The notes below the pieces were generated by a model. It was not told where the DNA came from. It was given only the letters and a program-made list of their open reading frames with translations, and did no database searches. DNA of 62,811 nt, filler included, from Deltaproteobacteria bacterium (GTDB taxonomy: Bacteria; JAEEML01), in the NCBI GenBank assembly GCA_016283195.1. It is 3 parts of 3 records of this genome, joined end to end, with 100 filler letters (N's around TTAATTAATTAA, not from the genome) between each part and the next. Parts side by side here need not be neighbours in the genome. Positions count along the whole stretch, not along the records: positions 24,086 to 52,705 come from JAEEML010000085.1; 2 more parts are not named here. One strand, 5' to 3'. Position 1 is the first letter of the stretch. Each line of letters starts with the position of its first letter. Position numbers and translations under genes: made by a program. Positions 1 to 62,811 of the stretch are shown in pieces.

Positions 1-147
1 GGGGTGAGGTCTGGCCGGGGCGTGAGCCCCGGCTAAGCCAGAGGCAGGCTATCCATACCCGGTCTTAAGTGTGGCCTCTGGCTTTTAAGGCAAATATGAA
101 GTGAATGATTTTGTAACATGGCATAATCAAAGTCATTTTTATTAAAT

Positions 148-233
148 GCCCGGGGTTCGGGGTGTCCCCGACCGTGCGGCGGAAAGGGGATTGGGGAAAA
201 CCTGAGCGCTTCGGAAGTAGCGGAGGTTTCCCC
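148..233 (+). repeat. Structured dispersed repeat (hairpin modules C and D)
   Basis: cggggtgtccccg hairpin (158-170) plus gtgcggcggaaagg recurs reverse-complemented at about 20270-20301 and as a variant at 50145-50176. ggaaaacc.gagcgcttcg.aagtagcgg.g.tttcc (193-233) recurs at 50259-50295. Confidence 0.75.
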
Positions 234-412
234 AAAAAAAAGAAAAGAAACAAAATAAAATCAAAGAAATAAAATCGGTCGGAAGCTGGCGCTACTCACT
301 GCCTGTGGCGGGCGAGAAAAGACAAACACTTGCCACCGAGCCTGGGTCTATCTATTTGAATTTACGTGTACTGTGCTTGGTAAATAGTGGTGAAAATAGC
401 GCGGCTTTGCAC

Positions 413-1267
413 CTATGGCGCGGCCTCTACCGGGCTATTCTCTTTTAAAGCCTCCGCATCTTTCCGGTATAGCAAAAAGTAGGCGCCACAAAAGGTAAGA
501 ATACTAAATACGGCAAAGATGACTTCCAAGAGCCATGTCGGCGGCGTGAAAACCTTGGCTACATAGAGGCCGGCGGTAAAATCCATCAGGGTATGCAGTA
601 AAATTGCCAGTGGATAGAGCCAGAATTTTTTTGCCGCCTTACAAGCATAAAAAACCAGGATTGAAGCGCCAATGTGGAAAAGGAGCGCTGAAGCGCGCTC
701 TATTAATCCCGTACCGATATTTAAAATCGACATTTCGGCCAGCTCTTGGGCCAAAGTTGTGAGATCGGCAACTTTATCCGGAGCTTTAGCCGCCACCTTT
801 TCGATGACGGAGCCAAAAGTTCCGTTATTAATCATCAGCGCATAGGTAATATAGGTAATATAACTCGCCCCCATGATAAAGAGTATTTCAAAACCGCCGT
901 GTCCAATTCCGTAGGAAATAGCTGTCTCTTTGTTCTTAAGCTTTTTCAAAGCGGTTTTGTAAGCCACCAAACGGCCGGTTTCTTCAAAAATTCCGGGAAA
1001 GAGTCCGGCGACCAAAGCCCAGAGTACCGGCGTAGCCTCTAAAAACCGCTTGAGCGGATGGTCAATTGATATCACCAAAGACTGCAGCGATTTTTCCAAA
1101 ACCAGAGCAAATAGGAAGAATGTGGCCGCACCCACCAGGATAGTTGCAAAACGCTCATTTTTTTTAAACTTCCAGAGCAGGGCAATAGTCAGCGGAATAA
1201 GCAAACTTAAGAGTGCTCCAAGAACCAAAAGCATAAATGATGAGGTTTCTACTTTAGCAAATTCCAT
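413..1267 (-). CDS. YhfC family intramembrane metalloprotease (PrsW-like)
   Basis: Multi-TM protein with GIFEETGR, GIGHGGFE and AILLHTLMD motifs. Last gene of a three-gene operon. Confidence 0.8.
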   Translation of the reverse strand: MEFAKVETSSFMLLVLGALLSLLIPLTIALLWKFKKNERFATILVGAATFFLFALVLEKSLQSLVISIDHPLKRFLEATPVLWALVAGLFPGIFEETGRLVAYKTALKKLKNKETAISYGIGHGGFEILFIMGASYITYITYALMINNGTFGSVIEKVAAKAPDKVADLTTLAQELAEMSILNIGTGLIERASALLFHIGASILVFYACKAAKKFWLYPLAILLHTLMDFTAGLYVAKVFTPPTWLLEVIFAVFSILTFCGAYFLLYRKDAEALKENSPVEAAP

Positions 1268-1992
1268 TATTTGCCTCCTTTTTCAGCGGCGATTTCGTCT
1301 GAATAGACCCGGTGTGCATATATTAGTATTGCAATTAGGGCCAGTATAAAAAGCCCCAATACCACTATTATGGTTAGCTCGGGATTTTTGCAAAATAGCG
1401 CTATAATGATAGTTAATACTCCGGTAATTATAATGGACAGTGCGCCAAAGCGGTTACTTTTGCGCCAGGTGTTATCATTATAGCGGCTCCATTTTATGCG
1501 GACGCCAAAGGTGCCGTTGTTTCTGGTCTTAGTCATGAAATTGCCTAAAACAATAGAGATAACACCAAGTAATATAAATGGTATTTTTGGTAGGCCGGGC
1601 AATTGCCGGCTGGCACCGGTAAGCGCTTCGCTATAGGCCCCATAGAGCAAAACGCCCTGCATGACTGTTAAGAGAGCCATTATGGCTACACCGATAGTTT
1701 CAAGGGCCTTAGCGTTGGTTTTATTATAGGCGCTTTCCCTGTCTATAGCTGCCTTTTGAGCCTTTTTTTCATAATATTTGGCGGATAAGGTGGAAGAGAG
1801 GGCCATTAGCAACATTATAACCGGAAAAATCAGCGTTTCGTATTTTGAACCCCAGCGGGGGGTAGCCGTATTCAGCCCAAAGTGCAGTGTCAGCCCATAG
1901 TGCAGCGGGATGGCATTCGGCATAAAGTAAAGGGCGATGGCCGAAATTATGAACGATATAGCCGCAATAATCCACATAACTACTCTTTTCAT
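1267..1992 (-). CDS. SdpI family (DUF1648 + SdpI) membrane immunity protein
   Basis: IPLHY/HFG..RWGSKYE N-terminus and NGTFGVRIKWS..W.KSNRFG SdpI motif. ATG at 1992 overlaps the regulator stop (ATGA). Confidence 0.8.
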   Translation of the reverse strand: MKRVVMWIIAAISFIISAIALYFMPNAIPLHYGLTLHFGLNTATPRWGSKYETLIFPVIMLLMALSSTLSAKYYEKKAQKAAIDRESAYNKTNAKALETIGVAIMALLTVMQGVLLYGAYSEALTGASRQLPGLPKIPFILLGVISIVLGNFMTKTRNNGTFGVRIKWSRYNDNTWRKSNRFGALSIIITGVLTIIIALFCKNPELTIIVVLGLFILALIAILIYAHRVYSDEIAAEKGGK

Positions 1993-2255
1993 TTGTTGCC
2001 TCCAAATTGTTCTACCCACAGTATTAGTTCAGCGAAAACCGAGGTATTGATCTCATAATAGACATAATTTTTTTGCTTATATTCCATCACCAGGTCGGCA
2101 TCTTTCAGCAGTTTCAAATGGTACGACAAAGCGGCTGGGGTGGTGCCCAGTTTTTCGGCAATTTCTCCGGCATTCAGGCGCCCCTTTTTCAGCATGACGA
2201 GTATATCACGCCGCTGCTTATCAGCTAGTACTTTGAAAATATTGCTCTCGCTCAT
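1989..2255 (-). CDS. ArsR/SdpR family autorepressor
   Basis: FKVLADKQRRDIL..LNAGEIA..ALSYHLKLLKDADLV winged HTH, directly upstream of the SdpI-like gene. Confidence 0.88.
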   Translation of the reverse strand: MSESNIFKVLADKQRRDILVMLKKGRLNAGEIAEKLGTTPAALSYHLKLLKDADLVMEYKQKNYVYYEINTSVFAELILWVEQFGGNK

Positions 2256-2276
2256 AGCACCTGGCCCCTCCTGAGC

Positions 2277-2339
2277 CTATTTCAAAATATTTTTAAATAG
2301 CGTTGCTGTCAAGAACTATTTCAAAAAAATTTTAAATAC
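2277..2339 (-). promoter_or_regulatory. Sigma70-type promoter overlapped by two palindromic ArsR-type operators
   Basis: Near-palindromes ctatttcaaaatatttttaaatag (2277-2300) and ctatttcaaaaaaattttaaatac (2316-2339). Minus-strand TTGACA (2312-2307), 17 bp spacer, then TATTTT. Confidence 0.7.
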
Positions 2340-2353
2340 TTGTTTGGTGAAAA

Positions 2354-3367
2354 TTATTGGTGATCAAGATTTTTGCTTAATTCCAGCACGTTACTCACAA
2401 AGTTCTTGGGCAGGCCAAAGGCGATGCTGGCAACATTAAGCACCGCCATCTCGGTTGGCAGAGTGAGTAAATCTTCCGGGTAGAGCACCCAGCCGCCCCA
2501 TTCTTCTTTGTCATAATATTGCCCCATGTGGTACCAGTCGGTAAAGATGGGGGTGGCTTCCCGGCCATCGGCTGCTTTAAGTGCCGGAAAACTAATAGTT
2601 TGGCCGGGGTTCAAAGTAAAAGTGCCGCTCATTTTGGGGGCGGGCAGAGAATCTTGGCCACTTATTTTCACGGGCACCAAAAAACGCGCTTTAGCAAAAG
2701 TATGAATCATCTCATCTTCATATTTATCAAAAAGTTCGCGTTTGCCGGGGTAATCGCACTTCCACAGCCGCTCCTGCTGCAACATGGTTAAAGCGCGCAA
2801 ATAATCGGGATTCATTACCGGCTGCTCAGAGAGGGGCACAGCCTGAAGATTGGGCAGCGGAATAAAAGCTGCGGCCTCGGCAATGTAGTAGTTTTGCCCG
2901 TTGTCAATCACCGCCCCGCGGGCTCCGTTGTAACAAAACTCGATTTCTAAAAAGCTTTTAATATCATCATGTTTAATAGTTAATAGCTGCCACATACGGA
3001 GCTGCTGGCGGTAATAGTCCAGGCACTCAAGAGCAAAACTTTCGTTGGAAAAGAGAAAAACACGCCCCTCTTCATCGAGAAAAGGCAGATTTGTATTTTC
3101 ATCAATAATTGTAAAAAGCTCTTTAAGTATAAGTATTTGTTTGGGGATAAGCTCCCGTAAACGCCGTACTGCCTTATCTATTTGGTCGGCGTTAAAATGA
3201 CGGCTCGCTATTAAAGTATTCCGGCGCTCTATAACATTATTAAGGAGCAATATTGTTTCCGGCACCGTCAGGGCGGCAATATCGGCCCAGACAGCGAGAT
3301 CTTTTAGTCTTGGTATAAATTCCCTGATAAGTTCCGTTTCGTTAATTCTTGCCTGCTTGTTTTCCAT
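2354..3367 (-). CDS. SseB family protein
   Basis: C-terminal ARFLVPV...FPAL....GREATPIFTDW SseB-like motif. ATG at 3367 follows a GGAGG RBS. Confidence 0.55.
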   Translation of the reverse strand: MENKQARINETELIREFIPRLKDLAVWADIAALTVPETILLLNNVIERRNTLIASRHFNADQIDKAVRRLRELIPKQILILKELFTIIDENTNLPFLDEEGRVFLFSNESFALECLDYYRQQLRMWQLLTIKHDDIKSFLEIEFCYNGARGAVIDNGQNYYIAEAAAFIPLPNLQAVPLSEQPVMNPDYLRALTMLQQERLWKCDYPGKRELFDKYEDEMIHTFAKARFLVPVKISGQDSLPAPKMSGTFTLNPGQTISFPALKAADGREATPIFTDWYHMGQYYDKEEWGGWVLYPEDLLTLPTEMAVLNVASIAFGLPKNFVSNVLELSKNLDHQ

Positions 3368-3471
3368 GTGCCCTCCAAGAAAGATCGTAAAAAACAACTT
3401 AATATGTTATATAGCCTCCCTTGCCGGGCGGCAATATCCGGCACAGTAAAAGATATTTAGGAGAAGCAGGC

Positions 3472-6135
3472 ATGAAGCCATACCTTGAAGAGAAAGAAGC
3501 AGTATTAAAAGAAACAGGCTCATCCATAACGGGCCTTACAGACGAAGAAGCGGCAGCGCGGCTCATTAAAGACGGCCCCAATAAGCTAAAGGAGCCGCCC
3601 AAAGAGAGCATTTTTAAAAAGTTTTTGGGCGAACTTAAAGACCCGATGACCATCGTCCTGATTGTGGCGGCTATTGTCAGCGCGGTTACCGCCATTTATG
3701 GCGGTGAGAGCCTGGCTGATGCCGGAATTATTCTGGCGGTTGTTTTATTAAATGCCTGCCTGGGCGTTTATCAGGAAAACAAAGCCGAAGCAGCTATTGA
3801 GGCTTTGCAGCAGGTTTCGGCCGCGACCGCCAAAGTTATTCGCGGTGGGCATCAAAAAACGATAAAGGCCGCCGAAGTGGTGCGCGGCGATCTTTTGGTG
3901 CTGGAAGCCGGTGACGCGGTGCCCGCCGATGCCCGCCTTATTGAATGTGCCTCGCTTAAAACTCAGGAAGCGGCCTTGACCGGCGAATCCACCGATGTGG
4001 AAAAGCAGAGTGCGGCTCTTCAGGCGGCCGAAAACGGCGAAGTGCCTTTGGGGGACCGCAAAAACATGGTTTATATGGGCTCTATTGTCACCTACGGCCG
4101 GGGGCAGGCGGTGGCCACCGGCACCGGTATGGCTACGGAAATGGGTGCCATTGCCGATGCTCTCACCAGTGCCAAAGAAGAAGAAACGCCGCTGCAAATC
4201 AAACTAAATGAGCTTTCTAAAAAGCTTTCCATAATGATTTTGGCCATTTGCGCCTTTGTCTTTATTGTCAACCTGGTGCGTAGCGGCGGCGAAGCGGTGC
4301 TGGATACCTTTATGATTGCCGTGGCCTTAGCTGTAGCGGCTATTCCCGAAGGTCTTAGCGCTGTGGTGACGGTTTTGCTCTCCATCGGGGTCACCAAAAT
4401 GAGCAAAAACCACGCTATTATTAGAAAACTTACGGCGGTGGAAACGCTTGGTTGCACCCAGATTATTTGCTCGGACAAAACCGGAACGCTCACCCAGAAC
4501 AAAATGACAGTGGTCAAAAAGGTGACCGGCGATGAAAAATTATTGCTAACGGCTATGGCTTTAAGCTCCGACGCCACTTTGGAGCAGGGCGAAGCGGTGG
4601 GTGAAGCTACCGAATGTGCACTTGTTAATGAGGCCAATAAAAACGGGCTGCCCAAAGGTGACCTGGTAGCCAAGTGGCCGCGTGTTGATGAAGCGCCCTT
4701 TGACTCGCTGCGCAAGATGATGACCACTGTGCATCAGCACGAAAACTCTTTTGTCCAGTTTACCAAGGGCGCGCCGGATGAGGTGCTGCGCCGTTGTAGC
4801 CATATCTTGGAAAACGGTGCAGCTGTTCCGCTCACCGAGGAGCATAAAAAGCATATTCTTGAGGCTAATAAAGCTATGGCCGACGAGGCGCTGCGCGTAT
4901 TGGGTGCGGCAGAGCGCCTTTATGATGAAAAGCCGGCCAGTAACGCGCCCGAAGATCTGGAGCAAAACATGACCTGGCTGGGCATGTGCGGTATGATTGA
5001 CCCCATTCGCCCGGAAGTAAAAGCGGCTATCGGTGAGTGCCGGAGCGCTGGTATTCGCCCCATTATGATTACCGGCGATCATAAGGACACCGCCACGGCG
5101 ATTGCCAAAGAGCTGGGCATTTTAAAACCTGGCCAGATGGCTATTACCGGCGCCGAACTGGATGCTATTCCCGATGAAGTATTTGCCCAGGATGTCCGTA
5201 AATATTCTGTTTATGCCCGGGTGCAGCCGGAAAACAAGGTGCGTATTGTCAACGCCTGGAAAGCGCTGGGGCGAGTTACCGCCATGACCGGCGACGGGGT
5301 CAATGACGCGCCCTCCATCAAGAGCGCCGATATTGGCGTGGGCATGGGCATTACCGGCACCGATGTGACTAAATCTGTTGCCGATATGATTTTAACCGAT
5401 GACAACTTTGCCACTATTGTGTCGGCTGTGAGCGAAGGGCGGCGTATTTACGATAATATCCGCAAGGCCGTGCAATTTTTGCTCTCCGCCAACCTGGCCG
5501 AGGTGCTGGCGGTATTTTCGGCTACACTCATGGGCTTTACCATTTTGAAGCCGGTGCACATTTTGTGGATCAATTTGATTACCGACACCATGCCGGCCAT
5601 TGCTCTAGGCATGGAGGAGGCCGAAAAAGGGGTGATGCAGCGCCCGCCGCGTCCGCCTAAAGAGAGCATTTTTGCCGATGGCCTTAGCTTTGATATTATG
5701 TTTCAGGGCTTTATCATTGCCGCCATTACGGTGCTTAGTTACTTTGTCGGCCACCGCCTGGATAGCGGCTCCTGGGCTATTGCCGAATCGTCAGCCGGCA
5801 TGACTATGGCTTTTCTCACCTTGAGCATAGTGGAGATTTTCCACTCCTTTAATATGCGCTCGCGCACCCAGTCGCTCTTTTGCCTGAAAAAACAGAATCT
5901 TTTGCTCTGGGGCACACTGGTTGTTTCTCTTTTAATTACCGCCGCTGTTATCTTCATCCCTGTGCTTAATAAGGCTTTTTCCTTCCAACCAATTACTATA
6001 ACTGAGTACCTGGTCGCTCTGGGGCTGGCTTTTGCCATTGTTCCCATTGTGGAAATTGAAAAGATTTTCCGGCGGCTGGGGCAGGGCAAAGAAGAACAAC
6101 CCACTAATATAGGAAATAGCCAATGTCAGAAATAA
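3472..6135 (+). CDS. Cation (Ca2+-type, P2A) translocating P-type ATPase
   Basis: TGES, PEGL, DKTGTLT, KGAPD, TGDH and GDGVNDAP motifs. ATG at 3472 follows an AGGAG RBS. Confidence 0.95.
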   Translation: MKPYLEEKEAVLKETGSSITGLTDEEAAARLIKDGPNKLKEPPKESIFKKFLGELKDPMTIVLIVAAIVSAVTAIYGGESLADAGIILAVVLLNACLGVYQENKAEAAIEALQQVSAATAKVIRGGHQKTIKAAEVVRGDLLVLEAGDAVPADARLIECASLKTQEAALTGESTDVEKQSAALQAAENGEVPLGDRKNMVYMGSIVTYGRGQAVATGTGMATEMGAIADALTSAKEEETPLQIKLNELSKKLSIMILAICAFVFIVNLVRSGGEAVLDTFMIAVALAVAAIPEGLSAVVTVLLSIGVTKMSKNHAIIRKLTAVETLGCTQIICSDKTGTLTQNKMTVVKKVTGDEKLLLTAMALSSDATLEQGEAVGEATECALVNEANKNGLPKGDLVAKWPRVDEAPFDSLRKMMTTVHQHENSFVQFTKGAPDEVLRRCSHILENGAAVPLTEEHKKHILEANKAMADEALRVLGAAERLYDEKPASNAPEDLEQNMTWLGMCGMIDPIRPEVKAAIGECRSAGIRPIMITGDHKDTATAIAKELGILKPGQMAITGAELDAIPDEVFAQDVRKYSVYARVQPENKVRIVNAWKALGRVTAMTGDGVNDAPSIKSADIGVGMGITGTDVTKSVADMILTDDNFATIVSAVSEGRRIYDNIRKAVQFLLSANLAEVLAVFSATLMGFTILKPVHILWINLITDTMPAIALGMEEAEKGVMQRPPRPPKESIFADGLSFDIMFQGFIIAAITVLSYFVGHRLDSGSWAIAESSAGMTMAFLTLSIVEIFHSFNMRSRTQSLFCLKKQNLLLWGTLVVSLLITAAVIFIPVLNKAFSFQPITITEYLVALGLAFAIVPIVEIEKIFRRLGQGKEEQPTNIGNSQCQK

Positions 6136-6557
6136 AAGCTCCGGCCGCCACCTGGAAACGAGTGCTATGCGAAATCGGTTTTGGCCTCATCGCGGCTATT
6201 CTCGCCGCCATTTTAACCTATATATACGCTGAGTTTTTTATGGATAGTCATGGCGATGTCGTGGGAGCAGCATTAGGCGAAATAATAATAACATGTGCTA
6301 TATTAGTCTCACTCCTTGTGCCCTGGGGCGTTTATCTTGGCGGTAAACTAGCCGGCGGACGCGGCACCATAAAAGCTATAGTTATCGCTAATATTGCTTT
6401 ACTTATTATATTCTTTGGAATCACATACTTTGGCCCTCATTTGCATTCTATAGGCGTGGCCATGGCCTTTGCTTTTCCGGCGGTAGTCTTAATTCTTCCT
6501 ATTGCTCTTTATGAAATATCGCACCGGAAAAAGCTGGCAGAAGTTAGCAGAAGCTAG
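6123..6557 (+). CDS. Hypothetical membrane protein
   Basis: 144 aa with about 4 hydrophobic segments. Overlaps the ATPase stop. Confidence 0.6.
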   Translation: MSEIKAPAATWKRVLCEIGFGLIAAILAAILTYIYAEFFMDSHGDVVGAALGEIIITCAILVSLLVPWGVYLGGKLAGGRGTIKAIVIANIALLIIFFGITYFGPHLHSIGVAMAFAFPAVVLILPIALYEISHRKKLAEVSRS

Positions 6558-6592
6558 CAGAAAATGATAAAGATGAAGCGGAGGAGGATTAT

Positions 6593-7027
6593 ATGCGACG
6601 CTGGCCAGCCATTTTTAGTTTTTTGTTATTTTTAGCTTTTCCCTCCCTGGCTTTGGCTCATGGTGGCGCGGGTCTTGGCGGCGCGATTTTTGGTATATTT
6701 GCCAATATTTTGGCCATATTTTCTTTTATTTCTTTAGCCATTTATTATTCGTCTAAAAATACTGCCCTCCAAGCTACTGGCATAATACTGATTGCTATAA
6801 ACTACTGTTTATATGTAGCTGGCCTACTGATATGCCTTGGCGCCTACAGCCCGGGAACAGAGCTGGAAGCATATTTGGGTTATAGTTTTTTGAATGAACT
6901 TTTTATACTGACGCATATAATAGTTTTCATCACTAAAGGCCGGAAAAACACTTTGGGGCAAGATGGGAAAAACAAGTGGCGGGAGCTGGCGGAAGAAGAG
7001 GAGAATAAAGCGGCTCATAATGGTTAA
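6593..7027 (+). CDS. Hypothetical membrane protein with signal peptide
   Basis: Strong RBS (ggaggagg), ALA-H cleavage motif and TM segments. Confidence 0.6.
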   Translation: MRRWPAIFSFLLFLAFPSLALAHGGAGLGGAIFGIFANILAIFSFISLAIYYSSKNTALQATGIILIAINYCLYVAGLLICLGAYSPGTELEAYLGYSFLNELFILTHIIVFITKGRKNTLGQDGKNKWRELAEEEENKAAHNG

Positions 7028-7057
7028 AAAAAATTAAGTTTTGCGAAAGGCGCTTAT

Positions 7058-8332
7058 ATGCATCAATTTACTGAGATTTTGCAGGATGAACTGAGCGCGG
7101 CCATGGGCTGCACCGAACCAATTGCTATTGCCTATGCCGCTTCTCTCGTTCGCGAAACACTGGGGGCCAGGCCGGAGCGGGTCAGCATCTTAGTCAGCAA
7201 AAACATTATTAAAAATGTAAAAAGCGTGATTGTGCCCAATACTGGCGGTTTAAACGGCATCGAAGCGGCTGTGGGTGCCGGTATTGTTATGGGTGACCCC
7301 GCGCTGGAACTTGAGGTTTTAAGCCGTGCTTCATCGGAACAGCAGGCAGAACTACGCGTATTTCTTGAAAATGTGCCTATTGAAGTGGCGCCGGCGAATT
7401 CTGCCGAGCTCTTTGAGATAGATATTAGCGCCTACAGCGGCGCCGATTGTGCCAGAGTGGTGATTCGCGGCTCACACACCAATGTGGTGCTCATAAAGCG
7501 CAACGATACCATTCTGCGCCAAGAGAATCCGCAGGTGGCCAATTATTGCCAAGATAGAAAGCCGGCAGACAAAGAGCGCCTCAAAGAGCTGACGGTAGCT
7601 GCTATTGTGGCCTATGCCGATAGTGTTGATATAGCGGAAATAGCGCCTATTTTCGAGCGCCAGATTGCCTGCAATATGGCTATTGCCGAAGAGGGGCTAA
7701 GAGGCAATTACGGCGCCAATATCGGCAAGGTACTGCTGGCAACCTATGGCGATTCTATCATGATCCGCGCACGAGCTAAGGCCGCGGCGGCCAGCGATGC
7801 CCGCATGAATGGCTGCGAAATGCCGGTTATTATCAATTCTGGCAGCGGCAATCAGGGCATTACCGTGTGCGTGCCGCTGGTGGAATATGCCCGCGAACTG
7901 GCTCTGCCGCGTGCGACGCTTTACCGTGCTCTGGCTGTTTCCAACCTTTGCGCTATTCATCTTAAATCGGGCATCGGCTGCCTCTCGGCCTATTGCGGCG
8001 CGGTGACTGCCGGCTGTGCCGCCGGGGCTGGAATTGCCTATCTGCACGGCGGCGGCCTTGATGTCGTCTCACATACGCTGGTCAACGCTCTGGCCATTGC
8101 TTCCGGTATCATCTGTGACGGCGCCAAAGCTAGCTGTGCCGCTAAAATTGCCGCCGCCATCGATGCTGGTATATTGGGCTGGTCGATGTATCAAAACGGC
8201 CAGGAATTCCACGGCGGCGAGGGCATTGTGGAGAAAGGAGTGGAGAATACCATCCGCAATGTGGGGCGGCTAGGGCATGATGGTATGCGGGAGACCGATG
8301 AAGAGATTATAAAAATGATGCTGGATGGTTAG
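7058..8332 (+). CDS. L-cysteine desulfidase / serine dehydratase alpha family (UPF0597, YhaM/CdsB-like)
   Basis: AMGCTEPIAIA, ASDARMNG, SGSGNQG, LSAYCG and CDGAKASCA motifs. Confidence 0.88.
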   Translation: MHQFTEILQDELSAAMGCTEPIAIAYAASLVRETLGARPERVSILVSKNIIKNVKSVIVPNTGGLNGIEAAVGAGIVMGDPALELEVLSRASSEQQAELRVFLENVPIEVAPANSAELFEIDISAYSGADCARVVIRGSHTNVVLIKRNDTILRQENPQVANYCQDRKPADKERLKELTVAAIVAYADSVDIAEIAPIFERQIACNMAIAEEGLRGNYGANIGKVLLATYGDSIMIRARAKAAAASDARMNGCEMPVIINSGSGNQGITVCVPLVEYARELALPRATLYRALAVSNLCAIHLKSGIGCLSAYCGAVTAGCAAGAGIAYLHGGGLDVVSHTLVNALAIASGIICDGAKASCAAKIAAAIDAGILGWSMYQNGQEFHGGEGIVEKGVENTIRNVGRLGHDGMRETDEEIIKMMLDG

Positions 8333-8725
8333 AGAAAACCGTGACCACCATGGAGCGCGGGTTTAAAGGGTTTTAATACTCTAAATTTTGTTGTGTTTCT
8401 CCTTTTAATCTTGCTGTAATAAGTTCTCCGAAATTTGTTTCCTCTCCAAAAATTCTTAGTTTTCCGGCTCCTTTTCATATAAATTGGCGGCGGAGGAAGG
8501 CGCGATGAGCAGCTATCTGGAAAAGGATTATGAAGCGGCCACTGTTGAGAGCTCACCGGCGAACTTGGCGAGATGTTTCAAAAAAGCCACGAGCTGGAAA
8601 AAGAGATAAAGAAGAATCTTTCGGCGTTTCCACGAACTCGCGATCTCTCATATAAAGGAATGTCTTTTGCAAAAAAGACGCTAAAACTCTTGCCCTCTAT
8701 TGAGGCTTTATTTGTGAGGTGCGTT

Positions 8726-9439
8726 ATGAAAAAGTTATTAGTTCCCATGATGGTGCTCGGTATGAGCCTGGCTGCCACTTTTGCCGCCTGCGGTAATGGT
8801 GAAGACTCGGGTAAAAATGGCCAAAACGGCAATGCTCAGGATAGTAAAGCTCAAAACAACAAAGACCAAAACAACAATGGTCAAAATGGCAAAGAGCAAA
8901 ATGGCAAAGACGCCGCTTCAGACGTCAATAGCGGTGATGAGTACTGTGCCGGTAAAGCAGATGGCGCCGCCTGTGGTGAGCAGATATCCTGGTGCTTCTG
9001 CTATCAGGAAAAGAGCACCAAGGCAGATGAAATAATGTGCCAGGTCTTTCCCTGCGATGCCGAGTGTGCTGGAAAAAAAGCCGGTGAATCTTGTGATAAC
9101 GGCAAAATCTGCGACCCGGGCGGTTCCTGCATTGAGCCCAAGCCGTATAGCAAAGGTCAAAATAATAAAGACGCAGCTTCGGATGATAATGACGGGGACT
9201 CAGACGCCAGCAGTGGTGATGAGTACTGCGCCGGTAAAGCAGATGGCGCCGCCTGTGGTGAGCAGATATCCTGGTGCTTCTGCTATCAGGAAAATAGCTA
9301 CCAGGCCGATGAAAGAATGTGTCAGGTTTTTCCCTGTGATGCCGAGTGTGATGGTAAAAATGCCGGTGAATCCTGTGACGGAGAGAAGGTTTGCGACCCG
9401 AACGGCTCCTGCATTGAGCTTACGCCGTATGCAGGCTGA
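8726..9439 (+). CDS. Cys-rich lipoprotein with an internally duplicated domain
   Basis: MKK..FAAC lipobox, Q/N/G/K-rich linker, and two ~68-aa Cys-rich repeats (about 8930-9137 and 9212-9419). ATG at 8726 follows GAGGTG. Confidence 0.75.
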   Translation: MKKLLVPMMVLGMSLAATFAACGNGEDSGKNGQNGNAQDSKAQNNKDQNNNGQNGKEQNGKDAASDVNSGDEYCAGKADGAACGEQISWCFCYQEKSTKADEIMCQVFPCDAECAGKKAGESCDNGKICDPGGSCIEPKPYSKGQNNKDAASDDNDGDSDASSGDEYCAGKADGAACGEQISWCFCYQENSYQADERMCQVFPCDAECDGKNAGESCDGEKVCDPNGSCIELTPYAG

Positions 9440-9599
9440 TGCCATTCCCCTCCATATCGGCCACAACCTTTTGCCCGGCTCCCACCGTGCCGGCTATGAT
9501 GAGCTCGGATAGCGGCTCCCAAATAGTCTCTTTAATAACCCTTTTCAGCGGGCGGGCGCCGTAATCGGGGTCATAGCCTTCCTGCGCCAGGTAATCTTT
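9420..9599 (-). pseudogene. Displaced, diverged duplicate of the clpB 3' end
   Basis: Encodes [37 protein letters not shown]..., near-identical to the ClpB C-terminus (12710-12892). Homology stops abruptly after gccaggtaatcttt. Confidence 0.85.
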
Positions 9600-9981
9600 G
9601 GTTGCTGCGGTCGCATTTAATTTTATGACCATCATTGCTGTTTTGATGTTTGTCCAGAAGCAAAGTTGAGTTTTACAATATAATTACGGAGTGTTGCTTA
9701 TAGTCCGTTGATTCATGTTATGAAGATACTTAAAAATCACTGTTGTCACACACCTTTCACAACAAGCAAAGTTGTTTAGTTTCAACAGGTTCTCGCATTT
9801 GACCTATGAGAAAGTCTTCCAAATTTTCCTAATTAAAGAGATTTAGCCTGATCCAAACCAAAATATTTCGCAGCGTTAACTCGCTTTTTGATCTAAATTT
9901 TAAATAAGCAAGCAGCAAATAAATACACAGCGCAACCCAGATTTGCGATAAAATATCATTGGTGATGTTCCTAAACAGCCT

Positions 9982-10128
9982 TTAATTTATATACATAGAA
10001 AACAGTTCAATTTGCCAGCGCTCTTTGTAAAGGTCGGCGATGGTCTTTGCATTCAGATGATGCACGTTGGTAATGAAAGTATACTCATCTTTCTCTTCTT
10101 CATCGTAGAAAAAGACGATCCGCTTCAT
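9982..10128 (-). pseudogene. IS4 family transposase fragment
   Basis: My own translation MKRIVFFYDEEEKDEYTFITNVHHLNAKTIADLYKERWQIELFS contains the IS4 Y-x2-R-W-x-I-E signature. Confidence 0.75.
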
Positions 10129-10739
10129 TCCTCGAAATAAGGCCTAGCAAATTATGGGAAATAGTGTTGGTGCGTATTTAGACTTGTATCATTTTGATAT
10201 AAGTATGTTTTTTGCACAATCTTTATATCGAAAACGAGGATATAAGCCATACTTTTTTCAAAACTTATGGGACGGCAGTGAATACAAATACTAATAAATA
10301 TTTTCACTTGGCCAATAAAATACATAATAAACATCAAAATATCAAAATAGCATTAACTCGCTTAAATTATTATTAACAACTTGATAAAACGCATTTTTTT
10401 TATACTTGACGCACTTGCTGTTTATGCTTATTATATTTTTAAATATGTTTGTATAGAACATATTTAATATATATTCAATGAGGCCATGATGGATATTGAA
10501 AAGCAACTATATAATAAGTTTGTAGAAATTCAAAATGGAAACAGTTTTATTGAATTAGAATTATTAGAAACGGAGTTAACAATATAAAAAATGAATATCT
10601 GGCTAGCAGGAAAAATTTGGTTTTTTAACGTTTAGTATTGTTAGATATAATATTTATGGAAATATTGTATGGAAAAAGAGAACTTATTCGCAATGGTTTT
10701 AAACCTGAATTCTCCATGGAAGGTAAGAAAGATTGAGGT

Positions 10740-10970
10740 TTGTCCATGACGTTAGAAAAAAGCGAATTTCAAGCGGATCTAGATCCTAGCGTATATTCAA
10801 ACCAAACAAATGGCTTTGTTTACAGATGTACCGTGAGCTGTCCTATCGGGAAAAAATGCTTTATCATAAAAACCGATGAGACTTTGCCCCAAGCAATCAG
10901 CGTATTATTAAAATGCCCTGCTACAAGGGATGAAATAAAAGTAACTATTGGCACGAGTAAGCCGCCATAA
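10740..10970 (+). CDS. Small hypothetical protein (Cys-containing)
   Basis: 76 aa with an upstream GAGG. No family recognised. Confidence 0.4.
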   Translation: MSMTLEKSEFQADLDPSVYSNQTNGFVYRCTVSCPIGKKCFIIKTDETLPQAISVLLKCPATRDEIKVTIGTSKPP

Positions 10971-11140
10971 AATGTGTCTATTTTTCCCTGGTAGTTGCTT
11001 GCAAATAAGCTGCTCTGACATGCTAAATTGCAGAACACATTAAAAATATTTTTTAACAAAATACGGAGGTTCTGCAATAATGGCTAAATATAAGGCGTGT
11101 ACAAATGAGTGGAATACTCCGTTTACGGAGGAACGCTCAA

Positions 11141-11635
11141 ATGGGTAGCGGTATAAGTAATTTGTATCAAAATGCAAGACAGGTTATGCTCTATCCTGGC
11201 AGCATTGATTATATGCCGCCAGGTGATAAATTCAGTGAAAGCATTCGTAAACGCAAAGACGTAGATGCTAACGGCTTTTATGATGTAATAGCCCATGGAA
11301 CACAAAAGACAGTACTTATTGAACATCATGGAAAACAAGTCGAAATTAGCCATCGCACGCTTGCTAGAGTGCTGGAAAATAATCCTGAAGCCTATGGAAA
11401 AAGAGGCATAAGGTTACTTTCTTGTAGTACGGGAAAAATACCTCATGGCTTTGCTCAAGGGCTGGCGGATAAGCTGGGTGTGCCTGTTATAGCCCCAAAT
11501 GACTATTTGTGGGTAGATAACAATGGCAGATATTTTGTGGCCGCAGGGCAAAGAATAGGTGGAAAGTTTGTGGCTGATATCAATAAAAGAGGAAAGTTTG
11601 TTACTTACTTTCCTCAGAAAAGGAGTAAAAAATGA
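11141..11635 (+). CDS. Putative caspase-like (His-Cys) peptidase / toxin domain protein
   Basis: ATG at 11141 follows GGAGGA. Starts MGSG. Motifs DVIAHG...IRLLSCSTG...AQGLADKLGVPVIAP. Confidence 0.55.
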   Translation: MGSGISNLYQNARQVMLYPGSIDYMPPGDKFSESIRKRKDVDANGFYDVIAHGTQKTVLIEHHGKQVEISHRTLARVLENNPEAYGKRGIRLLSCSTGKIPHGFAQGLADKLGVPVIAPNDYLWVDNNGRYFVAAGQRIGGKFVADINKRGKFVTYFPQKRSKK

Positions 11636-11979
11636 ATTGCGAAAAGTGTAACGCCGAAATGGTTGCTTTTGTCGATGGTGTAAGCTGTGGTATAAAATGT
11701 CCAAATTGTGGATATAACATTGTAACTTCATGTTTGAGGATCAAAGATATACCTGCTGAGACCTGTACTATAATGATCGGCGCTTCAGAGAAACCAGAAA
11801 TAGCAGCTCTAAGAACTATTGCCGATATATGTCATTGTAACTATGTAGAGGCCCAGAAAAAGCTAAAAAGTGGATTTGAACTAAAGAATCTAACTGTTTA
11901 TAAAGCGCAATTGATTCTTCAAAAACTGGACAAAGCAGGTATTATTTATACCGCTGTACCTGTATTTTCTGATTTGTAA
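11632..11979 (+). CDS. Zn-ribbon protein, candidate immunity/partner
   Basis: CEKC...CPNC motif. ATGA overlap with the upstream gene. Confidence 0.5.
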   Translation: MNCEKCNAEMVAFVDGVSCGIKCPNCGYNIVTSCLRIKDIPAETCTIMIGASEKPEIAALRTIADICHCNYVEAQKKLKSGFELKNLTVYKAQLILQKLDKAGIIYTAVPVFSDL

Positions 11980-12028
11980 TTTTGTAATAAACTCAGCAGA
12001 TTTAGACTGTTAACTGAAAGGAAAAGTT

Positions 12029-12703
12029 ATGACAAAAACAAAAGCAATAATAGACGATGGTTGTAATCCGGAATTGGTTGCTGGAGCTGAATTCGATTTG
12101 CCTTTGGGTATTCCTATAATAAAAGCACCAAAAGAGATTATTATACCTTCAGGAATTACACCATTTTCTAAGAGAAATAGGGCTCCAAGTCTTAAAGAAG
12201 CCATTGGTTTTAATGAGGGGGATATCAATTTCGCTGAGGTACTGAAAAAACCAGAATCGTTTATTGATGACTTCGGAAGATTTGCAGCTCTTGTTTCTCC
12301 CGATTGTTCACTTTACCGCGATGCGCCACTAAGTGTGCAGTTAACTAATATATATAGAAATAGAGCCATTGGAGTGTATTATCAGCAACATGGACAGTAC
12401 GTGATTCCACAAATCCGCTGGGGTAATGAATATACATATAACGCAATATATTTCCCGCAAAGAATAGCCTTTCTTGGAGTTGAAAAACACAGCATTGTGG
12501 CCATAGGAACATATGGGTGTTTTGACGGTAAAGAAAACAAATATTATTTTGCCGCCGGATTGGATGCAATGATGGAAACACTGGAACCAAAGACAGTGCT
12601 TGTTTATGGTTCTATGGCCGACAATGTTTTTGAGAAATACTTCAAATATGCCCAGTTTGTTCGGTATGATGATTGGACTACAAGAATGAAAAGTAAGAAG
12701 TGA
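12029..12703 (+). CDS. DUF4417 domain protein
   Basis: SPDCSLYRDAP..Q..NIYRNRAIG.Y.Q..G..VIP.IRWG, VAIGTYG and LEPKTVLVYG motifs. Confidence 0.8.
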   Translation: MTKTKAIIDDGCNPELVAGAEFDLPLGIPIIKAPKEIIIPSGITPFSKRNRAPSLKEAIGFNEGDINFAEVLKKPESFIDDFGRFAALVSPDCSLYRDAPLSVQLTNIYRNRAIGVYYQQHGQYVIPQIRWGNEYTYNAIYFPQRIAFLGVEKHSIVAIGTYGCFDGKENKYYFAAGLDAMMETLEPKTVLVYGSMADNVFEKYFKYAQFVRYDDWTTRMKSKK

Positions 12704-12709
12704 TTCTTT

Positions 12710-15286
12710 TTAGTTTTTGGCTCGCACCACCAGCTTCTCCCCCTCCATATCGGCAATGACCTTCTGGCCGCCGGAGACAGCGCCGGCGATGATGAGCTCG
12801 GAGAGCGGCTCCAAAATAGTTTCTTTTATAACTCTCTTTAGCGGGCGGGCGCCGTAGTCGGGGTCATAGCCCTCTTGTGCCAGGTAATCTTTAGCTTTTT
12901 CGCTGACTTCCAGCGTAATATCGCGCTGAGCGAGGAGCGGAGCAATATTTTTAAGCTGCACATCGACAATAGCGCGGATATCTTCGCGTTTTAGGGCATT
13001 AAAGCGCAAAATGGCGTCGATACGGTTCAAAAATTCCGGCCTAAAGGTGCTCTTTAGCGCCGCCTCCACCATTTTGGCACTTTCGGCGCTATCCATGCCG
13101 GGCTGGAGGTAATTGGAGCCCACATTGGAAGTCATAATGAGAATGGTATTGCGAAAATCCACTGTGCGCCCGTGGCCGTCGGTCAGGCGGCCGTCATCCA
13201 GCACCTGCAAAAGAATATTAAAGACATCGCTATGCGCCTTTTCAATCTCATCGAGCAAAATCACGCTATAGGGGCGGCGGCGCACCGCTTCGGTCAGCTG
13301 CCCGCCCTCATCATAGCCCACATAGCCCGGAGGCGCGCCAACCAGCCGGGAGACGGCATGCTTTTCCATATATTCGCTCATATCAATACGCACAATATTG
13401 TGCTCATCGTCAAAGAGGAACTCGGCAAGCGCCTTGGCCAGCTCGGTTTTGCCCACGCCTGTGGGGCCCAAAAAGATAAAGGAGCCGATGGGGCGATTGG
13501 GATCTTTCAGGCCGGCCCGGGAGATGCGCACTGCCTTGGCTATCTTGCTGATAGCTTCATCCTGGCCGATAACCCGCTCATGCAGGCGACTTTCCATTTT
13601 AAGCAGGCGCTCGCTTTCGCCCTCCAGCATCTTATCCACGGGAATGCCCGTCCAGCGGGCCACCACGGCGGCTACATCTTCCGGTGTCACCTCTTCGCGC
13701 AGGAAGGAGCCTTTTTCCTGGGATTTAGCGAGCTCCTGGCGCAGTTTTTCCACTTCTTTGTTCATGGCCGGGATAATACCGTATTGTAATTCGGCGGCCC
13801 GTTGCAATTCGCCGCGCCGCTGGGCCTGCTCCATCTCCACTTTGGCGCTATCTATTTTGCCGTTTATCTCCTTGATTTTAGCTACTTTTTGACGCTGTTC
13901 CTGCCAGCGGGCCTTGAGGGTGGTAAGCGTCTCTTCCTGCTCGGAAATTTCTTTAGAGAGCTCTATGAGGCGCTTTTCGGCTTCCGGGCTCTTTTCCATC
14001 TTCATGGCCTGTTGCTCGATTTGCAAGCGGGTGAGACCGCGCTGCACATCATCAATCTCCGAGGGCAGGCTCTCAATTTCCATCTTGAGGCGGCTTGCCG
14101 CTTCATCCACCAAATCGATGGCTTTATCTGGCAAAAAACGGTCGGCAATATAGCGCGAGGAGAGGCGGGCAGCGGCTACCAGAGCGCTATCTTGAATACG
14201 AATGCCGTGGTGCAGTTCATAGCGCGGCTTTAAGCCGCGCAAGATGGCCAAAGTATCGGGTACCGAGGGCTCGCCTACATATACAGGCTGAAAACGCCTT
14301 TCCAGAGCTTTATCTTTTTCCACATATTTGCGGTATTCTTCCAGCGTGGTAGCGCCAATGCAACGCAGGTTACCACGGGCCAGAGCCGGCTTTAACATAT
14401 TGGCGGCATCCTGGCTGCCCTCAGCGGCGCCGGCGCCCACCAAAGTGTGGAGTTCATCAATAAAGAGAATGATTTGGCCATCTTTGGCCGCCACCTCTTT
14501 TAATACAGCTTTGAGCCGCTCTTCAAATTCGCCGCGGAATTTTGCCCCGGCTACGAGAGCGCCCAAATCGAGGCTTAATACATCTTTATTTTTCAGGCTT
14601 TCCGGCACATCGCCGGCGGTAATTCTTTGAGCGATACCTTCAACAATAGCTGTTTTGCCCACGCCCGGGGCGCCGATTAAAACCGGGTTATTCTTGGTGC
14701 GGCGGGCCAAAACCTGCATAGCGCGGCGAATTTCCTCATCGCGGCCAACCACCGGGTCTAATTTACCCTGGTGGGCCAATTTGGTGAGATTTTGGCAATA
14801 TTTTTCAAGTGCCTTGTAATTGGCTTCGGCATCCTGGCTAGTAACGGCGCCGGCGCCGCGGATTTCGTCGATAGCCCGCTCCAGGTCGCTCTTTTTGAGG
14901 CCGCTATTTAGTAAGAGGGCTCTAGCAAGCCCCTCTTTGCACTCCAGCATGGCGAGGAGCAAAAGCTCGGTGGAGATATATTCATCATGGCGCTTTTCGG
15001 CAAGTTCTCCTGCTTTATCAAAGAGATCGCTCATTTCGCGGCCGAGGTAAATATCGCCGCCCTGAACTTTTGGGCGCTTCCCAAGCTCGCGATCCAAATC
15101 GCTCACGAGCTGCCTAGTGTTTAGACCGCATTTTTCCAGAATGGGACGGGTAAGGCCTTCGTCCTGGCTTAACATGGCGCTAAGTAGGTGCAGTGAAGTG
15201 AGTTCCTGGTGATCGGCCCGCCGCGCTACCTGCTGGGCGGCGGCCACCACATCCTGAGCTTTTACGGTAAGACGATCAAGTTTCAT
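12710..15286 (-). CDS. clpB: ATP-dependent chaperone ClpB
   Basis: 858 aa with two AAA+ modules ([16 protein letters not shown]), a coiled-coil M domain and GARPLKR. Confidence 0.97.
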
Positions 15287-15320
15287 TTTATTCTCCTTGG
15301 GGTTAGTTGCCCTTCATTGG

Positions 15321-15348
15321 AAGTAGGTTCAAATCGGCTGATGTCAAG
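15321..15348 (-). promoter_or_regulatory. Possible heat-shock type promoter of clpB
   Basis: Minus-strand CTTGACA-N14-CCTACTT upstream of the AAGGAG RBS, resembling sigma32-like elements. Confidence 0.35.
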
Positions 15349-15461
15349 GGGAAAAATATGTAAACTCTTTGCTCCCTAGTACTATAACAATATTGTCTGC
15401 AAGTTCCCTGATATGCTAGTTTTGAGACCTATGGGCTGCCTATGGCCCAAAGGAGATAAGA

Positions 15462-18400
15462 ATGGCCAGGAACTTATTCAAAACTGCAAGTAAGCTATTA
15501 AATCTACCTATCTGCTTGATATTGTTATCTTTTGGCTGCTACGGTTGTAATAAGCCAATTCCCCAGGCGCCGGCTTCGCCAGCTCCCGCGCCGGAAGCAA
15601 ATATAGATAAATGTAGAAGCGCCGACCGGGTGGTTACCTGTTTAAGGGGTGTTTGTAATCCGGCCAGCGGCGAATGTGTGGAATGTCTGGCCTCCGCTGA
15701 TTGCCGGGAAGCGGAAAAGCCCATCTGTGCCGAAAGAGTTTGCTATCCCTGTAGCAACGAGCGCCCCTGTGCTGCCGGTATATGCCGGGAGGGGCGCTGC
15801 CAGGAATGTGTCACTGATGATGATTGCCACGATCGTCAAAAAGGGCTCTGTGTGGAGGGCCAGTGCGTGTCCTGCACCAGAGACAACTGCGCCGAAAGCT
15901 GCGATGAACTTAGCGGCAAATGCCGGGCGCCGGTGGCGCGGCCCTGTCCGGGCGGGCGCTGCGGGGTGCCGGGCCCCATCAGCGATATCGACCCTAATAC
16001 CATTGCTCTCGTTAATGTTTTGGATGTTTTTATTATTCATTTGCGCGATTTATATGCCAGCGAAAAGCCGCTGGAAATCGGTACTTACAGTGTTGATGCC
16101 CGGGTAAACGGCCTCTTTGCCACGGTTTCTACCGAATTTACTGTTTTTAACCCCAATAGCCGCACTTTTGAGGGCGAATTGGAATTTCCCCTGCCCGATA
16201 GCGCCGTGGTTTCCGGCTATGCCATTGATGTTGGCGGGGTGCTCACTCCGGCGCAGGTGGTGGAAAAACAAAAAGCGCGCATTGCCTTTGAAAATGAGGT
16301 GAAAAAGGGCATAGACCCCGGTTTGGTGGAGCAGGTAAAGGGCAACATGTACAGAACGCGCATTTATCCCATTACCGCCGGTGGCACGCGCCGGGTGCGA
16401 GTGGAATATATTACGCCTTTAACCATAGCTCCAAATGGTGATGCCGCTCTGGCTCTCCCCATGCCCAAAACCAAATTAAAAGAGCGCAATGTCACTATAA
16501 CGGTGGCAGCGGCCGGTGTGCCGGCGCCGGTGGTCGGCGGCCTCGGTGATCAGAGTTTTCTCTCGGCCGAAGCCGTTTGGCGGCTGGAACGGCATGATAG
16601 AGATATTACGCCGGAAGAGAATATTCTTATGGCTATGCCCCATTTGCCGGATACTATTATTAGTGCCGAATTGGAACGCGGAGATATCTTTTTTGCCGCC
16701 AGTGTCAAAGTGGCGGAAAACAGGGCCGCTAGCGAGCAAATGGCCAAAAACTGGCGCCTTATTTGGGATGCTTCCGGTAGCCGCACCGCTAAAGATATTG
16801 AAAAAGCCCGCCGCCTCTTAAATGAATTACCGGAGCGTGCGAGCTATGAGCTCCATGTTTTTAGAAATGAGCTGGAAGCTCCGCAAAAGTTTTCTACCCG
16901 GGCGGAACTTACGGCGGCTATAGATGGCCTGGCTTATGACGGCGGCACCTCTTTTGCGCCGCTTATGGCTATTGCCGCCCAAAAGTTTAATGGCCCAACT
17001 TTGTTTTTTAGCGATGGCCTGGATACCATGGAAGGGGCTGTGCCGGAATTTGGCGCCGGAGCGGTGGCTCTCATTTCCGGCGGGGCGCGTGATCTGGCGG
17101 CTATGCGGCGCATTTGCGGCGGCCGGGCTATTAACCTGGATATTGTGGAAAGCGCTGAAGCTATGCGCCAGATTTTGGCGCCGCCTTTGGTGGTGTCCGC
17201 TCTTAACGGCGCCGGTATCAGCGATGTGCAGGGTATCGGCCTTGCGGCCAGCGGCCGGGTGACGGTGCTGGGGCGTTTGCAAAATCCCGGAGTAAAGGGT
17301 GAACTAGTCTTTTCCGATGGCCGCAAAGTGGCTCTTGATTTTCCGGCTGATGGCATAGCTTCCGGCAAAACTCTGGCTACAGCTTGGGCGGCCCGGCGGG
17401 TGGAGGAACTTTCGCCCCGGGCTGATGACAATAGAGAAGAACTTTTGGCTCTGGGGCGGCGCTTCTCTTTGGTTAGCCCTGTCTCCAGCATGATTGTTTT
17501 TGAGCGCCTCTCCCAGTGGCTGGAATACGACATTGAGCCGCCGGCAGCTCTCAGCGAAATGCACGCCGAATGGTTAAAGCAGCGCCCCTCTGAAGCGCAA
17601 AAAGAGGAGGAAGAAAGACGCCGCGCCGAAAACTGGCTGAATAATCTCAAAAAAGCCTGGCAGGAACGCATAAAATGGTGGGAAAACCCCATTCCGCCCA
17701 AGAGCGAATGGAAAGAAGAAGGGGGAAATGACAGAGCCAGAGCAGCCGGCAGAGCAGCTCCAAGAGCCGCGAGAGCCAGGGAATCAGCGCCCATGGCGAT
17801 GGCTTATGAAGATGGCGCTGCTCCCATGGCCGAAGCTGAGCCGCTGGCCGCCGGTGGGTTAAACCGGAAGTCCAAAGCTGCTGGTGGTGGCAGCTCATCA
17901 TCTTCTGCACAGGCAGCCGCTGTTTCCATGACTGTGCGCGCCTGGGACCCCGATACTCCCTATTTGCGGGCCATCAAAGATGCCAAAAAGGTCTTTAAAA
18001 CGGCGGAAGCTATTTATAAGGAATATTTACATCAGCGGGCTACTTACGCAGCCAGCCCGGCCTTTTTCCTCGATTGCGCCGGCCTCTTTTTTAAAGAGCA
18101 TGAGGAACGCTTGGCGGTGCGTATTCTCTCCAACCTCTCGGAGATGAAAATAGACGATCCGGCGCTCCTTCGCGTTTATGCTTGGCGCCTTCGCGAGGCC
18201 GGAGCTCTGGAGGCGGCTATTACTGTGCTTAATAAGGTGGCTAAACTCCGCGCTGATGAGGCGGTTAGCTGGCGCGATTTAGCGCTTACTCATGCCATGC
18301 TGGCCAAAAAGAATATGAGCGCCGAAGATACAGGGAAAGCTTTGGAATATTTCCACAAAACGGCCTTTACCCCCTGGCGGAGAAATGATGCTATGTGGAC

Positions 18401-18884
18401 TGCTCTGGTGGCTCTTGAGGAATTTAATGAGCTTCTCGCCTGGAGCAATAGGCAAAAATGGGCGGGGAATGTGCCAAGTGCGCCGGCAGTGGAAGACCTT
18501 TTCCGCAAAGTGCTCGATACCGATATGCGCATTGTGATGATGTGGGATGCTGATAGCACCGATATTGATATGCACGTTAAAGAGCCCAGCGGCGAAGAGG
18601 TATATTACGGCCATAAGCGCTCCAAAACCGGTGGCCTGGTGAGTCATGATGTCACTACAGGCTACGGCCCGGAGGAGTTTTTGCACAAAACAGCCCCCAA
18701 AGGGCGCTATGATGTCTTTACTAAATATTTTGCCTCCCATCAGCAAAACCTGATTGGCCCGGCCACTATTACGCTCATGATGTACACCAATTGGGGCCGC
18801 GAAAGCCAAAAGAGCGAGATTGTGAGTCTCAGGCTGGAAAAGGCCAAGGATAAGGTTATTGTAGGATCGATGACTGTGGAATGA
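15462..18884 (+). CDS. Exported VIT + vWA-like + TPR + DUF2135/YfaP-like protein with N-terminal Cys-rich repeats
   Basis: Signal/lipobox and C-x2-C-x4-5-C repeats. VIT motifs (EGELEFPLP, DPGLVEQ), WDASGS, and WDADSTDIDMHVKEPSGE...TGYGPEEF. Confidence 0.8.
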   Translation: MARNLFKTASKLLNLPICLILLSFGCYGCNKPIPQAPASPAPAPEANIDKCRSADRVVTCLRGVCNPASGECVECLASADCREAEKPICAERVCYPCSNERPCAAGICREGRCQECVTDDDCHDRQKGLCVEGQCVSCTRDNCAESCDELSGKCRAPVARPCPGGRCGVPGPISDIDPNTIALVNVLDVFIIHLRDLYASEKPLEIGTYSVDARVNGLFATVSTEFTVFNPNSRTFEGELEFPLPDSAVVSGYAIDVGGVLTPAQVVEKQKARIAFENEVKKGIDPGLVEQVKGNMYRTRIYPITAGGTRRVRVEYITPLTIAPNGDAALALPMPKTKLKERNVTITVAAAGVPAPVVGGLGDQSFLSAEAVWRLERHDRDITPEENILMAMPHLPDTIISAELERGDIFFAASVKVAENRAASEQMAKNWRLIWDASGSRTAKDIEKARRLLNELPERASYELHVFRNELEAPQKFSTRAELTAAIDGLAYDGGTSFAPLMAIAAQKFNGPTLFFSDGLDTMEGAVPEFGAGAVALISGGARDLAAMRRICGGRAINLDIVESAEAMRQILAPPLVVSALNGAGISDVQGIGLAASGRVTVLGRLQNPGVKGELVFSDGRKVALDFPADGIASGKTLATAWAARRVEELSPRADDNREELLALGRRFSLVSPVSSMIVFERLSQWLEYDIEPPAALSEMHAEWLKQRPSEAQKEEEERRRAENWLNNLKKAWQERIKWWENPIPPKSEWKEEGGNDRARAAGRAAPRAARARESAPMAMAYEDGAAPMAEAEPLAAGGLNRKSKAAGGGSSSSSAQAAAVSMTVRAWDPDTPYLRAIKDAKKVFKTAEAIYKEYLHQRATYAASPAFFLDCAGLFFKEHEERLAVRILSNLSEMKIDDPALLRVYAWRLREAGALEAAITVLNKVAKLRADEAVSWRDLALTHAMLAKKNMSAEDTGKALEYFHKTAFTPWRRNDAMWTALVALEEFNELLAWSNRQKWAGNVPSAPAVEDLFRKVLDTDMRIVMMWDADSTDIDMHVKEPSGEEVYYGHKRSKTGGLVSHDVTTGYGPEEFLHKTAPKGRYDVFTKYFASHQQNLIGPATITLMMYTNWGRESQKSEIVSLRLEKAKDKVIVGSMTVE

Positions 18885-19094
18885 CTTCCTCTATTGGCCT
18901 GGCCGCCCCGACGCCCCGCTAGGGCTCGATTTTCCAATAGGCACTTGACTAACTCCCCGCCAATTTGCTAGAAGCTCTCCAACAATTAAACCAATAGCCA
19001 TTTTGGGGCCGGAGGAATTATGACATTACCCGAACGAAAATATCGCGATCGCTATGCGGGCCCTCACCACACAAGTAGTGGAAATTATTGACAT

Positions 19095-19207
19095 CTCGCC
19101 CTCTCCATTTTTACAAATGGCGAGGGCATCCAGAAAGCTCCCGGCCTCCTCTTCTACTACAGTAGCTATCTGCAGTGAAAATCAAATCTGAAAATTATCG
19201 TACAAGG
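19095..19207 (+). repeat. Internally deleted copy of the structured repeat (modules A and B)
   Basis: 27-nt cctctccatttttacaaatggcgaggg is identical at 19100 and 49927. 38-nt actacagtagctatctgcagtgaaaatcaaatctgaaa is identical at 19156 and 50195. Confidence 0.85.
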
Positions 19208-19208
19208 T

Positions 19209-19225
19209 CTAGTTCCTGATGCAGC
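19209..19225 (-). repeat. Short remnant of a FISUMP gene 3' end (CIRN*)
   Basis: ctagttcctgatgcagc resembles ttagttcctaacgcagc (20199) and ttagtccctaacgcagc (21220). Confidence 0.45.
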
Positions 19226-19374
19226 TTTAAGAACAGCGGCTTGTTTTATTAGATTTTGCCTTCTGGTCAAACTCATGTAATTTTTTACTCGCTATATTTA
19301 ACTGGATGTGTCATATTTATCTGGTTTCAATAGCTATGTGCCCCCAAAAAGGCATAATGAAGAAAGACATATAA

Positions 19375-20178
19375 ATGGCGAAGATTACAGTAAAAGATAC
19401 GGAAATAACAGTTGCTCGGGTAAACAACGAAGATTATTTGTGCCTTACTGATATGCTAAAAGCTAAAGACGGTGATTTTTTTATTGCCGATTGGCTTAGA
19501 AACCGCAATACTCTTGAATATATTGGTATTTGGGAGCGAGTTTATAATCCTGATTTTAATTACGGCGAATTCGCCCTAATTAAAAATCAGTCCGGCCTCA
19601 ACAGTTTTAAGATAAGTGTGAAAGAATTTGTAGACCGAACGAAAGCAATATCTTTACAGGCAAAAGCCGGGCGATATGGTGGAACCTATGCTCATAAAGA
19701 CATCGCTTTTGAATTTGCAATGTGGATAAGTCCTGAATTTAAAATCTATATTGTAAAAGAATTTCAGCGTCTAAAAGCCGAAGAACAGGCTAAACTTGGT
19801 TGGTCGGCAAAACGTGAATTAACCAAAATAAATTACAGAATTCACACCGATGCGATTAAACAAAAGCTCATTCCACCTGAGCTTACAGCGGCTCAAAAAT
19901 CTTTTGTCTATGCTAATGAGGCCGATATGCTTAATGTTGCTATGTTTGGGCAAACAGCTAAGGAGTGGCGTGAGGCTAATCCTGAGTTAAGAGGAAATAT
20001 CCGCGATTACGCCACTATTAATCAACTTATTTGTCTGAGCAACATGGAAAACTTGAATGCCGTTTTTATCGGTGATGGGCTTTCGCAAAGCGAGCGTCTT
20101 GAAAAACTAAATAAGATAGCTATTCAACAGATGAAAATATTGGAAAATATAGAGGAAAAAGAAATTTTAACTAACTAA
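19375..20178 (+). CDS. KilA-N domain DNA-binding protein
   Basis: DYLCLTDM, WLRNRNTLEY, AGRYGGTYAHKDIAFEFAMWISPEFK and KINYRIHTDAIK motifs. Confidence 0.9.
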   Translation: MAKITVKDTEITVARVNNEDYLCLTDMLKAKDGDFFIADWLRNRNTLEYIGIWERVYNPDFNYGEFALIKNQSGLNSFKISVKEFVDRTKAISLQAKAGRYGGTYAHKDIAFEFAMWISPEFKIYIVKEFQRLKAEEQAKLGWSAKRELTKINYRIHTDAIKQKLIPPELTAAQKSFVYANEADMLNVAMFGQTAKEWREANPELRGNIRDYATINQLICLSNMENLNAVFIGDGLSQSERLEKLNKIAIQQMKILENIEEKEILTN

Positions 20179-20198
20179 AAATGGTACTATGAGGGCGG

Positions 20199-20250
20199 TT
20201 AGTTCCTAACGCAGCGCACCGAGAAGGTGTACATTTTATCGCTGCTTACT
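20199..20250 (-). pseudogene. Displaced FISUMP gene 3' end (..SSDKMYTFSVRCVRN*)
   Basis: 20199-20227 matches 21220-21248 at 27 of 29 nt. Confidence 0.75.
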
Positions 20251-20261
20251 CTGCGGCATGG

Positions 20262-20370
20262 GCTACTCTCCTTTCCGCCGCACGACTCGGGGACACCCCG
20301 AGACCCAGCGCTCCCGGGGCTCAGCAGCCAAAGGTTGCCACGGTCCCCAGCTAAAACTAAGTGTGGGGCT
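20262..20370 (-). repeat. Structured repeat copy (module C), reverse orientation
   Basis: Reverse complement reads ...ggggaccgtggca...tcggggtgtccccgagtcgtgcggcggaaagg, matching 157-187 and parts of 50050-50176. Confidence 0.7.
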
Positions 20371-20472
20371 GCTCAGTTGCTCTTAAACTCGGCTGGCTCG
20401 TAATAGTTCTTGGGGAGAGTCATTGGCAAAACATGGCCAGATGTGCTATAAATATCGCTTGGAGGTGGAAAG

Positions 20473-20682
20473 ATGCTTTCAGTTTCGGCTTATTATGAAA
20501 ATGGAGTTTTTGTCCCTCTGGAAGCGCTGGAACTTAAAGAGCGGCAACCGGTAATAGTTACTGTGCTGGATAAAAGTAATTTGGAAAAAGCGCGGCGAGT
20601 AAAGGTTCTTGAGGCGCTTAGTGGCATAATTCCGGCGACTATCACCGATGAAGAGGTCAAAGAATGTAGGACTTCCAAATGA
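20473..20682 (+). CDS. Antitoxin, DUF104/AF2212-like
   Basis: SAYYENGVFVPLE.L.LKE.Q.V.VTV motif. ATGA overlap with the PIN gene. Confidence 0.8.
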   Translation: MLSVSAYYENGVFVPLEALELKERQPVIVTVLDKSNLEKARRVKVLEALSGIIPATITDEEVKECRTSK

Positions 20683-21110
20683 AAGTTCTTTTTGATACCA
20701 ACATTATTATAGATGTGCTAGCCCGCCGTGAAGAAACCTATGAAGCATCTTTTTCGGCTATATCTTTATGTGATGGCCTTACTGTCAAAAGCTGTATAAC
20801 TTCAAATACAGTAACAGATATTGCTTATATTCTGCACCGTTATGGACACACAAAACAGCAGGTTAAAGCTGAATTAGCTAAACTGTTTTCGATTATTGAT
20901 ATTCTGGCGGTTGATTCTTCGGATTGTACTTTGGCTTTAAGCTCTCCGGTGGAAGATTTTGAAGACGCTGTCCTTGCTGAATGTGCCAAACGCAATGGTG
21001 CCGATTATATAATTACACGAAATTCTAAAGATTATTTGCTATCGCCTGTACCTTCGATGTCGCCTTGGGCATTTTGTGAACTTGTGGGTTCGCAGGAAGA
21101 AAAGGCGTAG
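20679..21110 (+). CDS. PIN-domain (VapC-like) toxin
   Basis: VLFDTNIIIDVL, DFEDAV and IITRNSKDY motifs. Confidence 0.88.
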   Translation: MKVLFDTNIIIDVLARREETYEASFSAISLCDGLTVKSCITSNTVTDIAYILHRYGHTKQQVKAELAKLFSIIDILAVDSSDCTLALSSPVEDFEDAVLAECAKRNGADYIITRNSKDYLLSPVPSMSPWAFCELVGSQEEKA

Positions 21111-21145
21111 AAAAGGGGTAAATTATCATGTATTTTCCAATGATT

Positions 21146-21178
21146 CCCCCTCGCCGCATTTGTAAAAATGGGGAAAGT
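21146..21178 (-). repeat. Module A hairpin, reverse copy
   Basis: Reverse complement ctttccccatttttacaaatgcggcgagggg is a variant of the 19100/49927 hairpin. Confidence 0.65.
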
Positions 21179-21194
21179 GGGGCAGGGCTGGCTA

Positions 21195-21209
21195 CCCGCC
21201 TACGGCGGG
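21195..21209 (-). other. GC hairpin with GTA triloop just downstream of the FISUMP gene stop
   Basis: Coding strand CCCGCC-GTA-GGCGGG lies about 10 nt after TAA, with no U-tract. Confidence 0.55.
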
Positions 21210-21219
21210 CTGCTCAGCT

Positions 21220-21966
21220 TTAGTCCCTAACGCAGCGCACGGAGAAGGCGGTACCCTTGTGGTTGTTGTACACATTAGCATTGCCATTATCTAAGTACAG
21301 GTTGTAGGCGTAGTTGCTATTGTCCTCGTTCTCCGTGGCCGACCAGAAGTAGGCGTAGTTACCGAAATTGAGGTAATTGCCACCGTAGTAGCTGCCGGCG
21401 GGCAGGGCGCCAAAGCCATATTTATCGGCACCGCTACCCCAGCTACTAGCCCGCAAGTTCGTAGCACCAGTAGAGTTTTCGCCGCCAGCATAAATAATCA
21501 AAGCGCTTAGTTCTGTTTGTGTTGGTAAATGCCAGCCGCTGGGGCACACTTTCTGGGCATCCTCAAAGGTGTATAAGCAGCCATAGTTTTTTATAAAATC
21601 AGGATCTTTAGCGGTATTAGCATAGCAGGTTAACTTGCTACCGTCATTGCCGGTAGTGATATCCATATTTTTAGCTGTCCACGTTTGCCCATTTATAGTT
21701 ACTTCGCTATTTTTATAGGGAACACAGGCAGTATTTTTATAGCAATATTTACTGTCGGGGCAATCATCGTCTATTTGGCATGTTTGCGCACATTCGCCAT
21801 AAGCAAAAAGGGTGCTTTGGACGCATATAAATCCTTCTAGGCATTCATAATTTTCTGTGCATGAATAAGCAGCCTCGCTCGAAGTGCCATCGATAAATTC
21901 CAAACAGCCGCCAGTAGCTAAGAGAGCTAGAATTAAGTGGCTTAAATATATTATTCTTGTTTTCAT
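21220..21966 (-). CDS. FISUMP (Fib_succ_major) domain lipoprotein with Cys-rich N-terminus
   Basis: Lipobox TGGC. QTWTAKN, YGCLY, CPSGWHLPT, GFGALPAG, YFWSAT and SVRCVRD motifs. Confidence 0.88.
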   Translation of the reverse strand: MKTRIIYLSHLILALLATGGCLEFIDGTSSEAAYSCTENYECLEGFICVQSTLFAYGECAQTCQIDDDCPDSKYCYKNTACVPYKNSEVTINGQTWTAKNMDITTGNDGSKLTCYANTAKDPDFIKNYGCLYTFEDAQKVCPSGWHLPTQTELSALIIYAGGENSTGATNLRASSWGSGADKYGFGALPAGSYYGGNYLNFGNYAYFWSATENEDNSNYAYNLYLDNGNANVYNNHKGTAFSVRCVRD

Positions 21967-21975
21967 GCTTGCCTC

Positions 21976-22749
21976 CTACCAACTGCCACTAATAGTTAAA
22001 AGCGCTGTTTGTTTGCCAACAGTAGGTGAAAGAGTGATATTTTTCTTTTTTTTATCTTTTTTGTGCTTTTGGTGGTGGACGCCAAGAGCAATAGCTGTGG
22101 CTACAGCGGCCCCGGCAGTGCCAAAAGCTATATATGAGCCTATTTCCAAATGGCGGCCGGTTTTGGCCAGGCGATTGATTCTTATTTGAGAATAGTGTTG
22201 AGCAACATCAGAAGTTTTTGTGTTTTCGGCATAATTAACAGCTTTAACCATTAAAATGGCACCAGCGGTTATGCCTAAAGTACCACCTACGCTACCAACA
22301 ACAACTGAGCTGATAAGATATCTATTTCCTTTAGCTTTTTCTTTGTGTGGGGCCGCATTCTTTTCAGCTCCTTCTTTGGCGAGAGCTTGATCTTTAGCTT
22401 TTTCAGCGGCTTCAAGGCGCGCTTGTTCAGCTGCTTCGGCTTTTGCTTTAGCATCGGCTTCCAAACGCGCCTTTTCTTCTGCTTCGCGCTTAGCTTTAGC
22501 TTCCGCTTCAGCCTTTTTTTGGGCCTCAGCCTCTAGGCGGGCTTTTTTTTCGGCCTCACGCCTGGCTCTTTCCGCCGCTTCGGCTTTGGCCTTGGCCTCC
22601 TTTTGCCCGGCTGTGTAATAAATATCATCACTTGAGCTGCCATACGGGTCGCTACTTCCATATATTCCTTCATCCACATATTGCCCAAAAGCTGGCATAG
22701 AAATGGCCATGAGGGCGATAAATGCTGTAAATGCTCTTATTTTCATCAT
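21976..22749 (-). CDS. Exported protein with TolA-like Ala/Glu/Lys repeat and C-terminal membrane anchor
   Basis: Signal peptide, EAEAKAK repeats, two Gly-rich hydrophobic segments and terminal LLTISGSW. The C-terminus is paralogous to that of 54186-55832. Confidence 0.7.
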   Translation of the reverse strand: MMKIRAFTAFIALMAISMPAFGQYVDEGIYGSSDPYGSSSDDIYYTAGQKEAKAKAEAAERARREAEKKARLEAEAQKKAEAEAKAKREAEEKARLEADAKAKAEAAEQARLEAAEKAKDQALAKEGAEKNAAPHKEKAKGNRYLISSVVVGSVGGTLGITAGAILMVKAVNYAENTKTSDVAQHYSQIRINRLAKTGRHLEIGSYIAFGTAGAAVATAIALGVHHQKHKKDKKKKNITLSPTVGKQTALLTISGSW

Positions 22750-23717
22750 TTACCCCCTTTGCCAAAGAGGCCTAAAAGGCCGCCTTTCTTTTCCCGTGGT
22801 TCTTCTGGCTTTTGCTCTTCTTGCTTAGGAGCCACACTTATTGTTTTTTTGTAATTATCGGCGCTTACTTCTTCCCAACTGGCAGCGATGGTTTTGGTGT
22901 ATTTAATAGCGAGACCAGCCCCATAACGCACAGTGGCGCATTTTTGGCTGTGGTCGCCATTTTCTCTGGAGATGGTTTCGCAAACCTGTGTTTCTTCCAT
23001 ATTCACGTTGATAACCGCGTGGGCACCAATTGCCGCCGCTTTTACCAAAAGATCGTGGTAGAGCATACTAGGGGGAGTATTCATAGAATCATCGATAATC
23101 GCCCGCGAAAATACGATATTTACCGGCTCATAATCTTTCATGGGCAGGGTGTTTACATCAAAAGTGTAACCCTTGATAACCTGGCCGTTTTTTTCTTTGG
23201 TGTTGATTGTAAAATTGTCATCACTTCTAACTTCTTTATTTTCAAATTTTACATTGAAAGTATTTTTGACTGAACTGCCTGATATTACACTATATTTAAA
23301 TTCATTGTCACCTGCTGTCATGGTGTTTGTGTAACGAATGGCTAGGGCCGAGCCATATCTAGTGGTAGTACAGTGCTTGGCTTTATCGCCATTAGCATTT
23401 AGTTCCATGCAGGCTTTGCTTTCCTCAATGTTGACATTGATAATGGCGTGGGCTTTGGCTTCATGTGCCTTTATCATGAGGCTGTGCCAAGCTTCAAGCG
23501 GGGGAGTTTTATCGGTTTCATCCAAAATATCACGAGTAAAAACCAGTTTAACCACTTCAAAATCTTTTACCGGCAATTCGCTTACATCAAAGGCATAACC
23601 TTTTAAAGTTGCGCTGGTTTTGCTGAAAGAGCTGCTATTTGGGCTGGTGGCCGGAATACAAGCTGATGATAAAACAGTGAGCATTAATAGAGCAGACAGA
23701 GTACAATAATTCTTCAT
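22746..23717 (-). CDS. Lipoprotein with two tandem YbjQ-like domains
   Basis: Lipobox LSSAC. Two copies of KGY.FDV..LP.KD.E.V..VF...KA....AHA.INVN.EE...RYG..LAI.YT. Confidence 0.6.
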   Translation of the reverse strand: MKNYCTLSALLMLTVLSSACIPATSPNSSSFSKTSATLKGYAFDVSELPVKDFEVVKLVFTRDILDETDKTPPLEAWHSLMIKAHEAKAHAIINVNIEESKACMELNANGDKAKHCTTTRYGSALAIRYTNTMTAGDNEFKYSVISGSSVKNTFNVKFENKEVRSDDNFTINTKEKNGQVIKGYTFDVNTLPMKDYEPVNIVFSRAIIDDSMNTPPSMLYHDLLVKAAAIGAHAVINVNMEETQVCETISRENGDHSQKCATVRYGAGLAIKYTKTIAASWEEVSADNYKKTISVAPKQEEQKPEEPREKKGGLLGLFGKGGK

Positions 23718-23820
23718 ACAAATCTCCTTATGATATCAAAAAATATGCAAAATTATTGAAAAAATTGCGGGTTATGTGTTGAAATGTTTTTAGAAATGTG
23801 CTACACTTAAATAAAGCGAC

Positions 23821-23900
23821 TGAACTGAACTGAACTGAACTGAACTGAACTGAACTGAACTGAACTGAACTGAACTGAACTGAACTGAACTGAACTGAAC
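23821..23900. repeat. Simple sequence repeat (TGAAC)16 in a leader ORF
   Basis: 16 perfect copies, with a minus-strand ATG at 23905 immediately before the tract. Confidence 0.9.
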
Positions 23901-23985
23901 TTCATGTACCTACCCTTAAAAGCTAAACAAAAACAAAGGGAAGTGTAGCACGGTGGGGAAGGGAGCGCAAGATGAAAATGTAGCA

Positions 23986-24085
23986 NNNNNNNNNNNNNNN
24001 NNNNNNNNNNNNNNNNNNNNNNNNNNNNNTTAATTAATTAANNNNNNNNNNNNNNNNNNNNNNNNNNNNNNNNNNNNNNNNNNNN
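23986..24085. other. Artificial contig linker
   Basis: 100 bp of N with a central TTAATTAATTAA six-frame stop. Confidence 0.97.
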
Positions 24086-24404
24086 CGGCTAGCCATTGGG
24101 TGCTTTTGCGGTCCAATAGACATTTTATCAAAAGATCGGCATAAAAGAGGTTGGTATTATCTTTGCGCCGCCAGTTGGGCTGGGTATAAGGCTCACTGCT
24201 AAAAATGCCAAAACCGGCCACGCCGTCTTCTTCGCCCATGCCTACCATGTTAAAGATATAGGCGTCGCCCGCTTCCAGATCTTCATGGTCGTAGATGCTC
24301 CAGTTGTGCCCAAGAGTACCATCGGCCAGCCATTTCATGCCCTTTAAATGTTCCTGGTATTTCATGCTAAAATTGGGATTCCAGCGCAAAATATATAATT
24401 TCAT
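24086..24404 (-). CDS. Hypothetical protein, possibly EVE/PUA-like, truncated by the gap
   Basis: YILRWNP...WS......AGD.......G..G.G.F.SEP pattern. Confidence 0.45.
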
Positions 24405-24425
24405 GCTCTATCTCCACAGAAGTTT

Positions 24426-25961
24426 TTACCATTTATATAGGAGCAAAATACCCCTGATGGCCTGCTCCAAAAGGCGATCGCAACGGGCGATGGGAATGAT
24501 GCTCTTTTCGGCGGCTGGTATATAGCCCTCATATTTGGCTAGCCGGGCCCAGTTTTCCAGATTGCGCGGCGAAATTACCGCATCCAGCTCTTCGGCTTCG
24601 ATTTTCTTTTTTAGCTTGTGATAAACGCTCAAAATGTTTTTTAGCACCGGCCGGCACTCGGGCACGCGGGATAAAAGCATGCGGGTGATGGCGGCATCGC
24701 TGAGAGCGGCCAATTCGATAATGGCATTAAAGCGGTTATAGAGTGCCTGATTGAGTTCTTTAGTGCCAAAATAGCCCAAATTCATGGTGGCTAAAAAGCG
24801 AAAATTTTTATGCCTATGCACCACTTCGCCGTTATCCAGGCGCACAAAACCGTTGTCGTCCAAAAGAGAGTTTAAAAAAGCCAGATATTGCGGTTTGGCA
24901 AAATTTATCTCTTCAAAAACTACTGCCCCGCCGTCGCGAATGGCCTTTGTTACATAGCTCTCCTTAAAAATTATTTTATTGCCCTCGGGAATAAACTTGC
25001 CCAGCACAAATTCATCGAGATTTTCGGTGCAATTTATGGTCTCCATAATGGGCAGGCCGCTAGCTTGACAAAGGAGCTTGCAGCTAATGGTTTTACCGGT
25101 GCCGGCCGGTCCGTGAAAGAGCACAGTGCGCACATCGCCGGTGGCAAGAGCATTGGCGAGAGGCAAAAGCTTTTTGGGCAAAACAAATTCGGCACTCAAA
25201 GCGGGAATTAAAGCTCTCTGTTCGGCAGAAAATTCCTCCGGCGGCAGGCCAATAGCCGCCACATCATTTTCTTGCAAAAGGGCCTTTTTATTGCTTCTGA
25301 CGATTTCGTAACTAGCGGAAAAGCTTGTGAAATCATCGCTAACCGGCTCACCTGGCTCCGCATAGAGGAGGTTATAATTATCGAGCTTGTGCAGCTGGTA
25401 GAGATCTTCGTTAAGATTAACAAAAAGGTCGGGCGTGGGGTCTTCCAGAAAGCGCTCCATAAAATCGCGGTATGCCCGGGTGCGTTCCAGCTCGCGGGCA
25501 CATAATATGGCAAAAGCCGGCAATATTTTATAGTGCTCCATGAGCTCGGCGGCGGCGCCGGGCAGAAAATTACCAGCCGCGTCGTAGGCCCCGACGGTGA
25601 TTTTGTCGCCCTTTAAATGGGCTTTATAAGCAAAAATATCGGCATCTATTACTTTATTTTCGCGCCAATCGGCCGGGACACTCGCTGCTAAAAAATACTC
25701 GTTTTTATGCTCATTTACCCAATAATCACCTTGGGGAAAATCAGGAGTTTCCGCCTCTTTGGTGAGCCCCATGAGCAGCGCGGAGAAAAAAACAATGGCT
25801 TCGCCTATGGGCTGCGCCAGGGTGGTGGTGCCGTTAATCGACTGATTATCCGGGTGCACATAATATTGCGTGGCATCGCTTAAGTGACTGAAACCAAAGC
25901 CTTTATAAATGGCTTTGTCGTTTTCGCGCTTTAATTTAAAGGCTAGTTTGAAGAGCTTCAT
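24426..25961 (-). CDS. MoxR/CbbQ-like AAA+ ATPase (AAA_5)
   Basis: GPAGTGKT, VVFEEIN, ATMNLGY.GT.ELN.AL.NRF and ISPRNL motifs. Confidence 0.85.
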   Translation of the reverse strand: MKLFKLAFKLKRENDKAIYKGFGFSHLSDATQYYVHPDNQSINGTTTLAQPIGEAIVFFSALLMGLTKEAETPDFPQGDYWVNEHKNEYFLAASVPADWRENKVIDADIFAYKAHLKGDKITVGAYDAAGNFLPGAAAELMEHYKILPAFAILCARELERTRAYRDFMERFLEDPTPDLFVNLNEDLYQLHKLDNYNLLYAEPGEPVSDDFTSFSASYEIVRSNKKALLQENDVAAIGLPPEEFSAEQRALIPALSAEFVLPKKLLPLANALATGDVRTVLFHGPAGTGKTISCKLLCQASGLPIMETINCTENLDEFVLGKFIPEGNKIIFKESYVTKAIRDGGAVVFEEINFAKPQYLAFLNSLLDDNGFVRLDNGEVVHRHKNFRFLATMNLGYFGTKELNQALYNRFNAIIELAALSDAAITRMLLSRVPECRPVLKNILSVYHKLKKKIEAEELDAVISPRNLENWARLAKYEGYIPAAEKSIIPIARCDRLLEQAIRGILLLYKW

Positions 25962-25981
25962 TCCCTTTACCTGCGCTGATT

Positions 25982-26416
25982 CTAGTCGGCTACCTCGGCG
26001 CTGACCCAGCTGCCGTCCTGGTGGCGGGTGAGCAAAATGGCATGGTCAAAAAAGAGGCTGTCGTCATCGTAAAAAAATTCTACGGTTTCCCCGCTGCCGA
26101 TGACAATAGATTCCAGGGAGATGCGCTCCTTAAACTCCTCTGGCGTGATATCGCTTTCGCCTTCTGCCTGCCAGGTGCTGTTTTTTTCGTCTAAAAGTTC
26201 AGCGGTAGCAAAATCTTTGGCGCTAATATCTATCTCGCTGAGCTGGCCAAAAAGATCGTGCAAAGTGGTAAGGCTCTTGTTAAAACTCTCCTCATCTTCG
26301 GCGGAGAGGCAAACATCTACCTCGGCGGCAGCAAAATTTATCTGCCCTAAATACCACTCCATGCGCTCGTCGTACTTAAATTCCCCAAAATCGGCATCTT
26401 TATAAACTTTTTGCAT
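25982..26416 (-). CDS. DUF2262 domain protein
   Basis: LLDEKNSTW....ITPEEFKERISLESI.....FFYDDDSLFFDHAI motif. Confidence 0.75.
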   Translation of the reverse strand: MQKVYKDADFGEFKYDERMEWYLGQINFAAAEVDVCLSAEDEESFNKSLTTLHDLFGQLSEIDISAKDFATAELLDEKNSTWQAEGESDITPEEFKERISLESIVIGSGETVEFFYDDDSLFFDHAILLTRHQDGSWVSAEVAD

Positions 26417-26776
26417 CTTTCCTCCTTAACTTTACTAAGGCGGCGGCCCAAATAAGTGCCCGCACATCTTTATGCCGCGCATTATTGCATGAAGGGGCGC
26501 ATTTTGCACGATAAAAATGAGGCAGCAGGAAAGAAGCCAGCTTATTTGGGACAAAATTCGCTTAAAATATGTAAGCTAACTTTGCCATTTGCCTGGATAT
26601 ACGCGTTGAATTACCCAGGTGGTTTTGCTATATTGCGCCGCTTGGATATATGTTTGAGATGTCAAATTTAATATTGACCATCTAAGAGCAGCTTACTATA
26701 CTGTATAATGGTTTTATGTATTTGCCATTTGCTGACTTAGTGTATTATTAACCGCCATAAGGAATCGGAAAAGCGT

Positions 26777-27004
26777 ATGCGTATTAGCTATAGACCGCTT
26801 TGGATCAAGCTTGCTGAGAGGGAACTCACGAAACAACAGCTCAGAGAAATGAGCGGTATCAGTACATCAACTCTTGCCAAGCTTGGCAAAGGCGAGAACA
26901 TGACAACGGATGTGCTTCTTAAAATATGTGAGGCGTTGAATTGCAATATTAATGAAATTATAGAAACAGTACCAGATGACAAAGAAAGGTTTAGAAATTA
27001 TTGA
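26777..27004 (+). CDS. Cro/C1-type HTH regulator heading the BREX locus
   Basis: ISYRPLW..L...L....GIS.STLAKLGKGE.....VL.KIC.AL.C.I..I.E pattern. Confidence 0.88.
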   Translation: MRISYRPLWIKLAERELTKQQLREMSGISTSTLAKLGKGENMTTDVLLKICEALNCNINEIIETVPDDKERFRNY

Positions 27005-27029
27005 GATTCCGGTTGCCAACGAGGTGTAA

Positions 27030-27662
27030 GTGATGCTTCAAAAATCGAACCATGCGCTCAAAGATAATAGCCCATATAGTGCAACGATTACTCGAGAGCA
27101 GTTTCTCTTTTATGAAGTGCGCACGACTGCAAAATTAGTCTGTGAAGGGCTTAGCAGTAATGAGGTTGTAACTAGAATCATGAATGAGAACCTGTTCCAG
27201 TACCCCACGGAAAAATCCGTGAAGAAGATGGCACTGGCCTGTCTCCGGAGGCTGGCGGCGTTAGAGGACAACACGCTGGTACAGGCAATCGCAACACAGC
27301 CAAGTGATGTAGCCAAGCAGATTTGCCTATATGCGATGATGCGCCAATATCGTTTGGTCTGGGATTTTATGCTGACCGTTATCGGGTCCAAGTATAAATT
27401 ATTAGACACCTCGTTTGGTAAGATGGATTTGAATAGTTTTTTCATGCGCTTGCAGGAGCAGGATGACTGGGTCGCCACATGCAGGGAGTCCACGGTTACC
27501 AAGCTAACACACGTATTGCAGAAGATGCGGGTCGAGAATGAGTACCTCGACAGCACAGATGCGAATCACCTGAATCTAGTGCTGATCGCCCCTCTACTGG
27601 AAAACGTCATTCGGGTATCTGGGCAGGAGCTTGCGCTTCCGGCCTTCAACTGCCTGAACTAA
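27030..27662 (+). CDS. brxA: BREX BrxA (DUF1819)
   Basis: YSATITREQFLFYE, NLFQYPTEKS and LVWDFM motifs, plus locus position. Confidence 0.88.
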   Translation: MMLQKSNHALKDNSPYSATITREQFLFYEVRTTAKLVCEGLSSNEVVTRIMNENLFQYPTEKSVKKMALACLRRLAALEDNTLVQAIATQPSDVAKQICLYAMMRQYRLVWDFMLTVIGSKYKLLDTSFGKMDLNSFFMRLQEQDDWVATCRESTVTKLTHVLQKMRVENEYLDSTDANHLNLVLIAPLLENVIRVSGQELALPAFNCLN

Positions 27663-27670
27663 AGGAGGTC

Positions 27671-28234
27671 GTGCACATGAGCAATTTAATGGAACGCCTT
27701 GAGAACCTCCGAGCTCTAATTCAGGAGCCAGAGTTCTTGGAAGGTAAAGGGCTGAGCAACGAAGTAAATATCCGAATTTTCTGTTATGATCCGAAGGAGG
27801 AGATGACCATCAGGCACTTTACGGAAAAGCTGATGACCGATCAAAGCCTGAAATGCCACCTAATAGAGTACAACCTGTACAAGGTATTTCTCTCCATCTG
27901 CGATGATAAGCGGATCACGGATCGGGTGGCACAGCAAGAGGAGAAAAAGGGAAAGCAGTTTGTACTGGATCAGATGAAGCGTATGGCGAACAACAGCGCT
28001 TTTATTCGGAAAATGCAGTACGAGCCACATGAGCATGGAGACGTAATTATGATCACCGGTGTCGGAGAGGCCTTTCCGTTTATCCGAGTTCATGCCCTGC
28101 TGGATGCGATGCAACCATACTTCTCTGATGTTCCGGTGCTGGTGATGTATCCGGGGACTTTCGATGGCCGCTATGTAAAACAGTTTAACAAACTAACGCC
28201 GAATCCGTACTACCGGGCGTTTAACGTGATATAA
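27671..28234 (+). CDS. brxB: BREX BrxB (DUF1788)
   Basis: GKGLSNEV.IRIFCYDP.EE, TGVG.AFPFIRVH, MYPG.FDG and YYRAFN motifs. Confidence 0.92.
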   Translation: MHMSNLMERLENLRALIQEPEFLEGKGLSNEVNIRIFCYDPKEEMTIRHFTEKLMTDQSLKCHLIEYNLYKVFLSICDDKRITDRVAQQEEKKGKQFVLDQMKRMANNSAFIRKMQYEPHEHGDVIMITGVGEAFPFIRVHALLDAMQPYFSDVPVLVMYPGTFDGRYVKQFNKLTPNPYYRAFNVI

Positions 28235-28249
28235 GAAAGAAGCCGCGAC

Positions 28250-31200
28250 ATGAGAATTCAATCGATGTTCAAAGACGACATTAACCGTAAAATCAACGGT
28301 GTCGTCAAAGTCGACCAAGATGAAAGTGGCGTGCTCGTACAGGAACTGAATGAGTATGTCATCACCAGAGAACTGAAGAAGCACTTCATCACCTTTTTCA
28401 ACAACTACATTGAATCCTTCAATGAGGATACTGCCGATATCGGCGTCTGGATCTCCGGCTTCTTCGGAAGTGGTAAATCTCACTTTTTGAAAATGCTGTC
28501 ATATCTTCTGGAAAACAAAGAAGTTCAGGGTATTCGAACGGTGGAACGCTTCCGGACAAAGTTCGCAGATGACCCATCCACTTTTATGCTGATTGACCGC
28601 GCCACCAAGGGCCTGACCCACACCATTCTCTTTAATATCGACATCGAAGGTTCTATCAACAAGGACAAGACTGCCGTGCTGCGTGTTTTTGCCAAGATGT
28701 TCTATAACTACCTAGGCTTCTATGGTGAGAATCTTAAAGTCGCCAAACTGGAGCAGTTTATTGCGAAAAAGGGGAAGACCGAAGAGTTCCGGCGCGTGTT
28801 CGAAGAGAAGAACGGTGCCTCTTGGCTGGAATCCCGCGATGCTTATGCTTTCTTAGAGGATGACATCGTAGCCACTCTACAGGAAGTACTCAGCATGAGC
28901 GAACAGGCCGCCAGCAACTGGTTCAATGGAACTGAAACGGTAGAGACATCCATTGCGCAGCTCGTTTCGGAAATCAAGGAATATGTAGGCAGCAAGCCAG
29001 ATGACTTTCGTCTTCTGTTTATGATCGACGAAGTCGGCCAGTACGTCGGCGGCGATACCGACTTTCTTATCAACCTGCAGTCTCTCGTAGAGAAGATCGG
29101 CAGTGAGTGCATGGGTAAGGTTTGGGTGGTATGCACTGGGCAGGAAGCCATCGACGAGATCATCAAAGCCCGTGAGAACGAGTTCTCACGCATTCAGGCC
29201 CGTTTTAAGACTCGCTTGTCCCTGTCCTCTTCCTCTGCTGATGAAGTCATCCAGAAGCGTATTCTACTGAAGACTGACGAGGCTAAGCAGAAGCTGGAAC
29301 AGGTCTATAGCACTAATGATTCAGTACTACGAAACCTGTTCTCCTTCACCGACGCCATGCTGGATATTAAGGGATATTCCGGTGCGGGCGAGTTTGCGCG
29401 AAACTTCCCGTTTGTGCCATACCAGTTCATTCTGATGCAGAAGGTATTTGCGGAAATCCGGAAACACGGCAATTCCGGCAAACACCTCTCTGAGGGTGAG
29501 CGCTCCATGCTCTCCGGTTTCCAAGAAGCTGCCCAGAAGATCAAGGAGAAGGACGAGTACGCACTGGCTCCGTTCTACCTCTTCTACGATACCGTTCATA
29601 CCTTCCTCGACAGCTCCATTCGCCGCGTGATCGAACGTTGCGAACGAGCAGCAATCGACGGTAACGGCATCGAGCCGCAGGACGTGGACGTACTAAAACT
29701 CTTATATCTTGTCCGCTATGTTGATGATATAAAAGCCAATCTCGACAACATTGTCATCTTAATGGCGGACGATATCCGACTGGACAAGATCACTATGCGT
29801 GAGCAGGTGCGCGGCTCTCTTGATCGCCTCATGAGCCAGAATTATATCGGACGTACCGGCGATACTTACAATTTCCTGACCGACGAGGAGCAGGATATCC
29901 AGCGCGAGATCAAGAACACGCCTGTGGCGACAGCGGACATAGTAAGTCGTATTGCTCAGATGATCTTCGCGGATATCTATACTACTAAGAAGTTCCGCTA
30001 TGGCAAGTACGACTTCTCCTTTGACCAGATGGTGGACGGGCAGGCGGTTGGTGCACTGACAGGCGGCATGATGCTACGTGTCCTGACCGTGGCTACTGAT
30101 CCCACGGAGAAGAATGAACTGCGACTGATGACTGAGTCCAGCGGCAAGGCCGTTGTGGTGCTGGCAGAGAATCCTTACTACGAATCTCTGGAGAGCGCCA
30201 TGAAGATTCGCAAGTATGTTAAGCAGCGCAACATTGCACAGCTCCCGAAGTCCGTGCAGGATATTATTCGCGACCAACAGGACGAGGCTGGTAAATATGA
30301 ACTCACCGCTACTGACGAAGTGAAGAAGGCCATCACCGATGCGGAATTCTATGTGGACGGCGAGCATATAGAAATCAAGGGTAGTGATGCCAAGAGCAAG
30401 ATTGACCAGACTCTTGAGTATCTGGTTGCCCACGTTTACAACGAACTCGGCCTGATTACCAAGTTTGCCGAGACTGATGCCGATATCTACAAAGTTCTCC
30501 ACGGCGAGGAGAATTACCAACCGGGTACCGAGCCCAACCGAGACGCGGCTGCCAAGGTCGAGAAGTATTTGGAGATCCAGTTCAATCAGAATCTCCCGAC
30601 CACCATGTCCGACCTGCAGAATCGGTTTCAGAAAAAGCCCTATGGCTGGCGCGAGATCGACATTGCCTCCGTCGTGGCTATGCTGATCTACGACCAAAAG
30701 GTCACCATTAAGTACGGCGGGGCGACCATACAGCCCAGCGATCCTAAGCTGCCGGATATGCTTAGAAAAAAGAGTGAAATCGGCAAAACTTCCATTTCCA
30801 AGCGTTTGGTTGTATCAATCCAGAAAATCCGAGAGGTCCGGGGCTTCCTGCGCGATTTCTTTAATGAGATGGATGTACCGGATGATGAAGATGGTCTGAT
30901 TGCCCATATCGTAGATAAGTTCAAAGGCGAGCTAGACCACTATACTAAGCTAAATGCCCGGTATAATGGGCACAAGTATCCGGATCAGAACAAGGTCAAA
31001 CAGGCCATAGCGCTGTTTAATGACATTCTCTCCCAACAGAAGGACAACACAGCGCTGATCCAGCGCGTCATCGATCGGGAAGACACTCTCTATATTACGC
31101 GTGATGAATTGCAGGAGGTCGAGGAGTTCTTCAAGACACGTGTCACTCTGTTTGATACTGCTGTGCAGTATGAGCAGGATCTTGCTGTTGACTGTTACTA

Positions 31201-31804
31201 TATAGAAAAGGATGAAGAATCCCTTCAAGCGTTGAACCGGATTCGCTCGATCACCATGATACCCAACGGAGGCAAGTTCCAGTATAATCGCATTCCTGAA
31301 CTCAATGAACTTATGGCGAAGGTGAAAGCCTCACATGATAAGATGTTAAATGCCAAACGCGAGGATATTTTGGAAATCGTTCGCCAGTGCATGAAAGAGA
31401 TTCATAACCTTGCTGGTGACAACAGCACTGCAAGAAATGTTTCGAATACAGCCGATAACTTCTTCACCCAGAAAGAGCAGCAAATTGCTTCTTATCAAAC
31501 ACTGGCATTGTTGGATGGGCTTGTACCTCCGATTTGGCAATATAAAGACGAAGTAGTCAACAAAATCGACGCAATACTTCATCCACAAGTAAAGCGCACA
31601 CCTTCGACAGATAGCAAAGAAACTGCTAAAACGTGTGAAGTTCCTATGCAAACGAAAAAGGAAGTTATTAAAACTATCCACCGTCAGGCGATATTCCCGG
31701 CAAAGACCTTAAAGACTGAGGAAGATATCGATAGTTATGTAGAGATGATTCGCAGCAATATGAAGCAGTTATTGAAGGAATGTGACGGCATAAAGCTGAA
31801 CTAA
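28250..31804 (+). CDS. brxC: BREX P-loop ATPase BrxC
   Basis: INGVVKV, ELNEYVIT, WISGFFGSGKSHFLK, IDEVGQY and PYGWRE motifs. Confidence 0.95.
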   Translation: MRIQSMFKDDINRKINGVVKVDQDESGVLVQELNEYVITRELKKHFITFFNNYIESFNEDTADIGVWISGFFGSGKSHFLKMLSYLLENKEVQGIRTVERFRTKFADDPSTFMLIDRATKGLTHTILFNIDIEGSINKDKTAVLRVFAKMFYNYLGFYGENLKVAKLEQFIAKKGKTEEFRRVFEEKNGASWLESRDAYAFLEDDIVATLQEVLSMSEQAASNWFNGTETVETSIAQLVSEIKEYVGSKPDDFRLLFMIDEVGQYVGGDTDFLINLQSLVEKIGSECMGKVWVVCTGQEAIDEIIKARENEFSRIQARFKTRLSLSSSSADEVIQKRILLKTDEAKQKLEQVYSTNDSVLRNLFSFTDAMLDIKGYSGAGEFARNFPFVPYQFILMQKVFAEIRKHGNSGKHLSEGERSMLSGFQEAAQKIKEKDEYALAPFYLFYDTVHTFLDSSIRRVIERCERAAIDGNGIEPQDVDVLKLLYLVRYVDDIKANLDNIVILMADDIRLDKITMREQVRGSLDRLMSQNYIGRTGDTYNFLTDEEQDIQREIKNTPVATADIVSRIAQMIFADIYTTKKFRYGKYDFSFDQMVDGQAVGALTGGMMLRVLTVATDPTEKNELRLMTESSGKAVVVLAENPYYESLESAMKIRKYVKQRNIAQLPKSVQDIIRDQQDEAGKYELTATDEVKKAITDAEFYVDGEHIEIKGSDAKSKIDQTLEYLVAHVYNELGLITKFAETDADIYKVLHGEENYQPGTEPNRDAAAKVEKYLEIQFNQNLPTTMSDLQNRFQKKPYGWREIDIASVVAMLIYDQKVTIKYGGATIQPSDPKLPDMLRKKSEIGKTSISKRLVVSIQKIREVRGFLRDFFNEMDVPDDEDGLIAHIVDKFKGELDHYTKLNARYNGHKYPDQNKVKQAIALFNDILSQQKDNTALIQRVIDREDTLYITRDELQEVEEFFKTRVTLFDTAVQYEQDLAVDCYYIEKDEESLQALNRIRSITMIPNGGKFQYNRIPELNELMAKVKASHDKMLNAKREDILEIVRQCMKEIHNLAGDNSTARNVSNTADNFFTQKEQQIASYQTLALLDGLVPPIWQYKDEVVNKIDAILHPQVKRTPSTDSKETAKTCEVPMQTKKEVIKTIHRQAIFPAKTLKTEEDIDSYVEMIRSNMKQLLKECDGIKLN

Positions 31805-31815
31805 GGAAGAACCCC

Positions 31816-34371
31816 ATGAACAAAAACGCCATCAAGAACTACGCTGTCTGGGCAAGGCGTGAGCTGATCAATCGTGTCTCCCAGCGCGCCATGATGTACG
31901 GAATCACAGCGAAAGATGCCGGTGACACCAATGCGGAGAGCGTGAACGGCCACCTTCTGTCTCAAACAGAGAAGCGGCAGCGGCAGGCGCTGATCCGTAG
32001 CATTCAGGGAAAAGGCTATGAGCAGGTCATAGAGGAAGTGGCCTACACATGGTTCAATCGTTTTGCCGCCTTGCGCTTCATGGAGGTCAACGGTTATCTG
32101 CCGTCTCACATACGCGTATTCACCAACGATGCAGGCGAATTCAAACCACAGATACTCGCCGAAGCCATCCATTTGGAGTTGGATGGCTTGGACATGAAGA
32201 AAGTCTATACGCTGGAGAATGACAACAAGAGCGAGGAGCTGTTCAAATACCTGCTGACTGTACAGTGCAATGCGTTAAACAGCATTCTGCCCGGCATGTT
32301 CCAAAGAATTGACGATTACACCGAGTTGTTGCTCCCCGATTACCTACTTCGCGAGGGTAGCGTCATCGAGCAGTTGGTCACAACGATCCCCGAGGAAGAC
32401 TGGACAGACCAGGTGCAGATCATCGGATGGCTATACCAGTATTATAACAGTGAACCCAAGGACAAAGTCTTTGCCGATCTCAAGAAGAACATCAAGATCA
32501 CCAAGGAAAACATCCCTGCGGCGACGCAGCTCTTTACGCCGGACTGGATTGTGCATTACATGGTCGAGAATAGTCTCGGTCGGCTATGGATAGAGAGAAA
32601 AATAGTTGGAAGTTCTGAGTTGGTAGTTGGTAGCTCTGACTACGAGGAGAAGCGTCAACAGATAGAAAAAACGTTGGTCGAAAAATTCGGCTGGAAATAC
32701 TATCTCCCCGAAGCCAAGCAAGAACCTGAGGTACGGAAAAAACTAATCACTAACCACTACTCACTACCCACTGCTCCGCAGGAGCTCCGCGTCATCGATC
32801 CCTGCTGTGGATCTGGGCACATTCTCTGCGTTCTCTTTGACGTACTCATCCGAATCTATGAGGATTATGGCTATACGTCGCGAGAGGCGGCAACCGAAAT
32901 CGTCGAGAACAACCTATGGGGATTGGACATCGATGAACGAGCGGCACAGCTGTCCTATTTCGCCGTGATGATGAAGGCTCGCCAGTATGACCGACGTTTC
33001 TTTACACGGAATGTGCAGCCCCATGTTTACTCCCCCAAAGGCTATCCTGAAGGATTGGAATACGGTTCACTCATTACCGTGGAATCGCTTGAACCCGCAC
33101 CAGAACAAACCAATCGAGAACTGTTTGATGAAAAATATAGCCATGCCCTAAACCGATGGAACTTCCGACATGCACTCAGCCAGAAGTATCACGTCGTAGT
33201 GACGAATCCGCCGTATATGGGCAATAGTGGTATGGGGGCAAAACTTGCGGAATTTGTAAAGAGTCAATTTCCTGATAGCAAAAGCGATTTATTTGCCTGC
33301 TTTATTGAACGATGCCGCAATATGATCAACGAAAGTGGCTATCAAGCCATGATTACGCAACATGCCTGGATGTTCTTGTCGAGTTTTGAAAACTTGCGTA
33401 AAAAGATGCAGACAATTGATACGATAAATATGGCCCACCTTGGTGCAAGAGCATTTGAAGAAATTGGTGGTGAGGTTGTTCAAACAACTACATTTGTATT
33501 AAGAAATATATATACTAAAGATTACAAAAGTACGTATTGCCGACTGATTGACCCCACGACACAACAAGGAAAAGAAGATATGTTTTTGTCGGGGGAGAAC
33601 CGCTATATTGCCAATCAGTCCAACTTCTCCAAAATCCCGGGGTCGCCTGTGGCGTATTGGGTGAGTGAGAAAATGCTTACTTGTTTTATTCAAAGTCAAA
33701 GTCTTGGAAAAGTCTTTAAGTTGCTTGCAGGTACTTCTACGGGCGATAATACCCTTTATCAGCGTTTTTGGTATGAGGTTAATTATAATAATATTTCATT
33801 ATATCCAGATAACAGTAAAAGATGGTTTCCGTGTAACACGGGGGGCAGTTTCTATAAATATGCTTCAAATAGCACCACTGTGATTGATTGGGAAAATGAT
33901 GGATGTCGAATTCGTAATCATATAAATGGTAAGGGAAAAATTGGTTCAGCAATTCGTAATAGAGAGTATTATTTTCGTTCTGGTATTACTTGGAACAAAC
34001 TGAGTTCTTCTAACTTTGGAGTTCGATTCGTTCCAGAAGGATATATTTCAGATGATACTGCAAGAATGATTATCTCTCGCTCATTAGAACAGCAATATTA
34101 TTTGTTAGCTTTTTTATGTTCTAATGTCTGCCAGAACTTTTTGGCAATGTTATCACCTACTTTGAGCTTTACAAATTCTGAGTTGGAACGATTGCCATTC
34201 TTTGAATCCAATAATCAAGGGGTGTATTCAAACATCATTAACTTATCTAAAGATAATCATTTCCAGAGTTTAAATGATGTTTCTTCCTTTGAAACGTCGT
34301 GGGATTTTTCCCGTCATCCGTTGTTGCCTAAGCGAGATTCCAACAAAGGAGAGGAGAACGGAAATGCCTGA
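31816..34371 (+). CDS. pglX: BREX adenine methyltransferase PglX, N-terminal part (MTase motifs + TRD)
   Basis: EEVAYTWFNR, PAATQLFTPDWIV, DPCCGSGH and VTNPPY motifs. Ends just after SFETSWDF.RHPL. Confidence 0.92.
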   Translation: MNKNAIKNYAVWARRELINRVSQRAMMYGITAKDAGDTNAESVNGHLLSQTEKRQRQALIRSIQGKGYEQVIEEVAYTWFNRFAALRFMEVNGYLPSHIRVFTNDAGEFKPQILAEAIHLELDGLDMKKVYTLENDNKSEELFKYLLTVQCNALNSILPGMFQRIDDYTELLLPDYLLREGSVIEQLVTTIPEEDWTDQVQIIGWLYQYYNSEPKDKVFADLKKNIKITKENIPAATQLFTPDWIVHYMVENSLGRLWIERKIVGSSELVVGSSDYEEKRQQIEKTLVEKFGWKYYLPEAKQEPEVRKKLITNHYSLPTAPQELRVIDPCCGSGHILCVLFDVLIRIYEDYGYTSREAATEIVENNLWGLDIDERAAQLSYFAVMMKARQYDRRFFTRNVQPHVYSPKGYPEGLEYGSLITVESLEPAPEQTNRELFDEKYSHALNRWNFRHALSQKYHVVVTNPPYMGNSGMGAKLAEFVKSQFPDSKSDLFACFIERCRNMINESGYQAMITQHAWMFLSSFENLRKKMQTIDTINMAHLGARAFEEIGGEVVQTTTFVLRNIYTKDYKSTYCRLIDPTTQQGKEDMFLSGENRYIANQSNFSKIPGSPVAYWVSEKMLTCFIQSQSLGKVFKLLAGTSTGDNTLYQRFWYEVNYNNISLYPDNSKRWFPCNTGGSFYKYASNSTTVIDWENDGCRIRNHINGKGKIGSAIRNREYYFRSGITWNKLSSSNFGVRFVPEGYISDDTARMIISRSLEQQYYLLAFLCSNVCQNFLAMLSPTLSFTNSELERLPFFESNNQGVYSNIINLSKDNHFQSLNDVSSFETSWDFSRHPLLPKRDSNKGEENGNA

Positions 34372-34472
34372 AAGTATGAGATCTGAACAACGTTATGTAA
34401 CTTTTCCAACGGCTTGTGGGGAAAATTCAACAATCGCTCATCAAACAGAAGCTATGGTAAAGGAGTGAACAA

Positions 34473-35744
34473 ATGGCGATCATCGAAGGCATTCGGATCA
34501 AAAATTACAGGGCTTTGCATGACATCACCATGGGAAGGCTTTGGAATCGACAGAATGAAAAACCGCTAAAAGCATTGACCGTAGTCATCGGTAAAAATGG
34601 TGCTGGAAAAAGCACGCTGTTCGATGCGTTTGGATTCCTCGCAGACTGTATGAAACTCGGTGTGGAAGAAGCGTGTGATGCTCGCGGACGTGGGGGATAT
34701 GATAAAATTTATTCTCAAGGTGCAGAAGGGCCAATGGAATTTGAAGTGTACTATAAGGAAAATAGTGCATCTCGGCCAATCACATACGAGATTGCTATTG
34801 GTCTGGATGAGCAAGAACGCCCAATTATTCTAAAGGAACGGCTCAGACAACGTCGTAAAGGTCAAAAACGTGGCTGGCCTTTTTCTTTTCTTATCCTTGA
34901 TAAGGGAAAGGGGTTGGCATGGAAAGGTGAATATGAAGGCCATCAGTTTGATGATACCAGTCTGTTTGATTACGTTGCATATATGCAGAATCATCAGGAA
35001 GAATCCAATCAAACAGAGGTCGTTGAGCTGACAGATATCAGCAAACCAGGCATTACCACTCTGGGAGCCCTTAAACAGCATCCGAGAATCTCTGCATTTC
35101 GAAGCTTTCTTGAAAATTGGTATTTATGTTATTTTACACCCGATGCAGCTCGCAGCCTTCCATTGTCTGGACCTCAAAAGCATTTAAACCTGCATGGCGA
35201 CAATCTTGGGAATGTCGTGCAATTCATGGAACGAGAGCATGGAAAGCGCCTTCATCGGATACTCGACAGTATTTCGCAAAAGATTCCAGGTCTGCAAAAG
35301 ATCGATACTGAAAAAACGAGTGATGGAAGATTATTGTTAAGATTCTTTAACCAGGGATTTGAACGTCCGTTTTATGCACAGCAGATTTCCGATGGCACAC
35401 TCAAGGTCTTTGCTTATATGTTGTTGCTTGAAGATCCATCTCCCGCTTCGTTGCTTTGTATTGAAGAACCAGAGAATGGTATTTATCACAAACTACTCAA
35501 CACGCTTGTCGAAGAATTTAGGGCATTTGTATCCAATAGCAAAACGCAGTCGCAGGTGATCGTGACGACGCATCAGCCTTATTTTTTGGATGCGGTCGAA
35601 CCAGATGAGGTTTGGGTCCTGGAAAAGCAATCCGATGGTTTTAGTACGATCACAAGGGCGGATTCCATCGAGTTCGTTCAGAATATGTTTGAAGAAGGAC
35701 AACCGCTTGGTAGCCTCTGGTACAGCGATTATTTCGATAAATAA
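34473..35744 (+). CDS. ABC-type ATPase (AAA_21/AAA_15; AriA-like) nested in pglX
   Basis: GKNGAGKST, ISDGTLK signature, CIEEPENG and VTTHQP motifs. Confidence 0.85.
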   Translation: MAIIEGIRIKNYRALHDITMGRLWNRQNEKPLKALTVVIGKNGAGKSTLFDAFGFLADCMKLGVEEACDARGRGGYDKIYSQGAEGPMEFEVYYKENSASRPITYEIAIGLDEQERPIILKERLRQRRKGQKRGWPFSFLILDKGKGLAWKGEYEGHQFDDTSLFDYVAYMQNHQEESNQTEVVELTDISKPGITTLGALKQHPRISAFRSFLENWYLCYFTPDAARSLPLSGPQKHLNLHGDNLGNVVQFMEREHGKRLHRILDSISQKIPGLQKIDTEKTSDGRLLLRFFNQGFERPFYAQQISDGTLKVFAYMLLLEDPSPASLLCIEEPENGIYHKLLNTLVEEFRAFVSNSKTQSQVIVTTHQPYFLDAVEPDEVWVLEKQSDGFSTITRADSIEFVQNMFEEGQPLGSLWYSDYFDK

Positions 35745-35756
35745 TGGAGTTGAAGC

Positions 35757-36428
35757 ATGCATTTTGAATTTCTCGTCGAAGGACAATGCGAGCTGACGGC
35801 ATTATCTATCCTGATGTCAAAGATACTAGGGCCCTATCAGGAACCACACACCTGGAAGATTCATAAGCATCGGGGAATCGGCAAATTTCCAGAAGATCCA
35901 GCCCAAAAGCCATCAGCTGGCGATGGGTCTTTGCTTCATAATTTATCTTCCAAACTGAGAGCTTACGGTCATGAAGAGAAAAAAGATCTTGTCGTCGTGG
36001 TTCTCGTTGATTTAGACGATCGTCCGGATTGCCGTGTATTTAAACAGGAATTGCTTCATCAGCTGGATTTCTGCGTAAATAAGCCGAATACTTTATTTCG
36101 TATCGCAATCGAAGAACTGGAAGCATGGTATTTAGGTGACCGAAAAGCCATTGCACAGGCTTATCCCAATGCTCGTTTCGAAATCCTGAATCATTATACA
36201 CAAGACTGCATTTGTGGCACCTGGGAACTGCTTGCCAAAGTTGTAAATGATAGAGATGTGCAGGAATTGTTGGCATCAAAGAGACGTTCAACACGACTGC
36301 TTGAAGCGAAAGTGCAATGGGCAAAAAAGATAACGCCTTGGATGGATATTGAACAGAATCTATCACCGAGTTTTGTTGTATTCAGAGATGGGGTTAGACG
36401 GCTTGCAGGAAATCACGTTGGTAGTTGA
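35757..36428 (+). CDS. DUF4276-like TOPRIM-fold partner of the ABC ATPase
   Basis: FLVEG, VLVDLD, IAIEELEAWYLGD and N.SPSF..F motifs. Confidence 0.75.
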   Translation: MHFEFLVEGQCELTALSILMSKILGPYQEPHTWKIHKHRGIGKFPEDPAQKPSAGDGSLLHNLSSKLRAYGHEEKKDLVVVVLVDLDDRPDCRVFKQELLHQLDFCVNKPNTLFRIAIEELEAWYLGDRKAIAQAYPNARFEILNHYTQDCICGTWELLAKVVNDRDVQELLASKRRSTRLLEAKVQWAKKITPWMDIEQNLSPSFVVFRDGVRRLAGNHVGS

Positions 36429-36469
36429 TCGTAACACTTGGAAAACATGGATTTTAAGGAGAATCACGC

Positions 36470-37456
36470 ATGGGTTACTTGATTTCTGATCAATATAATG
36501 CCTGGGCACAGGAATGCGAGAATCGTTTCAACCAGCTCAAAGCCAATGAAGAAGAACTCAACCGCATCTTTATCGATATCTATGGCTTGCAGGACGAACT
36601 CACACCCGAAGTCGAAGATAAGGACGTGACGGTCCGCAAGGCGGATTTGCAGCGAGAGATTAAAAGCCTGATTTCGTATGCAGTGGGCTGCATGTTCGGA
36701 AGGTATTCGCTGGATAAGGATGGTTTGATTTTCGCTGGTGGTGAGTTTAGTGATCAGTGGTTAGTGGTGAATCCGGATCGAAGCCAAAAGCTGGATGCCC
36801 ATAAGAGTCTTTGCTACTTGCGCGAGGTTGCCGAGAATGCGGAAATCACGGATTTGATGCGCACTCATTTCGGGGTCGATGCAGATAACATCATACCTGT
36901 GACAGACGATGAATACTTCGAGGACGACATTGTGAGCCGTTTTGTGAAGTTCGTTGAAGTCGCTTATAGCAAAGATACGCTTGAAGAAAACCTGTCGTTT
37001 ATTGCAAATGCGCTTGGTGGCAAAGGTTCCTCGCGTGAAGTTATTCGCAAGTACTTCCTCAACGATTTCTTTGAGGATCACTGCAAAATCTATCAGAAAC
37101 GTCCGATTTACTGGCTATTTGACAGCGGCAAGAAGAATGGCTTCAAGTGCCTGATTTACATGCATCGTTATCAACCAGACACCATTGCCCGCATCCGCAC
37201 CGACTATGTTCACGAACAGCAGAGCCGCTACGACACCGCCATCGACAACATCAACTCGCAGCTCAACAGCCTAACGGGTTCCAACCTCGTCAAGCATAAA
37301 AAGCAGCTCGCCAAGCTCACCGCCCAAAAAGACGAACTCCACGCCTACGAAGAAAAGATCCACCACCTCGCCGACCAGATGATCAAAATCGATTTGGATG
37401 ATGGCGTCAAGGTGAACTACGCGAAGTTTGACAGTGTATTGGCTAAGGTGAAGTAA
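36470..37456 (+). CDS. pglX: PglX C-terminal part, with its own RBS and ATG
   Basis: [49 protein letters not shown] and [11 protein letters not shown] motifs. TAAGGAG precedes the ATG. Confidence 0.92.
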
Positions 37457-37474
37457 GAGAGGATATTTCGTAGC

Positions 37475-39130
37475 ATGGACAGACCACAAAAAGAAACTTT
37501 GACTATAGAATTTAAGGGTGATCGTTCGCCGCTTAAACTAGATGATTTGTATCAGGCTATCGTAGCTATGGCCAACACAGATGGTGGCGTTATTTATTTG
37601 GGCATTGAGGATGATGGAACGGTCACAGGCTTACATCCTCAACACTCAAATATCGTAGAGATAGCAGCCAAAATTCAGACGCATACACACCCTTCAATTA
37701 CCCCGAATTTAAAGATTGAAAAATTTGATAATAAGCCTGTCTTGGTTATTGAGGTCATATCCTCCCGTAATCTCGTAATGACATCGGATGGTCGCTATTT
37801 GCGCAGACGGTTAAAACACGATGGTTTGCCGGAAGTCGTAGCGATGTTACCAAATGAAGTAATCCAACGTTTCGCCAGCATTCAGCAATTCGATCCTTCA
37901 TCACAAGTCGTCGAGCAAGTGCGTTCTGATGTGGCTTTGAATCCGTTAGAAAGAGAACGGTTACGTAGCATGATTCAAACTTATCATGGAGATTCGTCTC
38001 TATTGAGTCTTTCCAATGATGATTTGGATAAAGCGCTTGAACTGAGTCATGAATATGATGGCATTTTATATCCGACGATTACGGGGCTGCTTCTGATTGG
38101 ACATGAACAATATATAAAAAAGTATGTCCCTGGGCATGAAGTGTTATTTCAAGTGTTAAGTGGCGAAGATGTTTTGTCAAATTCTCCATCGATGCGTGGT
38201 TCTTTACTGTCAATATTCGAAACTGTAAACGTGTTGTTTCAATCCAGAGTAACTGAGAGTGAAATTCAAGTAGGACTATTCCGTGTACCCATTCCGAATT
38301 ATGAAAAAGAAGCATTTAGAGAAGGATTCGTTAATGCACTTGTTCATCGAGATTATTATCGAATGGGGGCAATTCATGTGCAGCTGCAGAAACACAATCT
38401 GATTATTTCTAATCCTGGTGGCTTTCTTGAAGGGGTTACACCTGATAATATTTTAACCGTAGCACCATCCCCTCGTAATCGATTATTGGCTGAAGCGGTA
38501 AAGCGTATTGGGCTAGCAGAACGCACAGGACGTGGTGTCGATAAGATTTATAGTTCTTTACTTCGAAGTGGACATGACATTCCCGATTATTCGGACAGCG
38601 ACAATACTAGGGTCGTTTTACGAATGAGTAGTGCGGAAGTGGATAAAGAATTTGTCAGAATGCTCGTTGTAGAGGAACAAAAAATTAATCAGTTAATGCC
38701 GATAAATGCTCTGATCATATTAAATGCGTTAAAATATGAACGCAGGCTTTCTTTATCTGATTTTGCAAAGAGAATTCAGCGTAGAGAAAGCGAGGCAAAA
38801 GAAACCGTAGAATGGCTTGTTGAAATTGGTATGGTTGAGGGCATAGGTAATAAAGCAGCTCGTCGTTACATGCTGAGTTCAAACGTCTATGCTCTTTCTG
38901 GCAATGCTGCAGGTTACTCTAGGCAACGAGGACTAACGACGGAAGAAGAAATAGCACAAATCAAACGAGTGCTGAATGAAACCTCCACAATTACTCGTGC
39001 AAAGGTGGTTGAAATCTGTTCGTGTTCTGAGAACCACGCATCATATCTTCTAAAAACCTTAGCAGATAACGGTATTATTGAACTTGTTAGGCATGGACGT
39101 AATACATATTATTTAAAAAAAACTACGTAA
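37475..39130 (+). CDS. AlbA_2/Schlafen-like + HATPase_c_4 + HTH protein
   Basis: IEFK, AMANTDGG.IYLGIEDDG, REGFVNALVHRDY, SNPGG, PRN.LLAE and ERTGRGVD motifs. Confidence 0.85.
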   Translation: MDRPQKETLTIEFKGDRSPLKLDDLYQAIVAMANTDGGVIYLGIEDDGTVTGLHPQHSNIVEIAAKIQTHTHPSITPNLKIEKFDNKPVLVIEVISSRNLVMTSDGRYLRRRLKHDGLPEVVAMLPNEVIQRFASIQQFDPSSQVVEQVRSDVALNPLERERLRSMIQTYHGDSSLLSLSNDDLDKALELSHEYDGILYPTITGLLLIGHEQYIKKYVPGHEVLFQVLSGEDVLSNSPSMRGSLLSIFETVNVLFQSRVTESEIQVGLFRVPIPNYEKEAFREGFVNALVHRDYYRMGAIHVQLQKHNLIISNPGGFLEGVTPDNILTVAPSPRNRLLAEAVKRIGLAERTGRGVDKIYSSLLRSGHDIPDYSDSDNTRVVLRMSSAEVDKEFVRMLVVEEQKINQLMPINALIILNALKYERRLSLSDFAKRIQRRESEAKETVEWLVEIGMVEGIGNKAARRYMLSSNVYALSGNAAGYSRQRGLTTEEEIAQIKRVLNETSTITRAKVVEICSCSENHASYLLKTLADNGIIELVRHGRNTYYLKKTT

Positions 39131-39157
39131 TATGAAGGTTGGGAACAGTGGATATTG

Positions 39158-39268
39158 AGTCTGAGAATAGTCTGAGAAAAAGTCTGAGAATGTGAGTGTA
39201 AGTCATTGAAAAATCGGCATATTGCCAGTGGAAAGTCTGAGAAAGAGTCTGAGAAAGAGTCTGAGAAA
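39158..39268 (+). repeat. Six AGTCTGAGAA copies in two triplets upstream of pglZ
   Basis: Copies at 39158, 39169, 39181, 39234, 39246 and 39258. Confidence 0.8.
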
Positions 39269-39277
39269 GGTAACCTC

Positions 39278-41863
39278 ATGGACATCGACACAATTATCCA
39301 AGACCTGAATCGCCGATTTGTGGCACCACTGCCAGAGTTCTATAAACGCAGGATCGTCGTTTGGATCGACGAAGATGCGGAGTTTTCGGACAAGCTGGAT
39401 AAAATTACAGTGAATGGTGCGAAGGTCATCGCCCTCACCGGCGCCAACAACTTTTATGTGAAGAAGCTGTTAGCAGTGGACGACCAGAACAGCAATTATC
39501 TTGTATACCGTCCGTTTGCATACGAATCCGACGAGGATAACTGGTTGCTGGATATTGAACTTTATGGCGAGGAGTTTCGGGCTGATCTGGTATCCATGTG
39601 GATGGACGAGATGGGCCTGCCACAGACGCCAACGCTTCGCCATTGTATTAAGCAGTTCCGCAAGTTTTTCAATGCCCAGGCTCGTCGAAACAAAATATCT
39701 TCGCAGACAACCACGCCCGGTCAGCTGCATGTATCCATCATGGCTGTGTTAGCTGGTCTAAAAGATGTGAAACCAAACGCAATTCTCAAAGCTGTGTTGA
39801 AAGCGGGGCTGGATAAGAACAACAATCCCGTCTATGCAGAGTTTGTGAACTACGGTGTAGATGAGATATTTTGGCGCATGGTAAAGCAGGGCACCGGATA
39901 CCAGGGCATGGAACTTGCCCAGCTGGCCACACACCTACTGCTGACAGCTTCCACCCGGACTATGCGTCAGGAATTTCTTGCCGGACTCCAAACGTTCATC
40001 TCCTCCGCGCATCAACCGTACTGCTATGACTTCGTGTCCGACTGGATGCACAGTGAAGATGCCGGGGACATCTATGCTATCGCGGAGCACGTGGAGAACG
40101 AGCTGGAACTTCAGCAACAGTTTATGAAACTGCAGGTAGCCGATCTCGTGGATACGGAGACTTTCCCGTGTATCAACGAGGTTATCCTCAAGAAGCTGAT
40201 GACCGAGATTAGTAACTATATCATCAACGTGGACACGATTACCCAGACCGTGGAGAAGCGCCGTATCTGCGTTTGGTACGAAGACGTGAAGAACTACTAC
40301 GAAGGCATTCTGCAGGTAGCCAAAATGCAGGCCTTCTTCAAGGAACATTCTGCCGGATTCCACACAGTGGAGTCTGCGAAGATTTGGAAGGAGTACACGA
40401 AGGAATACTACATCATGGATACCTATTACAGGGAGTTCCTTAAATGCTATTCCGAAAGCCTGAAATACTACCATAAAGAGCTCTCTGACCTCTTTACCCA
40501 CGTGATGGAAAAAGTAGAGGGTCTGTATGTGACATGGTTTCTAGGTCAGCTGGGGCAGAACTGGAGTGACGCCTGTTCCGAAGAGCTCCAGAAGTATGGC
40601 CGCATTCTGGAAGTGGATCAACAGGTGGATTTTTACCGTCAAAAGGTAGCCTCTTCCGATAGTAAGGTCTACGTTATCATCTCTGATGCCATGCGCTTTG
40701 AGGTGGCAGCATCCCTTGCTGAGCAGTTGCAGAGGGAAACGCAAGCACAAGTTAACCTGAAATCCATGCAGGGCATCTTTCCAACCATCACTAAGTTTGG
40801 CATGGCTGCGCTCCTTCCACATAAAGCTTTATCAGTTGAACTGAAAAGCGGAAAGACCGCTGGGCTGGTTGTGCTGGCTGATGGGCAGTCCACTGAGGCT
40901 CCGAACCGGGACAAGCTCCTGAAGACTGCTGATTCAGCCAGTGTTGCTTTGAAGTATAAAGATATTATCGGGATGAAGCGTGCCGACCGGCAGGCACTCA
41001 TCAAAGGTATGAACGTTGTGTACATCTACCATGATACCATCGACGCAGCTGGTCATGCCGAGAATGATGTGTTCAGAGCATGCGAGGAGGCCATTGAAGA
41101 ACTGAAGAACATGGTGCGTATCATCACCAACGAGTGGGGCGGTGCGTACATCCTCATCACTTCTGATCACGGCTTTTTGTACACCGATAGTCCGTTGACT
41201 GAGGATGACAAGGTGGACAAGACCACCGAATCGGAACAGGATGTGGAAATCGATCGCCGCTACGCCATCATGAAGCGCGGTGCACAGCCCCAGTATCTGC
41301 TGCCTGTAAAGCTCTTGGGTGGTGACACGCTATATGATGCCTTTGCTCCCAGAGAGAATATCCGCATCAAAAAAAAAGGCGGTGGTCTGAACTTTGTGCA
41401 CGGAGGCATTAGCCTGCAGGAGATGGTAGTGCCAGTTATCGAATATCATTTTCTGCGGAACCAAAGCAGCGAATACAAAAAGAACCGTAGCAAGTACGAC
41501 ACGAAGCCCGTGGAGATTGCTCTGCTCTCCGCAAGTAGGAAGATCTCCAACATGATCTTCTCCCTGAGCTTCTATCAGAAGGAACCGGTTAGCTACAACC
41601 GTGAGAAGTCTACCTTTCAGCTGTACTTCACAGATAGCACCGGCAAGCCTGTCAGCGACGCTGCGACTATCATTGCGGACAAGACCTCAGACAACGCGCA
41701 GGAGCGCACCTTCCGCTGCAGCTTCAATCTGAAACAGCTGAAATACAGTAATATGGAACAGTATTATCTTGTCACCACGGACGAAAACAGGAAAATTGTC
41801 TCCCGCGAGGAATTCCAGATCGACATCGCGTTTGCGGTAGATGAATTCGACTTTTTCAACTAA
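39278..41863 (+). CDS. pglZ: BREX PglZ (alkaline-phosphatase fold)
   Basis: YKRRIVVW.D, VIISDAMRFEVA, FPTITKFGMAALLP, ITSDHGFLY and FVHGGISLQE motifs. ATG at 39278. Confidence 0.94.
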   Translation: MDIDTIIQDLNRRFVAPLPEFYKRRIVVWIDEDAEFSDKLDKITVNGAKVIALTGANNFYVKKLLAVDDQNSNYLVYRPFAYESDEDNWLLDIELYGEEFRADLVSMWMDEMGLPQTPTLRHCIKQFRKFFNAQARRNKISSQTTTPGQLHVSIMAVLAGLKDVKPNAILKAVLKAGLDKNNNPVYAEFVNYGVDEIFWRMVKQGTGYQGMELAQLATHLLLTASTRTMRQEFLAGLQTFISSAHQPYCYDFVSDWMHSEDAGDIYAIAEHVENELELQQQFMKLQVADLVDTETFPCINEVILKKLMTEISNYIINVDTITQTVEKRRICVWYEDVKNYYEGILQVAKMQAFFKEHSAGFHTVESAKIWKEYTKEYYIMDTYYREFLKCYSESLKYYHKELSDLFTHVMEKVEGLYVTWFLGQLGQNWSDACSEELQKYGRILEVDQQVDFYRQKVASSDSKVYVIISDAMRFEVAASLAEQLQRETQAQVNLKSMQGIFPTITKFGMAALLPHKALSVELKSGKTAGLVVLADGQSTEAPNRDKLLKTADSASVALKYKDIIGMKRADRQALIKGMNVVYIYHDTIDAAGHAENDVFRACEEAIEELKNMVRIITNEWGGAYILITSDHGFLYTDSPLTEDDKVDKTTESEQDVEIDRRYAIMKRGAQPQYLLPVKLLGGDTLYDAFAPRENIRIKKKGGGLNFVHGGISLQEMVVPVIEYHFLRNQSSEYKKNRSKYDTKPVEIALLSASRKISNMIFSLSFYQKEPVSYNREKSTFQLYFTDSTGKPVSDAATIIADKTSDNAQERTFRCSFNLKQLKYSNMEQYYLVTTDENRKIVSREEFQIDIAFAVDEFDFFN

Positions 41864-42036
41864 ATCCTCAATGTGCCTGCAAAATATGGCAATTGTTTCC
41901 TCGCTCAACTTATAAGAGTTCTCCCCAGTTATTTACCAATCATGGTCACTTTGCACTACAAAATTTAAGCGAAATGGAGTATGAGAGTGGCGAAGCTGGC
42001 AGCAGGGGTTTCTGCTGAGCTTAAAAGGAGTATCTT

Positions 42037-43875
42037 ATGGAAGATCAGGAAATTGCCGAAAAAGTTCGTTCTCTCTCACCCGAGGCTCTCGCCCTTTACA
42101 AAGTGCGTCACAGTTTGGCTCACGTTTTGGCCGATGCGGTAACTCAGCTCTACCCGGGCACGGCCTGCGGTTTTGGCCCGCCGATAGATAGCGGTTTTTA
42201 TTATGATTTTGATTTGCCGGTAAAATTAGAGCAGGAAGATCTGGCAGCCATTGAAAAGAAAATGCGCCAGATAATCAGCGGCAATTTTGAATTTACGCGC
42301 GAAGATTACACCCCGGCCGAGGCCATTCCGGTTATCGAAAAAATGGGCCAGTCTTACAAATTGGAGCTCGCCAAAGAATTAGAGGAAAAACAGGTAAAAT
42401 CCATCTCGCTCTATAAGCACAATAATTTTACCGATGTCTGCGAAGGGCCCCATGTAAATAATACCAAAGAGCTGCAAAAAGTGGCTTTTCAGCTGGACAG
42501 CATTGCCGGCTCATACTGGCGCGGCAGCGAAAAAAACAAAATGCTTACGCGTATTTATGCTCTCGCCTTTAACACCAAAGAGGAGCTCAAGGAGTTTATC
42601 CGCCTGCGCGAAGAGGCTAAAGCCCGCGACCACCGCAAATTGGGCCAGGAGCTCGATATTTTCCACATTGACAGCGATATCGGCGTGGGCCTGCCGCTCT
42701 GGCTGCCCAACGGCACGGTGCTCCGCGAGGAGCTGGAAAAGCTGGCCAAAGAGTATGAATTTAAATATGGCTACTCCCGCGTTGCTACTCCGGATATCGC
42801 CCGCGAGCAGCTCTATTACCGCTCCGGCCACCTGCCATATTATAAAAAGTCGATGTTTCCGCCCATGACGCTCATCGAGACCGACGACAACGGCGAAGAG
42901 ACTTCGCGCGAGACTTTCTACCTCCGCCCCATGAACTGCCCGCACCACCACATGATTTTTAAGGCGCGGCCCCATTCTTACCGCGATTTGCCGCTGCGCC
43001 TCACCGAGTATGGCCATGATTACCGCTTTGAAAAATCGGGCCAGGTGGCCGGGCTTTTGCGCGTTCGCGGCATGTGCATGAATGATGCCCACATTTATGT
43101 GCCCGAAGAGCTCGCTAAAGAAGAGTTTATTCGCGTGATGCAGCTCCACATGGATTATTATAAGCTTTTGGAATTTAGCTCCTGGCGCATGCGCCTCTCG
43201 CTGCCCAGCGAGGATAACAGCAAATATCTGCCAAAGCCCGACCTCTGGAAGCGGGCTATCAATGTTTGTGTTGAAGGCATGAAGGATCTCGGGCTCGATT
43301 ATGAAGCGGTGGAGGGCGAAGCGGCCTTCTACGGCCCCAAAATCGATGTGCAGGTGAAAAATGTCATCGGCCGCGAAGAGACAGCTTCCACCAACCAGGT
43401 GGACCCCATGGCCGCTCAGGAAGACCGCTTTGACATGACCTATGTGGGTAAAGACGGCGGCCTCCATCGCCCCTTTGTTTTGCACCGCGCCCCGCTGGGC
43501 ACGCATGAGCGCTTTATCGCCTTTTTGATTGAGCACTATGCCGGCGCTTTCCCCACCTGGTTGGCTCCGGTTCAGGTGGCCATTTTGCCGGTTACCAGCG
43601 AGCAGCTCCCCTATGCCGAAAAAGTGCGTAAAGCCCTCTTTGATAACTTTGTGCGCGTGGAAGTGGATGATTCCAACGATACTTTGGGCAAGAAAATTCG
43701 CCGCGCCACCACTAGGAAGATTCCCATTAGCCTCATCATCGGCCAGCAGGAAGCGACAGACGGCAAAGTGACTATCCGCCGCTACACCAAACAGCAGGAA
43801 AAGGTGGCTATGCCGCTCGATACCTTTGTTACTGAGCTCATGGCCGAAATCAAAGAGCGCCGCTGGGTGCGCTAA
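42037..43875 (+). CDS. thrS: Threonine--tRNA ligase
   Basis: RHSLAHVLA, D.CEGPHV, RDHRKLG, LRPMNCPHH, AFYGPKID and HRAPLG motifs. Confidence 0.97.
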   Translation: MEDQEIAEKVRSLSPEALALYKVRHSLAHVLADAVTQLYPGTACGFGPPIDSGFYYDFDLPVKLEQEDLAAIEKKMRQIISGNFEFTREDYTPAEAIPVIEKMGQSYKLELAKELEEKQVKSISLYKHNNFTDVCEGPHVNNTKELQKVAFQLDSIAGSYWRGSEKNKMLTRIYALAFNTKEELKEFIRLREEAKARDHRKLGQELDIFHIDSDIGVGLPLWLPNGTVLREELEKLAKEYEFKYGYSRVATPDIAREQLYYRSGHLPYYKKSMFPPMTLIETDDNGEETSRETFYLRPMNCPHHHMIFKARPHSYRDLPLRLTEYGHDYRFEKSGQVAGLLRVRGMCMNDAHIYVPEELAKEEFIRVMQLHMDYYKLLEFSSWRMRLSLPSEDNSKYLPKPDLWKRAINVCVEGMKDLGLDYEAVEGEAAFYGPKIDVQVKNVIGREETASTNQVDPMAAQEDRFDMTYVGKDGGLHRPFVLHRAPLGTHERFIAFLIEHYAGAFPTWLAPVQVAILPVTSEQLPYAEKVRKALFDNFVRVEVDDSNDTLGKKIRRATTRKIPISLIIGQQEATDGKVTIRRYTKQQEKVAMPLDTFVTELMAEIKERRWVR

Positions 43876-43890
43876 TTATTAGGGGGCACT

Positions 43891-44076
43891 ATGGCTGGAG
43901 CGATACCGGAATTTAGCGAAAAAGTAGCCGACCAACTGGCGAGCGCCTTGCGCAAAGCTATTGAGATTTTGCAGCTGCCCACCAGCGATTCGCTGGAGGT
44001 GATAAAAGAACGCTTGACAGATATCGGGGAAATTGTTGATGAATTAAATGAGCGCTGCGATAAACTCGTAAGCTGA
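43891..44076 (+). CDS. Small hypothetical protein
   Basis: 61 aa, helical, with an RBS, in operon position. Confidence 0.5.
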   Translation: MAGAIPEFSEKVADQLASALRKAIEILQLPTSDSLEVIKERLTDIGEIVDELNERCDKLVS

Positions 44077-44106
44077 ATTTTTAAAGCGGAGCTAAAAGAG
44101 CACCAC

Positions 44107-45156
44107 ATGACCAGAGAAGATCGCCCTGTTCAAAAAGCCCCTGAACAAACCGCCGCTACGCTCATTGAGCTGGCGCACCTAGGCAGTGAGCTTTGTGCCG
44201 CGCTGGCGCCGGAGGCCTTAAAAACAGTTTTACTCAGGCAATTTATGGAACTCTTTGACCCCAAAGAGTTTCTTCTGGCCTGGCGCGAGCCCAAAGCTGT
44301 GAGCCGCGAGCCCTGCAAAGTATTTTTTTCCTCTCTCACTGTTAGTACTCTCTGGCCGGTTGGGGCGCCGTTGCCGCCTGCCGACTATGTTCTAAATTTG
44401 GCTAAAGAGGCCAAAGAGCCCTTGATTTATGCCCTTAGTGAGCTTAACGCCGGTAACTTGCCGCCGCGCTTAAAGGCTCATGCAGAGGGAGCGCTTATTG
44501 TTCTGCCCTTGCGCCTAAGCGGCCGGTTTTGCGGCTTTGCGGAAATTTTACTCCCTGAAGAGCTGCTGACTAATGAAGTGCTTAAAAATGCTTTTTTAGC
44601 CGCTTATGCCTGTTTTATGGCCATAGCTATTAAAAACAGCCAGGCTTTTGCCAGCACCAATATGTTGGCCATAAGTGATGATTGCACCACGTTATATAAT
44701 GCCCGTTTTTTGGAAAAGTGCCTGGAAGACGAAGTAAGCCGCGCTGTACGCTATGATCATCCTTTGGTTTGCCTCTTTTTGGATTTAGATTATTTTAAGC
44801 TGGTAAATGATAACCACGGCCATTTAAATGGTAGCTATCTTTTGCAACAAGTAGCTATATTTATTAAAAAATTTATTCGTCGTACTGATATTGCCTTTCG
44901 CTATGGCGGCGATGAATTTGTGGTTCTCATGCCGGAGACCACTAAGCATGGTGGCCAAAAAGCTGCCGAGCGCCTTTTAGAGCTCTTAAAGAGTGAGGTC
45001 TTTTATACGCTTGATAAAAAGCCGCTTAATATTTCTGCCAGTATTGGGGTAGCCGCTTTTGATGGGCAGATGAGTGGTGATGAGCTGCTCTCACTGGCTG
45101 ATAAAGCCATGTATTATGTCAAAGAGCACGGCCGTGGGGCAGTTAAAGTGGAGTGA
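44107..45156 (+). CDS. Sensor (GAF-like) diguanylate cyclase
   Basis: DLDYFKLVND.HGH, RRTD I-site, RYGGDEF and SASIGVA motifs. Confidence 0.9.
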   Translation: MTREDRPVQKAPEQTAATLIELAHLGSELCAALAPEALKTVLLRQFMELFDPKEFLLAWREPKAVSREPCKVFFSSLTVSTLWPVGAPLPPADYVLNLAKEAKEPLIYALSELNAGNLPPRLKAHAEGALIVLPLRLSGRFCGFAEILLPEELLTNEVLKNAFLAAYACFMAIAIKNSQAFASTNMLAISDDCTTLYNARFLEKCLEDEVSRAVRYDHPLVCLFLDLDYFKLVNDNHGHLNGSYLLQQVAIFIKKFIRRTDIAFRYGGDEFVVLMPETTKHGGQKAAERLLELLKSEVFYTLDKKPLNISASIGVAAFDGQMSGDELLSLADKAMYYVKEHGRGAVKVE

Positions 45157-45244
45157 GCTTCTTTTGCTTCACGGCACTATTATACTCTTGGTAAAAAACG
45201 CCGCATAGGTTATAATTATCCGGTCTTTCTTTGAGGAGGGCAAG

Positions 45245-46078
45245 ATGCTGCACACAACATTATTTACCCTTTTAACTGTGGTACTTTCAGCGGCGCCTCA
45301 TGCCAGAGGCGGGGCTGTGGAGACGGAAAAAACGCGCTTTGCCGCCAAAAAAGCCATTGATTTTGCCGGCCAGGTTGTGCCGCCGGGGCAATACATTCTT
45401 TCGCTGGTGGGGGAGGAATTGCTCTTTTCTTATGAGCACAATATGATGGTGGTAACCAAATTGCCCATTACCGCCGAGCCCAATAAAACCTATTTTCACC
45501 TGCCGCAGGTGAAAGTGGAAGCGGAGGGCGAGAAGATTACCATCACCTATTTTAGCCAAGATAAAAAATACACCATCAGCGGCCTGGAGCTTGAGAAGTA
45601 TTCGCCGCAACAAAAAGGGCAGGTTGAGCAGGTAAAAAAGGTGGATGAGAAGGTGGCTGCGCCGGCAGCGCATGATGATTATGCCCAGGATTTGCTGGCC
45701 GCCATCAAAAAGCTGGAAAAGCAGGTGGAGCACTGCGAGGATGTGGCCATAAGGCGCAATGCCGCGAAATTTGATGAAAAATTAACTCTTTGTGTTTGCC
45801 CCATCGCGCAGAAATGGAAATTGCCGCCGCCCAAAACGCTTTACCGCAAAGATCGGCGCTTTAGAAAGAAAACCCACGGTTATTCTTTAATGATTGACCA
45901 AATGGGCAAAGTTATCGATTGCGCCGTTTGGGCCAAAAAACCTGATGCTAATCCCTTCCATCAGGAGTATCAGGCCGCTGGTGATGGGCAAAAAAAGGCG
46001 CCGGCTACTATAAAAGAAGGGCCACGGCCTAATCAGGAAGCTGGGCCGCAAAAAAATCCCATTCCGCCTAAGCAATAA
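45245..46078 (+). CDS. Hypothetical exported protein
   Basis: GAGGAGG RBS and signal peptide. No family recognised. Confidence 0.6.
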   Translation: MLHTTLFTLLTVVLSAAPHARGGAVETEKTRFAAKKAIDFAGQVVPPGQYILSLVGEELLFSYEHNMMVVTKLPITAEPNKTYFHLPQVKVEAEGEKITITYFSQDKKYTISGLELEKYSPQQKGQVEQVKKVDEKVAAPAAHDDYAQDLLAAIKKLEKQVEHCEDVAIRRNAAKFDEKLTLCVCPIAQKWKLPPPKTLYRKDRRFRKKTHGYSLMIDQMGKVIDCAVWAKKPDANPFHQEYQAAGDGQKKAPATIKEGPRPNQEAGPQKNPIPPKQ

Positions 46079-46095
46079 AAAGAAAGTCTCTTTGG

Positions 46096-47163
46096 GTGTC
46101 TATTATAAGTAATTTTTCCGCTTGGGCCTATAAGGGCAAGCCGCCGGGCTTTTTAGGGGGCCTCTTTTGGTATCTTTTTTTACGGCCTTTTAGCCTTCTT
46201 TATGCTTTGGCCCTAAAACTGAGCCCTCTTTTTAGCCGGCGGCCCAGAAAATTGCCGCTGCCGGTTATTTCTATCGGCTCGCTCACTGTGGGCGGGGCCG
46301 GCAAGAGCCCCATTACTGCTTTTTTAGCCGAATTTTTTTTGCAAAAAGGGTTTAAACCGGCAATTTTGAGCCGTGGTTACGGCCGGCAGAATAAAGAACT
46401 CATAGTGGTGGCGGATGGGCAAAAAGTCCTGGCCTCTTCCTGGCGCGAAAGCGGTGACGAGCCGCTGCTGCTGGCGAAACAACTGGGCGGGAAGGCTATT
46501 GTTATTGCTCATAAAAATCGCTATCTTGGTGGCCTTAAGGCCAGAGAACTTGGCGCCGATGTGCTGCTTCTCGATGATGGCGCTCAGCACCGGGCTCTCT
46601 CTCGTGATTTGGATATTATTGTTTTGCCGGCCGAGGCGCCGCTGGGTAATGGCTATCTTTTACCGGCCGGGCCGCTTAGAGAGAGCCCCAAAAGGCTCAA
46701 AACAGCCAATTTGCTCTGGCTGCACGGAATGGCTACCGGGAATTTGCCGGCGCATAATTTGCCCACTGTGCGGAGCGCTTATAAAAAGCCTAAGATATAT
46801 TTGGCAAACGGCGAGCTTTTGCCCTTAAATGGCCAAAAAACCTTGGCTTTTTGCGGTCTGGCCCGGCCGGCTGGCTTTTTTGCTTCTTTGAATGAGCTAA
46901 ATATTGAGCTTATGGAGAGAGTGGCTTTTGCCGATCATCATCCATATAGCCCTAGCGATATGGCCGCTATTTGCCAAAAAGCGCTTAGTAGCGGGGCCAG
47001 TTTACTCATCACCAGCGCAAAAGATTGGGTTAAAGTGGCCGGTTTTCCCTGCCCGCCCGATATAACTCTGGCTTATGCTGCGACCGATATTATCATTAGT
47101 GACGAAGCGCCGCTTGATAGTGAACTAGATAAAATAATATCTTTGATAAGGACCGAAAAATGA
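46096..47163 (+). CDS. lpxK: Tetraacyldisaccharide 4'-kinase
   Basis: PVISIGSLTVGGAGKSP, LSRGYG, GDEPLL, LDDGAQH, LPAGPLRE and FADHH motifs. Confidence 0.93.
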   Translation: MSIISNFSAWAYKGKPPGFLGGLFWYLFLRPFSLLYALALKLSPLFSRRPRKLPLPVISIGSLTVGGAGKSPITAFLAEFFLQKGFKPAILSRGYGRQNKELIVVADGQKVLASSWRESGDEPLLLAKQLGGKAIVIAHKNRYLGGLKARELGADVLLLDDGAQHRALSRDLDIIVLPAEAPLGNGYLLPAGPLRESPKRLKTANLLWLHGMATGNLPAHNLPTVRSAYKKPKIYLANGELLPLNGQKTLAFCGLARPAGFFASLNELNIELMERVAFADHHPYSPSDMAAICQKALSSGASLLITSAKDWVKVAGFPCPPDITLAYAATDIIISDEAPLDSELDKIISLIRTEK

Positions 47164-49706
47164 CTGATATTCCTCCTTTTTCGCCGCTTTTGGCTAAAAT
47201 TACTCAGCCCGATCAAGATACGCTTTTAGATCTATTTTTGGAATATGTGAGCGGCCTTGGCTTAGAGCTCTACCAGGCGCAGGAAGAGGCGGTGCTGGAG
47301 CTTTTTGACCACCACCATGTTATTTTGAATACGCCCACCGGTTCCGGCAAGTCGCTGGTGGCTATGGCTCTCGCCTTTATGGCTATGGCCGAAAAGCGGC
47401 GCTATTTTTATACTTGCCCCATAAAAGCGCTGGTAAACGAAAAGTTTTTTGCTCTTTGTGATGCCTTTGGTGCCCAAAATGTGGGCCTTATGACCGGTGA
47501 CGGCGCTGTTAACGGCGAAGCGCCGCTCATTTGCTGCACTGCCGAAGTGCTGAGTAATATGGCTATTGCCCAAAGAGCCGCCGATATTGCCTATGTGGTG
47601 ATGGACGAATTCCACTTTTATGGCGATAAAGAGCGCGGAGCCGCCTGGCATATTCCTCTTATTACCATGGATAAATGCCTCTTTTTGCTGATGTCGGCCA
47701 CTTTGGGCGATACCGATAATATTGCGGGAGCTCTGGAAAGTTTCAGCGGCCGGAAGGTAGCTAAAGTTACCGGCGGTGAGCGGCCGGTGCCGCTTAATTT
47801 CAGCTATGAAGAGCTCACTTACACCGAAGCGGTAATGCGCCTCTTGGAAGAGAATAAAGCCCCGATTTATTTGGTTAATTTTACGCAAAAACACTGCGGC
47901 GAAAGGGCGCAGGGCTTAACCAGCTTGCCGCTTATTGATAAAGAGACGCGCAAAAAATTAAATGAGGATCTGGCGGCCGCCCGCTTTGATACGCCCTACG
48001 GCAAGGAGCTAAAGCGCTTTTTGCAAGCCGGGGTGGGGGTGCACCATGCCGGCCTTTTGCCCAAATACCGTTTTTTGGTGGAAAAACTGGCCCAGAAGGG
48101 CTTTTTGAAGGTGGTTTCCGGCACCGACAGCCTGGGGGTGGGCGTTAATATCCCCATTCGCACCGTGCTCTTTAGCCAGCTCTGTAAATATGACGGCACC
48201 AAGAGCGCTCTCCTCACCGCCCGCCAGTTTCACCAGATTGCCGGCCGGGCCGGGCGGCGCGGCTTTGATGACACCGGCTATGTAGTGGCAATAGCTCCGG
48301 AACATATTGTGGAAAATAGGCGCATTGAGGCCAAAATAGTAAAAGACCCCCATTTAAAGAATAAACTGGTAAAAAAGACGCCGCCCAAATTTGGCTATGT
48401 GCCCTGGGATGAGGAATTTTTTAAAAAAATCATGGCCGCGCCGCCGGAGCCCTTGGCCCCGGTATTAAATATCGACCACGCCATGGTGCTCTCGGCCATC
48501 CAAAGCGGCGGCTCTTTGGGCTACGGCCACCTGATTGCCATTATAAGAGGCAGCCATCTTACTAAAGGGCAGCAGCATTTTCAGGTAAAAAGGGCCGCTA
48601 TCCTGGCCAAATCACTGATAGAAGCCGAAGTGGTGCAAATAACTGCCGACCCGGCTAATCCGCTGGCCAAAGTTTTGGCCGTGCGCCCCGATTTTCAAGA
48701 AGATTTTTCTTTAAATCAAACGCTTTCCCTCTTTTTGGTAAAAGCGGCGGAGCTTTTTAACCCGGAGAGCGAACAATATGCCTTGGATATGCTCTCACTG
48801 GTGGAAGCCATTTGCGAGAATCCCGAGCAGATTCTTACGCGTCAGCTGGATAAAATAAAAAGTGAACTCATGAATCAGATGAAGGCGGAAGGGGTGCCTT
48901 ACGAAGAGCGCATTGAGCGCCTTAATGAGGTGGAATACGAAAAGCCCAATGCCGAAGCCCTTTATGCCGCTTTTAATGAGTTTCGTCACCATCATCCTTG
49001 GACGGCCGGCAATACGGTACAGCCCAAATCCATCGCCCGTGACCTTTTTGAGCGCTCCATGGATTTTAATTATTATGTGGATTATTACGGCCTTGAGCGC
49101 CAAGAAGGGCTATTACTACGCTATCTCTCCGAGGTGGTAAAGACAGCCGAACAGAATATTCCGCAAAAATATATAGATGAGCGCCTGGCTGAGCTCATTG
49201 CCTACCTGCGTACTCTGGTGCGCCGCGTCGATTCCACCTTGCTCGATGAGTGGGCAGAGCGCCTTGAACCTGATAAACGGCCACAGCGCCAGGCAGAAAA
49301 AGCGCCGCCAAAACCTGTTGATATTGCTAAAAATCGCCAGGAATTCTTTAGACGCCTTAAAGCCGAAGTGCGCATACTTCTCACAGCTATTGCCAAAAAT
49401 GATTATGAGGGCGTTTTACTGGCCCTAAGGCCGGGGAGTGCGCCATTTAAAAATGAAAATGAATTTAAAGACTTTATGGCGCCTTATTATGCCGAATACA
49501 GCGAGATAAATTGCATCCGCAAAGCGCTTCTTAGCGAATTTACCACCATTAGCGAGGCCGGCCCCAGGCTCTGGGCCATCAGCCAGGTGCTCCTTGATAA
49601 AGAGGGCGCCACCGAATTTGCTCTTAGCCTAAAGGTGGATTTAAATGGCCCCTATGAGGCCGATTTGCCGGTGATTGAGCTGAAAGAACTTTTGGGCGAT
49701 ATGTGA
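47160..49706 (+). CDS. SF2 DEAD/DEAH (Ski2/HelY-like, DUF3516) helicase
   Basis: PTGSGKS, PIKALVNEKF, DEFH, MSAT, HHAG and QIAGRAGR motifs. Confidence 0.9.
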   Translation: MTDIPPFSPLLAKITQPDQDTLLDLFLEYVSGLGLELYQAQEEAVLELFDHHHVILNTPTGSGKSLVAMALAFMAMAEKRRYFYTCPIKALVNEKFFALCDAFGAQNVGLMTGDGAVNGEAPLICCTAEVLSNMAIAQRAADIAYVVMDEFHFYGDKERGAAWHIPLITMDKCLFLLMSATLGDTDNIAGALESFSGRKVAKVTGGERPVPLNFSYEELTYTEAVMRLLEENKAPIYLVNFTQKHCGERAQGLTSLPLIDKETRKKLNEDLAAARFDTPYGKELKRFLQAGVGVHHAGLLPKYRFLVEKLAQKGFLKVVSGTDSLGVGVNIPIRTVLFSQLCKYDGTKSALLTARQFHQIAGRAGRRGFDDTGYVVAIAPEHIVENRRIEAKIVKDPHLKNKLVKKTPPKFGYVPWDEEFFKKIMAAPPEPLAPVLNIDHAMVLSAIQSGGSLGYGHLIAIIRGSHLTKGQQHFQVKRAAILAKSLIEAEVVQITADPANPLAKVLAVRPDFQEDFSLNQTLSLFLVKAAELFNPESEQYALDMLSLVEAICENPEQILTRQLDKIKSELMNQMKAEGVPYEERIERLNEVEYEKPNAEALYAAFNEFRHHHPWTAGNTVQPKSIARDLFERSMDFNYYVDYYGLERQEGLLLRYLSEVVKTAEQNIPQKYIDERLAELIAYLRTLVRRVDSTLLDEWAERLEPDKRPQRQAEKAPPKPVDIAKNRQEFFRRLKAEVRILLTAIAKNDYEGVLLALRPGSAPFKNENEFKDFMAPYYAEYSEINCIRKALLSEFTTISEAGPRLWAISQVLLDKEGATEFALSLKVDLNGPYEADLPVIELKELLGDM

Positions 49707-49921
49707 TTGATGTAGCTCTTTTAAAGGCCGATACCAACGCTCGCTGCTAAGAGAGATCTATCCTGTTTTCGCTGGTGGTTCGCCCAAATTTTAGGCTAAG
49801 TATGCCCGGAGCGCTATGCGCTTTTCTTGGACCTCTCCACTTAACTTATTGGATTTTTAAGAAAATCACCCCTCTGCCTGCGGCGCCCTCACCCAGACCA
49901 TCAGAGCCAATTTTTACCACG

Positions 49922-50310
49922 CGCCGCCTCTCCATTTTTACAAATGGCGAGGGGCCTCATCTATTTGAATTTATATGCTTTCCACAAATGGCTACCGAGC
50001 TCGCAGGGCGCGGGGCGGTAGCCCTGCACATAGCCCCCGGGAAAGAGCTGCTTTGGGACCTGGCAGACGGATGGCACAGCACAAAAGAAGCTATGAATCT
50101 GCAAACTCACATAAACATCAAGAAATATTATGACACCACGGGTTCCAAGGGTGTCCCTTGGTTGTGCGGAGGAAAGACTCCCGTTTCCCCTTTCACTACA
50201 GTAGCTATCTGCAGTGAAAATCAAATCTGAAATCAACGTACAAGGAAGGGAGCGGGAAGGAAAACCAGAGCGCTTCGAAAGTAGCGGGGTTTTCCTGCCC
50301 GCAATGAAAA
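49922..50310 (+). repeat. Most complete copy of the structured modular repeat (A...C-B-D)
   Basis: Contains all modules found at 148-233, 19095-19207, 20262-20370 and 21146-21178. Lies between convergent genes. Confidence 0.75.
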
Positions 50311-50446
50311 AAGAGATAAATTCCAATATGAACCAGCCACCAAAAAAAACGCGCGAGACACCCAAAATCGAGTTTTTAAATTTTGTTTTATCTTAAAAAA
50401 CAACAACTTAATTTTTTAAAGGGGAGCAAGTGCCGAAAACAGGAAA

Positions 50447-51196
50447 CTAATTCTTATTGGCGAGGACCGACTTAGGATTGGGGAAGGGGTGCGTTTCCAC
50501 TTTAAGAGCCCTAAGTTTCCACACCATGGTGAGCGCTTCGGTAAAGATGCCGCCGCTCATTTTTGAGGTGCCTTCAACGCGATCGACAAAGACAAAAGGT
50601 AGCTCCGTTACTTGGTATCCCAATTTTACCGCCCGGTAATTCATCTCGATTTGAAAGCCAAAACCCGCTGTTTTTACGCCGCTTTTTAAAATATCTTCCA
50701 AAAGATTGCGCCGCCAACATTTGAAGCCGCCGGTAAGATCGCGCACTTTTACTCCCAAAACCAGGCGCGAGTAGAAGGAGCCGCCGCGGCTGATAAATTG
50801 CCTCTTTAAGGGCCAGTTTTCCGTGCCGCCGCCCTTTACATAGCGTGAAGCGATAACGAGGTCGGCTTTTTCGCTCTCGGCTATCATCTTGGGAATCATA
50901 CTCACCGGGTGACTAAAATCGGCATCCATTTGCAAAATGAGTTCATAGCCCTTAGCGATAGCCCAAGCAAAGCCCTCCAGATAAGCCTTGCCTAATCCCT
51001 CTTTGCCTTTTCTATGTAGCACATTAATGCGGCTGTCGGCGGCGGCCAGGCGGTCGGCAATTTCGCCGGTACCATCCGGGGAATTGTCATCTATAATGAG
51101 CAAATCAAGCGGGGAGCTTTCTAAAATTGCCTTGGAAATCTTTTCCAGATTCTCTTTTTCGTTGTAAGTGGGCAGGCAGACGACAGCTTTATTCAT
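50447..51196 (-). CDS. Polyprenol-phosphate mannose synthase-like GT2
   Basis: PTYNEKEN, IDDNSPDGT, GLGKAY, QMDADFSH and DLTGGFKCW motifs. Confidence 0.9.
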   Translation of the reverse strand: MNKAVVCLPTYNEKENLEKISKAILESSPLDLLIIDDNSPDGTGEIADRLAAADSRINVLHRKGKEGLGKAYLEGFAWAIAKGYELILQMDADFSHPVSMIPKMIAESEKADLVIASRYVKGGGTENWPLKRQFISRGGSFYSRLVLGVKVRDLTGGFKCWRRNLLEDILKSGVKTAGFGFQIEMNYRAVKLGYQVTELPFVFVDRVEGTSKMSGGIFTEALTMVWKLRALKVETHPFPNPKSVLANKN

Positions 51197-52406
51197 TTTG
51201 ACTCCTTTCTTCAAGCGGCCTTGGGCCGGGAGAAGTGATATAAGGCTTTAATTGGGCGGCGACAGTATATGAGGCTTTATGCTCGCCCAAAAGGTTTTTT
51301 AAATGTAAAAGTTCATTTTTTAAAGTGTTTCTTTTAGTTTCGTCATAGAGCAGGGTGCTAAGTTCATCGGCGAGCGCCTCTGGGGTAAAATCATTTTGAA
51401 TGAGCTCTTTTACCAAATTGCGACCGGCAATGAGGTTAACCAAAGAAATAGCTTTAACATCAACTAAATGCGAGAGGAAGAAAAAGGAGAGGGCACTTAA
51501 GCGATAAAAGACCACCAGCGGGCAGCCCAAAAGAGCAGTTTGCAAAGTGGCGGTGCCGCTACAGACGGCGGCGGCATCGCTGGCCAAAACAGCACTTTGG
51601 GCCGCCCCGTCTATAAGGCGCACATCGAGCTCTTTATAGGCGGCCAGCATGGCGCTGATAGGCTCTTTCAGCTCTGGCGCCGCCACTGGGATGACAAAGG
51701 TTAAATGGCCGTGACGCTCAGTGAGCAGCCGCGCGGCGGCCAGAAGCCGCTCAAGGTGGCGGGCTATTTCGCTTTTGCGGGAACCGGGCAGGAGCGCCAC
51801 CACCTTGGCGGCTTCCGGGAGCTTTAGCTCCCGCCTGGCTGCGGCCTGGCCCGGAAGAGCAGTTTGCTCTTCCACCAGCGGATGGCCCACAAATTCCACC
51901 GGCACGCCGTAATCTTTATAGAGCTTTTCCTCAAAGGGCAAAATCACCAGCATCTTATCCACCAGGCGGCGGATTTTTTTGATGCGTCCCTTACGCCAAG
52001 CCCACACCTGGGGGCTTATATAATAAAAAATGGGAATCCGCCGCCGGCGCAATCTTTGGGCCAGCCGCAGGTTAAAATCGGGTAAATCCAGCAAAATAGC
52101 TGCCTGAGGGCGATAGAGATCGGCCGCAGCCAGGAGCCGCCGCGCGGCGCGGAAAATACGGGGCAAAGCCATAAGCACTTCGGTGAGGCCCATTACAGAA
52201 ATCTCGCTACTTTTCACGATAGGCACAAAGCCTTCCGCTTCCATCAGCGGGCCGCCGATGCCAAAGATGAAGAGATCGGGGTCGGCCTCTTTCAGGCGCT
52301 TTACCACAAAAGAGCCGTGCAAATCGGCCGAGGCCTCCCCGGCCACCATCAAAATGGCCTTTTTAGGCAAAGTGGCTGGTATTGCTGCGGCTTCTTGGCT
52401 ACTCAA
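51189..52406 (-). CDS. lpxB: Lipid-A-disaccharide synthase
   Basis: [43 protein letters not shown] and SGTATL motifs. Confidence 0.95.
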
Positions 52407-52705
52407 TTGGGGGCTCCTTTCCTAAAACCCAGAGGCACTCTGGACTAAAGAGGGAGTTAAAGTCAAAAACTATTTTAGGGCAGAAACTATTTTTACCCCT
52501 GGCCTGGGCTATAAAATTTTCAAATTTGGCGTAGGCGTCGAAAATTTGCCCCTGGAAGAAGATACCCTGTTCGGTAAAAGCGTATGGAGCGCGCCTTAGC
52601 CCCATTTTATCGGCATTGGAGGTCGCAAATTGCGACTTCCAATGGGCAAATTCTTCATTATTCAATTGAAACATAAAGTTTTCAGGAAACCGTTCAATAT
52701 TGCGC
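52399..52705 (-). pseudogene. ORF6N-domain gene remnant, internally deleted and cut by the contig end
   Basis: [14 protein letters not shown]...[21 protein letters not shown] is joined directly to [11 protein letters not shown]. Confidence 0.7.
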
Positions 52706-52805
52706 NNNNNNNNNNNNNNNNNNNNNNNNNNNNNNNNNNNNNNNNNNNNTTAATTAATTAANNNNNNNNNNNNNNNNNNNNNNNNNNNNNNNNNNNNNNN
52801 NNNNN
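52706..52805. other. Artificial contig linker
   Basis: 100 bp of N with a central TTAATTAATTAA. Confidence 0.97.
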
Positions 52806-52810
52806 AATGG

Positions 52811-53167
52811 GTGTCCTACGGTAATTTCACCAACGAAAGCACAAAAAACAGCGTTTTCTTGTTCTTGAATGGTTATAACGATAATATAATTTACACTTGT
52901 AACCAATGGGACTACTGTGATTCTGTTTCTGTAGAAGTCGTGCAGAGTGCAATTGCCTCGAATATGTCAGAAGACGAAAAACAGAAATGGATTAATGTCC
53001 TTTGCAACTATGGCGATTACCAGCGCGCTAGTGGCTACGCCGACGGCATCGCCTTTGAAGTCAAAGTGAGTTTGCAGAGTGGCGAAGAGCCGAAGACATT
53101 TGTCGCTAGTGCCAAGAGAGATGATTGGCACGAACCTACTTCTGAAGATTCTAACTTGCACAATTAA
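52811..53167 (+). CDS. Hypothetical protein, probably 5'-truncated by the gap
   Basis: Open frame from the contig edge. No family recognised. Confidence 0.4.
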   Translation: MSYGNFTNESTKNSVFLFLNGYNDNIIYTCNQWDYCDSVSVEVVQSAIASNMSEDEKQKWINVLCNYGDYQRASGYADGIAFEVKVSLQSGEEPKTFVASAKRDDWHEPTSEDSNLHN

Positions 53168-53294
53168 AAAGGCGCAACCTAAAATCTCAAATTTCGCCAC
53201 CCGTTTTTAGAGTTCCATTTAAGCCGCTACTATAAACGCATCATAATATTATAAAAAGCGTTTTTTTTCATCCGGGATTATAATGGCACCCACT

Positions 53295-54176
53295 TTACTT
53301 AAGGCAGCGCACGGAGATCATTAAATTTTTGTCGCAGCTCGTTATTTCCGCTCCGGCAGTATTTATTTTGTAACAATATGCGGCGCCTTCATTATTCTCA
53401 TCAGGAGAGTAAGACCAGAAATAGGTAAATTGCCCGAATACGCTATAGGTTCCGTTGGCTTCACAAGAGCCGGCCGGCAGAGCTGAAAAGCCATAAATAT
53501 CGCTACCGCCCCAGCTGGTGGCGGCCAGTTTGTCAAAAGAGTCACTGCAGGTGCGGTTACAAATTTCATTTTCCAGCACTAGCCAATCTCTTTTTAGCGG
53601 CAGATGCCAGCCGTCAGGACAAAAATCAGCGGCGCTTGCTGTGTCAAAGTTATACAAAAGGCCATAAGTAAAGTCGTAATAATCTAAATTATTAACATGG
53701 CGATAAGCATTATTGGTAGCTAGGCGATAATTTTCGGCCATCCACGTTTGGGTGCCGATCTGCACCGTTTTATATTTATGCCCCGCCGCATCGGTAACAA
53801 AACCTTCACCTTTGTTTAAAATTACACATTCCTTTTTATCGTTACAGTATCCGGTGCCGCACTGGGCATCAATACTACAGTTACTACCGGCAATATCGGT
53901 GTTGCTATCGGTATTGCTATCAAGAGTGTCTGTATTGTGCTGGCATACTTTGGCCAGGCAAGTGCTCTTTTTGGGGCAATCTTTATCACTCTCACAAAGC
54001 GGCGCACATTCGCCATTAGCAAAATAAGAACTATTAATGCACTTATAACCGGCCAGACATTTGTAATTGACATCGCAAGGATAGAACCCCGAACGGCCAT
54101 CATCAAAATTTAAGCAGCCGGAAATTATTAAAAGCGGTAAAAAAGTGCTTAAAAGTGCTAAGTTTATGGCTTTCAT
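53295..54176 (-). CDS. FISUMP domain lipoprotein with Cys-rich N-terminus
   Basis: Lipobox ISGC. YKTVQIGTQTWMAEN, YGLLY, CPDGWHLP, GFSALPAG and SVRCLK motifs. Paralog of 21220-21966. Confidence 0.88.
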   Translation of the reverse strand: MKAINLALLSTFLPLLIISGCLNFDDGRSGFYPCDVNYKCLAGYKCINSSYFANGECAPLCESDKDCPKKSTCLAKVCQHNTDTLDSNTDSNTDIAGSNCSIDAQCGTGYCNDKKECVILNKGEGFVTDAAGHKYKTVQIGTQTWMAENYRLATNNAYRHVNNLDYYDFTYGLLYNFDTASAADFCPDGWHLPLKRDWLVLENEICNRTCSDSFDKLAATSWGGSDIYGFSALPAGSCEANGTYSVFGQFTYFWSYSPDENNEGAAYCYKINTAGAEITSCDKNLMISVRCLK

Positions 54177-54185
54177 CTTTTTCTC

Positions 54186-55832
54186 CTACCATTGGCCGCC
54201 GATTAAGAACATGGCTGTTTGTTCATCTATGGTCGGGGCAAAAGTAACAAACTTATTTTTATTATTTTTTTTGCTCTTGTGATATTTGGCGCCTAAAACT
54301 GCGGCTGTAATCACCGCTGCCCCGGCTATGCCAAATGAGACATAGCTGCCAATTTCCATAGCGCGCCCTTTTTGGGCCACATCAGCCAATTCCAGCTGGG
54401 ATGGCACATCCTTTAGCTCAAGGGTTCCCTTTCTAACAGAGTCGATATTCCCGGACATACGCTGGTTTGTTCGCGCTTTACCGGCTGCCAAGGCCATAAG
54501 TACCGCGCCGCTGATAATTCCGCCGCCGCCGCCGGCTACACCGGTTGCAACAGCTCCTATGAGATAGCGCTTATTACCAGTTTGGGGCTTTGGAGCGCTT
54601 TTAGTTTTAGCTTTTCCCTCTTTTTCTTCTGCTGCTTTTTTTCCTTTAGGGGGAATGGGGGCGGCTTTTTCCTGATTTGGCGCTGCTATATCGGTTTTAG
54701 CTACTGCCGGTGGTTCGGCCCTTTCTGCTTCTAGGGCATCTTTTATGCAGCGCACTGCCAAATAGCTCTCCATCTTGCCGCTATTTACGGTGACATTACT
54801 AATATTCACATAGAGACCATAGGCCTGATTTTTGCCGCGCTCGCTAGCGGACCAGAAGTAGGCCTCGGTATCAAAAAAAGCACAGCCGTCTTTATCGCAG
54901 CTACCGGCCGGGAGGGCAGAAAAGCCGGAAAGATCTTTGCCTTTTTCCCACCTCTTGTGCCTTAGGTTATCGGAACCTTTTTCGCCTTTGCCCACTTGGA
55001 TTAGCAGGCGGTCGAAATCCACTTTGCTCGGCAAGTGCCACCCGGCCGGGCAGACTTTTTGCGCCGCGCTCCAATTATATAATATGCCGTATTCATTCGG
55101 TTTATTGGTGGCTTTATAATCTATGTCATCGCTGATGTATTTCATGTTTTCGGCCAGCCAAATCCGGCCGCCGATTTGGGCTGTTCTATAGGTATTGCCA
55201 TCTCGCGGGTCATTAAAGGTGGACTGTTTATTGCTCCCGGCGGTATCTTTTACGCAGCGCACGGAAAGAGCATCGGTTATTTGATTATGGCAATGTTGAG
55301 CCGAAACTTTGTCATAATTTAAAAACATGGCATAGGCATTAGCTCCTTCGGCATCGCATTCTGTTGCCGACCAGAAATAGGCGCTCTGGCCAAATTCAAA
55401 ATAGCTGCCTTGGCTATAAGTGCCGGCCGGCAGAGCGGAAAAGCCGGAACCGTTTTGGCCCTCTTTAAAGGCGCTGTCTCTAAGCGCAGCTGAGCCTTCC
55501 GCTCCTTCGCCCACCTGGATTAAAAGGCGCCCCAGTTCCACTCTGCTGGGCAGATGCCAGCCAATGGGACAGACTTTTTGCGCATCGGCCCAGCTGTAGA
55601 GGCAGCCATAATTCTTTACTGAGCTGCCATGCTTGCTGTCGGTCTTGCAACTAATTTCATCGGCAATGTATTTCATATTTTCGGCCATCCAGGTTTCTCG
55701 GCCGATTTTGACTGTTTTATAAGTCGTGCCGTCACGGTCATCGGTGAATGAGCCCTGCTCTTGGCCAAAAGCAGGAAAAGTGAAAAATAAAGCCAGAGAA
55801 AAAAGCGCTATTTTAAGCGGACGGCCTTTCAT
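54186..55832 (-). CDS. Exported protein with two FISUMP domains and C-terminal membrane anchor
   Basis: ATG at 55832 follows AAGAGGAG. Signal peptide ..FPAFGQ, two FISUMP repeats and terminal MFLIGGQW. The ORF is also open upstream through the SSR leader to 55997. Confidence 0.85.
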   Translation of the reverse strand: MKGRPLKIALFSLALFFTFPAFGQEQGSFTDDRDGTTYKTVKIGRETWMAENMKYIADEISCKTDSKHGSSVKNYGCLYSWADAQKVCPIGWHLPSRVELGRLLIQVGEGAEGSAALRDSAFKEGQNGSGFSALPAGTYSQGSYFEFGQSAYFWSATECDAEGANAYAMFLNYDKVSAQHCHNQITDALSVRCVKDTAGSNKQSTFNDPRDGNTYRTAQIGGRIWLAENMKYISDDIDYKATNKPNEYGILYNWSAAQKVCPAGWHLPSKVDFDRLLIQVGKGEKGSDNLRHKRWEKGKDLSGFSALPAGSCDKDGCAFFDTEAYFWSASERGKNQAYGLYVNISNVTVNSGKMESYLAVRCIKDALEAERAEPPAVAKTDIAAPNQEKAAPIPPKGKKAAEEKEGKAKTKSAPKPQTGNKRYLIGAVATGVAGGGGGIISGAVLMALAAGKARTNQRMSGNIDSVRKGTLELKDVPSQLELADVAQKGRAMEIGSYVSFGIAGAAVITAAVLGAKYHKSKKNNKNKFVTFAPTIDEQTAMFLIGGQW

Positions 55833-55967
55833 AAAAACTCCTCTTTTATTAATAAACTTGTGCGGCTTTGCAAAGTAAAACAGGCAAAACTGTGCGAAAT
55901 TATATGATAAATTATGAATTTTAGATTGCTTGAAATTTAAGTATGTGTTAAAATTGAATAAAGCGAC

Positions 55968-55992
55968 TGAACTGAACTGAACTGAACTGAAC
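55968..55992. repeat. Simple sequence repeat (TGAAC)5 in a leader ORF
   Basis: Five copies. Flanks are homologous to 23808-23935, and there is a minus-strand ATG at 55997. Confidence 0.85.
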
Positions 55993-56121
55993 TGCATATA
56001 CATACCCTTATAAGCCAAACAAAAGCTTAAAAAAAAATAGCATAGTTATATATAAGGAGCAAGAGGAAAAGCGGGCAGGCGTCCTGGGGGCTTTATTGTA
56101 TAATTGTAGTGATTTTAAAGG

Positions 56122-58452
56122 TTAGCCTTTTTTCTTCTCTTTGAGAGCTTTTAGAACCTTCTCGGCGGTGAAGGGAGTAGAGCGGATGCGCACGCCGATG
56201 GCATCGTAAATGGCATTAGCAATAGCCGGGCAAGCGCCGTTGATGCCGATTTCGGAGACCGATTTGGCCCCATACGGCCCGGATTCTTCATAAGTCGGCA
56301 CCATGATGGTGGTCATTTTGGGCATATCGGCGGTGGAGAAGATTTTGTAATTATCAAAACCATCGTTTACCATGCGGCCGTTTTTATCAAAGAGGTATTC
56401 CTCGGTAAGGGCATAAGACATACCGTTCATCACGGCGCCTTCCACCTGGCCCTCAGCCAGTGTGGGGTTAATGGCTGTGCCGCAATCGGTGGCCGCCACA
56501 TAGTGCAACACTTTTACTTCGCCGGTTTCGGTATCTACTTCCACCTCGGCAAAGTGGGCAGCAAAGGGGGGCGGGCTCTTGTGGGAGATGGCCGAAGCGA
56601 TAGTGCCGATTTGGTGCTGATTATTGCTGTAAAGAGCATTGTTGCAAATATCGCTATAAGTTTTAAAGCGGCTCTCATCATCCCGCACAAAGGCTTTGGA
56701 ATCTTCCAGCTCAATGTCATCTATAGAGACGCCCAGCATTTCGGCGGCTACCTCTTTAATCTGGCGGGCTACCTCAGTAGCGGCGCGGCGGGAAGCTTCG
56801 CCGGAGAGATAAGTGGTGGAAGAAGCATAAGCGCCAACATCAAAAGGCGTCATATCGGTATCGGAAGAATAAACAATAATATCCTCGGCTTTGCAGCAGA
56901 GGGCTTCGGCCGCTGTCTGGGCCAGCATGGTATCGGATCCGGTGCCGAGGTCGGTAGCGCCGGCCAAAAGGTTAAAGGAGCCGTCTTCGTTCATCTTGAT
57001 GGAAACAGAGGCCATATCCACTTCGGGAATTGATGAGCCCTGCATGAGGGCAGCCATACCGACGCCGCGCACTTTGGTGCCATTGGTAATGTGCTTGCGC
57101 CAGATATCTTTCCAGCCGATGGCCTCGGCTCCCTGACGGATGCAGCGCTCCAGGCCGTTGGAAGTAACTTTTTGCTCCACACCGGCTTTGCCTTCGCCGA
57201 GAGCGGCAAAGACCGGCGAGCCTTCGTTTTCTCTGATGGCATTTTTAAGACGGAACTCAATGGGATCCATGTTTAAAATTTCGGCCAGCTCGTCCATTTG
57301 CATTTCCTGAGCAAAGCTGGACTGGGTGGCGCCGTAGCCGCGGTAAGCGCCGGCAACGGGCATATTGGTATAAACGGTCTCGCAGTGGAATTCCACGGCA
57401 TCGGCTCTATAGAGCGGCAGCACCTTGGAGCCGCAGTTCATGGCCACAGTGAGCGCATGGGAGCCATAAGCACCGGTATTGGAAAGAACTTCCATCTTGG
57501 TGGCAGTGAGGCTGCCATCGGGGCGGGCGCCATTGCTCATCTTAACAATTTGCGGGTGGCGGGTGCGGGAGATAAATTCCTCAGCGCGGGTAAGCTCCAT
57601 TAAAACCGGCTGTTTGCAGGCGAGAACCAAAGCGCCGACCAAGGGCTCATAGAGCACCTCCTGCTTGGTGCCAAAGCCGCCGCCAACGCGGGCTTTAATA
57701 ATGCGGATTTGCTTCACGGGAATGCCCAGAGCGCGGGCGGTGATGCGCCGGGCGTGGAAGGGCACCTGGGTAGAAGTGACAATCACCAGGCGGCCCCGTT
57801 CATCCAGGTAGCCCATGGAAACATGGGGCTCAATGGGGCAGTGCTGGCCGTAGTGGGTCTCGTATTCGTGAGAAATCATAACCGGTGATTCGGCGAGGAG
57901 TTTATCCACTTCGCCCATGGTGGCACCGGCTTCGGAGGCCACATTTTGTTCCGGCTTAAAGCCGATGGGGAAGAGCTCGTGGGCCTCCGGTTCGTCATGA
58001 ATAACGGGGCCGCCTTTGGCTTTTCTTATATCGAGCACGGCCGGGAGCACATCATACTCAACTTTGATGGCTTTAATGGCTTCTTTGGCAATAGCGGCGT
58101 TATCAGCGGCGACGGCAGCCACCCAGTCGCCAACATAGCGCATTTTTTTATCGAGAATAAAGGTGTCATATGGTGAAGGCTCCGGGTAACCCTGGCCGCC
58201 GGTGGTATAGACATTTCTCGGCACATTTTTATAAGTGAGCACCGCATGAACACCAGGCATGGCTTCTGCTTCGCTGGTGTCGATAGAAGTAATAATGGCG
58301 TGGGCGTGCGGGCTATGCAAAATAGCGCCCACTAGGGGAGCCTTAGGCATAGGCCAGTCGGCCACATAGACAGCTTGCCCGGCGGCCATGGAAAGGCCGT
58401 CGATTTTGTTCACGGAAGTTCCTACCACTTTGAAATTTCGATCCATGCGCAT
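56122..58452 (-). CDS. Xanthine dehydrogenase family molybdopterin-binding subunit
   Basis: SPHAHA.I, STQVPF, VGGGFGTKQ, AYRGYG, GTGSDT, EGQVEG and GPYGAKSVSE motifs. Confidence 0.92.
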   Translation of the reverse strand: MRMDRNFKVVGTSVNKIDGLSMAAGQAVYVADWPMPKAPLVGAILHSPHAHAIITSIDTSEAEAMPGVHAVLTYKNVPRNVYTTGGQGYPEPSPYDTFILDKKMRYVGDWVAAVAADNAAIAKEAIKAIKVEYDVLPAVLDIRKAKGGPVIHDEPEAHELFPIGFKPEQNVASEAGATMGEVDKLLAESPVMISHEYETHYGQHCPIEPHVSMGYLDERGRLVIVTSTQVPFHARRITARALGIPVKQIRIIKARVGGGFGTKQEVLYEPLVGALVLACKQPVLMELTRAEEFISRTRHPQIVKMSNGARPDGSLTATKMEVLSNTGAYGSHALTVAMNCGSKVLPLYRADAVEFHCETVYTNMPVAGAYRGYGATQSSFAQEMQMDELAEILNMDPIEFRLKNAIRENEGSPVFAALGEGKAGVEQKVTSNGLERCIRQGAEAIGWKDIWRKHITNGTKVRGVGMAALMQGSSIPEVDMASVSIKMNEDGSFNLLAGATDLGTGSDTMLAQTAAEALCCKAEDIIVYSSDTDMTPFDVGAYASSTTYLSGEASRRAATEVARQIKEVAAEMLGVSIDDIELEDSKAFVRDDESRFKTYSDICNNALYSNNQHQIGTIASAISHKSPPPFAAHFAEVEVDTETGEVKVLHYVAATDCGTAINPTLAEGQVEGAVMNGMSYALTEEYLFDKNGRMVNDGFDNYKIFSTADMPKMTTIMVPTYEESGPYGAKSVSEIGINGACPAIANAIYDAIGVRIRSTPFTAEKVLKALKEKKKG

Positions 58453-58655
58453 ACTCCTACAGGATGGTTTTTAAAACAAACCTCCTTATCTTTAGCCGAA
58501 TAAGAAAGAAATTGGTAGGGCAATTTTGTCTATATTTGCAGATTTTGTAATGTGTCATTATGTACCCTCAAATTGTTGGTAATTGACAACCGCCCGCCGG
58601 GCGCGGCATAATACGCCCGCCTGTTATGGGCGTTAACTGTTTTTAAGGAGGAAAC

Positions 58656-60851
58656 ATGAAAAAGAATTTATTTGGTACGATGGCTCTCAGCCTGCTTTTG
58701 GCCGGCGGTGCTGCTTTGTCTCTCAATTCGTGTAAAAACGACGAAGAAGAGGAAGAGGGAAAAAAAGAGTGCACCTCTAAATTTGATTGCGACCCCGGCT
58801 TTATTTGCAACGATAAAGGCAAATGCGAAGCCATGAGCGGCTGCGATCCTACCGATGAGAATGCTTGCAAAGCCGGTGAGATTTGTACTGATTTAGGTGA
58901 ATGTGTAGCTTGCGGCAAGTTGGCCAAAAAGTGCGAAATTATCGGTATGACCGGCCAAGTCGGTTCGGCTCTCACTGTTGCTGTCGGCAGCAAAACCAAT
59001 TTGGAAGCCGTAGCTCTTGATGAAAGCGGCGCCCCTATTTACTGCGCCACCTTTGAATTTTCCGGCGGTTCCGTTAGCGGTAGCGAATACACCGCTGCTG
59101 CCGGGGACAGCAAAATTACCGCCAAAGTTTCCGGCTCTGATGTCCAGTGCGAACTTAGTGTAAAAGTTTTGGATGCTTCTGCCGCCGAATCCGTGCAGGT
59201 ATTTGTCTATGATGATGCCACAGGCCAGGGTGTTGCCGGGGCCAAAGTGGTTGTTGATGCCGATAGCGATTATATCGAAACCGATGCCAGCGGTATTGCT
59301 GCGGTTACAGTTAAGGCTGCTGCTGCCACCACATTTACCGTTACCGCTTTCAAAGCCGATTACAATTACACCACCATAGCCGATGTACCGGTGGCTACCA
59401 AGAGCGTGGCTGTGCCCGTTGGTCATCGTCCTTTAAAAAGCGAACTGGCCGGCGGTTCCAAAGGCAAATTCAGCTTTGATGAATTTGCTAAATCTTTCCT
59501 GGGCGGTACTCACCAAGACTTTAAAGCCGCTTTTGTTACCAATACCATCCCGCTTTCCAGTGTTTTCACTTTTGATTTAGATAACTTCCTCGGTAGCATG
59601 ACCAGCGGTTGCAGTATTGGTAAAGATGGTTGCTACAGCTTAGCCGATATAATCCCCGATAGCATAATGAGCCTTATTCCCAAAGATGCTAACGGTAATA
59701 GTATGGTTCCCGAGGCTATTCCATTGCCCGGCGGAGCTGTTGTAGGTGCTAAAAAGAGCGATATGAAAGCCACTTACACAGCACCCGCTATTCCCGGCCA
59801 GCGTATTCCTTGGGCTTTAGGTCTTGAAATTGCGCTTAACGATGTTATCGGTATTGTACCGATGTTTACTTCCAAAACCATTGATGTGCCGACGATTTTC
59901 GACGCCGTTTTGCCGCTTTTCAGCAAATTCGGTACTGCCGTCGGTGTGCCGGCCGCTATGCCTGCCGGTGGTGCTTTGGCCAGCCAAGACCTCTCTTTAA
60001 GCGAAAAATTCCGCATTTACCGCGAGCTCAAAGTTGACAGTTTACCGGCCGATGCTGAATCAAAGGCTCAAATGGACGCTATCGGTATTCTGCGCCTTGT
60101 CAACGCCAGAGGTTACGGCGCTATGCTCACCGGTCTCACTCTTTCGGCCGATATCGACGGCAACGGCAAAATTGATGCCGCTACTGTTTGTAAAAATGAA
60201 AAAGACAAAAAAGAATGCCCCAAAGATGTCAGCGGCAAAGTGCCGGAAGGCAGTGTCGGTATTCTTTACGCTCCGGCGCAAAAGTCCATTAAAAATGCCG
60301 ATGACAAAACCATTGTTGTTGCTGCCCCCATCGGTAAGCAACTCATGAACGCCGAGAAATTACCGAGTGCCAATGAATACGGCGCTATTCGTCTTACCGC
60401 GAATGTTATAAAAGGTGCTCCAAAAACCGGTGATTCTATTAAAGCCAGTGATTTTATCGGCCTGCCTACTATCGATGCTTCTGCTCCCAGGACTGTTAAA
60501 GATTATGCCTTTGAAAATGCTCAGGGCGCTGATATGAATCTTCTGCTTTACAGCGCTTTTAACGATGACAATGATTTCTCCAGTCGCTGGGTGGTCTATT
60601 CCAAGAGCGGCAGCATCAATCTGCCGAAAGTCCCGGATGGCATGGGTGACCCCAGAGTGCAAAACAGCTCCAAATATGACGACCCGGAAGTTGTCGTCCA
60701 CCTCTCGCTCAAACTCGACGGCGTTACTTATGAAAACCTGGTGGCCAATAACGGTAACAACGTAGAAAGAGCTCTGGAACAAATGAGCAAATTCTCCATT
60801 ATGGTGCCTTATTACCCCTCTATCGGTAATAACGATAACGACAATAACTAA
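58656..60851 (+). CDS. Large lipoprotein with Cys-rich N-terminus and Ig-like/carboxypeptidase-regulatory-like region
   Basis: AAGGAGG RBS, lipobox LNSC, Cys repeats and VYDDATGQGVAGAKV. Confidence 0.65.
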   Translation: MKKNLFGTMALSLLLAGGAALSLNSCKNDEEEEEGKKECTSKFDCDPGFICNDKGKCEAMSGCDPTDENACKAGEICTDLGECVACGKLAKKCEIIGMTGQVGSALTVAVGSKTNLEAVALDESGAPIYCATFEFSGGSVSGSEYTAAAGDSKITAKVSGSDVQCELSVKVLDASAAESVQVFVYDDATGQGVAGAKVVVDADSDYIETDASGIAAVTVKAAAATTFTVTAFKADYNYTTIADVPVATKSVAVPVGHRPLKSELAGGSKGKFSFDEFAKSFLGGTHQDFKAAFVTNTIPLSSVFTFDLDNFLGSMTSGCSIGKDGCYSLADIIPDSIMSLIPKDANGNSMVPEAIPLPGGAVVGAKKSDMKATYTAPAIPGQRIPWALGLEIALNDVIGIVPMFTSKTIDVPTIFDAVLPLFSKFGTAVGVPAAMPAGGALASQDLSLSEKFRIYRELKVDSLPADAESKAQMDAIGILRLVNARGYGAMLTGLTLSADIDGNGKIDAATVCKNEKDKKECPKDVSGKVPEGSVGILYAPAQKSIKNADDKTIVVAAPIGKQLMNAEKLPSANEYGAIRLTANVIKGAPKTGDSIKASDFIGLPTIDASAPRTVKDYAFENAQGADMNLLLYSAFNDDNDFSSRWVVYSKSGSINLPKVPDGMGDPRVQNSSKYDDPEVVVHLSLKLDGVTYENLVANNGNNVERALEQMSKFSIMVPYYPSIGNNDNDNN

Positions 60852-61495
60852 ATTTCCCCGCTCCTAAGGCCCTCTTTTGCTTTTTCTCGCAAAATAAAAG
60901 CTAATTTTTTGACAGCTTCGTTAAGCTCATCGCGGCTACCGTTATTTTGAATAATATAATTGCTCTGAGCTACCCGGTATTCATCGCTATTTTGGACTAA
61001 GAGGCGCTTTTCGGCTTCTTCCCGGCTTAAATTATTGCGCTCCATGAGCCGCAAAAGCCGCACTTTAGGCGGAGCGGTGACGGTTATCACGGCATCGAGA
61101 CTTTTATTAAGGCCGCTCTCAAAAAGCAGTGTGGCCTCAATAATGGCTAAATTGCTTGTCTCGGCTTTTAGGTGCTCTATGAGTGCTCTGGCAATTAAAG
61201 GGTGGGTTATCTCATTTAAACGCGGCAAAAGGCGCGGATCACCAAAGACTTTTTTACTTAGAAGCGAGCGGCTTACGCTCCCCCCGGCCATTATTTCCGT
61301 GCCGAAGGTTTTAACCAGGTTTTCCGCCAGCTCCCGGCTGCTTTGCAGAAGATCGTGATAGATGAGGTCGGTATCGAAAAGCGGCAGGCCGAGAGCGGCA
61401 AAATAGCTGCCGGCCAGTGACTTTCCGCTGGCAATTCCGCCAGTCAGGCCGATAAGCAATTTATTTGGAAAAATATCTTTTAAATTCCAGTTCAT
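60848..61495 (-). CDS. coaE: Dephospho-CoA kinase
   Basis: IGLTGGIASGKS, LNEITHP, LLFE, RLM.RN and I.NNGS motifs. Confidence 0.93.
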   Translation of the reverse strand: MNWNLKDIFPNKLLIGLTGGIASGKSLAGSYFAALGLPLFDTDLIYHDLLQSSRELAENLVKTFGTEIMAGGSVSRSLLSKKVFGDPRLLPRLNEITHPLIARALIEHLKAETSNLAIIEATLLFESGLNKSLDAVITVTAPPKVRLLRLMERNNLSREEAEKRLLVQNSDEYRVAQSNYIIQNNGSRDELNEAVKKLAFILREKAKEGLRSGEI

Positions 61496-61572
61496 CACAT
61501 TACTCTCTTTTCGGCACAAAAGTTGCCGCTATTTTCTTAATTATAATAGCGCAAAAAGCGCCGGGGAACAAA

Positions 61573-62367
61573 ATGGCGGAAGCAATAGAAGAGGAAAATA
61601 TCGCTTGTCTGCAGCAAACAATAGATAAACTGCGCCCGCTCTGCCGTAGCCAAAAATTAAAAAAGCGCCTTCTGGAAGTGGAAAACGGCCTTCTGGCCGG
61701 AATTATGCCGGCCGAGGAGGCGCTTAAAGCTATTCAGGAAATAAAAGCCGGCCTTTCCGTGGGGGAGAGCGGAGCTAAAAACGAAAACCGCGCCCGTGAG
61801 CCGCTGGGGGCCTTAAACAGGCCGCTTTACCTAAGTAACACCGCGGCTAAGGGCAAGAATAATATTCTCTCCAAAACTGCGCCGCCGCGCCTTAATAGCA
61901 ATAATCTGGCTATTTTACTGGGGCGCATTGATAGTCAATTGGTGGAGCTGCTTATGAGCTCAAAACTTACAGCTTCAGCGCGCCTTAAGCTCTTGTTATT
62001 GGGAGAACTGCGCTATGAGCTGGATAATCCGCGTCACCTGCACGGTGGCGAGGAGCTTTTGCAAGAGCTTTTAAATGAAAACCTTGCCGAATATGAGCGT
62101 CTTGTTGAAGCGATTAAAGATATAACTGCTGGTAAAAACGAGATAATTCGTCAAGCCATCGTACTTCTGAGGCGCGAGGCTCTTATAACTAGTTCGCCGG
62201 AAATTAATCAAAAGCTTGCGCGTCTTAATGAATTAAAAGAAAAAAAAGAAGGCGTTTCGGAAGAAGAAACCTGGTGCGAGGAGGTGTTTAACTGCCTCCA
62301 GCCGGTAAAAGAGGCACTCTTTGGCCAGGAAAATCGCCCGTTTTTATTGCGGGCGCTCGATATGTAG
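61573..62367 (+). CDS. Hypothetical helical protein
   Basis: Long ORF with host-like codon usage, divergent from coaE. Confidence 0.55.
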   Translation: MAEAIEEENIACLQQTIDKLRPLCRSQKLKKRLLEVENGLLAGIMPAEEALKAIQEIKAGLSVGESGAKNENRAREPLGALNRPLYLSNTAAKGKNNILSKTAPPRLNSNNLAILLGRIDSQLVELLMSSKLTASARLKLLLLGELRYELDNPRHLHGGEELLQELLNENLAEYERLVEAIKDITAGKNEIIRQAIVLLRREALITSSPEINQKLARLNELKEKKEGVSEEETWCEEVFNCLQPVKEALFGQENRPFLLRALDM

Positions 62368-62419
62368 AGCCAATTTTTTTGAGTCTATGAGCGCGTTTTA
62401 GAGATTTTTAAAGGTGATA

Positions 62420-62480
62420 TGTAAAAAAGTTAAAAAAGTTACTTGACATAAAAAACGCTTTCGACTAATAACGTCGCCGT
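62420..62480 (+). promoter_or_regulatory. Stable-RNA type promoter
   Basis: A-tract UP-like region, TTGACA at 62443, weak -10 and a GC-rich discriminator before the tRNA cluster. Confidence 0.55.
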
Positions 62481-62496
62481 GGGTGAGCTAGACAAC

Positions 62497-62572
62497 GCTG
62501 GTGTAGCTCAACTGGCAGAGCAGCTGATTTGTAATCAGCAGGTTGCGGGTTCAAGTCCCATCACCAGCTCCA
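62497..62572 (+). tRNA. tRNA-Thr(TGT)
   Basis: Cloverleaf, anticodon arm ctgat-ttgtaa-tcag, encoded CCA. Confidence 0.95.
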
Positions 62573-62613
62573 TGATTAGGTAGATGGCGAAGCAAATGAC
62601 TTCGCTTTCGGGT

Positions 62614-62698
62614 GGAGAGATTCCCGAGTGGCTAAAGGGAGCAGACTGTAAATCTGCCGTCTACGACTTCGAAGGTTCGAATCCTTCTCTCTCCACCA
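62614..62698 (+). tRNA. tRNA-Tyr(GTA)
   Basis: Acceptor stem ggagaga/tctctcc, anticodon ctgtaaa loop, long variable arm, CCA. Confidence 0.95.
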
Positions 62699-62709
62699 AC
62701 TTTTTTAGA

Positions 62710-62785
62710 GCGGGAGTAGCGCAGTAGGTAGAGCATCAGCCTTCCAAGCTGAGGGTCGCGGGTTCGAAACACGTTTCCCGCTCCA
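62710..62785 (+). tRNA. tRNA-Gly(TCC)
   Basis: Acceptor stem gcgggag/ttcccgc, anticodon cttccaa loop, CCA. One mismatch each in the D and T stems. Confidence 0.88.
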
Positions 62786-62796
62786 ATATGTTAGTA

Positions 62797-62811
62797 GCCC
62801 TTGTAGCTCAG
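62797..62811 (+). tRNA. 5' start of a fourth tRNA, probably Thr(GGT), cut by the window end
   Basis: gcccttgtagctcag follows the canonical Thr-Tyr-Gly-Thr order that usually precedes tuf. Confidence 0.6.

Follow-up and report, generated by a model that had tools for sequence, protein, structure and literature searches.

A pglX gene in two parts around a HEC-01 pair in a BREX type 1-like operon of a deltaproteobacterium

PglX is the source of BREX sequence specificity and is required for methylation and restriction alike. In the single-chain protein of Salmonella, as described by Went et al. 2024 (PMC11341690), a target recognition domain (residues 662-849) is followed by two spacer helices (850-960) and by a conserved C-terminal region (961-1225). 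The same paper places five of the six PglX residues that form salt bridges with Ocr (K1070, K1097, K1110, K1201 and D1213) in the part that matches the C half described below, the sixth being located in the methyltransferase domain. Moreover, variants in the C-terminal region are reviewed as unlinking restriction from modification (PMC12707154). Earlier work describes defence genes that sit between those of BREX, DISARM, Hma and Type I RM systems (Payne et al. 2024, bioRxiv 10.1101/2024.01.29.577857; BREX survey PMC12839542). HEC-01, an ABC ATPase with a TOPRIM protein, was defined in the former as an embedded candidate, and the latter records OLD-ABC plus TOPRIM modules inside BREX loci. A split PglX is also already in print, that of Brevibacterium casei (PMC9881135).

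The operon and its two pglX reading frames

The window (the whole stretch of DNA analysed, 62.8 kb) contains a BREX type 1-like operon in the order brxA-brxB-brxC-pglX(N)-HEC-01A-HEC-01B-pglX(C)-Schlafen-like gene-pglZ. Its features are the following.

26777-27004, plus strand: small Cro/C1-type HTH gene directly 5' of brxA, a possible regulator (Pfam HTH_26 7.1e-19)
27030-27662, plus strand: brxA (Pfam BrxA 2.9e-55; PADLOC BrxA 1.9e-61)
27671-28234, plus strand: brxB (Pfam BrxB 6.8e-37; PADLOC 4.4e-95)
28250-31804, plus strand: brxC (PADLOC BrxC-PglY E=0, 1280 bits, full length)
31816-34371, plus strand: pglX N part, 851 aa (PADLOC PglX 1.8e-295)
34364-34468, plus strand: 34-codon ORF in the 101-nt spacer, preceded by AAAGGAGAGGAG (read from the sequence)
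34473-35744, plus strand: HEC-01A, OLD-family ABC ATPase (AAA_21), 423 aa (Pfam AAA_21 4.6e-45; PADLOC HEC-01A 5e-187)
35757-36428, plus strand: HEC-01B, DUF4276, TOPRIM-like putative nuclease, 223 aa (Pfam DUF4276 7e-13; PADLOC HEC-01B 3.1e-81)
36456-36472, plus strand: Shine-Dalgarno AAGGAG, 8-nt spacer and ATG of the pglX C part (read from the sequence)
36470-37456, plus strand: pglX C part, 328 aa (PADLOC PglX 8.1e-132, model positions 878-1170 of 1174)
37475-39130, plus strand: accessory gene with Schlafen AlbA_2, HATPase_c_4 and a C-terminal wHTH (Pfam SLFN_AlbA_2 1.7e-19, HATPase_c_4 9.6e-15)
39206-41863, plus strand: pglZ (Pfam PglZ 2e-53; PADLOC 9.3e-276)

[quoted passage not shown] ORF calls agree with the original prediction that pglX consists of two intact frames around an intact, co-oriented pair of ATPase and DUF4276 genes. 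These four frames contain no internal stops and are separated by gaps of 12-101 nt, and the ATPase gene, the DUF4276 gene and the pglX C part are each preceded by a Shine-Dalgarno sequence of their own. The 34-codon ORF is not conserved, because a 983-nt metagenome contig (X3), which joins the end of a pglX N part to an ATPase gene 92% identical to that of the window, has 40 other letters in place of the 132 nt at 34335-34466; this ORF is probably not a gene.

The PADLOC model of PglX (PDLC02521, 1174 positions) is matched by the N part from position 1 and by the C part over the range listed above, therefore no substantial segment of PglX is missing between them. The N part comprises the N-terminal helical domain, the N6-adenine methyltransferase, the target recognition domain, the first spacer helix and the SWDFxxHPL motif, and aligns with Salmonella PglX (8c45) up to residue 888 (E 5.8e-181). 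The second spacer helix and the conserved C-terminal region make up the C part, which aligns with 8zek at 948-976 and 993-1195 (E 5.6e-62) and also matches 9ewz and 8c45. Judged from these alignments, the break falls in the variable loop that connects the two spacer helices. The stop at 34371 had been predicted just after the motif and this was roughly right, the N part running on for 14 residues past SWDFSRHPLL. The restart of the C part at 36470 with its own ribosome-binding site and ATG was borne out, the ATG lying 8 nt past AAGGAG; it is the first possible start because there is an in-frame TAA at 36455-36457.

Both halves are well conserved. Motif I (D328, P329, C330, G332, S333 and G334) and NPPY (N464-Y467, motif IV) are invariant in 30 sequences including the window, 91 columns of the C part are invariant in an alignment of 32 sequences, and no internal stops occur in the 8 N parts and 10 C parts compared. 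With pS at 0.75-0.84 the synonymous sites are saturated and dS is not computable, hence pN was compared with pS; pN is 0.19-0.25 for the C part and 0.29-0.42 for the N part, values which, given this saturation, cannot date purifying selection to after the split.

A tblastn search of the whole window with BrxL from L061 detected no brxL (best E 0.99), although one may lie elsewhere in the genome. The gene directly 3' of pglZ is thrS here and brxL in the backbone relatives L061, L066 and L022. Given that no brxL is found in the window, this BREX system may restrict weakly or not at all. The ThrRS proteins of five MAGs (G001-G005) are only 39-44% identical to that of the window, too low for these MAGs to be closely related to the host.

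Recurrence of the break and the genes in the gap

The C part gave 82 matches in 80 genome loci, of which 70 are contiguous and 8 split; for the other 4 no N part was in view. The proposed search for pglX split at SWDFxxHPL was fruitful: at 7 of the 80 loci (L001, L003, L004, L005, L006, L022 and L053) both halves are present as separate ORFs broken at the spacer-helix loop, and the cargo differs from locus to locus. The seven loci span several phyla, and in all of them the N-part frame stops immediately behind SWDFxxHPL[ILV], and M[GA]xLI[AS] opens the C part, as it does in the window. The 14-residue tail of the N part is found in none of them, so the left junction of the window is its own. 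Stand-alone C parts that start like the window's are present in L037 and L044. Furthermore, the motif RF..LK.NE stands at index 18, which corresponds to the start residue in the window, in 79 of the 120 top-ranking proteins with a length of 180-574 aa, and some of the short PglX-C homologues with the window start lie on contigs of up to 1.8 Mb.

The space between the halves is without cargo in L001 and L005. It holds DUF2971/PDC-S31 in L003, DUF559 in L006 and L022, 23S_rRNA_IVP together with HEC-01 in L004, and DUF4760, two unknowns and a Schlafen-like gene in L053. The notion of a fresh insertion into a normally contiguous gene therefore had to be given up, as the split recurs with varying cargo. 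L004 is collinear with the window (its 6035-8971 against 34473-37455) at 71% nucleotide identity, with amino acid identities of 80% for the ATPase, 78% for the DUF4276 protein and 71% for the C part, whereas brxC and pglZ in the flanks are only 45-50% identical; it carries the cargo of the window behind another left junction. In both loci the DUF4276 gene is directly 5' of pglX-C.

An even sample of 401 genomes (family of G006) contained no split of the window type, with the M[GA]xLI start, and 33 contiguous pglX forms among 41 places. Five short or broken frames in this sample (four of 329-353 aa and one of 409 aa) were mixed on inspection: one clean two-ORF split, one probable, one orphan and two decayed. 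These numbers are too small for a frequency of true two-gene forms in that family. In the tree of C parts the split forms are not one clade and seven changes are counted, at least four of them forced by starred branches; this is a quick tree with 42 of 77 forks open, from an alignment that kept the first C-part residues, which are the trait's own columns. What looks like one lineage of split PglX may thus be several origins, or recombination. As separate observations, L015 and L078 carry in-frame inserts of about 250 residues at the same PglX loop, for which no Pfam family was found, and in L047 the N part of BrxA is fused to the C part of PglX.

We consider it likely that PglX is made here as two polypeptides, as a member of a widespread two-gene lineage in which the space between the genes is a slot for varying accessory defence genes. 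Other bacteria show this break too, with other genes between the halves, which suggests a functioning arrangement rather than a broken gene. PglX-N (methyltransferase, target recognition domain and first spacer helix) and PglX-C (second helix and C-terminal region) would together form one active specificity and methyltransferase protein, and the two-chain PglX of the original prediction, with its nested pair in one co-oriented operon, is supported. The halves would reassemble by mutual packing of the spacer helices and the HPL motif. The predicted complex of N 612-851 with C 1-328 reached an ipSAE of 0.91 (0.90-0.91 in three runs; best of three controls 0.00), a mark attained by 58 of 80 solved complexes and by 2 of 110 mismatched pairs. 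The runs agreed in at least 86% of contacts, partner pLDDT was at least 91, and the predicted contacts place N residues 803-838 against C residues 3-56. This pass may come from likeness, because single-chain PglX structures are solved, and the model says no more than that the two parts remain compatible with the PglX fold.

If PglX works in this way, its C-terminal region can act as a separate subunit and the natural two-chain form offers a ready-made route to dissect it. Annotations of such loci as broken pglX are probably wrong, and likewise the counts of defence systems that demand one PglX match. The gap would host accessory defence genes that vary between genomes, here HEC-01. A bolder and rather doubtful extension is that the spacer-helix loop is a dedicated cargo slot exchanged by recombination, in which the flanking coding motifs (SWDFxxHPL on one side and a C-part motif on the other) would serve as homology arms and cassettes of stop, accessory genes, ribosome-binding site and start would move between unrelated BREX operons. 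The detached PglX-C, with most of the Ocr-contacting surface and translated directly behind the cargo, could then be the monitored partner of the HEC-01 pair. Such exchange, if true, would be a compact means of shuffling second-layer defences among the BREX systems of distant phyla.

The HEC-01 pair and the competing explanations

The two genes of the cargo are 12 nt apart and their products are full-length PADLOC matches to HEC-01A and HEC-01B, and on that basis the pair is HEC-01, an OLD-type ABC ATPase with a TOPRIM-like protein. The ATPase motifs are intact (Walker A GKNGAGKST, Walker B LLCIEEPE, H-loop TTHQP), and residues E8, D85, D87, E119, E120 and E122 of HEC-01B are invariant in seven sequences. 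A TOPRIM fold has a conserved Glu behind strand 1 and a DxD behind strand 3, to which E8 and D85/D87 may correspond. DUF4276 has been assigned to Toprim and called a Mad4 homologue (PMC12065111). Its model is nearest to OLD C-terminal regions (VIA-align Z 8.0-8.6 against a background of 7-8, rmsd 4.1-4.4 over 164-167 residues); Foldseek against the PDB gave no match at E <= 0.001, with OLD C-terminal regions as four of the top five. The PARIS-like identity first proposed was not upheld: the ATPase matches the PADLOC AriA model at 1.7e-42, against 5e-187 for HEC-01A, no AriB is among the 12 PADLOC matches at E <= 0.001, and DUF4435 is absent from the Pfam matches (maximum E 0.01), which give DUF4276 only. 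The cargo is thus HEC-01, assigned by a wide margin, and not PARIS proper.

By analogy with OLD, Gabija and PARIS, the HEC-01 ATPase may sense a phage cue and then permit the nuclease to act, which would add a second defence layer expressed together with BREX. A more specific form, compatible with a two-chain PglX, is that of a guard of the PARIS type, in which the ATPase would sense Ocr-like DNA mimics or the condition of the detached PglX-C and free the TOPRIM nuclease, with abortive infection as the outcome. The OLD-type ABC plus TOPRIM-like architecture speaks for it, as do the proposal of the BREX survey that PARIS-like modules in BREX loci are an Ocr countermeasure (PMC12839542), the Ocr salt-bridge residues of Salmonella PglX (PMC11341690), which fall mostly in the part equal to the C half, and the position of the DUF4276 gene directly before pglX-C in the window and L004. 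Nevertheless the partner is DUF4276 and not DUF4435, most split loci carry quite different cargo, and the only published test of HEC-01 saw no protection against the phages used (Payne et al., bioRxiv 10.1101/2024.01.29.577857). Moreover, none of nine other metagenome loci with 59-67% identical ATPases shows pglX nearby, flanks being long enough only in L082, L084 and L089. We therefore regard this guard as unlikely. The cargo DNA had two weak matches in a plasmid collection searched in distant mode (66-68% over 52-59% of the query), in unremarkable context.

Simple inactivation, by which a mobile two-gene cassette killed pglX and left ORFs that are decaying remnants, would agree with the six-gene set being incomplete for want of brxL in the window and with the decayed pglX pieces found elsewhere (L094, L095, and the fusion in L047). 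It is quite improbable, however, since each half is full length and retains invariant motifs, the C part is equipped with a Shine-Dalgarno sequence of its own and an ATG placed precisely where the helix begins, seven further loci from several phyla show this break with both halves intact, and two thirds or so of the best short homologues (the 79 counted above) start at the same residue. In addition, the junction is kept in relatives at 92% (X3) and 71% (L004) nucleotide identity.

AAGGAGA is the Shine-Dalgarno consensus. Copies lie at 34346 and 36456, each in codon position 2 of its frame, so a deletion between the copies keeps one frame; the phase arithmetic of the original prediction is correct and the joined frame stays open. 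It had been suggested that recombination between these copies could cut out 2110 bp and so turn pglX back into a single-chain gene, as an excisable on/off switch. The heptamer at both junctions is not more than chance, with 13 copies in the window against 7.7 +/- 2.95 expected (7 of 100 shuffles reach 13) and a phase common to two copies one time in three, in line with the original caveat that the copies may simply be two ribosome-binding sites. No longer direct or inverted repeats flanking the cargo were found, and no recombinase gene lies in the cargo or adjoining it. The X3 relative is without the left copy, the left junction of L004 is different, and the N parts of the seven other split loci end before any such tail. 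No joint matching the deletion is among the X1, X2 and X3 contigs, which leave large parts uncovered and cannot show absence. With no recombinase and no excised form found the switch is unsupported, and we hold it to be very improbable.

That one or both junctions are chimeric products of metagenome assembly is extremely unlikely: the source organism is seemingly uncultured and the exact X1 and X2 fragments (depth about 2.5) do not bridge 34371 or 36470, but L081 is 100% identical over 13,269 nt (possibly from the same data), X1 covers 34415-34600 across the ATPase start, X3, a contig of a different study, joins N part and ATPase in the 92% relative, and L004 is collinear through ATPase, DUF4276 gene and C part.

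Comparison with described systems

PARIS (AriA ABC ATPase and AriB DUF4435 TOPRIM; PMC11464382) is, like the cargo here, a two-gene system of an OLD-type ABC protein and a TOPRIM-like partner, the partner being DUF4276 here and DUF4435 in PARIS. PARIS AriB (8ux9_A) compares with the DUF4276 model at Z 7.0, near the background of 7-8, with rmsd 5.1 over 169 residues. As to Mad3 and Mad4 of MADS (PMC12065111), the ATPase of the window matches PADLOC mad3 at 1.5e-21, far weaker than HEC-01, and no other mad genes were seen in the window.

In the descriptions of embedded genes (10.1101/2024.01.29.577857; PMC12839542) the cargo lies between the genes of a system, whereas here it lies inside pglX. 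The word 'split' does not occur in the main text of either source, nor 'pglX' in that of the preprint by Payne et al.; supplementary tables may list cases. The embedding of accessory defence genes extends here beyond sites between genes to the inside of a gene.

In the BREX type 1 of B. casei (Milman et al. 2023, PMC9881135) PglX is described as encoded by two CDSs, the first for its N-terminal and middle parts and a downstream one for the C-terminus, with the break at the end of the variable region. That split is tied to programmed inversions of the first CDS, in contrast to the window, in which no pglX duplicate, inverted repeat or recombinase was seen. With the single-chain PglX/BrxX of type 1 BREX (Salmonella 8c45/8q56; E. 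coli HS 8zek and 9ewz) the locus shares domain order and motifs; it differs in that the break between the spacer helices yields two predicted polypeptides, whose coding parts are separated by two foreign genes.

The BREX operon and the break in pglX

The operon of the window is carried by a row of co-oriented genes, each of them assigned with Pfam and PADLOC.

Genes of the BREX row in the window (all co-oriented)
27030-27662, brxA
27671-28234, brxB
28250-31804, brxC
31816-34371, PglX N part (851 aa)
34473-35744, AAA_21 ABC ATPase (423 aa)
35757-36428, DUF4276 protein (223 aa)
36470-37456, PglX C part (328 aa)
37475-39130, Schlafen AlbA_2/HATPase_c_4 gene
39206-41863, pglZ

The original prediction that pglX is split around an ABC ATPase and a DUF4276 gene is borne out, as the ORFs, Pfam and PADLOC agree. 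The N part matches the PADLOC PglX model (1174 positions) from position 1 and the C part matches it at 878-1170, so that the two ORFs together make up one complete PglX. From its sequence the locus is best read as encoding a two-gene PglX that is functional, with a slot for cargo between the genes; here the slot is occupied by the pair that PADLOC names HEC-01. The ATG of the C part lies 8 nt 3' of AAGGAG and immediately behind an in-frame TAA, and Shine-Dalgarno motifs also precede the ATPase and DUF4276 genes. An ORF of 34 codons with a strong Shine-Dalgarno motif (34364-34468) runs from an overlap with the N-part stop codon to 4 nt short of the ATPase gene. It was not counted as a gene because it is missing from L004 and from the relatives found in sequencing runs X3 and X5.

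With tblastn no brxL could be detected in any part of the window (best E 0.99), and thrS comes directly after pglZ (41864-43875). In the relative loci L061, L066, L022 and L003, brxL is located after pglZ. Just upstream of the operon, on the minus strand (24426-26416), an AAA_5 ATPase (511 aa) and a DUF2262 protein (144 aa) are encoded, which may be another defence pair of the same island. Elsewhere in the window (21220-21966, minus strand) a gene encodes a Fib_succ_major protein, named for the major paralogous domain of Fibrobacter succinogenes (1.2e-28).

The alignment of the N part to Salmonella PglX (8c45) extends to residue 888; that of the C part to E. coli BrxX (8zek) covers 948-976 and 993-1195. 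In the published description of PglX the TRD occupies 662-849, a pair of long spacer helices 850-960, and the conserved C-terminal region 961-1225 (Went et al. 2024, PMC11341690). Extrapolated to Salmonella numbering, the break would fall near residues 889-906, where the chain turns from the first spacer helix to the second. The same stretch in contiguous relatives is a linker, variable in both its length and its sequence, placed between a conserved ..SWDFxxHPL and a second conserved stretch of 14 residues. The 14-residue tail that follows HPLL is the window's own among the split loci, and its length is about that of the linker in the relatives of the operon backbone. Six salt bridges are listed between PglX and Ocr, the phage DNA-mimic inhibitor, and five of the six PglX residues (K1070, K1097, K1110, K1201 and D1213) lie in the equivalent of the C half (Went et al. 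2024, PMC11341690).

Integrity and recurrence of the two parts

No internal stops were found in eight N parts and ten C parts. Values of pN were 0.19-0.25 for the C part and 0.29-0.42 for the N part, against a saturated pS of 0.75-0.84. Across 30 N parts neither motif I nor NPPY varies, and 32 C parts share 91 invariant columns. The predicted complex of N residues 612-851 with the C part reached an ipSAE of 0.91 (runs 0.90-0.91), compared with 0.00 for the best of three controls; 58 of 80 solved complexes attain the mark used, as do 2 of 110 mismatched pairs. The runs had no fewer than 86% of contacts in common and the partner pLDDT was at least 91, with N residues 803-838 (the first spacer helix and the SWDFxxHPL motif) contacting C residues 3-56. 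Since single-chain PglX structures have been solved, this score is read as a measure of fit and not of binding: the predicted complex shows that the halves still fit the PglX fold.

A scan with the C part, using one genome per species, gave 560 relatives, from which the best 80 loci were retained. These hold 82 C-part matches: 70 are contiguous with an N part in one frame, eight are split, and for four (L026, L037, L047 and L079) the N part is not in view. Both halves are separate intact ORFs in seven loci (L001, L003, L004, L005, L006, L022 and L053). By label, the split loci belong to animal-gut MAGs of Pseudomonadota, Myxococcota, Planctomycetota and Bacillota. In each of the seven the stop of the N part comes immediately behind HPL[ILV], and the C part opens, like that of the window, with M[GA]xLI[AS]... 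The same start is found in stand-alone C parts, namely L037 and a second copy in L044. A large protein collection yielded at least 7992 candidates (180-574 aa, E <= 1e-20), and among the best 120 of these the motif RF..LK.NE is at index 18, corresponding to the same start residue, in 79. Many of the 79 are 295 or 320-340 aa long and lie on contigs that reach 1.8 Mb in length. The four closest among the listed proteins are 81-88% identical, 328-337 aa long and begin like the C part of the window.

Other arrangements of pglX were also seen. L047 (7674-8921) has the N part of BrxA fused to a PglX C part in one ORF among housekeeping genes; this has the look of a BREX operon remnant left behind by a deletion. 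L044 (2089-8966) encodes a complete PglX, then DUF3990 and nucleotidyltransferase/HEPN modules, and then the stand-alone C part with the split-type start. L030 (5352-12408) has a tandem pair of full-length pglX genes before pglZ.

A probable cargo slot and the HEC-01 pair

The content between the halves varies among the split loci, and the gap therefore behaves as a slot.

Content between the PglX halves in relative loci
L001, no cargo (150 nt)
L005, no cargo (95 nt)
L003, DUF2971 / PDC-S31 protein
L006 and L022, DUF559 endonuclease-like protein
L004, 23S_rRNA_IVP protein and HEC-01A/B
L053, DUF4760, two no-family proteins and a Schlafen AlbA_2/HATPase_c_4 protein

The Schlafen-like gene, placed behind the C part in the window, is within the slot in L053. 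Two contiguous PglX proteins of 1432 and 1449 aa carry about 250 extra in-frame residues in the same inter-helix loop (L015 6599-7383 and L078 7244-8001), and these inserts match no Pfam family.

Window 34473-37455 and L004 6035-8971 form a single collinear 3-kb match with 71% nucleotide identity (proteins: ATPase 80%, DUF4276 78%, C part 71%), whereas in brxC, in the N part and in pglZ the identity between L004 and the window is just 45-50%. A 983-nt contig of X3, a gut metagenome from another study, covers window 34284-34334 (the end of the N part) and 34467-35220 (the ATPase), with 59 differences in 754 over the ATPase stretch; where the window has 132 letters between the two stretches, the contig has 40 different ones. 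X5 has a loose end similar to that of X3. The X3 and L004 matches indicate that the arrangement is kept at about 8% and about 29% nucleotide divergence. The 28.6-kb metagenome contig L081 is 100% identical to the window over 13,269 nt; it may stem from the same data and was not counted as independent. In L004 (9118-11086) a second ABC ATPase (AAA_15, 431 aa) and a 220-aa no-family protein lie between the C part and pglZ, giving two OLD-type modules in one BREX operon.

The pair had been taken for a PARIS-like module. As a family name this does not hold, as the ATPase scores far better as HEC-01A (5e-187) than as AriA (1.7e-42) in PADLOC and the partner is a DUF4276 protein (Pfam 7e-13; PADLOC HEC-01B 3.1e-81) with no DUF4435 or AriB match in Pfam or PADLOC; it can be kept in the form "PARIS-like architecture, HEC-01 family". 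The Walker A, Walker B and H-loop motifs of the ATPase are intact as read from the sequence, and E8, D85 and D87 of the DUF4276 protein are invariant in seven sequences. DUF4276 has been placed in the Toprim superfamily (PMC12065111). The fold model (mean pLDDT 75.8) has the C-terminal TOPRIM regions of OLD nucleases as its nearest structures, at near-background scores: Foldseek gave E 4e-3 to 3e-2 with nothing at <= 0.001, and VIA-align gave Z 8.0-8.6 (rmsd 4.1-4.4 over 164-167 residues) for OLD and 7.0 for AriB (8ux9), the background being about 7-8.

Nine other metagenome loci have ATPases 59-67% identical to that of the window. No pglX was found near any of them, the flank being sufficient only in L082, L084 and L089 and six contigs being shorter than 4.3 kb, and this suggests that HEC-01 is an autonomous module placed in the slot.

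An excisable on/off switch had also been proposed from the copies of AAGGAGA at the two junctions. Both copies are present and in the same codon phase. Nevertheless the switch is unsupported, since AAGGAGA is the ribosome-binding consensus and no longer direct or inverted repeat was found bracketing the cargo. The window contains 13 copies of the heptamer where 7.7 +/- 2.95 would be expected, and 7 of 100 shuffles reach 13.

History of the operon and comparison with published systems

Over the backbone, which comprises pglZ and everything from brxA through the first 780 nt of pglX, nucleotide identity to the contiguous-pglX loci L061, L066, L015, L043 and L068 is 75-82%, and the loci matching at this level carry the labels Lachnospiraceae or Clostridia. 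For the host ThrRS (42037-43875) the best relatives with a name are "Deltaproteobacteria" MAGs (72%). This mismatch in kinship would imply movement between distant hosts; the operon looks horizontally acquired, or else some of the MAGs are mislabelled.

The split label requires seven changes on a quick tree of 81 C parts, at least four of them forced by starred branches, and only 2 of 500 shuffles score as low. The C part of the window pairs with the contiguous L002 on this quick tree (SH-aLRT 97). Over C part residues 1-20, the ten of the 80 loci that most resemble the window include nine split or stand-alone ones, with 50-65% identity; the tenth is L008 (50%), and the other loci printed have 20-45%. 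Later segments do not tell the split class from the contiguous one. These sequence patterns fit either repeated origins under the same constraint or a junction spread by recombination.

A phase-variation shufflon of the B. casei type is not seen in the window, where neither a pglX duplicate nor an inverted repeat is present. HEC-01 has been defined as an ABC ATPase and TOPRIM pair embedded in Hma systems, and it gave no protection in the assays of the same authors (Payne et al., preprint). Accessory modules between BREX genes have been described (BREX survey, PMC12839542; Payne et al., preprint), and neither source uses the word "split" in its main text. Beyond PMC9881135 no description of a split PglX was found in the literature searched; supplements may hold more. 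That article describes a single BREX type 1 locus in which two CDSs encode PglX (Milman et al. 2023).
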